A DNA stretch of 60,499 nucleotides, counting the filler, from Basidiobolus ranarum (Eukaryota), in the NCBI GenBank assembly GCA_040143965.1. It is 13 parts of 13 records of this genome, joined end to end, with 100 filler letters (N's around TTAATTAATTAA, not from the genome) between each part and the next. Parts side by side here need not be neighbours in the genome. Positions count along the whole stretch, not along the records: positions 28,021 to 32,583 come from JASJQH010008790.1; 12 more parts are not named here. One strand, 5' to 3'. The number at the start of each line of letters is the position of its first letter. The stretch's first letter is position 1. The translations under genes and the position numbers were made by a program. Below, piece after piece: positions 1-60,499 of this stretch. The notes below the pieces were generated by a model. It ran no database searches and was not told the DNA's origin. It saw only the letters and a list, made by a program, of their open reading frames with translations.

Positions 1-1610
1 GGCTTGGGAAAAGTAATCTCTGAGTTTTAGACCGCGAGCACGTACTTTACTAGCCGTCTACTTGAGCCTCGGGTAGCACTGAGCAGTTAAAATAAGATAA
101 TTAGTGGTGTTGATAGTGCATGTATCCAACGCTAGTTTGATAGGCAATTACTGCCATCAAAGTGCTTCAGTTGGGTGTCAGTAAAGGTAACCTGGAAAAG
201 TAGATCATCTGCAAAATCAATACCGCTATTACTCACAAAATAAGCCACTTGTTTAGTTCCGAGAGGTAATTATCTGGGGCTACAATCATCTATTTTACTA
301 ATATACTACCAATATCTAACTAGGACTCGATTTTTCTGAATATTCGAAATACAGGAAGTTTACAATGATGTTCCAGCTTTCGAGCGAGAGTGAGATCTGG
401 GAATTTGATGGTATCTCGAATGCTGAATGCTGAATGCTGAAATACTGTTACCATCCTCAGTGTAGAAACAAACATCACGAACCGTGCCAGCAGATCCTTT
501 CAATCCTAGCCCTAGTGAAAACGGGTATTCTGCGAGATACTTCCGTCATAACTAGGGCACAAGTCCATTGAGTTGATGACTCATCAATGAGCAGCATGTG
601 GGTGGACAATACCTTCGGGTATTTATTCGTGATCAAGTGAGTCTCTAAAATGAAAACCCTCAAGTAGAGTTGGCCCACGTTCTGTGTGATTGACCAAATG
701 GAATGGAATATTTAGACCGAGAGTCTTCTACTCCTCTTCGGCCAAAATTGAATTAAGCTTGACGTCATTTATTGAGTACTTGCCTAGAATATACATACAT
801 CCTTTGTGGTTGCGACTCAATTGTAATCGGAGGTTGAATGGATTCCAGTGCACTCACCTTTGTTTAGTTTAATTTGCTTTTTATCCTCGAGTTGTGGTGC
901 GATGAGTTTATGAAGATTTCCATTCAAGTTTTGGTAGGTGAAAGATACTATGTTGAGCAAATATTCCAACTTATTTAGCATTGGGCTCGAGTAAAAGCAA
1001 ATATTCATATTTAGTATTGAGCTGGAGTTAAATTAGTCCATTCTATGAGCTATGTCGTATATATGGGATCCACATTAGTGTACATTGGATTAATTGTTTA
1101 GTCATCGATCTCACCTTGCCCAGTGTCTCATAATTAGTTAATAGCTTAGCAAACATTATGAAGCATCCATTGATCTATTTCTTTCGAATGTAGCCGGCTT
1201 CCACTGATCCAAATATATGCCATGTGCTACTTATTGTATCAAATCTATTGAACCGATGAAATTGCCGGTGAACCATAATTGGTGCAGCTCTCCATGGTGG
1301 CTTTGTATGCCGGTGGCTTACTTTCATTGAGTTTCCCTTCAAAATCTCAAAGGTCCTATCATTGAGCTCTGAGGAGGTATATGTTAAGTTATATCATTGC
1401 CACCATTCATTTATTAGTCAGCTTGTGATGGATTTTTTTGATTATTTGAATTCGGATTGCAATCACAATAGCTATCTTATACATCCTTCGGAATACATGG
1501 ACACTTTACAGGTCATCATATGTAAGTGAACTTAAGTACCCAGCAGGAATAGAGAGTAGTATCAGCAAAGTAAGCAAATCTATTACTCTTAATCAGTTTA
1601 AAGATATCTC

Positions 1611-1938
1611 TGTTGAAGTACTTTGGGAGTTTGTTGGAAGTGGTTTGGAGAACTGGAAGAATTGATGGTTTTCACTTATTGATATATTGAGTAGAAAGTT
1701 GACATTTATAGTTTTGTCAAGATGTAAGCTAAAAAACGTATAGAATGTGTTAAGGAAGGTTCTAGGAACATGTGTGCGAAGTTTGGGGCTTCCAGGACAA
1801 GTTCTCAAAATATATATCTTCAAACATCTAAGTAAATTCTGATTCCGAATAGTTCGTGATATCTCAGTTCAATCTGGAATAACTAAATACTAAGCTATAT
1901 ATGACTATATATATGTTTAGGCTATACTAATTTCAACT
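1611..1938 (-). mobile_element. Solo LTR of Copia family A
   Basis: Begins TGTTGAAG and ends TTTCAAC(T)A. Aligns by eye along its length with the reverse complement of the 3' LTR at 16848-17195 and with 17401-17748. No clean target-site duplication (TSD). Confidence 0.85.
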
Positions 1939-2532
1939 ACGATATCTTTATACATACACGGATGCATTAAAGGCCTGCGTGCCTTCTTAAATGCTTCCTG
2001 TTCAACTATGGCAGAGGATTTCTTTTCCTTCTGAGACATAACTTCCAGAAGGTCTCTGTCCTCAAGTTGAGTATTCAAAAGTGGTGATTTTCTATCAACT
2101 TCATAGTCAGATTTTCTAATAATTCTTCCAAAACAACAACCAAGTTAATATGCTATAGTTCAGGGTATAAATATAGGGATAGCAAATATGATTGAGATAA
2201 TAGACTTCAACCATATTCATATATAGGTGACAGCCTGGTATATCAAAACGTGGCTATGATGAGAGCTGCTATAAAGTTAGACAACTCAATATTTTTCATG
2301 CTATGGAACTTGTTTCACTTGAATATAAGATGAAGTACCTCATATGATGCTTCACTCAGGTTTATTCATAGTCAAGCCTAGCTATATGTAGAATTTTCAA
2401 TCCAATTATATCATTGACTGCGATTACAAAATATCCTTTTTTTTGCGTTTTTTTTTGGTATTTCATCACTCTTTAATTATAATATATTGTCATCTGCTGC
2501 TGAGATAGGCTTTTCACACTACATTACTCACT

Positions 2533-2883
2533 ATGGCTGCTAACGGATCAATCGTATACACCCTCACATCGGTCTTTCACGAATACAAGGCCCCCTTAAG
2601 TGAACTCGAAGTAGAAACTCATGTCTATACCACCAAAAAGCAGGCCCGCGAGGCCATGCTCTCATTAGCCCGTTGCCAGTACAAAGAAAGCAATAACATC
2701 CAAGGCTCCCGTAACAAGTATCTCAAAGAACTTGACTTATCTGTTGAATTCGGAGAAACTAACGGTCTCTGTACCGAAGATCAAGAATGGGGTTTCTGTA
2801 GAATCGAGGCTGTCAAGATGAACGAGATGCCAGTTGTTGGTGAAGAAAGCAGCGATGACGATAATGATGATGATCTTGTATAA
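2533..2883 (+). CDS. Small hypothetical protein with acidic C-terminal tail
   Basis: 116-aa ATG-initiated ORF with gene-like codon usage and retained CpGs, and AATAAA about 35 bp after the stop. No family recognised. Confidence 0.6.
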   Translation: MAANGSIVYTLTSVFHEYKAPLSELEVETHVYTTKKQAREAMLSLARCQYKESNNIQGSRNKYLKELDLSVEFGETNGLCTEDQEWGFCRIEAVKMNEMPVVGEESSDDDNDDDLV

Positions 2884-3227
2884 TTTCTGGACTACCGAGA
2901 GAGCCTCTTTATGAGAAAATAAAATTATTTTTATAATAGATTCTGAGCGTCATGCTTTCAAGTAACACGTCCCGTTTTCCAAATTATGAAGCGAAACCAC
3001 TATTCCGAAATGCATCATTAGCGTGTAACTCAATAATAAATTATTGTACTATAAGGTAGTGATGAGCAAAATTAATGTCAAGTCTAATTTAGTTAAATGG
3101 AAATAATTCCATCAAATCAAATTCGCCTATCGAAAGAATATATGGGAAACACTTAGATTGCGGAAATAGAGAATAGATCCATTTTACGAAGTGTATGAGC
3201 TGTTATTGACGATAACTAAACTACGAA

Positions 3228-3851
3228 ATGTCCAACATAAAGGCCTCTTTAGAACTCACTTTACCTACGGAGGATTCCTCTTTCTTTGAAGAGAATAGCT
3301 ATGTCATCACTGAAGAGATATGTCTCACACCTTTTTTACTTCGAGATATTCCTTGTATGGTGGCTGTCCACCAACGAAGTTCTGACATTCATAAATATAC
3401 CACCACTGTACCAGCATCATATAGTGAAGATGACGCGATAAATTTCCTCTCTAAGGTTAAGTCAGATATGGTTCATCCCTCAACCGGAAAGTGTATCAAG
3501 TTTGTGATCCGCCGACGAGATACCTCTGAGTTCATAGGACTATTGGGAATATACCGCTCTCGGAATCCAAAGTATAAGCAAGAAGAAGAATGGTGGTCAT
3601 TAGGCTATTCTATAGCAGCCGAGTGGACAGGTAAAGGAATTGTAACGGCGTGTGTTCATTATGCTATGCAAGAACTTGGTTTTAAGGAACTAGGAATAAG
3701 AAATTGGGAAGCCGCAACTTTGACTGGAAATATGGCTAGTAGAAGAGTTCTAGAAAAATGTGGATATCGACTTCTAGAAGACGAGATAGCTTTGGATAAA
3801 GTTGGAACAGCAGAGAAATTAGAGGGGTGGTCGTTCGAGTGTGTGATATAG
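3228..3851 (+). CDS. GNAT N-acetyltransferase, RimJ/RimL (Acetyltransf_3) type
   Basis: Intronless 207 aa with LGYSIAAEWTGKGIVT (acetyl-CoA binding motif A) and N-x-AS-x-RVLEKCGY (motif B). Confidence 0.85.
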   Translation: MSNIKASLELTLPTEDSSFFEENSYVITEEICLTPFLLRDIPCMVAVHQRSSDIHKYTTTVPASYSEDDAINFLSKVKSDMVHPSTGKCIKFVIRRRDTSEFIGLLGIYRSRNPKYKQEEEWWSLGYSIAAEWTGKGIVTACVHYAMQELGFKELGIRNWEAATLTGNMASRRVLEKCGYRLLEDEIALDKVGTAEKLEGWSFECVI

Positions 3852-4354
3852 TCAAGCCTGGGCCACTCACTATATGTTATAATAGGCCTAAGATTAACAC
3901 ACCATATATTATTCTCACATGAATCACTGACATATTCCCAATTGTTTCTCTAATAAATGTGACAAATATAGTATTGATGCTGTTGGTATTTACTGGTGAG
4001 AAGATACCGTACTTCATGTCCAAATTCAACAGGTATGATGTAGCACTGTGAGTTGATAGCATATGAAAGTTGTGATTTCCTTGTTGGTCACTATAAATGT
4101 TAAGATGACTGCCCCTTTTTCTCATACTCCGAAATTATACATAGCAGTCCATCAATTAACTAGTACTGACCTCCCTTACTATTCGTCTCCAACTTGTTCT
4201 TGTTCAGTTGTGACGAGTCCCCACTATATTTCTAGTCACAAAATCCTTTCTAAACAGTGGTAAGTTGAATTATCTGCACTTCTAAGAGAGCATTGTGCTA
4301 ACTCAAGTAAAGTGACCTTTACCTACTATCACTTTGTTCGTAACTTAGGATCAG

Positions 4355-4575
4355 ATGGAATCAAGTACAACTATTATCCCTTCAGCTTTGTCCCCAGTGG
4401 CTACATCCACCAATGAAACAGAATATAAACCTCGCTATGACTTCAAAGGGCTCATTACCACCGACGTATCAGCAGCCTTAGTCTCCTCGGCTTTTGTTGC
4501 TCCTTTGGTTGCCATCATAGACCGTTCAGTTGTTTCTAATGCCAGTGGCCGGCAGACATTAGGCGAAGGGCTCCG
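4355..4575 (+). CDS. 5' part of a conserved hypothetical membrane protein (possibly mitochondrial-carrier-like), cut by contig end
   Basis: DVSAALVSSAFVAPLVAIIDRSVVSNASG resembles the first hydrophobic helix of a conserved fungal/protist family. The ORF runs into the spacer. Confidence 0.5.
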
Positions 4576-4675
4576 NNNNNNNNNNNNNNNNNNNNNNNNN
4601 NNNNNNNNNNNNNNNNNNNTTAATTAATTAANNNNNNNNNNNNNNNNNNNNNNNNNNNNNNNNNNNNNNNNNNNN
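4576..4675. other. Artificial contig-joining spacer (first of 12)
   Basis: N44-TTAATTAATTAA-N44, giving stops in all six frames. The same spacer is at 9248-9347, 13920-14019, 18591-18690, 23257-23356, 27921-28020, 32584-32683, 37244-37343, 41899-41998, 46553-46652, 51206-51305 and 55855-55954. Contig lengths fall from 4575 to 4549. Confidence 0.98.
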
Positions 4676-6104
4676 AATTATGAAAGCTAGAATAGGCTGT
4701 GTTATAATGTTGGAAACAGTGTCTCTTCCTCAGGGATGTCAAAGGGCAGAGATCTGACCTTTGGAAAATTTGGGCAAGCCTAATTCTTCCCATATACTAG
4801 TGACTTGAGTATATTGTAAGAAGGGTGTACATACCCTACCCTAAGTATATATGCTAAATAAAGTCCACACCACCTGGTGCTTTTCATCCCCCTAATCTGT
4901 AACCGGCATGGAGAAAAGAAGTATTCAGCAGCTAAGCTGCGAGAAGATGTAAGAGGTCACATTCTCCTTTAAACAGAATCTTCATTTTTTGACACTATTT
5001 GAAGTGGATGTGCGGACTTGCTGGATTTCATTAAGAACTGCTCTAATGCACTCCTGGACTGCTGTACTAGGTTAGCCCTCTCTGAATTAAATATTCTGGA
5101 TAGATGTATCAACGGCACAGTCACGCCAAGTTGTCTAGATTCTCATGTACTTACAAATATAGCACAAAATTTGGGTTGTGAATCGGTGAGGAAGTCGTGC
5201 ACTAGTCATAAGAATATGAATGCACTAGATGGGAAAGTATTTGAAGTAAGTAGATGAGCAGTAAATATTGTACATGGCGCATAATTTACGTTGACACTTG
5301 CTATCTATAACTAGGAGTCTATATCCATATACAATTCTAAACTCGGTGTTCGGCCCGAGTGAAGTCATAGGTCAATGTAGACTTCAGGTACTACTAGCAT
5401 CCGGTGCAAGCAAAGAATATGGACTGATAGTATAAGGGCATCAAATATATTAAGCAATGATTGCTGGAGAGAAATTAGGATAGGAGGATGTATAACGAAT
5501 GATACTTACTGTATTGGATGCCTAGATTAGTGTTTTCAAGATCCCATCATTGGTACTCATAGTGGACAGTCTAGGCATTAGGACTACCAGAGTGTACTTT
5601 TGAAATACTTTGGCTACAAGAGCATATAAAAGAGCAAAATGCATAGATTTGTTGTACGCGATCCAAAACGGAACAAACATTTACTATAAGTGCCAATCAC
5701 GCACATGTTTGTAACTAGGCGCTTTCGTGTGACTGGAATTGCTTCTCCGCAAATACTTTTAAACAACTAAACCAGTTTCTGTGCTTTTGCTTTCTGTGCT
5801 CTTAAGGAGGATTCACATGGTTTTGAATTTGGAATTCCAAAATGAGTTTTAGTTTAGCGTGGATTTTACCGATGGTAATGGTCGCTTACACAAAAGGAAA
5901 TGATGCAGCGGGTAATTAAATGAACTTATTAACATTACCAAGCAGGCTTTACCATAACTAGAAATACCTTATGGAAAGAAACTCTGGGAGATAACCAGCT
6001 ATTTGTAGATTGAAGCACAAAAGGAGGGCTAGTTAATATAAATATCCCTTTGTTCTGATGAATTCCCTATCAAAATACCATTGCATACCCTCTCTCTCTT
6101 TTCG

Positions 6105-7184
6105 ATGAAACTCATCTCAACCTTGTCCATCCTCTCTGTGGCCATCTCTTTGGTAGCTGCAGTGCCAGTCGTTGAAAGTGCTGAAGTTGAGGCAGCAACC
6201 AAAGATATGTTAGTCCGTCATGGTAACTATGCCGCTGCTACCTACTGCTTGAAACCACGAGTAATGAAATGGGACTGCGGTAGCCGATGTGAGGGGGATG
6301 TCAAAATCACCACATATTTCGAAGATCTATTGAGTGGCCTCGCCGGCTATGTTGGTGTGAATCATCAGGAGAGGAAAATCATTGTGGCATTCAGAGGGTA
6401 AGTACTGGGTAAGGTATTGGGTAATTTCCCTTAAATCCGCAATGGTGCTAATCAGTTCTTTTCTATATTAGAACATCAAATATTCGTAACTGGGTTCACG
6501 ATTTTGATTTCCTGGCTTTGGATTTTGTGTATCCCGATTCTGAAAAAGACACAATAGTTCATGGGGGATTTTTGAAGGCATTCCATAGTGTGTCCAAAGA
6601 TGTTGTTTCAGGGCTAAGAGAAGCCATCAATCAACTACCTACCAGTGCCGAAGATTATGAGCTATTAGTAACTGGTCACTCACTTGTATGGTATATCCTG
6701 CTCCTAGTTTCGATTATCTGTGCTAACGATTTGTACGATGTAGGGTGGTGCTGTTGCAGTCCTAGGAGCAATGGAAATCAAGAACCATCTCTTGAACCCT
6801 AAGAGTCCTCGCTTTATTGCTGGACCAACCAAGACTATCAACCCATCCAAAATGCTAGTCCATACTTTCGGACAGCCTAGAGTTGGAAATCCAAATTTTG
6901 CCAAGCTAGTGTACAAGACGCTTTCTAACTCTACCATAAGCAACAGCTTGATCCGTGTTACTTCCAAGAACGATCCTGTACCTCATCTTCCACCCGACTC
7001 CTTCGGATTTATTCATTCCCCACATGAAGTGTATATCCATTGGTTGACCGGGAAGACTGTGAGTTGCAATGATGGCTCCAGCGCCACAATCGGCGAAGAT
7101 CAAGACTGCATCCGTTCTTACTTGCCAGTCGACATTATTTCCCATATGACTTACTGGGATCTTAGGTTTGGCCCTTGGTGCTAA
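6105..7184 (+). CDS. Secreted class-3 lipase (alpha/beta hydrolase), 3 exons
   Basis: Exons 6105-6397, 6472-6685 and 6744-7184 with GT-AG introns. Signal peptide MKLISTLSILSVAISLVAA. Motifs IIVAFRGTS, VHGGF, TGHSLGGA (nucleophile, split by intron 2), TFGQPRVGN, DPVPHLP and a C-terminal His (SHMTY). Confidence 0.95.
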
Positions 7185-8031
7185 AATAACCTGCCTATTT
7201 TTTATAATAAATTCAACCTTGAGATAGTTTTAACTATTGAATGCACTGAATTAAGGATATTTATGGCCTTAAAGGCTCCCTAAGTCTTGAAAGCACGAGC
7301 ATCAATAAGCGATATATTGTAAGAATAACATGGCAGTTTGAGAAATGACCATCAACTCCATTTCAGATCAATCGCATCTCAGCATTTATCTAGTGAAGTG
7401 TCGTGTATTTCCGTAGTCTTAGCGGGAATATACTTACTGCTCATGAGACATCTGGGACGTCACACAGCAGGATTCCATTTTAAGTTAATAACATGTTTGA
7501 AACGTGGCAATCTCCTTTAGCCGTGATATCTTGATCCTAGCAATGGTTGGCATCTATACATTAATAGGATAAAATAAATCACTGTATTTTGATAGCGATC
7601 GATAATTAGAGACCCAAGCAAGATTCAATATCCTCATCAGCTTCGATTATTTGGTATGCATTATTTAGTATGCATGTTCATAGTTGGCTGTATTGTGTAC
7701 ATTTAACTAAGGTCACGAAATCCCATTAAACCTCAATAATATGATTGGGCAATTGAATACTTTATTCAAGAAAATAAGAGACAACACTTCATCAAAAAAT
7801 GGTGAAGTGGTTTTACCAACAGTACATGAATATTGAAAAATAGAAAAATGTTGCAAGAGTAAAATAACTATTTTTGAAAAATATGCATATCTTGGATTAT
7901 TATGAAATAACAACAGAGTCCATTACCTAGTATGAGTACATATCTAAAGTTTTGGTAACGTCGATCAATAGTGGCAAACACAATTATATATGTACCCTCC
8001 AGCTAGTATCCTAAACTAATTTCACAGTATT

Positions 8032-9247
8032 CTACAATTGTAAAAATGATTCACGACCGGAAGGACACCGAGTCACTGTCACTAGGTTACATTTGGTATA
8101 ATAACCAACAGATTGCCGACAAATAGGTGTTATAACCCCTCCGGAAGTAGGTAAAGTATTTGGCGGTTCAGAAGACGATTTTTGCGTGGTAGGGGCTAAA
8201 GCACCATTGGAACTAGAGTCTTCAGTTGAAATATTGGAGGATTCACTTGATCTTTCTGTAGACAAAGAGATGGAAACGGAACTGGTACTTTCAACTGAAG
8301 AAGTGGATACAAGGGTTGATGATTGACTGTAGTTTCCAGTAGAGTCAATGGATGAAGATTGGCTAGAGCTTGGAACATACGAGGATGAAGAGTTCGAGCT
8401 TCCTGTTAGTGATGAAGTACTTGTGTATAACTCATTAGAACTATCAGTAGGGGAAATAGGTGTAGAATCACCAGAACTTTCGGCGGAAGAGGAGGTGGAA
8501 GAGAGAATGGTGCTTTCTAAAGATGAAGTAACTGATGTTGCTTCACCGGAGCTTTCGTTGGATGAAGAGGTGGAAGAGAGACTGGGGTTTTCTGATGGTG
8601 AAGTAGTTGACGTTGCTTCGCTGGAGCTCTCCGCAGATGAAAAGGTAGAAGAGAGACTGGTGCTTTGGGTAAGTGAAGTATTTATGGATGAATCATTAGA
8701 ACTTTCAGTAGGGGAAGTGGGTGTAGGCTCACTAGTGCTTTCGGTGGATGAAGAGGTGGAAGAGAGACTGGGGTTTTCTGATGGCGAAGTAGTTGACATT
8801 GTTTTGCTGAAGCTTTCGGCAGATGAAGAGGTGGAAGAGACACTGGTGCTTGCTAACGATGAAGCAGTTGACGTTGCTTCGCTTGAGCTTTCCGCAGATG
8901 AAGAGGTGGAAGAGAGACTGGTGCTTGCTAACGATGAAGTGGTTGACGTTGCTTCGCTGGAGCTTTCAGCGGACGAAACAGCAGAAGAGAGACTGCTGCT
9001 TTCTGATGATGAAGCAATTGACATTGTTTCGCTGGAGCTTTCGGCTGACGAAGAGGTGGAAGAGAGACTGGGGCTTTCTGATGATGAAGTAGTTGATGTT
9101 GCTTCGCTGGAGCTTTCGACAGATGAAGAGGTTGAAGAGAGACTGGTATTTTGGGTTAGTGAAGTATTTATGGATGATTCATTAGAACTTTCAGTGGAGG
9201 AAGTGAGTGTAGGCTCACTGGAGCTTTCTGTGGATGATGAGGTGGAA
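8032..9247 (-). CDS. C-terminal part of a Ser/Thr-rich repeat (mucin/adhesin-like) protein, 5' end missing
   Basis: The frame stays open to the contig end, with Ser/Thr/Glu-rich repeats followed by a short Cys-containing tail. The exact 3' end could involve an intron. Confidence 0.7.
8480..9247 (-). repeat. Coding tandem repeat with a 75-bp (25-aa) unit
   Basis: GAAGAGAGACTG recurs at about 75-bp spacing; the unit is roughly SLSSTSSSAESSSEATSTTSSLAST. A longer variant unit occurs near 8650-8760 and again near 9135-9245. Confidence 0.85.
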
Positions 9248-9428
9248 NNNNNNNNNNNNNNNNNNNNNNNNNNNNNNNNNNNNNNNNNNNNTTAATTAAT
9301 TAANNNNNNNNNNNNNNNNNNNNNNNNNNNNNNNNNNNNNNNNNNNNAAAGGCAAGAAAGGAGTAACTGATGTAAGGGGTCCTATGTAAATCCGATGTAG
9401 TGAACTTCATTAACATTTGATGGTATAG

Positions 9429-9683
9429 TTAACGCAGGCACTAGAGGAGTTGCCGCGAGTGCATTTGAATGTGTTCATATATCTGACTCATTTCTTAAAG
9501 ATGTTGATATTGAAAGGACCACCTAAAGATCCAGAGCTTGAAGAAAAACTAGCGGTGTTCTCATCAGTTCTAATGAGACCTCGGGATAAGTCGGGTCCAT
9601 TGGAGTACTCTGCTGTGAGAGAGAATTTGAGCTTACTAAGTATATATTTTGCAGAAGATGAAGAACTTCTTCAATTTCAGTAA
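9429..9683 (+). CDS. Last exon of a RhoGAP-like domain protein (OCRL/INPP5B-type C-terminus possible)
   Basis: LEELPRVHLNVFIYLTHFL...LAVFSSVLMRP fits the C-terminal RhoGAP helices. Upstream exons are cut by the contig start. Confidence 0.5.
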   Translation, partial: LTQALEELPRVHLNVFIYLTHFLKMLILKGPPKDPELEEKLAVFSSVLMRPRDKSGPLEYSAVRENLSLLSIYFAEDEELLQFQ

Positions 9684-10276
9684 ACTAGTAACTTTTATAG
9701 ATCAATAGTTAAATCAAGTAAATATTCGATTGAAAACAAAAGAACCATTACTGAAGTGAGCGGATTAGTATTAGAAACATACAGTCACAATGAAATATGT
9801 GTAAATCCTAATTCCTTGTCTTCCTCTTACTCTTCTCTTTATACTGGATCCATCGCATTGAAACGAGTGAACAAAGTAGCGCTTTATTGTGAGTTGATGT
9901 CGACCTGGCATTCCGAGTAGCCTATTCCGGAATAATTAAGGATTAATATGGAATTGAGATAGCCAATATTAGGTCCACTAAATACTTACCTCTTGACCAC
10001 GAGTGCAGAGAAATGCCAGTAGTACCTTAAAGTTGGTTCATAAGACTTAGTAAGATTAATAGCCAATGGAAACCAGACTAAGGTTAGTGTAACTAGCGTA
10101 TATATATATATGGTTCGAAGAGGTGAATTTGTTCCAATGAAATTAGAGAGATATGGGATATTCAAGAGTGGTTCGTTCAATCACTTCCATCCTGGGGAAT
10201 TATATTATAAAATGAATTAATGGACTTTCTTTCATTAAAACCATACTTTTCTCTTCTCTGGTAAAGTAGAAAAGTC

Positions 10277-11902
10277 ATGTCAAGTAATACGGGAAGCCAT
10301 TGGTAAGCGGAACATGTTTATCAAAATATTCTGCTGCTTTATTAATAATCTTTCTTGAAGGTCAAGAGTTGGCTACAGTACAAACTCGGAAGAACCTCAG
10401 GAGGGATTTTCGACTCACAACTTTCAACCTAATCAGCACGTTCATTCCCAGTCTCACTCCCATGCCCACTCTCATCCTCACGCTCAGACAGCTGAAAGCT
10501 TTGGAATAGCCTCACACACATATTCACAGCCGCATATTCAAGGAAATTACCAGATACCCGTAAACAATAATGAATTTCCTCATCTACGACAACATGCTCG
10601 AGAAAGATGTTCACATGAGCAGGAGCATCATGATCACAGTCATGACCATCAGCACCATAATCACAGTCATGATCATGGGCATGGACACGGGCACGGACAC
10701 GGGCATAGTGACTTACCCAAAATATCGGTCAGTAAAATCATGAGCAGTCTGGATCATGAACAGAAGAGGGTAATGACATATGGCTTGACGATGTTCACCA
10801 TTGGGATTATCGTCTGGGTGTACGGACACGCCACGGAAACCCTATCGATCATTGCTTTTTCATACTTTTTACTGTTTGATAGTTTCAATTTATTGATGAA
10901 TTTCACATCTCTTGTGTTGACCAATCATGAAACTTTCTCTCATTTCAAGAGTTCTCAATATCCTTATGGGTAAGTAAAGGTCATTTGGGGGGAGGGAAGG
11001 GAGATTGAAAGAACAAATGCTAATTTCAGTGGAAATCTTCAGTTTATTTAGGATGGTTACTTTGCTTGGTCTGTCCAATAGAATCTTCTTGATCTTCTCT
11101 GGAATGTATTCCATTAAGGAAGGGTTTGAACATGTGTTGCTTGGAGATGAGCATCACAGCATTGAGTTCTCTGTCGTCAAATGCTTACTGGTACTTGCAG
11201 CCATTGCCATGGCGACCTTTACGAAGTTGAACCATATAGGTATGACCTTTACATTCTTGTTCTCATGTTTCTTGTACTGATTAATCGCTTGTAGGAAGTG
11301 GAAGATCTTCTGTGTCTCGACTTCTACAAGAGCCTTTCAATATGATTGCCTTCTTATCGGGATTGGCGATCCTCCTTGTGGATATGCTTCCATTTGACGC
11401 GTGAGTAATGGATAGACAGAACTGAAGCAAGTTATAACAGTACTTAACCATGCATAATTTTAGCATACAAGCCACCTTCCTGGACCAAATCATCACTATA
11501 TGTGAATCCATTGGAATGTTTTACATCAGTTTCCCGGAGGCAGTGAAGTTTAGTAAGATTTTACTGCAAACAACACCCAAAGAGAAATTGAGTTCGATCG
11601 AACAGAGAGTCATGGAGGTATGGAGTGTTTATGTTTCCCCTCACCCTCACCCTCACCCTCATCCTTGTCCCATCCTAAACCTTTCTTTCAATTCTACATA
11701 GATCAATGCTCTACCACACGTACTGGAATGTAGAAACATTCATTTCTGGTCACCTACCAAGGATACCTTGATCGGTTCCATGGAGGTCTACACCGAATTC
11801 CACGCCAATGAACAACAAGTGCTAGAACAAGTTCACCGGATCACTGCCGGTCTGGTTAACGAATTAACTGTTCAAGTAAGCAAGAGAACGGATACAAGAT
11901 GA
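10277..11902 (+). CDS. Cation diffusion facilitator (CDF) zinc transporter, ZnT6/Zrg17-like, multi-exon
   Basis: ATG at 10277, first intron about 10303-10360. His-rich N-terminus (HHDHSHDHQHHNHSHDHGHGHGHGHGH), then TM2 FSYFLLFDSF, YPYG-x-R, KEGFEH, KILLQTTP, and a C-terminal domain IHFW...ELTVQV ending TGA at 11902. Confidence 0.85.
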
Positions 11903-11976
11903 AACAAGATTTATATAGGCAAAGGCAAAGGCAAAGGCATAGGGATAGGAATAAGCATTAACAACAATCAATAAAT

Positions 11977-13383
11977 TTAATCGACCAAGATCTTTTGATC
12001 CAAATGTTGGTATTCTTGGAAGAAAGCATTGAACAATTGAATAGAATGTTGAACATCTTCAGTGCCACACATCTCTCGAATACTATGCATACTTAATTGT
12101 GGCGCACCCACATCAATGGTTCTCATGCCTAGTTTGGCACTCAGAATGGGGCCAATGGTAGATCCACATGCCATATCATTACGAACCACGAATTCCTGCA
12201 CTGGGATCCCATGTTTCTTAGCCAATGCTTTGATTTCCAAGGAGGTAGCAGCGGTAGTAGCATATCTTTGATTAGCATTGACTTTGATGACCAAACCTTT
12301 GTGCATAGCAGGTCGATGATTCTCCTCATGCTTTTCTGAATAGTTAGGATGTACAGCATGGGCCATATCTGCACTTACCAAGAAGCTCTTATGAATGGAT
12401 TCTTCGAAAGCAGTAGGATTCTTTCCAGCTTGAAGTCTGCGTAGAGTGGCTTCTAAAAGATGGGAATCAGCACCATATGCTGACTTTGAACCAATCTCTT
12501 CATTATCAAAGAGAGCTACCATACGAATACAAGTATCTTCGGCTAAAGTGGTGTCATTCTCTAGAGAACGAATGAGAGCGGTGATAGAACAATGGGACAT
12601 CATAAGATTATCAAGGCGTGGTGAGAAGATGAATTCATCTAATGCACCACCGATAACTGAAGGTTGAGTATCATAAAGACATAACTCAAGGTCTTTGATT
12701 CTTTCTCCAGTGATAGATAATTCATTAGCCAATAATTCCACCAAGACTGAATGATGTTTCTCTACTTCCTCTTTTCCAGTCACCTTTTCATTTAATACTT
12801 TAGCTGAGGTAGCTAGTACGGGAGTTAAGTGAGTTTCCTTATTGAAAGTGAAAGCTTCACCAGAAGTACGATCTACCAGATGAATGGCTAAGTTGGGTAT
12901 ACGAAGAATGGGTTTCTCTACTCTTACAAGTTTAGAAATGTGCTTTCCATCTTCACTTTCTACCATAACTCTACCGGCTACGCTCAAGTCTCTATCAAAC
13001 CAAGTATGCCATAAACCACCACCATAAGTTTGAACTCCTACTTGTAGATAACCGAATTTTTCTTTCTTAGAGACGGGTTTGATTTTTAAACAAGGACTAT
13101 CGGTATGGGCAGCTATGATGGATACTCCATTTCCTTGAATAAATTTCCCTCCTACTGCAAACGCTATAAGGGAAGACTTATTACGAGTGAAAAAATACTT
13201 CCCATTTGGTTCAACTTTATCTCCCCAAGAATCCCTTTCTTTAAGTTCAATAAACCCTACTTTTTCTAGTTTTTTTTTACTCTCTTCTACCGCGTGAAAA
13301 GGACTAGGACTTTGGTTAACAAAGTCTAAAAATTCAGTGGCGTGAGCGAGAGCAGCGGTGGCGGTGGCAGTGGTTTTACTCAT
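11977..13383 (-). CDS. APE4: Aspartyl aminopeptidase, peptidase M18 (DNPEP/Ape4)
   Basis: Intronless. Motifs FVNQSPSPFHAV, AHTDSP, YGGGLWHTWFDRDL, RLDNL, DNEEIGS, SADMAHAVHPNY, CGSTIGP and QLSMHSIRE. Start placed at MSKTT (13383); in-frame upstream ATGs exist at 13455 and 13533. Confidence 0.95.
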   Translation of the reverse strand: MSKTTATATAALAHATEFLDFVNQSPSPFHAVEESKKKLEKVGFIELKERDSWGDKVEPNGKYFFTRNKSSLIAFAVGGKFIQGNGVSIIAAHTDSPCLKIKPVSKKEKFGYLQVGVQTYGGGLWHTWFDRDLSVAGRVMVESEDGKHISKLVRVEKPILRIPNLAIHLVDRTSGEAFTFNKETHLTPVLATSAKVLNEKVTGKEEVEKHHSVLVELLANELSITGERIKDLELCLYDTQPSVIGGALDEFIFSPRLDNLMMSHCSITALIRSLENDTTLAEDTCIRMVALFDNEEIGSKSAYGADSHLLEATLRRLQAGKNPTAFEESIHKSFLVSADMAHAVHPNYSEKHEENHRPAMHKGLVIKVNANQRYATTAATSLEIKALAKKHGIPVQEFVVRNDMACGSTIGPILSAKLGMRTIDVGAPQLSMHSIREMCGTEDVQHSIQLFNAFFQEYQHLDQKILVD

Positions 13384-13806
13384 ATTGGAAGTCAATGGTG
13401 TTATGTGAGTGGTACTAATACTAGTATGAAAGAAACTCTTCAAATAATTCGACATACTAGTGGGTTTTTCGGTCCAGGGGATTAATAAGTATGGATCGTA
13501 TACTTCACTGAAACAAGGGATACATGGTATCATTTTACTTGGCTCAATAAAATTGGTTTCCTTTCTCTATGACTACTCTTCATTTTTCTTGTCCCCTTGA
13601 ATCTCGTGGTTCGATCATCATGTCTACGTAACGAGGGGTGATGACCACTATGGGAATTTATTTTGGTAAATCTGAGACTGAAATTATGGTGTGGTGTGTG
13701 TGGACTCAAAATTATGCATGATAATGAAAAGTGAGTCAATTTTTACTGATAAAAAAAGTTAACCTACTCTGTGTATGGGTGTGTGGAGTGGAGGGTGGAG
13801 TTGGTG

Positions 13807-13835
13807 GTGTGTGTGTGTGTGTGTGTGGGGGGGGG
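13807..13835 (+). repeat. (GT)n microsatellite followed by a G-run
   Basis: Directly visible, upstream of APE4. Confidence 0.9.
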
Positions 13836-14019
13836 TGTAATTGGGTAAAATATTTTGTTAAAAAGTGATATGATGCGAATTTTTAAAAATTAAAAAAAAG
13901 AGAAATAAATTTTGTGTTTNNNNNNNNNNNNNNNNNNNNNNNNNNNNNNNNNNNNNNNNNNNNTTAATTAATTAANNNNNNNNNNNNNNNNNNNNNNNNN
14001 NNNNNNNNNNNNNNNNNNN

Positions 14020-17195
<3,176 letters not shown>

Positions 17196-17199
17196 TTAT

Positions 17200-17920
17200 T
17201 CTCCTACAACTGTGTCCCAAAATCCTTTTTCAAGCAGAAGCATTTTCATTTTAATTTTCCAAACTTGATAAATGAAGGAAAAGTTCCATGAATTTGAGAA
17301 GTAGATATTACAGAGAGTGCAAGCTTTGGGCTCATAACCTGTTAGAGTATTTAGGAGCCTGTTTGAAGCTGTTAGCAGAATTAGAGAAGTTGGTGGTTTT
17401 TGTTAGAGTGTTTGGGAGATGGTTGGAAGTGGTTTGGAGAATTAGAGGAATTGATGGTTTTCACTTATTGATTTATTGACTAGAAAGATGACATTTATAA
17501 TTTTGTCAAGATGTAACCAAGCTAATGTGTACACTGTATTAAAGAAGGTCCCAGAAATATATGTGTAAAGTTTGGGACTTCTAGCACAAATTTGAAAAAT
17601 CTATATATCTGAGAACTTCTAAGTTGCTATCAATATTCTAAGTAAATTCCAATTGAGAATCATTGATAATATCTTAGTGAATGGTAAGATAAATAAGTAC
17701 TAGGTTTTATATGACTATATTGGTGTTTAGGCAATGCTAATTTCAACACTCTCCCTCAAACAAATAGTCATATAAACTAATGCTAATAAATGTCTAAATT
17801 TCTCAAATTTCTGTCTAGCTAATGGTTTGGTTAATATATTGGCAATCATGTCTTCTGTAGAACAATAAGTGAAGTCAATAAACTTATTCTCTATAGTCTC
17901 TCTAATGAAGTGATGCTTAA
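17200..17920 (-). mobile_element. Nested family-A pieces: RNase H end, PPT and full LTR (17401-17748) joined to a partial LTR (17340-17400), primer-binding site and gag start
   Basis: EDMIANILTKPLARQKFEKFR, PPT at 17749-17757, and primer-binding site (PBS) GGTTATGAGCCC at 17339-17328. Confidence 0.85.
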
Positions 17921-18015
17921 TACTGCTATATTTTGATTGGATCCATAATTTTGAAGATATTGGTATGTACCTCCCACAGAATATGCAAAATCTGGCCATG
18001 TTCCAACCATGATAT

Positions 18016-18590
18016 TCTTGAAGTTTATTGTCTTTATCATATTTTTTATCTCTATCTTTATTCACCTAACTATTTCATATATCACATATCAGTTAGTTAA
18101 CATTGCTTAGTCAAATATTACTTAGCTCAAAATTGGAACATATATATTATATATATGTGAATAATGTGAGAATTAGCAATTCCATATTGGAAATTTTAAA
18201 CTCATCTACATTGCCCCAAAAATAGCTCATTTTACTCCCACAGATGTTCTCAACACAACCCCAGTGTTAGTTTTCTGTATTTCCACTAAAAAGTATAAAT
18301 GCTTTATTTCTGGACAATAAACAATTATCTCACAAAGCTATTCACAACTCCACTTTTCTCAAGTTCCTCCAAACAGCCCATATTTTCCCAATAGATTATG
18401 AGCCCCATGTTCTAACCTTTACAGCATGACAGAAACCACTACTACCACTTTTATTAACTCAAGTGTTGAAAAGCTTGATGGAGAAAATTACAATTTCTGG
18501 AAGTTCAAGATGGAAATCATGCTGGAAGACAGGGAGCTTTGGGATGTAGTCTCTGGAGATGAAAAGGAACCTTCTGACCCTTCTTTATTG
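18016..18590 (+). mobile_element. 5' end of Copia family C: LTR (18016-18393), degenerate PBS and gag start at 18426
   Basis: The LTR is homologous to 55955-56131 (minus). GATTATGAGCCCC at 18394. Gag N-terminus EKLDGENYNFWKFKMEIMLEDRELWDVV. Confidence 0.85.
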
Positions 18591-18789
18591 NNNNNNNNNN
18601 NNNNNNNNNNNNNNNNNNNNNNNNNNNNNNNNNNTTAATTAATTAANNNNNNNNNNNNNNNNNNNNNNNNNNNNNNNNNNNNNNNNNNNNCTTGCGACTT
18701 TGTATTTCCGCTTTTATCGTAGGACACAAGTATATGCATAACAACCGGAGATGCCTATAATAGTTAAAGGTTAACCTAGAACCACAGCT

Positions 18790-20605
18790 TCGAAATATCT
18801 GCATAGTCAACATCAGACTGAATGTTATGTTGAATCTTCTTCTTATGAAGCTACTTCATGGATATTTGCACTTTGTTTTTCCTTCATACTTTTGAAAATA
18901 CGCCTCAAGCACTTTGACTATTTCTACATCTCTGCAGTATGACATTACTGAGGGTGCTTTGCAATGTTACCGCAGCTTTTTGCTTGCCTTTAAGCTTAGG
19001 GCTAATTGTGATACTTTGAAACACATCAGTTGAGGTGTGAGAGCCACAAGTTTCATTTGCTGCTCTGTTAGCTTGTTGAGAGGTGCCAGTGTTGTATAAA
19101 CTTCCTAATTTAGCACTATTCCAACTTGTGCTCTTTGTTCCATGGTGAAATTAAGCTCTTTTGCCAGTATATCTGACTCTGGAAAGATGGATCTTCATAA
19201 TGATGTGAAAACTATGGTAAGTGGGACAGTAGAGCCTAAAGTCACTTGCTTCATTACTTTTCCCTTGGGTTTACTAACTTCCTGCTGCCTGAGTACTTCT
19301 TTGGCTGCTTTTTTTCTTTTGCAAGTCCATGATTGCACAGATTTGAAGATGCTTCATGAATAGGCCTATACTAGCCCAATTGCCAGTTGCTTGCAAAGAC
19401 CTAGGACAAGCATCATGAAATAAATCAAGCACCTTGGAACAACACCTGGTTTTTTGTTTTTCCACCATTACCAAAAATAAAGGTGATTTTAGGCAAGATT
19501 TACACAGTTTCCTATATTTTAAGCCATTTAACATCCAAGCCAGTGATAGCAGCTCTGACATTTACAGTCTTTTGTTTTACTAGTTTTTATATGAAATTTC
19601 TACCTGCATGTGCCTTAGCAACTTTAGGTGGTTTTGTATGCTTAATGGCACAGCACATATTTTGCTCAGCCAGATTGTCATGGTGGTGCACACATAAGTG
19701 GTTTGGGAGTGCTTGAAATCCCATATGAGAATGGATGGAGAGAGTAGCATGTTGCCATAGCTGAAGTATGGCATTCTGAAGGTCGGGTATCATTGTTGAG
19801 TGACTCCCAAACTGTTGACTGGTTGCTTCAGAACACTGCATTAACTATGATATTGTGGCATTTTTGCTTGTCATTGCCTGTAAAGCAACTTTGTATGTTT
19901 TACTCATGTTAGCATACATATCAGTATGGTGCTCTCCCCAAGATTCCAATATTGTAATTCTGCTATCCAAGTTGTCAAAAGGGGGCTATTCTATATTTGG
20001 CAAAGTAGGCATTTTGTAAGTTGATGGGCTGGATAGTGCCTCTGTTGAACTTTGTTCAACTATGGACTTGCTTTGCAATTGAGGGATTATAATCTCTGCA
20101 CTTGCACTATTGCTGGAAAGAAATACTTCTGGTAAATTGATTTATGATTCATCATTACTTGGGTTAGTGTTCAGAATATCAATGCCTTCTCAAGATGTTA
20201 GTGCATTGCTAGACTACTCATCAATTAAGTACTCTGTTCTTGCTGATTTTTCCTTTTGTGCCAGCAGATGTTTGGTTGGAACCAGTTTTGATTTAGATTT
20301 TGATTGCTTTTTGAACGGCTTTGAAATATTCACATGGCAAACTTTATATAATGTCAATGCTTAGAAACAGCTTAAAATAAACTCAAATTGCCATCTAGAT
20401 CCAAAATATCTTTTAACTCCCCTGATTACTGATCTGCAACACTGTTTCAGAATCAGCTGAAAATAATGATAGGATATACCCATACTACCACCTTTATGTA
20501 GTGGTTGTTCTTTTTCCCACAATATCCTGGCTATATTGCAACACAAAAGCTCAAAGAAACCTTGCTATTTTTGTCACAAATTCTGGTGCTAGCAAAGCTG
20601 GACCT
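18790..20605 (-). mobile_element. Decayed CACTA-associated segment (accessory ORF region)
   Basis: Collinear with about 38790-40230, which lies between CACTA transposase relics. Shared stretches include TTCCCTTGGGTTTACTAACTTCCTGC and GAAATCCCATATGAGAATGGATGGAG. Confidence 0.6.
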
Positions 20606-23256
20606 TCAAGTTATGGCTCCATTACCATTGAGAAGAGTGTACCCAGTTAATGATCTTCTATCACCAAGGTATGTTACCCAGTCTGCATCACTGTAGCTTT
20701 CAAAATTTTGTGCAACAGGATGGCCAGAATAATCAGGAACCAGACCTACAGTTCCTCTCAAATATCTCAGTATTTGTTTTACTGCCATTGTGTGCTGGTA
20801 TCCTGAACTTTGGAGATTTTGGCTGACAGTTCCCAATGCAACAGCAATGTCTGGGTGTGTTCCAACCACTGTTTTCATTAAAATACCCACCATGGATTGA
20901 TAAGGGAACTCCTGGCTTTGATGTGAGTCATTTTGGGCCAAATTGGACAAACTTTTGTTTCATTTCACATTGGGATCCATTGGTATCAATACAGGTTTGC
21001 TATTCTCCATTTGGAAGCATTTTAGGATGTCTAGAATGTATCTAGGCTAATTCACCATAATATTCTGCTTTAGTTTATTTCTCGTGATTTGGAAACCAAG
21101 AACATAAGTTAATTCATCTATTTTGGTCATCTGAAATTGATTTAATAAGCTGCTTTTTTCCTGATTAAGTGCTTCTGTATCATTTGTGGCTGTGATCAAG
21201 TCATCCACATATAGTGCCAAGGTTATTGACTGTGTAGAGTACCAGGTTTGATCCAATGGAGCTAAACATAGCTACTGATGCAAAGGAATGATTTGCATTA
21301 GCTGCTGGAGCTTATGAATTACCTTTAGCAACTAATCTTCCTTTGAACCATTTTATCGTTCCTGCAGCTCAGTTTTTGACTTTATTGGCCCATTTGCAAC
21401 CTATTGGCTCTCTTCCAGAAGGTAGACGACTTAACATATACATGTTATTATCCTAAAGTGGAAAAAACAGATCCAAGATTATGTTTTCCATCATTTTGAT
21501 TCTGGACACTCTGAAGCTTGGTCAGTGGCTCCTCACTGAGTGCCAGTTCTTTCTTAACCATTGCTTTGCAGGGCCTGAATGTAGACAAGGCTTCAGATTT
21601 GGATCTTAGAAAGAATACCCAAGTATATGTTGTTTTGTCCTCAATAAAGGTCATTAAGTACCTTTTGCCACTTAATGAGGCATTTTTCTTGGGCCCACAT
21701 AGGTCAGAGTGGATGAAAGCAAAATTGTCTGGGAATTCCATCTCTCCAGAGCTTTGGAATGGCTGTCTGTGATGTTTTTGATATATGCAACCTTCATGCA
21801 GATCCTGTTTGGTGATAATTTCAATTATTAAGCCTGAAAAGTGCAGATTTCAGATCATTTGAGTCAGTAATTGTTCCTCAAAGTGGACAAATCTTCTATA
21901 ACATGTTTGACAGCTTATTTCACTTGTTTTGGCCAAGTTTGCATGCTCAGCATGCAACTTGTTAATCTTAGGCTTGTATAAGCTTTGAGTTTTGATCCCA
22001 GTAGCTAACTTGATGTTATTCTGATCTTTGATAGCACATCTAGCATAACTGGGCACAAAATTTAGTCATTGAGTTGGTGCTTGGCTTACTGAGAGTAGAT
22101 TCTTGGCTACACTTAGTACATAGATTATATCAGCCAATTTTGCAGATGGGGTAGCTAAATCTGGGACTAAATTTATCACAACTGTGCCCTTACCAACTGC
22201 ATCTAGTGCATAGTCACTATCTATGTAGACTTTCCTTATTGGATGTGTCTTATGATGGAAAACCAATCTTTCTTCTAAGACGTGTTTTGGAAAGTTCTTG
22301 AATCAATGTAAAACATTTATGCATCTTCTTTGAAGGTTACTGAAAGGGCAGCCACAAGTAAATAATCTCTTTCAGTGCTTACTTGCTTTTCTTGTTCCAA
22401 TTTTAGCTTTTTGGCACAAATCTTTCTTTTGCATTCTTTGATTAAATGACCTGGTTTCTTGTAATACTTGCAGATTATTCATTTCCTATGAGATACACTA
22501 TTATTGAGGCCTGTTTAACATTTCATAGCTCTAGAAAATTCTTGAACTGCATTATTTTGCTCAAAATTAAATCTTATTAACTCCTCATTCAAAAGTTGGG
22601 CACCAACATATTGCATTGTTAATGGCTCTGATCTGGATTTAAGGGCAACTATGAGGCTTGCAAACATGTCTTGCAGGCTCCCTGATAGTGTGATTACTAA
22701 TTAATCTTAATTTATAGGTGCTTAGCCATAGAATCATCAGAATTCATTGGAATTGGGAATAATATTCATCTAAGATATAGCTTATTAGCCACAAACTCAG
22801 TATTATATAGCCCCTCAAGTGTTTCCCAAGCAGTTTAGACATTTATGGCTGAGTGTATATGCCTCAATTGAGAGTCTCTGTGATGTAGACAAAATGTAGA
22901 GAGTGCTTTCCTCTGCTTCTTGTGATATGCAAGGAAAGCATCTGGTGGTCCCTTTAGCTCTATTTCTTCATCTGTAGCAAATCCCCAGAGGTCCTTGGCT
23001 TCTAGCACCATTGGTATCTTGAGCTTCTAAAGAAAATGTTCTTCACCATCAAATTACTCTGTGGATGCAAAAACATTGGTAATAGTACTGGTGGACATAA
23101 CTTTAACAGCTAGCTTGGGGTTCATAGTGTGACAATAGTGCTTAGTGATAAAAGTGTTTAGGGGATTTGGAAGTGTTTTGGACAAGATTTGGATTTGTGA
23201 ATTAGACACTTAAGTTTTATTGAATTGAATATGTCCTATTTATAGTTTACTATGAA
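20606..23256 (-). mobile_element. Decayed Ty1/Copia element, family B (partial 5' LTR, gag, PR, integrase, RT pieces)
   Basis: IHSDLCGP, LALYVDDLI and YSDADW motifs. The LTR end matches 47650-47760. Internal deletions. Confidence 0.92.
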
Positions 23257-23697
23257 NNNNNNNNNNNNNNNNNNNNNNNNNNNNNNNNNNNNNNNNNNNN
23301 TTAATTAATTAANNNNNNNNNNNNNNNNNNNNNNNNNNNNNNNNNNNNNNNNNNNNAAATACTTTATTAAGACACTAACAATCACATCATTCATCAGCCC
23401 ACGTGACTCATAGTGGATCATCGCCAAGCTTAAACTATGGGCAATATCGATATGATCTAATCATTAAAGCTTGGTTCGATTTTGTTAAAAGGAAGGTTTT
23501 TATGCTAACGCTCACTATTCAAAGATTTTTCGAAGACTGGTGTTTTCCCATTTTTCTACAGGAATTGACCTCTCCTCTGCAAGTTAGTCAAAAACCTTAA
23601 ATTTTGAAACTGAGTATTCCTTTGGTTAACCTTGTTTGTTGTATTTCAAAGCCTCCATAAATTCTAATATTATTACCGCTCAAGTATAAAGCCAGAA

Positions 23698-25929
23698 ATG
23701 ACAACCGTTTTAATCGATAACTACGATAGTTTTACCTGGAACGTTTACCAATATTTATGCGCAGCTGGTGCTGACGTTGTTGTGTTTCGTAACGATAAAA
23801 CCACCGTCGAACATGTAGCCTCTTTAAATCCAAAAAATCTAGTTATTTCCCCTGGCCCTGGTCATCCTTCAGAAGACGTTGGAATTTCGAAAGATGTCAT
23901 CCGTCATTTCGCCGGAAAGATACCTATTCTTGGTGTTTGTCTTGGTCAACAATGTATGTTCGAGATATATGGCGGAAAAGTCGTATTTGCTGGGGAAATT
24001 GTACACGGCAAAACTTCTGAAGTAACCCATGACGGAAAAGGTCTGTACCATGGAGTTCCACAGGGAATTGCTGTTACTCGTTATCACTCTCTTGCCGGGG
24101 ATTCTGTGGTTATACCGGATGACTTGGTTGTAACCAGTCGCACAGAGTCTGGAGTTATCATGGGTGTTAGACATAAAGAATATTGTGTTGAAGGCGTCCA
24201 ATATCATCCTGAGAGTATTTTGAGTGAACATGGAGCAACTTTGATCAAGAATTTCTTGAATTGTCGAGGTGGTACCTGGAAAGAGAATCCAGAGCTAGAG
24301 TTCATTTCAGGTAGCACTGAATCAGTCCCTAAGGCAAACGGTATTAATGGGGGGAAATCTCAAACTATCCTCGAAAAAATTCATCAACAGCGTATTTTGG
24401 ATGTCGCTGAAGCTAAAGCTACTCCTGGTCGCTCAGAGGCTCAACTCCAAAGAATTTACGATTTGGGTATTGCTCCACCCCAAATTGACCTTGTTGCCCG
24501 ACTCCGTCAAAGCTCAGGAAAACCCGCTGTGATGGCTGAGATTAAACGTGCCTCACCAAGTAAAGGGGATATTAATGTTGATGCCATCGCAGCTGAACAA
24601 GCATTGATATACGCAGAAGGCGGTGCTTCAGTTATTTCCGTACTCACTGAGCCCAAGTGGTTCAAAGGTTCCCTACAGGACTTGCGTCAAGCTAGAGAAA
24701 GCATTTCAAAACTACCAAATCGCCCAGCCATCCTTAGAAAAGACTTCATCATTGATCAGTATCAAATTTTGGAAGCTCGCTTAGAAGGTGCTGATACCAT
24801 CTTACTCATTGTTGCTATGTTAGAAGATGATCAAATCCAGAGTCTTATGAAATACTCCAGATCTTTGGGTATGGAACCGCTTGTTGAGGTCAACAACACT
24901 GATGAAATGAAAAAAGCACTTGCTTTTGGTGCTAAAGTGATAGGAGTAAATAATCGAAACCTCCATACATTTGATGTTGATATGGAGAACACTAGCAACC
25001 TAGCAAAATTAGTCACACGTGATGTCATTCTTGCCGCACTCAGTGGAATTACCGGACCAGAGGATGTAGCGAAGTATACTGAACATGGTGTCGGCGCTGT
25101 TCTGGTTGGAGAAGCTTTGATGAAGTCTCAGGATAAGAAGAAGTTCATTCGCAACTTGATCCAATCGGAAAATACCAAATTTACTCAACCATCAGCTCCC
25201 TTAGTCAAAATCTGTGGTGTTCGTACGGTAGATGCGGCCGTAGCAGCTGCTACAGCTGGAGCAGACTTTATTGGGTTGATTTTCGCGCAATCTCCCCGTC
25301 AGGTCTCTCTGCAGGATGCTTCGGAAATTGTAGCAGCAGTTCGTGAAGTTTCCTTCCAAACGCCAAACTCTGATATAGCTGAACAGTCGGGGGAAATCAA
25401 AGAATGGTTCCGCTTTCACGCAGATAATGTAGTCAACGGACCAAAGCCATTGATAGTGGGAGTATTCCAGAATCAAAGTGTAGAGTACATCACATCAGTC
25501 GTTCAACAGGTAAAGCTTGACTTGGTGCAATTGCATGGAGAAGAGTCGGTGGAGATCGCCAAATTCTTGCCTGTACGTGCTATTAAGGCATTCCACATTG
25601 ACGACTCAACCAACAATTTTAACGAATTACGCAAGCCTGGCTATAATGCATTCACTTTACTTGACGCCAAAGTAGGAGCAAAGCAGCAAGGTGGAAATGG
25701 AGTGGCATTTGATTGGAAAATCGCCGAGAGATTCTTGAATGACTCTGAAACTTTCGAAGGCATCCCATTCCCGATTCTCTTGGCTGGTGGATTGACTCCA
25801 GAGAATGTGCAGCAGGCTGTGAACCAGGTTCATCCCTGGGCAGTAGATGTATCAAGTGGAGTGGAAACAAATGGAGTCAAGGATCTGCAAAAGATTCGGG
25901 AATTCATAAAGTATGCCAAAAGCGAGTAG
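23698..25929 (+). CDS. TRP1: Trifunctional tryptophan biosynthesis protein (anthranilate synthase component II, IGPS, PRAI)
   Basis: Intronless 743 aa. Glutamine amidotransferase: [82 protein letters not shown]. This is the fungal G-C-F order (Aspergillus trpC equivalent). Confidence 0.98.
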
Positions 25930-26899
25930 TTTAGTAAGCATTGTTATCAACTTGGCTTATACTTACAGCCTATTGATCGGTACACATGGAATTTCTAGTT
26001 AACTTCTTGATAAGGAACTCCCAACATAATAAAGATATCGGCTTTCACCATTTGCATTGAAAACATTCGATGGATTCTGCTGATCTTTGTCTATTAAGCG
26101 CCAAGATCATCATATCTATATATATCTGAGGGTGCAACGCATGTGATGATCCATGGTTACATATGTTTACTGGCATAGTATACAAACCCGGTCAACCGGA
26201 ACTCCCTTAAATAGAATTAAGCGAGAATGGTAATGATAGACAAAGGAATTTAGAATTCAACAAAGTCCATCGACGTCCACGTTCGCTTAGATCGGAAAAT
26301 CTCGCCAACAATATAAGCTTATCATACGCATTCGATTGGAAGCGAGAGATCATATTTTGTTAGTATACCACTCCAACATATGATTAACAATATTCGATCA
26401 TGAATTTTGTAGCTTAATGGGGGGGCCAATCTTGATTGACTCGGACTTTTAGTATATGTGATAGATTATGGAAGATTTCAATATCCATGATAAAGCTCTC
26501 TCTTACCATTCTGACTCGTGTACCAAATTGTTGGACTTTCAATAATTGTATGGCACTGAGGACATGTTCGTCAATGAATGTATGCCAAACATGGTTTGAA
26601 TAAGATATCTAGAATATCCGCCGAATATACACACTCATAACTGATTCATTCTTTGCATTCATTTTTCAATTCACCGTATCTTTGTATTAACCTCATGATT
26701 CAACTTGATATTTGTCACATAGCCTAATCAAAGACCAAATAGCAATCTTTGATATTATTAAGGTGATTCCACTACTCTTAGTGATGTTTCATATTTCTGT
26801 ACTTTTTATAGTTAGTGAATCAGTTTGGAGCTCAACAGGTTTTTTATGCTAAAATCATACATTATTGATTACACATCTAAATGCTGCGTTATATAAGAT

Positions 26900-27165
26900 C
26901 CAAACTTTGGACATTATGCTTTGGGCCATTGTCATTGCATGTTTCATATAAATCATGTTTGCTAGTACTAATCAAATCTTTTGGAATCCATGGATAATGC
27001 ATGTGAGTCTACCAAACTTTCGGAAATTGTTTTTCTCACCGAAATAATAGATCTTTGGATATATTTTGAACACATTCTGAGATTTAAATTTGGACATTAT
27101 GGCTTTGGCCATTATCCTTGCACTTTTCTTATGTATATTACTTGCTAGAACTAATCAAATCTCTA
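26900..27165 (+). repeat. Diverged direct repeat, about 80-bp core with about 185-bp period
   Basis: TTTGGACATTATG...GGCCATT...TTGCA...TTGCTAG-ACTAATCAAATCT occurs at about 26905-26980 and about 27088-27163. Confidence 0.7.
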
Positions 27166-27678
27166 AAGATCAATCAAATACAAATAAGAGTCTGTTAAAT
27201 TTTTCAAATTTCAATACAGTGAAATTTTTATACTGACCACTATTACACACTTATCATATAGAAAGAAGATGATGGTTGACAGATTCTGTCCATTGAAGGT
27301 GACTCCTGGAGAAGTTTCTTCCAAGTTATTATTAGTTACTAGATTTGAATGAAAAAAAGTGGCATGCTCAGAGTTGACAATTGTTGGTGACTAGTTCAGC
27401 TTCTTTTATAACAACAAATAAATACATTACAGTAAAGTCTATAAAAGGGAAAATTTTGGGTAGCTTGGCAGGTTTGTTAAAGTCTTCTGGGAGCTGTTGG
27501 ATGTGATTTGAATTCTTAATAGTCTCTTTTTACTAATGAGCACAAGAACATTACAAGATAGTTTATGGTTTAATATTGAGTGATATGTAACAGTGGTTAT
27601 ATTCTATCTTTCCATGTTGTGTCACAAGTCAAGAAACCTCACTGATCCTTCAAACTCCAAAAAGCTATAGCAAGTACC

Positions 27679-27920
27679 TGTTAAAGTCTTTGGGAGCCTG
27701 TTGGAAGTGGTTTGGAGAATTAGAGGAATTGGTGGTTTTCACTTATTGATTTATTGAGTATCCAGTTGACGTTTATAGTTTTGTCAGGGTGTCAACAAAC
27801 TAACGTGTAGAATGTGCTACGAAAGGTCCCAGACACATGTGTGCAAAGTTTGGGGCTCCTAGCATAAGTTTAAAAAATTAATATATCTGAGAACTTCTAA
27901 GTAAATTCCTCATGAGAATA
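27679..27920 (-). mobile_element. Copia family A LTR, cut by contig end
   Basis: TGTTAAAGTCTTTGGGAGCCTGTTGGAAGTGGTTTGGAGAATTAGAGG is the reverse complement of the LTR-A 3' end. Confidence 0.88.
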
Positions 27921-28020
27921 NNNNNNNNNNNNNNNNNNNNNNNNNNNNNNNNNNNNNNNNNNNNTTAATTAATTAANNNNNNNNNNNNNNNNNNNNNNNN
28001 NNNNNNNNNNNNNNNNNNNN

Positions 28021-28950
28021 GCCACCTCAGAAGGGCTAAAATTCAATTTTGATAAGTCAGGATGCACCATCACTGATCAAAATGGGAATTATTTAGCTTT
28101 GGGAGAAAAGGATCAAAACTTATACAAACTTTCATATCATCCAAGAAATTTATGTGTTAATTTAAGTTATTCCAATCCAGAAACTATTCAATTATGGCAT
28201 AAGAGATTTGGCCATATTGGATTAGGTTATTTGAGCAAAATGATCAAAAATTGCCTAATTTCTGCAATTCATATTAACCCCCCAACCAAAATGGAAATTT
28301 GTGACAGTTGTATATATGGAAAACAAGCTAGGCAACCATTCAAGAGCTCTGGTTTAATCATATCTGTCAAAAAATTGGATCTAATCCATTGAGATTTGTG
28401 TGGACCTATGCAAAATTTATCTTTAGGTGGAAAAAGATATGTAATCACATTTATTGGTGATTATACAAAATGCTCTTGGGTCTACTTTATGCAAAGAAAA
28501 GAAGAAGCTCTCTCTATCTTTAGAGATTTCAAAACACTTGTTGAGACTGAAACTGGAACTAAAATCAAGAAAATATGTACTAATAATGTTGGAGAATATA
28601 ATGCAACACTATTTAAGCACTTTTGCAAAGTTCATGGAATTAAGAAAGAAACTACTGCTCCCTATTCACCTCAACAAAATGGAGTTGCTGAAAGAGCTAA
28701 CAGGACTATCATAGAAATGGCAAGATCTATGATAAATGCACAAAATTTATCTCATAACGTTTGGGCAGAATCTGTTGCTACAGCTGTATATCCAAAGAAT
28801 AGGAGTTTTACTGGAAGTCTGTCTAAATCTACACCATATCAAGCTTGGTTTGGAGTTACACCTGATGTAAAACATTTGTGGATCTTTGGATTCATTGCTT
28901 ATGTCAAAATCATGACCAAAAATTGGTCTAAATTTGATCCAAAAAGTTTG
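28021..28950 (+). mobile_element. Copia family A GAG-pre-integrase and integrase core fragment
   Basis: LWHKRFGH...CDSCIYGKQ (HHCC), IH*DLCGP, APYSPQQNGVAERANRT. Confidence 0.92.
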
Positions 28951-29489
28951 TTTCTTCTGTTTTTAACAAAGGGCAAGTAGTTGATTAAGAACCACAAAGA
29001 GCATGGCTTATATTGTCATTTATCATTGCAAATGACTTATATGATTCAACCAAACCAACCCAAGAGCTCTTTACACCTGGAGAAGAGTCAGCACCAAGGA
29101 GTGTGTCATCATACAGGCATACTGGTTTAATGCATCCTAACATATGACAGCAACAAAAGCAAGCTGCAAAGATTATTGAACCTTCTACCTTGTTGGAAGA
29201 AGATCTGACTTTTTAGAGCAAATTACTACAATAGCATTTCATTACAGCATGCCCCCAACAAGACCAAGACAACAGGTGTTTGAGAGAGACAGTAGGGTTT
29301 TTAGCATGCTTGAAGAAGCCACAACAGTCAAACATAAACTTGAAGGTAAAAAATATGTCCCAACATGTTCTGCCTGGCAATAATGCTCATAGCAAGTTAA
29401 AAGGATTAGTGATACTCCTATCAAGATTGAAGAGGTAGACACTTGCATCAATGTGCACCACCATGCAACCCCAGCCAAAGCAGGTCTAA

Positions 29490-29875
29490 AGAGATGAAGC
29501 TTTTAGCATGGCTTAAGAATCAATTACTGCTGATGTATCTCAAGAAAGATGCTCTGGGCCACCATGTGGAACTTTTTGCCAGCAGCAATGGCTGGTTGTC
29601 CAATAAGTGATGGTTTAATATTTGAAGAAGAGAATGTAGTTAGATACAAACTGTAAATTAGGCCAGATAAGCTAACACATACTACAGTGCATTAACCTCA
29701 ATCCACACCTAAATGCTGGCCAAGGTAGAGGAAATTCAGTAGGATCAAACTGATCAGCCTAGCACAGAGACTTAAGCTGAGTTACTTCTGTGGAAATATC
29801 AAGGAGACAACAAAAATAACAGAAGCAATAAGGCTTGAACTGCTTCCAACCTACACAACTGATGAATGATTTTAT
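29490..29875 (+). mobile_element. Possible pogo/Tigger/Tc5-type transposase relic (CENP-B-like HTH)
   Basis: The broken frame gives EMKLLAWLK...ITADV...FASSNGWL, resembling the CENP-B HTH signature E-x2-L-x2-W...F-x-AS-x-GWL. The context is CpG-depleted and the match is heavily degenerate. Confidence 0.4.
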
Positions 29876-30406
29876 TACCACTTACAGTATCTTAGCTTTG
29901 CTGTTTAGCACATCATTGCAATTGAAATGTATTACAGTTAAATACAGCTTAATTTGTTTGAGTTAAATCCTGATTGCTTATGTCAATATGAAACACTGAG
30001 AGTGTAAGATTATTAAATATCAAAGAAATACATTGAGATCCTGTTCATTCAAGTGATTTCAATACAAATGAATGAAAAATGTCTATAAATAAAGAGCTGA
30101 TGCAGCCTTATTGGCCTAATATGGGCCAATCCATTCATAATCCCACTTAGTTAGAATTTATAAGATTGAATAGATGACTTGCCAATCCAAAAATGATGCA
30201 TCTAGCAATCCTGAGCAAGAGTATCCTACTGCAGCTTGATCAATTGCAGAGTGATGTGATTAGCCCTGGTATGCTAAGATTCTGGTGTTTCACAATGCAG
30301 GTACTATTGGGCCCCACTGGAGATCTGTTATTATATGTGTGCAAGATAAATAATTGGCCCATTGACTTACAAATGCCTTGCTTATACATTTGACTTGGAA
30401 TGTCAC

Positions 30407-30711
30407 TGTTGCAATTAGGTAAATAGCAACTCAATATTTAGTAGTTAGTGTATTCATATTCATATTGTTTTGCACTCAATTCCAACATTAAATTCAAAGA
30501 TTTATCAATCAGATCACTTTTACCAATGTTCACTATTTTCTCAAAACTACTCCAAAACAACTCAAATTTTTACCCATGCTTTACAGCATATTGTAATGAT
30601 CTAAGCTTGTTCAATAGTTTTATTTCACAATAAACTATAAATAGAGCAAATTCCATTCAATAAATCTTGTCTTGTCCAAAACACTTCCTAATCCCCAAAA
30701 TATTTCTATCA
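30407..30711 (+). mobile_element. Solo LTR of Copia family B
   Basis: TGTTGCAATTAGG...TTCTATCA, homologous to the reverse complement of 47650-48000. Flanks GTCAC and GTCAG give a 4/5 TSD match. Confidence 0.85.
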
Positions 30712-30879
30712 GTCAGAGTATAAATTTATTATCACTACTGAATATTTGGTTGGTAAGTTACAAATCAGGTGATAAACTTGCTTTGTTAGTTTCCCAGAAT
30801 TTTAATTTGTCAAAACTTGATTGGATAACCTGGTACAAGCTGGCACAATATTTCTAAAAAAAACATCATATTTACTTGT

Positions 30880-31295
30880 GGTGGGATGGTGCCAAAAAAT
30901 ACTAAAAAGTGCAGTCACTGCACAAAGTTGTCGGTTGCAAAGAGTCTGGTGAGTAGCAATAGTAATAAGGGTGCACAGACTGCTTTAGCATTTCCCACTG
31001 AGTTCATTGGATGCAGTTTATCTCAAAGTTCAATGACACTGTTGAAAGTGAAGATACCAGTGAGTTACCACACTTGTATGACCAGAAAGACAAATGTAGA
31101 AGTACAAGTTGTTTCAGCCAGTATGTGCAGAAGACTTTGAGAATATGCTGTTAGATGCTGACCTTGGTAATCCCTGATAGCAGTATATCAGAAGAGGATA
31201 ATGACTTTATTATTGACTCTTTGTTGTTGGCATGCATTAGTCAACTTATAATACTAACATTAGAGGAAGTAGCTATGCTTATTGAGGAATAGAAA
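30880..31295 (+). mobile_element. CACTA 5' fragment
   Basis: Collinear with about 40240-40645 (GTCACTG, GAGTTACCAC...ATGACCAGA, TATATCAGAAG), which precedes the transposase relic. Confidence 0.55.
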
Positions 31296-31644
31296 GTAGA
31301 ATCTGTTAAGTAGTTGGGGGAGTGTTGAAAGTAGTTTGGAGAAGCAGAGAAATTAGTGGTTTTTGCATGAAGATTTGTTGAGTCGAAAGTTGAAATTTAT
31401 AGTTTGTCATGATGTAAGTAAACTAATATGTAGAATGTGCTAAGGAAGGTTCCAGGAATATATATGCAGAGTTTGGGCTACTAGCACAAGTTTGAAAAAT
31501 CTATACCTCTGATGATTTCTAAGTTGGTAACAATATGCTTAGTGAATTCCAATTGAAAATAAGGGGTAATATCTTGGTGAAATATGAGATATCCAAGTAC
31601 CTAGCTATATACAACTATATAGATACTAAGGCACAGCTAATTTC

Positions 31645-31925
31645 TGTTGAAATTATTTAGGGAGAAATATTGGTCTGACCAGGATTTGAAACTGGGACCT
31701 CCTTCACTCTAGCAAGGTGCTCTACCACTGAGCTACCAGTCCTTGTATGCTATGCCTATATTGCTATGGAACCTTAACCTAGACTGTCAATGTATGATAC
31801 TTTGGCATTTCAGCTATACAAGCAACTGATTGGCCTTAGACTTTGTGTTCAGATGCAGTCACCATACTCCATATTTTCCTCTTTGGGAATTGCTGCTTGT
31901 ACCACAAGTCACCAGACTTTCAACA
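31645..31925 (-). mobile_element. 281-bp solo-LTR-like element carrying a tRNA-derived sequence (Helenus-like TRIM LTR)
   Basis: 8-bp terminal inverted repeats TGTTGAAA/TTTCAACA. Perfect 5-bp TSD ATTTC at 31640-31644 and 31926-31930. Internal tRNA-like segment. Partial copies at 58018-58093 and 60394-60499. Confidence 0.85.
31671..31742 (-). pseudogene. tRNA-derived sequence (A box and B box) within the LTR-like element; not a canonical tRNA
   Basis: GGACTGG-TA-GCTC-AGTGGTA-GAGC-A-CCTTG-CTAGAGT-GAAGG-AGGTC-CCAGT-TTCAAAT-CCTGG-TCAGACC-A. It has cloverleaf spacing but mismatches in the acceptor, anticodon and T stems. Confidence 0.85.
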
Positions 31926-32683
31926 ATTTCAACACTCTCCCTCAACTGAGAGACATACAAACTAGCTATAAGGAAGGTCTGATTTTCTCAAATTACTGTC
32001 TAGCTAATGGTTTGGTTAGTATATCAGCAATCTTGTCTTCTATAGAATAAAAAGTTAAGTCATTAAACTTATTCTCTATAGTTCCTTCAATGAAGTGAGG
32101 TCTAATATTAATATGTTTACTCTTATTGTTAAATATGGAATTTTTAGCTAATTTGATACAACTTTGAGTTTCATGAAATGATGTAGTGGTTGAGTTTTGA
32201 GAATAACCTAATTCTGTTAAGAGTTTTCTTGACCACATTGCTTCTTTTTTTGCTTTACAGGCAGTTTTTTATTCTGCTACAGTTGTTGAAATTGATACAG
32301 TAGGTTGTTTCTTTAAATTCCAAGAAATATCACTATTGCAGCAAAAAAATAAGTTTCCTGTTGTAGATCTCCAGTCTTCAACATCTCTCTCTCCCCCTAT
32401 CTGCATCTGAATATCTGCTCAGATCAAGGTTTTATCCAGAACATATGCACTTTGAGCACACATTAATACCCTAACAAAAATAAAATCGATTTGATCCGGA
32501 TTGGATCCACCCTCCAAAATAGCAAAACCGTCAGAGAACCGTCACAATATCGTCGGCTTGCATTCTGCCAGGGATTTTGATGGNNNNNNNNNNNNNNNNN
32601 NNNNNNNNNNNNNNNNNNNNNNNNNNNTTAATTAATTAANNNNNNNNNNNNNNNNNNNNNNNNNNNNNNNNNNNNNNNNNNNN

Positions 32684-33958
32684 CGGAGTTTCCTAACCCC
32701 CCCCCTAGATGATGACTAGAGTGTCATAGAGGAAAGAGCAATTAGAAAATTAGCGATAAAATGCATAGCAATAGAAAATGGAGGAAAAATCGAACTCACT
32801 TCCTTCAAGACCACTTTTTTTCCTTTCAATTCGGAGTCATCCAATTTCTTGATAGCACTTTTCATGTCATCATAGGAGGAGAACTCGACGACACTAGTAG
32901 GAAAGAATTGGTTAAATCTAAGTACATTGAAAGAAATGACTAGAGCTGAATGTAACGAAACACTTACCCTGCACCTTCTTTATCACGATGAGCATCTGCG
33001 AAAGTGACTTCTCCGGCTTTTCTCATGAAATCTTTGAGATCCTTTGAAATGGTGCATAGAAAGGCGGAAGGTGATTCATATTAGGCTCCAGTTAATGTGA
33101 TCCATATATGGACAACTATATAGCATGAGATTATCTAATAGCAAGATATAACTGGGGAAACCGTACAGCCAAACCAGGTCATACAAAGATTGATAAGTAG
33201 GCCGCTTGTTCACTCGGGATATTCAAGTCCATTTGTGAACAAGCAGATTCTACTGGTTCAGATTCTCACATGGAAATATTATATGCCCTGATAGCCAATT
33301 ATCCCAGTAATCTCTCATTTAGATATAAGCCCAAGTAGCATACAAATGTTCCCCAAATATCACAAAGTATTGCTGCCAAGTTGTCCAAGAGAGTATTCGG
33401 AGAGATCCATACCTGCCAGCTAGCACTCGACGCAAGATTTTCCACAATAACACGATGTTGGGTACGTTGAGGAGGGCCGTATCTGAAAGTGGAAGGTCGT
33501 TAAGTATACTGACACTTTATTAATATGACTACACAAAATAAATATGAACCTTGATGTTTCTCTTCTATCACGAGGGGCATTTTCATTACGTTCGTTACGT
33601 TTACGTTCCCCACGGGCAAGTTCGACAATAATTCTATAAATTACCCACCCGAAAGATATTAGACGAGATCGTATATACAGATGAAAGTGATATGGATGTA
33701 CCTTTCGTTGAAGAATTCTTTACCGTTGAAGTCGTAAACTACATCCTCGGCATCTTTTTGATCACGAAATTCCTTGTTGCAACGACCTTCGTTATAAACA
33801 GAAAACATACCATATACATACTAAAATATACTTACGACAAAGCCGAAGCCGTTCTTGAGGGTGATTTCTCTAATATCTCCATATCCTTTAAAAAGTTTCT
33901 CAACGTCACGCTCACGAACGTCACGCGCGAGGCGACCGATATACACTCTGGAACTCAT
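32684..33958 (-). CDS. SR splicing factor with two RRMs (SRSF4/5/6, Srp2-like); RS domain cut by contig end
   Basis: The spliced product reads MSSRVYIGRL...LKNGFGFV|EFRDQKDAEDVVYDFNGK...|YGPPQRTQHRVIVENLASSASWQ|DLKDFMRKAGEVTFADAH...|VVEFSSYDDMKSAIKKLD. SWQDLKD is the diagnostic pseudo-RRM motif. Confidence 0.95.
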
Positions 33959-36055
33959 GAGAAATGAAGAAAGTATGAAAGAAAGGGAAAGATTAGCGCA
34001 AATTGAGTGTGTGAAGAAAGAAGTATTTACCGGATAATCATTGAAAAATTGAGATTGTGTCCCCTGCAAAACCGCTTCATATGATACTATGATAGCTAAT
34101 CAATGACGAAGTTCGATACCCATGCTTAAACTCGAGGATTCTATGAATGACAAATAGATTGGCTAGGCTCTCTGGCGAATCAACGCTTAGAAGCAGATAA
34201 AATGGTCAACTTTCTCATTCCAACTCTGAATCTTGGCAGCGATATTTTTTGCACCTCATTCATGCAAGCTCACCATATCCCTTAATGATTGGCATGTATT
34301 GGCTGATTTGACTTCGCCTCTGATAGCATTGGATTGAGGTGGTACCATAATAATACTAGTGGCTCATGGCACCCAAGGTGAGTTACGAGCTGATCTGGAT
34401 CAACTCGAATAGGAAATGAAAATTTCAACCATATTAACCAAGTTCAAACGTATAAATGCTCATTCAACTTTAGGGTCATGCATCATTTGAGGATCATGCT
34501 CGAGAGTACACTACTGGATCTACTCTGCTAATCCACAATAGCCCACTGTAATATTTATCCAACGTTTAGCCTTATCTCACGAGAATGGTTTGATTTGATT
34601 TTTCGATAGATTACGTACATATGTATTGTATATCAAAATAGCACAAAGTAGACCTCCAGGCAAATATTATACACCTTCGCTGTAATAAGATCGAGCATAT
34701 TAAAGTGTACGTTTCCCTTCACATATGTAATGCTTAGTGTCCGCAAGTATTTCTCCAAGTTCTTTATATTCTAGGACTACTCAGGCTGCCTTTTTGTCAT
34801 GATGCAAGCAAAACTGGCTTTTAAACCAGGGACTTCTATTGTACCTTCAAAGATCCAGTTTTGAACGCCTCCCCCAGGGGCATAGAAATCAAAGCGGAAG
34901 CATAGCGCAGTTTTAAGTAGTTGTTCAGCCTAACTGTTCCATCTTTTAGGACACTGAGAGAGTACCGTTTTTATATCTCCTGTTTTTCACATTCTTCAGC
35001 ATTGAAGTGTTAACAACAAATTGTTCTGGAGAGTTCTTCAAACCAACTGTGATTGGAGTCCACATCAGTATTTTTAACTTGAACGAAGTGTAGAAATGGA
35101 CTTTCATGAAGAAAGCGCATTGACAAAAATCTCTCTTTTATCTTCGATTATTCAATATTTGATAGTGGCGTCGGAGATGGGTAACGATTAAAAGAATTTA
35201 ACTCTGTGAGGTAGGATGGGATACAAACGGCTGCTCGCAAGTCACAGTATCAGTCAAATAAATAGATCTAACTCGCCATACATATGCTCTAAACGCTGAT
35301 ACCATGACCTATTAATCGTAGCTCAATATTACATAGAGTATATGTGCATTTGCCTCGGATGTAGGCTAACACATTATTGCTAATAATGGTAGAACTTCCT
35401 AACTATGCATGTATTGTAAGCCAAAAGATACCAGAGCAATAACTAAAGTGATATTAATGAAAATGTGATTTTATTGTAATCTGATAATTTCTTATGCATT
35501 GAATAGCGTGAAGTGTGACGTTGATAACATTATTGGAATATGATGAGATGTCTGAGTTAAGTTGAAGCTATAAACTGATAATAACTGAAGGTTTGGCTTG
35601 GAGAATGGCAGTACCAATCTTAAGACGTTCAGGCCATTTATTAAACACAGCGCAGCCGTTATCGCATTTTTGATATTGGTTATCCGTTTATAACGTACGG
35701 AAGAGTTGCCTACTTTTCATCCCAAGCTTCGACGTTTCTCAAAGTAAAGTTAACTATATTGATATATTCCACCATTAATTGAGCTAGTCAAGAAAACGGC
35801 AAGATCCGAAGAGATTATATTGTGATCATCTATTCTGATCGAACTGCCCCTTAGAACTCGTTCAAAACTCGAGGTACAGTTAATAGATCCAATCCAAACT
35901 TCGACTATATTTCTGGTCCCTAAAATTACTGGGGAATATTGAATCTGAATTAAATTCTTGTTTGATTAGAATTCAGTTTAGTATCAATTCTGTGGGGAGT
36001 ATAATTGTAGAGCTAGATGCCTCTGTAGTGCTAAAAACTTTGAACGTTTTAAGCT

Positions 36056-37243
36056 ATGTCGGTAATAAGAGGTTCGAACCTAAAATATGCAATTAAGAAC
36101 ACGTCTCTTTTCATTGGTAACAAATTTGTAAATCCTTTGAGGAGCAATCCTCCTCGTGTACTTGTCAACCCTGCTACCGGTATGCCATTGGCAGAGGTGG
36201 CTGAGGGAGGTCCAGAAGATGTCGAAGCGGCAGTTCTCGGAGCGAGAGAGGCACTTCAAGGAGAGTGGAATAATTGGAATGGACGTCAGCGTAGAGATGC
36301 TTTGAATTTATTGGCACAAACTCTTAGTGAAAATTTAGAGGAATTGTCATACCTCGAGTCAATTAACGCTGGGAAGCCGTTAGCCGAGGCACGTTGGGAA
36401 GTTGGTGAGAGTATAGAATGCTTCAAATATTTTAGCGGGTATGCAGACAAAGTAAAAGGATCTTCCTACCACATTGACACAGGATTACATTCATACACTA
36501 TGCAAGAACCCGCTGGTATTTGTGGACTGATAACAAGCTTCAATTATCCTTTATTACTAGCGTCATGGAAATTAGCCCCAGCTCTAGCTACCGGAAATAC
36601 TGTATTAATGAAGCCCGCTCCACAAACTCCACTCACTCTTCTGGCTGTAGCTAGATTGATTTCAGACAAAGAAATTTTTCCCAAAGGAGTAGTTAACGTT
36701 ATAACTGGTGGAGCTGCGGTTGGCGAAGCTATCAGTAAGAATATGCTTATTGACAAGTGCAGCTTCACTGGCTCCACTCAAGTAGGAAGACAAATCCTAG
36801 GTCAGAGTTCGAAAACCAATCTAAAGGGGATCACCCTAGAACTAGGAGGGAAAAACCCACTCATTGTTGCCGAAGATGCAGATATATCTAAAGCGGTTGA
36901 TGAGGTATTCCTAGCGGCTTTTTCTAATGCAGGCCAGAATTGCTGTGCAGGCACGCGCCTATATTTGAATGAGACGATTTACGAAGAATTCTTGGCCAAG
37001 CTTAAGAACAAATTGAGCCAGGTTTCGGCGACTACCGATCTTGAGCACCCCGATTGTCAATATGGCCCACTAATTGATGAACAACAGTATAGGAAAGTTA
37101 TAAAGTTTATCGATCGTGCTAAAACTTAATACCCTTCTCTCAAAGCCGCTGCGCCTCAGGTGACCAAAGGATATTTTATTGAACCTACTGTATTCTATGA
37201 CGTAGATGATGACGCAGAAGTCGCAAGAGAAGAGATATTTGGC
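36056..37243 (+). CDS. Aldehyde dehydrogenase with an in-frame TAA at 37127-37129; 3' end cut by contig end
   Basis: [28 protein letters not shown] and NAGQNCCAG (catalytic Cys). After the TAA the same frame continues [22 protein letters not shown]...AREEIFG. Confidence 0.9.
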
Positions 37244-37479
37244 NNNNNNNNNNNNNNNNNNNNNNNNNNNNNNNNNNNNNNNNNNNNTTAATTAATTAAN
37301 NNNNNNNNNNNNNNNNNNNNNNNNNNNNNNNNNNNNNNNNNNNTTCTACTATATAAGTCACCATATACTCTTAAGAATAAAGTAACAACAACACACCATG
37401 ATAAGTTGCTTCTAATACTCAAAGTCTACCCCCATTATGTCAATATCCTCCAACACATACAATTGCGGAATTTGAACAG

Positions 37480-38345
37480 TTATCTAATGTGGTTCAGATG
37501 GGTGAATAATTTGTTAAAGCTAATATTGTTGTATGTATTGGTGACACTCCTCTCATCAGTAAAGTTGGAGGTTCTTGTGGGTGCAATGCACTATCTTGCT
37601 GTAGATTTTGTCAAATCACTGAAGTTTACTCTATCAGGCATATGCATTACTACTTTGCAAAAACAAAACTAAACTCCATGATCTTACTCTCAAGAGCCTA
37701 GACAGATTTCAACATGATCACTGACATCAATTCACCAAATTATCAGTTTAATATCAAACTTGGTATTAACATTAAGCCTAAGATTACATTTCTAAATGGC
37801 ATCTGCTGGAGCCAGAGCTTCCCGTTAAGCACTTTGCACTTACTATTCAACAACAATCCAATACTACTTTCTCAGCTATATAGTAGAAAATTCAATTTCA
37901 ATTAGCCATTTAGGACAGGATGGAAGCTTTAATTGATTGGGAAAATGATTCAAAATGTCAAGATCCTATCACAATTTACCAGGACTTCCATTAATATCCA
38001 CTAATTTAGGCTTTTATTTCAAAGCAAAGACTGGAAGTATTGGATTTGTGTATATTGAAGTGGAATCTGAAGAAAGATTTCTGCTTGATAAGTATTGGCA
38101 CATTGGAAGTTGTTTGTGGATATTGTTAATATATTCTTACAGCATCAACTCACATTGGCAGATGTCAGGCAGATACAGTAATGGTGCAAAGATTTTTTAA
38201 TTGGATGTGAAAAATGCTATTACAGGCTTAAAGAAGATACACTAAATTTATGCCAGTTTCTAATACATTCCCTGCTGCATCTTTCACAATGCTTACAGAT
38301 AATAGGCCCTTGCTATGCAATCAGGGAGTTTCCAATGCCCTAACA
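37480..38345 (+). mobile_element. CACTA/En-Spm transposase relic, C-terminal part (copy 1)
   Basis: IGDTP...G...NALSCCRFC, SFPLSTLHLLFNN, IHSLLHLSQCLQIIGPCYAIREFPM. Confidence 0.8.
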
Positions 38346-38739
38346 GAAATTAGAGGATTGCTATTGCAGGAAACCATCACAATTTTCATCTATTTGGGAT
38401 TGATCATTTACTTACCATCATAAAATTGTCCAGTTAGATCTGATTTTAATCAATTTTTTCAGTTTCAGGAGTGAAATTTCAACATCTTGCAAAATAATTG
38501 CAGATGATTGACTACAATCTTGGCAAACTATGGATTAATGCATGTGCAAAAAAGTAACTAAAATTTACACATTTACCACTTAAACACTAATTTGTCACCT
38601 TTGAAATTCCTAGTTTCTTTCATATATTCTCCTGAATATTTTTATAGAGTTCTTCATACCCAAGGTTTAGCTTGTATCCAGCACAAGTTTGTATCAATAT
38701 CTCTATTAAAGCCCACCATTGCATTAATGTTGCTGAATC

Positions 38740-39900
38740 AACATTCTTCCAGCTATCTGGTGGATACCCTGTAATATGATGCTACTCAGCATCAAGTTCT
38801 TCCCAGATATCTGCATGGTCAACACCAGATTGAATGTCAAGTTAAATGTAGTAGAGCCTAAACTCACTGGCTCCTTTACTTTTCCCTTGGGTTTACTAAC
38901 TTCCTGCTCCTTGAGTACTTCTTTAGCTGCTTTTCTTTCAAATCCAAGTCAATATTTGCATAAATTTTGAGATGTTTTATAAATAGGCCTATACTAGCCC
39001 AATTGCCATATGCTTGCAAAAACCCAGGATAAGCCATATGAGATAAGTCAAGAGCCTTCAGAATAATGCCTGGTTTTTGGTTTTTCCTCAATTGGCTCAA
39101 ATCCAGGTGATTTTGGGCTAGATTCCACACAGTTACCAAAATGTTACACCACTCATCATCAGAGCAAGTGATGCCAGCTCTGACATTCAGAGTCTTTTAG
39201 TTTGCCAGTTTTCCTATGAGATTTCCACTTTCATGTGCCCAAGCAATTTCAGGTTGTTGTGTAGGCTTAATGATCCAACACATATTCTGCTCTGCTAGAT
39301 TGTCATGGTGGCATTCATATGTATGGTGTGGGATTGATTGAAATCCCATATGAGAATGGATGGAGGGAGCAGCATGTTGCTATAGCTCAACTACAGCATT
39401 CTGAAGGTCTTGAATCATTGTTGAGTAACTCTCTGACTATTGACTAGTTGCTTCCAAATGCTGCATTTATTGCAATATTGTGGTGTTATTGCTTGTCATG
39501 GCCTGTATAGCAACTTTGGAGCTTTTACTTATGATTGCATACAAAGCATTATGGCATTCTGCCTGCAATTCTCTTGTTGTAATAATTCTATCCAAATTTT
39601 CTACACAGGTTTGTTGAATAGTGGGGATATTAGCCATTTTGGAAGTAGATGGTATAGATGGTGCTTTGGTTGAACTTTGCTCAACTATTGATTTACTATG
39701 TAATTGGGGGATTACAATCTCTTCACTTGCACTATTGCTGGAAAGGAACATGTCTGGTAGATTGATCAAAGCTTGATCATTACTTCAGTTAGTTTCCGGC
39801 ATGTTAATACCTTGCAAAGTGGATAGTGGAATGCTAGACTGCTCATCAATCAAGTCCTCTGTTCTTGCTGGTTTTTTTCCTTTTGTGCCAGCAGGCTTTG
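38740..39900 (-). pseudogene. Decayed accessory ORF lying between CACTA transposase relics
   Basis: Minus-strand ORF fragments (39467-39769, 38876-39139) with a second copy at about 19000-20300. Shared peptides HDNLAEQNMC and GNWASIGLF. Confidence 0.55.
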
Positions 39901-40239
39901 GCTTGAAAGCCAATTTTGATTTAGATCTTGAATGCTTTTTGAATGGAATTGAAATTATCAGATGGTAAACTTGGTGTAAAGAAATTGCTTAGAAAAATCT
40001 TATAATAAGCTAAAATTGCCATCCATTACCAGAAATATCTTGTAAATCCACTGATGACTCATCTGTGACACCATCTCAGAATCACCTGTTGATATTGATG
40101 GGTTATACCTAAAATACCACCCTATGTTGGAGGTGTTCTTTTTTCTATAATATTCTTCTCATGCAGCAACAAAAATGTTTAAAGAAGCCCTGCTATTATT
40201 GTCACAAATTCTTGTGCCATGAAAGCAGGAGGCTTCATA

Positions 40240-41898
40240 GAAAAGATAATTACAAGTATGGTCACTGTACAAAGCAACCAGCTGCACAAAGCTTGGTGTA
40301 TAACAACATTAATCAGTGAACTAAATCAAATTTAGTTTTGCCCATTGAGTCCACTGACTGTACTTTGCCTCAAAGTTTTGGTAACACTGCCAAAAGTCAA
40401 GAACTGTGGAGTTACCACAGTTTTATGACCAGAATGATGTAGGTCAATGTGCAACTTTGGTCAAACCAGTAAGACCAGTCAACTTAGAGGACTTGCTGCT
40501 AGATGTTGACCTTAGTTATTCCAGTACCAATGGTGGTATATCAGAAGTTGAAGAAGATGATGGTTTTGTTACAGACTCTTTGTTATTGCAAACATTAGTC
40601 CACTCATAACACTTACTGTAAAGGAAGCAGCTTTGATTATTGAGGTGTGGATAGTCAGGCCAATCTTAGCAACCAGGTGTTTATTGATTCTCTTACAATT
40701 TTACCACAGTTGATTGGCAACTATTGCTTGCCACAGACCTGGTACATGTGGAAAATACTTGTCAATTTTTTGACTTATAATCCTTCAGTAATTAAACTAC
40801 CTTCATATCCAAATGGTTGTTTGGCTGTCACCAATGATCTCTAAACCCTAAAGTCATGCACTGCTTGAACACAATTGGCAATCACTGAATCAGGTAAATA
40901 TTGTTCATATTTGGCTTACAAACTACTTATTCCCTGCCTCAAAGTTTTGATGAAATCACCCAAATATAGCTCATTGATCCAATACCGAAGTACTCACCAA
41001 AAAGCTGATGGTATTACTGATGTATTTGATGGATATCACTACCAGAATCTGAAAAGTCAAGGTTTCTTTGAGAACACATATTTTCATGCATTTGCATTGG
41101 CTCTGGATGGTTTCTCACTAAATAAATATGTTATTGGAAAGGCTTGCTGGCCAATAATTTTAATCAACTTAAATTTTCCTCCTTCTGAATGATATAAGGG
41201 TCATAATATTTTGATACTATCCATCATATGTGGACCTAAATCACTAGTGCTTATAGATATCTTCCTGGAGCCTTTGATTGTAAAATTTGAATGGTTATAT
41301 AACAGGGTTCAGATGGGTGAATAGTTTATCAAAGCTAAAATCATTGTACATATTGGTGACACTCCTGCCATCAGTGAAGTTGGAGGTTATTGTGGGCACA
41401 ATGCACTATCTTGCTGTAGATTTTGTCAAATCAATGGAGTTCACTCTAACTGGCATAGGCATTACTACTATCCAAATACAATACTAAACTTCATAATTTT
41501 ACCATCAAGAGCCTGGTAAGATTTCAACACAATCACTGATATCAATCAACCAAATAGTCAGTCTAACATCAAATTTGGTATTAGTTGTAAGCCTGAGATT
41601 TTATTGCTAATGGGGATTAGCTGGAGTCAGAGCTTCCCATTAGGCACTATGCACTTACTATTCAACAACATTCCAATAATGCTTACTCAGCTATATAGTG
41701 GAAAATTAAATATGAGTGAGCCATTTGAGCTAGGATCAATGTTTAGATCAATTGGGAAAATGCTTGAAAACATCAAGATACCATTATATTTTACCAGCAC
41801 TCCCATCAATATCCACTCATCTAGGCATTTATTCAAATGCAAAGGCTGAAAGTATTGGACTTGTATATATTCAAGTGGAATCTGAAGAAAGATTTCTG
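40240..41898 (+). mobile_element. CACTA/En-Spm transposase relic (copy 2; Transposase_21-like)
   Basis: ITDVFDG, ALALDGF, CWPIILINLNFPPSE, GPKS...IDIFLEPL, IGDTPA...GHNALSCCRFC and SFPLGTMHLLF. Terminal inverted repeats were not identified. Confidence 0.85.
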
Positions 41899-42468
41899 NN
41901 NNNNNNNNNNNNNNNNNNNNNNNNNNNNNNNNNNNNNNNNNNTTAATTAATTAANNNNNNNNNNNNNNNNNNNNNNNNNNNNNNNNNNNNNNNNNNNNCC
42001 ATATGAGTTAAAACGGTGAAGATCGGATTGGTCTACCACTACAGTACCACCATGATGGTGAAATAACCCAGGGCGAAATGAATTCTCAAGCTTATGAGTC
42101 GAGTTGAAGATGAGTTGATATTGGTTGGGTTTAGAGCGGTAATTATGCCTTTTCATGACGATCTTCCATGAAATAGCTTCAAATATTGCAAGGAACGGAC
42201 CAAACGAATGCCCGGGATCACATGAGAAGTTAGTGTTGTACAGTAAATAATGATTTATGAACGTTCATACAAATACTGCCTAACAGGTACCCGACCTGGG
42301 TTTCATCACAGTAGGATGATTCATGAGATTTTTTAAATGTTGTTATTTGAGTGTTACCATTTATTAGAATCCAGGTAGTGAAGTAGATGGCTCACTAATA
42401 TCTAGGTTAGCTACGCAATAGATTCGTGGCTTGGAAACATTAAAAACTCGACCTTTCCTCGCCAGGGG

Positions 42469-43044
42469 ATGGATTTTTCAATTTTTCCTGTTTCTCTCAC
42501 TGCCAAAATGGCGATGTGGATGATTGCTATGGTCGCTTCACTTCGCACAATTCTTATCGTTTGTTTGTTTACGATGTCCAGTGTTGCTCGTGCCGACCGC
42601 AATACTACTCAAACGGACTTGGTCGAATCTAAGAGCCCATCCTACATTGCTGTATTAATCATCTCCGGGATAGTGTTTTTAGTGGCATTCTTCGTTACTA
42701 TATGGCTAATAATAAGACTTCTTAGACGCCGTCGTATCAAGCGGCAGCAATCGAAGCATGTCAGTGATTTATTAAGAACATTTCTTGATAATTCTGCCAA
42801 TAGCAATCCTGATGCTGTATGTAGTGGTAACGAGTTGGCTCCTCCTTATACCCCAGCTAATCCACGCACCGCATTGCCTGATACTATTGTTAACACCATA
42901 TCGGAGGTAATATGCCAAAAGTATTTGCAACAAACTGAAGCAGTTCAGGCTGGAAATACCAATGAAATCTCCACTAGAAATATTCCATCAATGGTACGGA
43001 CGTACTCTCTTCCACCGTACGATCAACTAACTCGACAAATGTAA
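42469..43044 (+). CDS. Predicted single-pass membrane protein with cytosolic PY-like motifs
   Basis: Hydrophobic N-terminus, TM helix IAVLIISGIVFLVAFFVTIWLII, basic stop-transfer RRRRIKR, and a tail with APPY and LPPY. The start codon is uncertain. Confidence 0.6.
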   Translation: MDFSIFPVSLTAKMAMWMIAMVASLRTILIVCLFTMSSVARADRNTTQTDLVESKSPSYIAVLIISGIVFLVAFFVTIWLIIRLLRRRRIKRQQSKHVSDLLRTFLDNSANSNPDAVCSGNELAPPYTPANPRTALPDTIVNTISEVICQKYLQQTEAVQAGNTNEISTRNIPSMVRTYSLPPYDQLTRQM

Positions 43045-44317
43045 GATATACTGGACACCAGAGATATATTCCCTTAAACATGCACCATAAAACAGGGTTG
43101 TCATTTGATCAACGTTATTGGTGAGCCCGTATATTGTATAAATACCGACCATGTAGAAATATAAGCCTTCCCTAATTAAAGTAACGGTTATACCACTTAT
43201 TAGAATTAGTCCCCCGTTTCATGTATATCCATTTATATGTACAGATATTCTATCAGCTGAGTAGGTATTTTCTTTGGCCGTGAAATTGGAACTCTACAGT
43301 TGTGCAGCCTTATGTATACACATAAATGGATGTTCTATATTCCTCGTTAAGCTATATACACTGTGCACTGTAAAGTTTCGAGATGCTGGATTAGAGTTCA
43401 ATAATCTTTGCTGGGTTTCCTTTTTTTCTCACGATAATCAGATATCGCTACCGAGAGATATGGATGAATGGGCCGACACATCAATTAGATAAGGGAGGTC
43501 CATTAGTTTTGCCGAAACATGGGAATGGGTTAGGGTTAAAGCTAGACTATTTATCAACTGTAAAACGAGTCATTCCAGAGCGTATATTGACTTGGATTTA
43601 TTTCCCGTTCACATATATGCTATTAGGATGTATGTTATATGTCTCAATCAAACCTCTCACGAATCAATGGAAGTGGGCGTTGCTAAATAATGCCAAAATA
43701 TAGTCTGTCGGGTCACAAAGTCTGCAACGTTTTACTGAAACGAGTTGAAAAGCAGTTTCAACAAGTAATTCTATCCAAAAGATAATTGGTGGAAATTCGA
43801 CAGCCTTAGCCCAAAAGATAGTGGGGAATAGCATATCACTTTAAAAATAGTCTTTCCAGCTGATCAAGTAGCTTTAAATTGAATCATGCAAATGAAGCGT
43901 CGTTTACGATCAATTATGCAGAAGGTTGCATTAAATAGAAGGGGCGGAATTTCATGGTTCGTTTCAGAATCACCACTGTATGTATTAGTAAAGATTCCTA
44001 GAAATGATGGTGAATATATGGTTTATACTTAATAGTTGTCCATGTATTTCGATAGATATTTAGAAAACTATCATTGAAATGTACTAACCAAGCCTTGTTC
44101 ATCGGAAAAATATCGCCACCTCCTTTCCAAAGTGAATGTGTGACTACTAATAATTGTGACTGAGTTTTTTGGAGTCGCGATACGGCCTGGAAAGTATTGT
44201 AAGTGAGAGAATCCTAACCACGCGTGCGTCAGTTTTCTACTAAGAAACTAGCAAAAGACCCAAGAAGAAGAATATAACAAGTGTGGACTTCTTCCTTCGG
44301 GCTTAGTCATACCAAGG

Positions 44318-46460
44318 ATGGGTTCAGTGGGCTTGAAAAACACTATAGCTCATCTGAACCGATTCTCTTGTCATTCAGAAAATTCTCAGCTCTCTATGTC
44401 TATGGAGAACCAAATCTTTGAGAAGTCACTATTCCATGTTAATCTCTATCCACTCAAAACCATACAAACTCAACTAACGGCTCATTTTATTTTCACTCTT
44501 TCTTAGAAGAAATTCCCCACTTGCACTTACACCATCTAAGAAGAAGGTAAATATTTATTTCAGAGTCACTTGTTTCCTTAGAATGAATATAAATCAGCTT
44601 ACTTTCTGTGTAGTTATGGAAGTATAATGTACCCCCTGAACTTATTGAAAAGCTAAACGAATCGGAAATCAAAAGACAAGAAGTGATAAATGAGACTATA
44701 AATACAGAAGAAGAATACCTGAAAGATTTGAAGCTACTAGACACGGTATGTACTTCAATTTCGAAAGAAGAGAACTGTACCAAGCTGACCCATGCTATTC
44801 AAGTTATTCATTGCACCTCTCCAAGAATCTGAGATCATTAGTCCAGAGCGACAGAAGGAGTTTATAACACGTGTATTTCAAAATTATCAAGAACTTCAAA
44901 CACTCCACGTATGGCTTTTGAATTGTTTAAAAGAAAAACGAGTTAAAGGACCGGTGATTGATACCATTGGAGATGTATTTTCACAATTTATTGATCAATT
45001 AGAACCTTATGTACGCTATGGAGTTGGTTTAGAGTTAGCACAGAAAAGTTTTGAGAATGAAGCTATACAAAATACCGCGTTTTCAGATTTCTTGGAGGTA
45101 ATATTGGGATTTGAATCACGTTCATCATTTCATGGTTGCTCTTTATCTTCACTCACTAAAGACATATGGAATTCGTAGGTTTGTGTACGGCATCCTGATG
45201 CCAGGAGATTAACGTTACAAAGCTTCCTAAGTAGACCAACATCTAGATTGGGCAGATACGTCTTGCTATTGGAGAACTTGTTGAAATACACACCGAAAGA
45301 TCACCGAGATGCTTCCTTGTTGGAAAAATCGATCATGGGGATCAAAAAGGTCATGACCCTTATGAACGATGAAGCTGGTAAAGTAAGCAACTCGTTAAGG
45401 CTTCAAGAACTCGACGAGCAAATTCTATTCAAGGATGGTATACACCGGGTACTCTATTTTACTTTAATGAATCATTTTAAAAGCAACCATTCAGAAGTGA
45501 TTGAATGGGGTTTCTACCGAGCAGAGAAAGAGGCTTATAACAAAAAGTTGAATTGAAACTCATTTTAAAAGTTTTAGAATTTATGTTTAGGCGAGACGAA
45601 TAGACAATTGATTAGAGATGGATCTTTCAGGAGGAAACATTCAGGCTTCCCGTTGAAGCTTTTCTTGTTTGACCATGTACTCTTACTTACTAAAGAAAAG
45701 CAGGGAAATGATTCTGTAGAATATCATGCTTTGTGCAAGGTCATTCCTTTGATTTTATGTGGTGTTCGGAAACAACTGGCTAACTGTAAAATTAGCCGAT
45801 TCCTTTAGAGCTAATTACTTTTGAGTCGGAGATTCCAACTACCCCTCAAGATATCGAACAAAATAAATCTGGCTTTCCATTCACATTTACTTCCCTCAGT
45901 AAGCCTGGAGGGAAGTACACTCTATACGCTTCATCTCCGGCAGAAAGGAAGCAATGGGTCAACAAGATAAAGGAACAAAAAGTCAAGAGAAATTCCGAGA
46001 GGATCACTATATTCGACACCATTACCACATCGAATATAGCGTTTGATATGAACTGTCAGGTCAACTGTGCTACCACCTATGGTTTGTATTTGATATATAC
46101 TGAACATATACAGCATATCATCTTCCTAATGCTTACTCCAGTCAGCCACGATAATAGAAAGAAGCTAGTCATTGGCACAGATATTGGAATCTACATTGGA
46201 TTTGAAGATGATCCATGTAGCTTTAAGAAGACTCATGAGCTGGAGCGCGTTAGGCAGATCTGTTTTCTAACCGAGTTCAATATGGTCTTGGTATTACAAG
46301 GTGAATCAGTGGAAACTATGGAATATCCTGACATATGGCTCTGCTAACCAATGCAATTGCTCCAGATAAGCTTCTTGTAGTATATTCTCTTGACGCATTT
46401 GACTTTCCTAACTCTCCAGCAAACAGACACAGTCAGAAGCTGGCTTCCCACGTGTCATAT
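44318..46460 (+). CDS. Rho guanine nucleotide exchange factor, Rom1/Rom2-like (DH-PH-CNH), multi-exon, truncated in CNH
   Basis: DH: EIKRQEVINETINTEEEYLKDL, RRLTLQSFLSRP-x-x-RLGRY-x-LLL, KYTPKDH. PH: LFLFDHVLLLTK, YTLYASSPAERKQW. CNH: VNCA...LVIGTDIGIY. The start position is uncertain. Confidence 0.88.
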
Positions 46461-46552
46461 ATATACCATTGGAAAGGCTTGCTTACCAATAATTTTAATT
46501 GACCTAAATCTTCCTCCTTCTGAATGGCACAAGAGTCATAATATTTTGATAT
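46461..46552 (+). mobile_element. Internal CACTA transposase fragment abutting the RhoGEF exon
   Basis: ATTGGAAAGGCTTGC...CCAATAATTTTAAT...CCTCCTTCTGAATG matches about 41130-41218. Confidence 0.8.
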
Positions 46553-47637
46553 NNNNNNNNNNNNNNNNNNNNNNNNNNNNNNNNNNNNNNNNNNNNTTAA
46601 TTAATTAANNNNNNNNNNNNNNNNNNNNNNNNNNNNNNNNNNNNNNNNNNNNATTACAACTGTGGCCTTACCTACTGCATCCAGTGCAAAGTCATCACCT
46701 AAGTAGACTTTCATTGTTTTGATAGGTTTTAAGTTGGAAAGCCAATCTTTCCTGTTTGACATGTGTTAGGAAGCTCCTGAATCAATGTACCACCTTTCTG
46801 AGTCTTCTTAAGTGGTTACTGATAGGGCAGACACAAATAGCTGAGTGCTTACTTAAGTTGCTTGTTCCAATTTTAGCTTTTTGGCAAAAATCCTTTTTCC
46901 ACAATCTTTGATTGAATTGCATGCTTTCTTGCAATACTTGCAGATGATTAATTTCCTAATTGGGGCCCCATTATCAAAGCCTGTTGGATGTTTTACAGCT
47001 CCAAAAAATGCCTGTTCTGGATTATTTTGCTGCCATTTATATCTCCTTAATTCTTTATTCATAAGCCCAGCACCAACATATTCCATTGTTAAAGGCTCTG
47101 ATCTTGATTCTTTGGCAATTATGAGGTTCCTAAACTTGTCTGGCAGGCTCCCAAGTAGTGTCATGACAAAGTCATCTTCTTGTAAAGGTGCTCTAATGGA
47201 TGAGAGCTGATCTGCCATAGTTTTATCTGATTTTTTAGGATTAATCAAAGGGTCATCTGGATTCATCTGAATTGTGAACAATTTTTGCCTAAGATATAGC
47301 CTATTAGCCAGATCTTTAGTCTCATAGAGTTCCTCAAGCGTTTCCCAAGCATTTTGGATGTTTTTAGCAGACTGTATGTGCCTCAATTGAGGATCACTGA
47401 GATATAGAGAAAAGTGTAGAGAGTGCTTTCCTCTGCTTCTTGTGAAAGGCAAGGATAGCTTCTGGTGGTCCCTTTAGCTCTATTTTTTCGGCTATAACAA
47501 ATCCAGAAAGGTCCTTGTCTTCTAGCACCATTTGCATCTTGAACTTCCAAAGGTGAAGGTCTCCACCATCAAACTTCTCTGTGGATGCAAAAACGTTGGT
47601 AATAGTACAAGTAGACATTCCTTTAGCAGCTAGCTTG

Positions 47638-47649
47638 GGGCTCATAACC
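47638..47649 (-). promoter_or_regulatory. Primer-binding site complementary to the anticodon arm of initiator tRNA-Met
   Basis: GGTTATGAGCCC directly after the LTR terminal CA. It is the complement of GGGCUCAUAACC of fungal tRNAiMet, as in Ty5/copia. Confidence 0.9.
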
Positions 47650-48000
47650 TGATAAAAGTGCTTAGAAGATTTGAAAGTGTTTTGGACAAGATTTGGATTT
47701 GTGAATTAGACACTTATGTTTTATTGAATTGTATATGTTCTGTTAATAGTTTACTATGAAATAGGACTATTAGATATGCTTAGATCATACTAAACATGCC
47801 TGTTAAGCATGGGTGAAAATTTGAGATGATTTGGAGAAGTTTTGAGAAAATAGTGAAAATTGTTAAAAGTGGTCTCTTTATATTTCTATCAATTAGAGCA
47901 ATAAACACATGTTTTTGAATGACAGAATTGAATACTAAATAATCAGAATATGAATAAGCTAACTATTAAATAATTAGTAGCTATTTCCCTAATTTCAACA
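47650..48000 (-). repeat. LTR, Copia family B (351 bp)
   Basis: TGTTGAAATTAGG...TTTTATCA on the minus strand, bounded by the PPT and PBS. Confidence 0.9.
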
Positions 48001-51000
48001 TGCCCACTCAACTAATTATCTTGTAATTCTGTTAAACCTAACTTACATCTGAATGATTCAAATTGTGCTTTATCTAAAGGTTTGGTTAAGATATCAGCTA
48101 TCATTTCTTCAGTATGGCAATAGACAAGTTCAATTATATCATTCTCTATTGCTTCTCTAACAAAGTGATGCCTAATCGCTATATGTTCTGTCCTAGTATG
48201 AAATGTAGGATTTTTAGCTAATGAAATACAACTTGGATTATCTTCAAATACAGTAATAGCATGCTATTGCATGTTTCCTCAGTCTTTAAATAACTTCCTT
48301 AATCACATAGCTTCTTGTGTAGCAGCAGAGGCAGCCAGATACTCAGCTTCTGTAGTGGAAAGTGCTATGATTGGTTGCTTCATACTATTCCAAGTTATGG
48401 CTCCATTACCATAGAGAAAAGTGTATCCAGTTGTAGATGTCCTATCATCAAGGTTTCTTCCCCAGTCTGCAGCACTGTAGCCTTCAAAATATTGTGCATC
48501 AGGAGTGGCAGAGTATTTCACAACTAGATCTACAGATTCTCTCAAAACCTGAATATTTGTTTTACTGCCGTTTTGTGCTCAGTTCCTGGATTTTTGAGAT
48601 ATTGGCTGACAGTTGCCATTGCCACTGCAATGTCTAGACATGTTCCAACCATTGAGTGTATGTCTCTTGATTTGGATTCCAAAAAAATAACTTAATTCAC
48701 CCATATCAGGCATCTGAAATTGGTTTGATAAGCTGCTTTTTTTTGATTAAGTGCTTGTAGATCATTTGTGGCTATTATTAGGTCATTCACATATAGTGCC
48801 AAGATAAGAATCCTATTTACAGTATTTTTGATGTAAATTCAGTGATCTGCTGTGCATTTTTGGAATTCCAGAGATTCCAAATAGGCATCTATCTAGTTGT
48901 ACCACACCCTGGGTGCTTGCTGAAGTCCATAGAGTGATTTTGCAGTTTACAGAGTATATTGGGATGTTTTGGGTCAACAAATCTGCCTGGTTGCTCCATA
49001 TAGCTCTCTTCTTCTAGGTTTCCATTCAGAAAGGTTGTTTTTACATCCATTAGATGTAGATCAAGGTTGTAGATGGCTGAGAGTGCCAGGATTGATCTGA
49101 TGGAGCTAAACCTAGCAACTGGAGCAAAAGTTTCATTAAAATCAACTCCTGGGGTCTGGGAATAGCCTTTTGCAACTAATCTTGCTTTTTACCTTTCTAT
49201 GGTTCTGTCATCATGGTTTTTGACTTTGTGAACCCATTGGCAACCTATTGGCTTTCTCTCTGATGGAAGAGGACTTAAACCCACATTTTATTGTCTTGAA
49301 GTCAAGAAAACTCATCTGACATTGCTTTTTCCCATAATTTTGATTCTGAACACTCCAAAGCTTTTATCCAGAGTCTTTGGCTCTTCACAGAATGATGCAT
49401 AAGCATATACATCATCATTGAAGGTGTTCCACCAGTTTCCTGGCTTATTTCTCCTTCTGGATGATCTTCTGGGTCCTGAATCATCTTTTGATGTAATTGG
49501 GACTGGAGTGTTTGTTGAATAGGGCTCAGATACAGCTGGGATTTTGTCAGACACTTCCTGAATAGTGCTGATTGTGTTTTCTGGATCAAGCAATTGATTT
49601 GAGGTGAAAAATTTGGTTTATCAAATAAAAACCACATCTCTGCACTTAATTAACTTCTGATGTTTGGTATCAAAAGTCTGTAGGTCTCGGATCCATCACC
49701 ATAACCAAGAAATATGCATTTTCTGCTTTTGGGTTCCAATTTTGAGTGTTTTTGAGCTGGAATTAGGCAGTATGCTGTGCAACCAAAGATCCTGAGATGA
49801 TCCACACTTGGTTTTGATCCATATAGAGCTTCAAATGGAGTAGAATTTTGTAGTAATCTTGTTAGGCATCTGTTTTTGATATAGACTGCAGTGGAGACAG
49901 ATTCAGCCCAATATTGGAAATCTAACTTTTGATCATGTAACACTGATCTTGCCATGTCCACTATGGTCCTGTTAGCACATTCTGCAACTTCATTTTGCTG
50001 TGGAGTATAAGGTACAGTAGTTTGTTGCTTAATTCCATGTTTGGGGTACAAACTAGCAAAGTCTTTAGAGCAGTATTCTCCACCATTATCACCCCTTAGT
50101 ACCCTTATTTTTTGTGCTAATTCTTTCTCTACCATTGCTTTGTAGTGCTTGAACGTAGCTAAGGCTTCAGATTTTGATTTGGGAAAGAGTACCTAAGTAT
50201 ATCTTGCTTTGACATCAATAAAGGTCATAAAGTACCTTTTCCCTCCCAGTGAGACGTTTTTCATGGGCCAACATAGGTCAGAATGAATCAGGGAAAAACT
50301 CTGCGTGGATTTGATCTCTCCAGAGCTTGAAAATGGCTGTCTGTGAAATTTTCCATATATGCAACCTTCACCAGATCCAATTTGGTGATATTTCCAATTT
50401 CCAAGCCTGAAACAAGCTGATTTTGGATCATTTGGGTCAGTGTTTTGTTCCCCAATATGGCCTATTCTTCTATGCCATGGTTGTCAGCTTATTTCCCAGT
50501 TTGGGCCAAATTTGCATGCTCAGAATGCAATATGTTGGTTTCTAGCTTGTACAAGTTTTGGTTTTGATCCCAGTAGCTAATTTGGTATTATTCTGATCTG
50601 TGATAGTGCATCCAGCCTTACTGAACACAAAATTTAACCCTTGAGTTGTTGTTGGCTAGCTGAGAGTAGATCCTTGGCTATATTTGGGACATAGAGTACA
50701 TCATCTAATTTTGCAGATGGTGTAGCTAAATATTGGTCTGAATTGAGCACAACTGTTCCCTTACCATCTGCATCAAGTGCAAAGTCATCACCTTAGTAGA
50801 CTTCCTTGTTTGGATTGGTTTTAAGCTGAAAACCCATTTTTACTGTTTGACATATGCTGGGAAGCTCCCAAATCAATGTACCATGTATCTGAGTCCTCTT
50901 TGGTGGTTACTGATAGGGCAGATGCAAACAGATGATTTCTATCAGTGCATACTTGATTTGCTTGTTCCGATTTTAGCTTTTCAGCACAAATCCTTTTTCT

Positions 51001-53320
51001 GCAATCTTTAATTAAGGAGCCTGATTTCTTGCAATACTTGCAGATGATTAATTTCCTAATAGGGGCACCATTATTGAAGCCTGTTGGATGTTTAACAGCT
51101 CCAAAAAATGCCTGTTCTGCATTATTTTGCTGAGAATTAGATCTCCTTAATTCTTCATTCAAAAGCCTAGCACCAACATATTCCATTGTTAATGGCTCTG
51201 ATCTTNNNNNNNNNNNNNNNNNNNNNNNNNNNNNNNNNNNNNNNNNNNNTTAATTAATTAANNNNNNNNNNNNNNNNNNNNNNNNNNNNNNNNNNNNNNN
51301 NNNNNATCTACTACAGATGCAATTTCCCAAACCCCTAGGAAATCACAGTTAGATATTGGATTGTTCTCTTAATACGCTAACATAAATTAATAATCACCAC
51401 AACTGCTTATGGTATTTGTAATAAAATATCGACGTATATAGTCCCACATGGATGATCTCATAAGCGGGGGAAGATTATTGCCAGCAATGAATCATCGTTT
51501 GTGTCTCCATGCCTGCTAATATTTATGGCAATTGTAAGAGTGGGGTAAAGGATCCCTGTCGAATACACATGATTCCAGTAGCACTCCTATGCTGCTGTAT
51601 CTAGTTACCAAATTGTTCGTCTACGCTCAAACACCTTCCCTATATAGCTGGATCGATTCAAGCACCGCCGTACTTGACCATGCAACCGCGGCATATGCAA
51701 ACAGCCATTTACCCCACAAAAGTGCTTCAAGGAGAATTGTATAGATACGACCAAAAGAAGGAATATCCTTTAAGTGCTCACTTGAAGCATGTGATGGCTA
51801 GCCACTCCAAACAACTCGCTCTTTACTTCATAGGCGTTGGTGCTTCATGTGACCATCACTAAGATAACTCGGATCAAAACTTCTGGAAAATACCTACTGG
51901 CTCCAGCTACCAATTTGAATTACGATAAAGGTTGTTTGAAAATCGACGTTCTATGCGTGTACAAAGCTACCCTACACGACATATTCCGGGCGCAAATTAC
52001 TCTACATAGACACAACCTCCTTGAATTCTTGAGTCACCTTAGCGCTCATTCTATGAAATATGTGCAACGAATGAAACCCGACCAAGTCAGCCAAAACGAA
52101 AACTTGGGTTAATGGATTCAGTGGAATGTATAGGAAATCGAGTGATGATTCGGTACTAGTGAAAATTGAATCCCACTCCGTATTTGGAAATCGTAGAGAA
52201 AGCTATATACAGATAATATATATGGATTTAGATGCGTTCACTCGAGTCGCACATGAATTCATCAAGGACACCCATGGAATATGTCAGTTACTATTTTGTG
52301 TGCTCAATGACAACTATCCAAGCGTTTATTGGAGGGGCTGGCCTGGTTACCTGAGCTACAAAACCCTTGATGGAATGCAATATGCACGTATTTCCTAGGA
52401 ACAAATCATGATGATGAGATGACTTGATCTGAGCATTGCTCGCAACTACACCGGCCCCGAGGTCCCGATGACCGTTTCATATTAAAAAACTGAATAATGA
52501 ACAAACCGGATACAGCTTCGGAATAACCGTTGCAGTTCTTTATGGATGAACCATACGGAATACTAGAGATTAGCCACCTAACCTGTCAGTCCACAGAAAC
52601 ACATGTAGACTTATATGCGCAACACGCTCTTGAAATGGAAATATCTATTTAGCGCAATACAACAATATCGCGCCGGCATATTTGATGTACGGCATGATAC
52701 AATCATGAGCCTAGCATACTAATCTAAGTTGGTTTATATCCACGGACTTTAAAACTCCTCCTTCTATTACACGGCCTATCTCCCGTCAGAGGTGATCTTT
52801 TAGTGATGTTATACACCAGGCCATACACAGAAGATATTCAGAAACCCGGCACACATTTGAGATCTTTTCTGTTGTAGTGCTTCAGAAAACATCACCCCCT
52901 TTACCAAACCTTTTTCTTCGCATCAGTGTAAAACACTCGTATAGGCTTTGCAAAGTATCACTCGTATTTTCATATGAAATTTCTTTTTCGGGGGAAATCT
53001 GCTGTAAGTAATAATCGAAAATGATACGTGGGATTGAAAGTGACACCTTCCTTTTTGAACCATTTGGTAGTTGGCATAATTCAATCATTTAGTTCAGAGA
53101 TCAAAGAGGCGTACAGAAAGGATTAGTGGTGATGACTGTTGCACAGCAACGGATTCTCTAAGCTTTATTGGTCACCTGCTTGAGTTGTCAAAAAAACTAA
53201 GATGTAATAAATTGTAAATCTACAAAGTAACGGCGATCTTCTATAAAAGAGTTGTGCCCTCGGAGGGGTAAGCTTAATCACCTCAGTTCGCTGTTAGTAT
53301 ATCCTTTATATTTGCAAATC

Positions 53321-55179
53321 ATGCCTTCTTTCATTGGTGCAATCGACCAAGGAACTAGTTCTTCCCGCTTCATTATCTTCGATCATGAAGGCAAGGTTGT
53401 CACTTTCCATCAAGAAGAGTTTGAACAACATTATCCTCATGCTGGGTAGGTCACGTATTTTTTTTCGCTTATAGATTGCAGACTAACTCATGTCTTTACA
53501 GTTGGGTTGAGCATGATCCTATGGTTATTTTGGGCTCTGTTCTCACCTGCGTTGAAGAGACCGTGAAGAAAATGAAAGCCATGGGCTTGAATCCTGAGGA
53601 TATAAAAGGTGTTGGTATAACTAACCAAAGAGAGACCACCCTTGTTTGGGACAGCGAGACCGGAAAGCCACTTTACAATGCTATTGGTATCATAATATCC
53701 ATGATTACTTTTATTTGAGACCAATTACTAATTATCTTTTTGCATTAAAGTTTGGTCCGATACACGTACTAAAGAGACTGTCAAGAGAATTATCAACGCA
53801 CACCCCAGTAAATCTAGCGACTGTTTCAGAGTAAGTTCATCAGCATTCCGATGTCTTCATAGAATAAGTTACTGATCGTTGTACAGAGTATCACAGGACT
53901 TCCAGTCTCCACTTACTTTAGTGCTGTGAAAGTTAGATGGCTTTTGCACAAGGTTCCTGCCGTCAAAATGGCTAGAGAGGTATTTGACATTCTGGATATG
54001 TTTGGATATTTTCGGTGATATTTACTTGTTCTTCCTTTTCAAAGGCTGGTACTTTAAGAATCGGTACCGTTGACACATGGTTGATTTACGTAAGTTCGAC
54101 TACAGTATGTGAACCATTCCACCGCTTTCAACTAAATCTTACTTGAATTTTAGAATCTCACTGGTGGTGCTAATGGGGGTCTCTTCATTACTGATGTTAC
54201 AAACGCCAGTAGAACCATGTTCATGGATATTAATCAATTGGAATGGAGTGACGAACTCTGCCAAGCATTTGGTATTTCCAAGGGATTCCTCCCCAAGATT
54301 GTTTCCTCTTCCGAGATCTACGGAAACGTTGCTGAAGGTCCTCTTAAGGGCGTTCCAATTGCTGGCTGTCTCGGTGATCAGCAAGCTGCTCTTGTCGGCC
54401 AAAAATGCTTCAGCGTTGGTAATGTCAAGAATACCTATGGTACTGGTTGTTTCATGTTGATGAACACTGGTAATGAAGCAACTCAATCGACTACAGGTCT
54501 CCTTACTACTGTTGCCTATCAATTTGGTAAAGACTCTAAGCCATATTACGCTCTTGAGGGTTCCATCGCTGTTGCTGGCGCCGCTGTTCGCTGGCTCCGT
54601 GATAACCTTGGCTTGATTTCTGGAAGTCACGAGCTTGATGAGCTTGCAGCTCAAGTTGAGGATAACGGTGGCGTATACTTTGTTACTGCCTTCTCTGGAC
54701 TCTTCGCTCCTTATTGGAGATCTGATGCCCGTGGTTGTATTCTTGGTTTAACCCAATACGCCAACAAACATCATTTAGCTCGTGCCACATATGAATCTAC
54801 TTGTTTCCAAACCTACGCAATTTTGGAGGCTATGCGTAAGGATAGTGGACAAGATATTACCATTATCAAGGCTGATGGTGGTTTGAGTAAATCAGAGCTT
54901 TGCATGCAATTCCAAGCTGATATTGCTGGAGTTCGCGTTGAGCGCCCTGAGATGAAAGAAACTACTGCTTTGGGAGCTGCCTTTGCCGCTGGTTTGGCTG
55001 TTGGTTTCTGGAGTGATCAAAGTGAGTTAATGACTATTAACAACGATAATATTCATAGCTTTACTCCATCCATGGATACAGTCATCCGTGACAAACAAAT
55101 TAACGACTGGGAAAGAGCAGTTGAAAGAAGTTCCGGATGGCTCCCACGGGAGGATACTTCTTCAGAAGAATCTGATTAG
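53321..55179 (+). CDS. GUT1: Glycerol kinase, 6 exons
   Basis: Introns at 53446-53501, 53687-53750, 53831-53886, 53980-54044 and 54090-54153. Motifs [66 protein letters not shown] and ETTALGAA. Confidence 0.97.
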
Positions 55180-55954
55180 AAGTTCACTTTAAGATTGAAT
55201 GTTTCCTACTACAATTAACCCAATGATCATATTTCTTGGTTTCTCTCGATGAGCTGCATCTATTTTTTACAAGCTCAATATCACATGTTTATACTTCACA
55301 TTAGTACCCTGTTACATTTCATCCTCAAGTCTTGGTGTAATCTTTGGAGCTCTTGATCAAATTAATAAAGTCCACAATAATATTCTATTTTTGCGAATCT
55401 ATCTACTCGCGGCACTTATCGGAAACCAAGAATACCGAAGTGATCTCAGCGCAATGAGAATGTAGGTGAAGATTTGGATCTTGCTTAGTGGTTCTGTAGA
55501 AACGTAATACCACTAAGACAAGATGTGCTATATGATATGATTTGTCTAACGAACTAAAAGATCTGTTTACTGAGATGGGTAGTAAATTTCTACTGGTAGA
55601 GATGAGCAAACCATGTATTAAATGTGAATAAAAACAATAGAAATAGCAAGAAACCAACCATGTAATTGGTGAATATCAATTAGAATATATAATTCCGGGT
55701 AGGGCACTTCTATTCATATAAAGGCCCACGACTCTTTCGTGGAGGTTGTGGTCTAGGCCCATGTGGTCGATATTGTTGCTGTTGGAGATTGGGTGGGGTG
55801 GCCATTGAGATCTGGTGGTGTGGGTGTGGCTGCGGGGGTGGAGGGTGATGCTGANNNNNNNNNNNNNNNNNNNNNNNNNNNNNNNNNNNNNNNNNNNNTT
55901 AATTAATTAANNNNNNNNNNNNNNNNNNNNNNNNNNNNNNNNNNNNNNNNNNNN

Positions 55955-56131
55955 TTCCAATATGGAAATGCTAATTCTCACATTATTCACATATATATAC
56001 AATATATGTTCTGATTTGCAGCTAAGTGATATTGGACTAAGTAATGTTAACTAACTTATATGTGATATATGAAATAGTTAGGTGTATAAAGATAGAGATA
56101 ACAAATATGATAGAGACAATAAACTTCCACA
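55955..56131 (-). mobile_element. Copia family C LTR 5' part, cut by contig start
   Basis: Reverse complement of about 18016-18192. Starts TGTGGAAGTTTATTGTC and abuts family-A integrase sequence. Confidence 0.8.
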
Positions 56132-56745
56132 AAGCTCCTGTTCTTTAGATATATAGCTGCAGCAACCAATTCCACCCAAAAATTATGAGCCAAATTTTGT
56201 GCATTTATCACAGATTTAGCCATTTCTATCACAGGCCTGTTAGCTCTTTCAGAAATTCCATTTTGTTGAGATGAATTGAGGACAGTAGTGTGTTGCTTAA
56301 TTTTATAAACATGCAAAGGTAATTAAATAGTGTAGAGGAATATTCTCTACCATATCCATATCTATTTTCTTGATTATAGTTCTGGTTTCACTCTCTAAAA
56401 GTATTTAAAGTCTCCAAAGATATAGAGAACTTCTATTTGTTTTATAAGATAGACCCATGTGTATTGTGTTTAATCATCAATTAGTATAATTCAATATTTT
56501 TTCTGCCTGAAGACAAATTTTGCATAGGTCCACAAAAATCCAAATGAGTAAGATTGAATTTTTTGACATATTATATTAAGCCAGAGCCCTTGAATGATTT
56601 ACTGGCTTATTATCCATATATACACTCTTCACAAATTTCCATTTAGGTTGGAAGGTTAATTTCAAATCCAGAAATCAGGTAGATTTCAATCAGATAGCTG
56701 AAATAATCAAATCCAATATGGCCAAATTACTTTTGCCATGATCAA
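56132..56745 (-). mobile_element. Copia family A integrase relic
   Basis: SQQNGISERANR; collinear with about 28190-28810. Confidence 0.85.
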
Positions 56746-56749
56746 ATAT

Positions 56750-58559
56750 ATACAGGTACAAGGTTAGACTAGTAGCCAAAGGCTATTCCCAAACACCAAG
56801 AATAGATTTACTGAGACTTTTGCTCCTATAGCAAAGTTTAATTCAACCAATTGATTTACAGCAATTTCAGCTAAACACAAATTTATAATACATCAAATGC
56901 ATGTTAAAACTGCTTTTTCAGATATTGAGCTTGCTGAGCAGATCTATATAGACTAGCCAAATAGATATGTGGACCTCAAAAGCCCCAAAAGAGTTTGTAG
57001 AACCTGGAAAATACACTATGGTGTAAACAATCTGCAAGAGCTTGGAATAGCAAGATAGATGCATTTTTGGAAACACTCAAATTCCTAAAGGGTAATGATG
57101 ACAATAGTATCAGCTTCAGGCCAAATTAAACAAACCAATTCTTATTAGCCTCACATGTTGAGGACCCTGTTATAGCAGCCATTCACTGAAAGAACTTGGA
57201 GAGAACCAAATCCAGCTTATTGGTTAAATTTCAAATGATTCATCTTGGTGAACTGATGTAATACCTTAGAATCCAAATTAAGATAGGTAGAACTACCAAA
57301 ACCATAACTTTAAAGCAGTCCTAGATATACTTAAGAAGTTTAAAATGGAAGAATGTAATCTTGTATCTACCCCAATGGAGACATATCTTAACTTGACCAA
57401 CAATGGCTTAAATCAGAAATTCTTGGATTCAAATGAAAGCCAGATATTTCCCTATCAATCTATATCTGGTAGTTTGATGTGTATTATGGTGGGAACATAT
57501 TCAGATATTGCATATTCTGTGAGAGTTATCTGCAAATATCTTCAAAATTATGAATCTAACCAAGTCATAGTAGCTGAGTGAATTTTCAGATATTTGAGAG
57601 GTGCTGGGGATCTGTACTTAATATACTCATATACTGGATCAAACTTTGATCTGATGAGATATTCATATTCAAATTGAGGAAGAGATGTTGAAGACAGGAG
57701 ATCAACAACAAGATACTTATTTCTTTCCTGCAATGGAGCTATATCTTGGAATTCAAAAAAATAACCTACCATGGCACTTTCAACAGCAGAAGAAGCAAAT
57801 ATGGCTGCCTGTGAGCCAACAAAAGAAGTGATATGGTTATGAAAGCACTTAACAGATTTAAGCTATTTGCAAAATTCACTAATCACAATATTTCAAGACA
57901 ATCAAAGTGGTATCAAATTAGCTTGAAATATCACATTTCATAATGGAAACAAACATTTTGATATTAGAGTTCACTTCATTGAAGAGACTTTAGGAAATAA
58001 GTTTATCAACTTAAGTGTGTTGAAAGTCTGGTGACTTGTGGTACAAGCAGTAATTCCCAAAGAGGAAAATATGGAATATGGTGACTGCATCTGTATTGTT
58101 CTAAAGGACACATGATTGCTGATATATTAACCAAACCATTGGCTAGACAGAAATTTGAGAAATTAAGACCTTTTTAAGATTAGTTTATATGACTATTTAG
58201 TGCAGGAACAGCATCAAAGTTAGCATTGCCTAAGCACCTATAAAGTCACATATAGCTTAGTACTTAGTTATCTTATATTTAAATATGATATTACCCATTA
58301 CTCTCAATTGGAATTAACTTAGAATACTTTTGCCAACCTAGAAGTTCTCAGGTATACAGATTTTTCAAGCTTGTGCCTAAAGCCCCAAACTTTGCAGACA
58401 CAATGCTGGGACCTTCCTTAACACATTCTTCTTGTTAGTTTACTTACATCTTGACAAAGCCATAAATGTCAACTTTCTTCTCAATAAATCAAAAAGTGGA
58501 AACCATTAATTTTTCTAATTCTCCAAACTACTTCTAACAGCCTCCCAAATACTTCAACA
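56750..58559 (+). mobile_element. Copia family A RT-RNase H and 3' LTR (about 58212-58559)
   Basis: Collinear with 15457-17195. Interrupted at 58018-58093 by a fragment of the tRNA-bearing element. Confidence 0.9.
58018..58093 (+). mobile_element. 5' fragment of the tRNA-bearing LTR-like element
   Basis: TGTTGAAAGTCTGGTGACTTGTGGTACAAGCAG...GGTGACTGCATCTG is near-identical to the reverse complement of about 31850-31925. Confidence 0.88.
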
Positions 58560-60393
58560 GATTCCATCACTGATTTTGAGATATATTTTGTGTATTTATT
58601 ACAGATGTTGCCACTTTTGTTTTTGTCCTACTTGCTCTTTCAGTAACTCTATTTTGTACAGGTAAATAGGAGGCAGTGGTTTGTTTCTTAATTCCATGAA
58701 CTTTGCAAAAGTGATTAAGTAGTGGTGCAGTTTATTCACCACATTACCAGTATGTATTTTCTTGATTTTAGTTCCAGTTTCAGACTTCACATCTGTTTTA
58801 AACTCTCTAAAGATAGAGAGAGCTTCTTCTTTCCTTTTCATAAAGTAGTCCCAAGTGAATCTTGTAAAATCATCAATAAATGACATTAAATATCTTTTCT
58901 ATTTATAGATAAGTTTTTATACAGGTCCACACAAATCTGAATGAACTAGATTCAATTTTTAACAGATTTAATTAACCCAGAGCTCTTGAATGGTTGCCTG
59001 ACTTGCTTTCTGTATACACAACCCTCTCAAATTTCCATTTTAGTTGGGGGTTTTATTTGAATTTCAAAAATTTGGTGATTTTTGATCATTTTGCACAAAT
59101 ACTCAAATCTAATAGGGCCAAATATCTTATGCCATTATTGAATAGTTTGTTGATTAGAATAACTTATGTTTACACATAAACATTTTGGATTATATGTAAG
59201 TTTGTAAAAGTTCTGATCCATTTCTCCCAAAGCTACATAATTCCCATTTTGATCAGTGATGGCGCATCCTGACTTATTAAAATTGAATTTTAGCCATTCT
59301 GCAGTGGCCTTGCATACAGAAATTAAATTCTTGCAATATCTGGAGCTTATAGTATCCTTCATGCTATACACTTTATCTTCAGAAGCACCAGTTAAATTGA
59401 CATATGTTGCTCATATTTCAATGGCATCCAATGTATGGTCATCTCCTATCAAAACCTTTCTAATTGGGATTTTGTCATAATCCACAAACTGATGTCTTTG
59501 ATTTGTGAAATGTTGGGAGGCTTCAGAATCAGTATACTATGTCTGAAAATCCTTGTTGATACTCATGAGTAGAACAGATATGAACAAGTGATTCTCCGTT
59601 GTAACCACATTTCCTTATTCAACTTGTTTTTCTTCTTTTGCATTTCTTTTAAAGTAATATTTGGTTATATGGCCAGCTCTTTTCCAGTAGTCACAGAATG
59701 TGTAACTTGTCTTCTTAAAGTGCTTTTGACCTTTATAGGAAGGTTTCCCATAATCTATTAAAGCATTTTCTTCATTCTTTTTGTTGGATCCTAATTTGTA
59801 TAAATCTTCATCCAGAAGTCTACCAAATAAATAATTTAAGGTCAAATTTTCAGTTCTTGATTCTAGAGCCATTAATAGGCCCTGAAACTTATGTGGGAGG
59901 CTATTCATGACTGTAAATATGATGTCCTGATCTGTAGTAGGTACTCCAATGCATTCCATCTCATTCACTAGAATAGTGACTGTATTAATTAGCAATTTAA
60001 CATCTTCTCCTGGCTTCATCTTTAAGTTAAAGAGTTGTCTTCTTATAAGTACCTTGGTGGCAGAAGAACATGCTTGGTTGATATCTTCCAAGGCTTACCA
60101 TGCCTTCTTGGCAGTTTTGGCTCTTGAACATTGAATTGGCAATTTGTCTTCAACATGAAGACTAGTTGTCTTAAAGACTCTTTGGTTTTTTTAACCTGGA
60201 GGAAAGCTTTGGTCTTAGATAGTCTTGCATTGTTTTTTCTCCTACAGCAGTATCCCTAAGTTTTTTTCTTGCAGCCACATTTTCTTATTGATATTCCAAA
60301 CTTGATAATTGATTCCATCCAATTTTTCAGAAGAGGGGAAGTTCCAGAAATTTGAGAATTAGACATTACAGAGAGTGCAAGCTTGGGGCTCAT
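58560..60393 (-). mobile_element. Copia family A PBS remnant, gag, PR and integrase N-terminal part
   Basis: ATGAGCCCCAAGCTTGCACTCTCTGTA as at about 17335-17308. Gag KVLIRRQLFNLKM; integrase VHSDLCGP and FIDDFTR. Confidence 0.9.
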
Positions 60394-60499
60394 TATTGAA
60401 ATTATTTTGGGAGAAATATTGGTCTGGCCAGGATTTGAACCTGGGGCCTCCTTCACTCTAGCAAGGTGCTCTAACCACTGAGCTACCAGTCCTTGTATG
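60394..60499 (-). mobile_element. 3' part of the tRNA-bearing LTR-like element, cut by window end
   Basis: Collinear with 31645-31749. The terminus TTTCAATA abuts ATGAGCCCC of the family-A PBS. Confidence 0.88.
60420..60492 (-). pseudogene. tRNA-derived sequence within the LTR-like element (second copy)
   Basis: GGACTGG-TA-GCTC-AGTGGTTA-GAGC-A-CCTTG-CTAGAGT-GAAGG-AGGCC-CCAGG-TTCAAAT-CCTGG-CCAGACC-A. D and T stems are intact; A box TAGCTCAGTGG, B box GGTTCAAATCC. Confidence 0.85.

Follow-up and report, generated by a model that had tools for sequence, protein, structure and literature searches.

A tRNA-bearing, LTR-like mobile unit inserted in a copia-like LTR of a Basidiobolus-like fungus, with resemblance to Helenus elements

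In one of the fungal contigs analysed here, the long terminal repeat (LTR) of a copia-like retrotransposon is split by a short insert that carries a tRNA-shaped sequence. This raises the question of what kind of mobile DNA the insert represents, and of whether its tRNA-like part could serve RNA polymerase III (Pol III) as its promoter. The stretch of DNA analysed (the window, 60,499 nucleotides) is made of 13 contigs of about 4.55 kb each, joined by spacers of the form N44-TTAATTAATTAA-N44. The TRP1 protein encoded in the window matched that of B. ranarum at 81% and that of B. meristosporus at 80%, the next best match reaching at most 61%.

The insert, hereafter unit E, is a proposed solo LTR of 281 bp at positions 31645-31925 and reads TGTTGAAAGTCTGG...AATAATTTCAACA on the minus strand. 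On the plus strand the order is ATTTC (31640-31644), TGTTGAAA...TTTCAACA (31645-31925) and ATTTC (31926-31930), and the termini TGTTGAAA...TTTCAACA are perfect 8-nt inverted ends. E interrupts, after the ninth base, the 3' LTR of a copia-like element (LTR(P); 31304-31934, minus strand, ends placed by alignment). Directly 5' of this host LTR lies the polypurine tract (PPT) GAGGGAGAG (31935-31943, minus strand), which is also present in the contig-4 copies, and beyond it a C-terminal pol ORF (...ADILTKPLARQ; 31993-32268, minus strand). This ORF has no Pfam match of its own; it is 78.7% identical in DNA sequence to the pol region of contig 4 at 16332-16850, which comes after an ORF matching RVT_2.

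Five other copies of LTR(P) in the window are 76-78% identical to the host LTR. In four of four paralogous copies, the 281 bp and one ATTTC (GAAAT on the minus strand) were missing as a single clean gap, so that the pentanucleotide was present only once; one such empty site, GAGGGAGAG joined to TGTTGAAATTAGCATTGCC, lies at 17719-17757 (minus strand). Both the sequence and the empty-site comparison define the right-hand copy of the duplication as well as the left-hand one. When the whole window was scanned for perfect 8-nt inverted ends flanked by 5-nt repeats, at a spacing of 200-400 bp, E was the only match. E is a discrete and mobile piece of DNA whose insertion duplicated 5 bp, a length that was read from one complete copy. 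A preliminary description of this DNA had reported a 281-bp insert with an ATTTC duplication splitting the terminus of a Copia LTR, and the sequence and the four empty sites bear out its coordinates.

The resident family, Copia-P, has LTRs of the form TGTTG...CAACA followed by the primer-binding site (PBS) GGTTATGAGCCC, and neighbouring elements match the Pfam domains Retrotran_gag_2, gag_pre-integrs, rve, Pol_BBD and RVT_2, which assigns them to Copia. The canonical LTR/PBS junction of contig 4 reads ...TCTAACA followed directly by GGTTATGAGCCCAAAGC (17323-17340, minus strand), and by reference to it the host LTR(P) ends in ...ACTTAACA at 31304. We take GGTTATGAGCCC to be a PBS of the initiator-tRNA (tRNA-iMet) anticodon-loop type, the window itself containing no iMet gene, and the Copia-P junction is presumably closely similar to that of Drosophila melanogaster copia. 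LTR(P) copy c4a has the same first 8 nt as E (TGTTGAAA), with slight differences in copies c4b and c1, and copies c13 and c1 have the same last 7 nt (TTCAACA). Because E shares its ends with the copia-like LTRs resident here, it is best read as an LTR inserted in the manner of an integrase, in line with the earlier proposal that TG...CA ends with a 5-bp duplication are an integrase footprint.

Inside these termini E did not resemble LTR(P): most of 12 comparisons of its interior with LTR(P) remained at shuffle level, and the best one, between reverse-complemented E and one copy, was matched by 19 of 300 shuffles. The similarity of the 3' sub-terminal 14 nt of E to LTR(P) 3' ends was weak (165 to 2294 of 16902 random 14-mers scored equally in 12 comparisons) and was therefore not used to set the orientation of E. 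Two other arrangements of contig 7 were considered and rejected. Two Copia elements sharing one LTR tail to tail would need a PPT at GTTGGGGGAG (31314-31323), a sequence that instead belongs to the terminal 19 nt of LTR(P). Taking E for the host Copia's own 3' LTR does not account for the 9 nt TGTTGAAAT that separate the PPT from E, nor for LTR(P) resuming as GAAATTAGC... after it; these fit only a simple insertion.

The tRNA-like module of E is 72 nt long (E184-255; 31671-31742, minus strand) and lies in the sense orientation of the unit, with 26 nt of minus strand between its 3' end and that of E. Such a tRNA shape had been noted in the preliminary description, and ARAGORN (Ser(AGA)) and Rfam (RF00005, 48.6 bits for a gathering score of 29) agree with it. 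The corresponding module of a second copy of E (60420-60492, minus strand) was also called Ser(AGA) by ARAGORN, at 72-73 nt across both copies, and scored 58.6 bits. The A box TAGCTCAGTGG is intact in both modules (31725-31735 and 60475-60485). The B box is intact only in the second copy (GGTTCAAATCC, 60431-60441, with GGTTC present) and is degenerate in E (GTTTCAAATCC, 31682-31692, with GTTTC instead of GGTTC). Similarly, the minimum-energy fold was a cloverleaf for the second copy and not for the module at 31671-31742, and the fold energies of both RNAs were no better than those of shuffled sequences (z = +1.00 and -0.03). The tRNA part is the best-conserved and most GC-rich segment of E (0.53 versus 0.40 and 0.23).

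A class II tRNA-Ser is expected to have a long variable arm, for which 72-73 nt is too short. Both modules carry an A3-A70 mismatch and an anticodon-stem mismatch, and these stem mismatches, together with a Ser(AGA) call without a long variable arm, set them apart from functional tRNA genes. An origin of E by read-through copying of a primer tRNA was rejected, as the tRNA would then be antisense and follow U5, whereas in E it is sense and precedes the end of the LTR.

The sequence of E is compatible with Pol III transcription, in which the tRNA-like module would have the role of promoter. The sense strand contains no run of four or more T. The depletion of T runs is not significant, TTTT being absent from 1114 of 5578 (20%) 281-bp segments of this DNA and from 38% of E shuffles. 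Against a Pol III role, E has no internal Pol III terminator, so that the predicted transcript would stop in flanking DNA. A TATA-like motif, AATATAGG (31755-31762, minus strand), begins 20 nt upstream of the 5' end of the tRNA-like module and could have a promoter function. Neither R nor a polyadenylation site, as internal LTR landmarks, could be assigned within E.

The window contains one complete and two partial copies of E, with a family identity of 95-97%. The second copy (E176-281; 60394-60499, minus strand) ends TTTCAATA and is cut by the contig end; positions 60396-60499 are 95.2% identical to E over 104 columns, and the two copies differ at 6 of 106 nt, both lineages taken together. 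The third is a fragment (E1-76 only; 58018-58093, plus strand) that lies inside the pol C-terminal coding region of an element named Copia D, is preceded by coding sequence at 58018, and is identical to the first 76 nt of E at 74 positions. It is missing from the homologous pol of contigs 4 and 7 and has no visible duplication. The preliminary description regarded these as independent copies of a mobile family: both are real and lie on a different contig from E, but both are partial. It had also held that absence of the tRNA part from most copies would speak for a one-off insertion; the fragment at 58018-58093 lacks this part and the copy at 60394-60499 has it.

Within the window we saw no two-LTR copy of E, neither an interior nor a PBS or PPT belonging to it, and, among its copies, no direct junction of a PPT with E. 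An exact 22-mer of the tRNA-like part had no match among metagenome, viral and genome contigs, an exact 24-mer of the E 5' end had none among metagenome contigs, and blastn of E against plasmids gave no match. A protein-word search with an 80-aa ORF reaching from E into the Copia leader gave no candidate. A 14-nt match to E at 50728-50741 was taken as chance, since it sits in unrelated Copia sequence.

Several known systems combine a small-RNA gene with a short mobile element. The closest are the fungal Helenus elements (TRIMp3), for example LTR-1_PTrit of Puccinia triticina (Kojima, 2024; PMC10886601). As described there, their LTRs carry a sense tRNA-like sequence with a box A TRGCY..YGG and a box B GGTTC, most show a mismatch between predicted isotype and anticodon, with 'Ser-AGA' calls being common, and the LTRs measure 120-323 bp and are unlike those of the Copia partner. 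Fungal members have 5-bp duplications, mostly an iMet anticodon-loop PBS, a Copia partner and frequent solo LTRs (PMC10886601). A Helenus element is described as having two LTRs around a short non-coding interior, with a PBS and a PPT, in less than about 1-1.3 kb in all. Compared with these published descriptions, E is alike in its tRNA-like LTR with A and B boxes and its 5-bp duplication, and its putative Copia partner would have the same type of PBS; its 281 bp fall inside the 120-323 bp range, its interior is unlike the Copia-P LTR, and its Ser(AGA) call shows the isotype mismatch. It differs in its Basidiobolus-like host and in that one copy adjoins coding Copia sequence.

The other systems are less similar. 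Cassandra, a plant TRIM with 5S rRNA in its LTRs, also has a small-RNA-gene Pol III promoter module inside an LTR of a non-autonomous element, both the promoter role and the non-autonomous state being putative in E; however, the module is 5S and not tRNA, the hosts are plants, and Pol III transcription was demonstrated for Cassandra whereas for E it is a prediction. tRNA-derived SINEs (SINE2) share with E a short interspersed form and tRNA-derived A and B boxes, but they have a 5' tRNA head, a LINE-type tail and variable duplications, whereas the tRNA part of E is at 184-255 of 281, its ends are TG..CA and it has no tail. Copia elements of the Drosophila copia and yeast Ty5 type resemble Copia-P, with its TGTTG...CAACA LTR ends, in its presumed anticodon-loop tRNA-iMet priming; E differs from elements of this type in that it codes for nothing and has only its termini in common with the Copia-P LTRs. 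Ty5 and copia are both named as users of this priming mode (PMC10886601).

The explanation that we prefer, giving it about an even chance, is that E is a Helenus-like solo LTR, left by an element of a Pol III-driven family that was inserted by the Copia-P integrase. The Copia-P integrase would have inserted an LTR retroelement 9 nt inside the Copia-P 3' LTR, the family being, on this reading, non-autonomous and Helenus-like (TRIMp3-type). Transcription by Pol III would begin where the tRNA-like sequence of the 5' LTR has its 5' end, so that R-U5 would measure about 98 nt, and would continue across an initiator-tRNA anticodon-loop PBS and a short interior to reach the 3' LTR. The transcript would then be reverse-transcribed, and the copy integrated, with the proteins of Copia-P, and LTR-LTR recombination would leave the solo LTR behind.

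The second copy of E bears on a different view, which is a good deal less probable and still substantial, that E belongs, as an LTR, to a Copia lineage of full length that has coding sequence and is driven by Pol II, autonomous or formerly so, in which the tRNA piece is an R/U5 passenger. Such a passenger could be, for example, an old SINE or tRNA-gene insertion, 31645-31925 then being a solo LTR and 60394-60499 the true 5' LTR of an element named Copia C. The E 3' end is directly adjoined by a PBS-like sequence, ATGAGCCCCAAGC (60381-60393, minus strand), which is the Copia-P PBS minus GGTT, and gag follows on the same strand as E (59615-60325, minus strand; Retrotran_gag_2, E = 1.1e-18; motif KLDGINYQVW at 60296-60325). 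The copy ends 4 nt from the expected 5' LTR/PBS junction of a Copia that bears gag and integrase in the same orientation, and a random insertion would fall 10 nt or less from such a junction in about 0.2-0.8% of cases (a rough estimate from junction counts). The TATA-like AATATAGG could equally serve Pol II. Moreover, 'not a few' Repbase LTRs are stated to have tRNA-like parts, the Helenus name being kept for elements under 1 kb (PMC10886601). The copy at 60394-60499 may therefore belong, as an LTR, to a large autonomous element, an outcome that the preliminary description had named as contrary to its own proposal. However, insertion of E into the PBS explains this junction equally well. The junction lacks GGTT, and its derivation from ...CAACA joined to GGTTATGAG requires a 4-nt deletion and one substitution, whereas an insertion into the PBS with a duplication of ATGAG requires only CA>TA. 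E also seems younger than Copia C: its two copies differ at 6 of 106 nt, whereas Copia C has 22 lineage-specific changes over 286 ungapped columns and at least eight in-frame stops in its translation, a weak contrast (p about 0.04-0.2). This copy loses its left flank at the contig end, and the 3' LTR that would partner it also falls outside the contig.

If E is the solo LTR of a small element, its tRNA-like module might be inert, a captured fragment in an ordinary Pol II TRIM or LARD. The non-canonical stems of both modules (A3-A70 and anticodon-stem mismatches), the mutated B box of the complete copy, the lack of a terminator and the shuffle-level fold energies would agree with this. We consider it improbable: both copies keep a perfect A box and one of them a perfect B box as well, and the tRNA part is the segment that is best conserved and richest in GC. 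In Helenus, conservation of this kind was read as promoter function, also without experiment (PMC10886601). The small size of E, its perfect 8-nt inverted ends and the want of assignable R and polyadenylation sites could in turn suggest a DNA transposon resembling a MITE, or an insertion of another kind that is no retroelement. This is very improbable, since the 8-nt end coincides with the terminus of the Copia LTR family in this DNA (expected by chance about once in 65,000), the duplication is of equal length, and one copy stands in LTR position beside a PBS and gag. Among DNA transposons, 5-bp duplications are rare, which also argues against a MITE.

The positions of the copies allow a further suggestion, which we consider unlikely. 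Two of the three lie 10 nt or less from a junction of PPT with LTR or of LTR with PBS, and Copia-P elements contain all three, in the same orientation. E copies might not insert at random but seek out the LTR/internal junctions of the very Copia family on which their mobility depends. Homing could proceed, for example, through integration into the DNA of the partner or through recombination in the course of co-packaged reverse transcription. Coding Copia interiors would then be capped by tRNA-promoter LTRs, an 'LTR takeover' in a lineage for which the main text of Kojima (2024) lists no Helenus.

The preliminary description put the novelty of E too high, fungal Helenus elements with exactly these traits being already published (PMC10886601). 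E represents no new kind of system, both the concept and a fungal version of it being on record in that paper, and it is probably a further, new member of the described kind of tRNA-bearing LTR elements. Only the host lineage would be new, as had also been suggested. The fungal Helenus hosts given by Kojima (2024; PMC10886601) are Pucciniales and two Agaricales species in Table 1 and Amylostereum areolatum in the text, all of them Basidiomycota, and no Basidiobolus-like fungus is among the main-text hosts. If confirmed genome-wide, the Helenus/TRIMp3 range would widen from Basidiomycota to an early-diverging fungal lineage, with which the Copia partnership and the PBS type, as read here, would also be shared; this would bear on whether such elements had a single early origin in fungi or repeated ones. 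In practice, retroelement LTRs may lie behind 'tRNA-Ser(AGA)' calls in genomes of this kind. Repeats of this sort also break short-read assemblies, and one of the E copies described here ends a contig.

The sequence analysed (60,499 bases) is made of 13 separate contigs of 4,545-4,575 bp each, in descending order of size, joined by spacers of the form N44-TTAATTAATTAA-N44 (for example 4576-4675 and 32584-32683); it is not one locus, and distances measured across a spacer are meaningless. E, the 281-bp unit with a tRNA-like module, is in contig 7 (28021-32583), and both other copies of E are in contig 13 (55955-60499). Copies used for comparison are in contig 4 (14020-18590), and contigs 1 and 6 were likewise useful. 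On the plus strand, positions 31640-31930 read ATTTC, then TGTTGAAA...TTTCAACA (281 bp), then ATTTC; on the minus strand E reads TGTTGAAAGTCTGG...AATAATTTCAACA. The ends, the ATTTC duplication and the length given in the preliminary description are thus correct, and when the entire window was scanned for 200-400-bp units with a perfect 8-nt inverted end and a 5-nt flanking repeat, this site alone came up. Five further copies of the LTR interrupted by E, that of the resident copia-like family Copia-P, occur in the window (76-78% identity). Aligned with the filled site, four of these show one clean gap that covers E together with one GAAAT; the empty sites read GAGGGAGAG|TGTTGAAATTAGC.... This comparison with paralogous empty sites is the strongest evidence that E is an insertion; E is a real mobile insertion with well-defined boundaries.

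E lies inside the 3' LTR of a minus-strand copia-type element, in which the C-terminal pol ORF (...ADILTKPLARQ, 32268-31993) is followed by the polypurine tract (PPT) GAGGGAGAG (31943-31935), the LTR start TGTTGAAAT, E, and the remaining LTR to 31304, all on the minus strand. Among neighbouring ORFs there are matches to Retrotran_gag_2, gag_pre-integrs, rve, Pol_BBD and RVT_2. A first impression of inward-facing PPTs flanking the LTR was ruled out by the contig-4 copy, which extends about 19 nt past an internal motif that nearly repeats its end, and finishes in ...TCTAACA directly followed by GGTTATGAGCCCAAAGC and the gag leader. The near-repeat (...CTACTTTCAACA CTCCCCCAACTACTTAACA) recurs at 31304-31323, 58540-58559, 1611-1630 and 27679-27698; read on the opposite strand, the LTR end mimics a PPT plus LTR start and can mislead boundary calling. 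GGTTATGAGCCC is a putative primer-binding site (PBS) which, judged by the anticodon arm of the eukaryotic initiator tRNA, we take to be of the anticodon-loop (3'-truncated tRNA-iMet) type; the window contains no tRNA-iMet gene. Contig 4 carries, in order on the minus strand (17196-17913), a pol C-terminus, PPT, LTR, PBS (GGTTATGAGCCCAAAGC) and gag N-terminus, which looks like two tandem elements with one common LTR. The last 60 nt or so of that LTR are tandemly duplicated (17340-17460), and the gag stub runs on into an inverted LTR copy (16855-17195). Other copia-type gag and integrase ORFs (46853-47473, 49650-50192, 50821-51249 and 21448-21849, all minus strand) belong to other families, which blastn does not align to Copia-P. 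The assembly is rich in several Copia lineages.

The first 8 nt of E are those of one contig-4 copy of the Copia-P LTR (c4a; c4b and the contig-1 copy c1 differ slightly), and it ends with the same 7 nt as c1 and the contig-13 copy. Sub-terminal likeness is weak, and the interior of E has no significant similarity to the Copia-P LTR. Because an identical 8-nt terminus would arise by chance about once in 65,000, we consider E to be, very probably, an LTR that was processed by the Copia-P integrase and is now a solo LTR; that the unit is a MITE is, by comparison, highly improbable.

The 72-nt tRNA-shaped sequence noticed earlier on the minus strand was recovered by both ARAGORN (anticodon AGA, 31671-31742) and the Rfam tRNA model (48.6 bits, gathering score 29). 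It occupies E184-255 and is therefore in sense direction, ending 26 nt before E does. No other part of E is as rich in GC (0.53, versus 0.40 and 0.23), and a TATA-like AATATAGG begins 20 nt upstream of it. The A box TAGCTCAGTGG is perfect in both tRNA-bearing copies and the B box is good in one. A class II serine tRNA cannot be 72-73 nt long, the size of the Ser(AGA) call, and both modules have an A3-A70 mismatch; the module is therefore a pseudo-tRNA. TTTT is absent from the sense strand of E, but so it is from 20% of 281-bp windows in the stretch. E also contains no Pol III terminator.

Of the two other copies, one (60394-60499, minus strand) comprises E176-281 and is truncated where the contig stops. 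Against complete E it shows four substitutions and one indel in 104 columns, plus a terminal CA>TA, and its tRNA-like part is better kept (Rfam 58.6 bits, B box GGTTCAAATCC, cloverleaf as minimum-energy fold). Its last base directly adjoins ATGAGCCCCAAGC..., the Copia-P PBS without GGTT, past which a leader, gag (KLDGINYQVW; Retrotran_gag_2) and integrase follow on the same strand. The other copy (58018-58093, plus strand; E1-76 only, 74 of 76 positions identical) sits where another Copia-P element encodes the C-terminal part of pol, and homologous pol sequences in contigs 4 and 7 do not have this insert. The tRNA part is missing, no target-site duplication is visible, and the copy was presumably truncated by a later deletion. 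All three copies lie within Copia-P elements in the orientation of the host, two of them 10 nt or less from an LTR/internal junction. If both junction-proximal copies are insertions, this non-random placement suggests junction homing, or recombination with the partner element, a lead that comes from three copies.

The model that best fits the anatomy of E is that of Helenus/TRIMp3, miniature LTR elements that carry a tRNA-like sequence and are driven by Pol III; we give a Helenus-like reading an even chance. Pol III would start at E184 within the 5' LTR, the transcript would extend into the 3' LTR by way of the PBS, a short internal region and the PPT, and the remaining steps would be carried out by Copia-P proteins. 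The main competing explanation, which we judge possible but rather unlikely, is that E is the LTR of a coding Copia, of which 60394-60499 would be the 5' LTR. This copy does sit where such a 5' LTR is expected, and a random insertion with that position and orientation is very unlikely (about 0.2-0.8%, a rough estimate from junction counts). However, GGTT is missing at the junction, and origin from a canonical LTR|PBS requires a 4-nt deletion and one substitution, whereas insertion into the PBS with duplication of ATGAG requires CA>TA only. E also appears younger than the adjoining Copia: the two E copies differ at 6 of 106 nt, and the Copia beside 60394-60499 shows at least eight in-frame stops and, over the 286 ungapped columns compared, 22 lineage-specific changes, although this age argument is weak (p about 0.04-0.2). 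Were the copy a true coding-Copia LTR, E would belong to a large element, an outcome that the preliminary description itself had named as counting against its proposal.

Fungal Helenus is described as having LTRs of 120-323 bp that contain a tRNA-like box A and box B, a predicted isotype that disagrees with the anticodon (with many 'Ser-AGA' calls from rust genomes), duplications of 5 bp, the same length as in Copia, and frequent solo LTRs (PMC10886601). According to the same source, most families carry a pseudo-tRNA module, the PBS is mostly directed against the tRNA-iMet anticodon loop (the dominant type; Ty5 and Drosophila copia are known to prime in this way), and the partners are Copia elements whose LTRs are unlike those of Helenus (PMC10886601). 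E agrees with this description in every testable trait, including the pseudo-tRNA module and the 5-bp duplication; the two-LTR miniature structure, which defines Helenus, lies outside those traits. As fungal hosts, Table 1 of that article gives Pucciniales and two Agaricales species only, and its text adds Amylostereum areolatum (Kojima, 2024; PMC10886601). Full-text searches, judged by listings and abstracts, turned up no account of such elements from Basidiobolus or any other early-diverging fungus. Most likely, E is a solo LTR of Helenus-like type with a tRNA-derived module, in a host lineage unlisted for such elements; its novelty would lie in that lineage, the kind of element being already known.

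Host genes were also found in the window. An intron-free frame of 753 aa for tryptophan synthesis (23668-25929 from stop to stop, plus strand; Pfam PF00117, PF00218 and PF00697) contains the trifunctional TRP1 ORF (23698-25926), the product of which is 81% identical to a Basidiobolus ranarum protein and 80% to one of B. meristosporus (next best matches at most 61%); a more distant B. ranarum paralogue in the database covers 73% of the query at 71% identity. Further ORFs match Peptidase_M18, Aldedh, FGGY, GNAT and Lipase_3. These genes are fungal, and we accordingly regard the source as an early-diverging fungus resembling Basidiobolus. An ORF with a His-rich stretch (HSHDHQHHNHSHDHGHGHGHGHGH) and hydrophobic segments after it (10359-10973, plus strand) had no Pfam match at E <= 0.001; it may encode a portion of a metal transporter. 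A long, repetitive Ser/Thr-rich ORF with SSSAESSSEATSTTSS... units (8032-9291, minus strand) reaches the contig end; an acidic ORF of equal length lies on the opposite strand (8333-9295, plus), and GC skew is strong around it (0.295 in 8001-10000).
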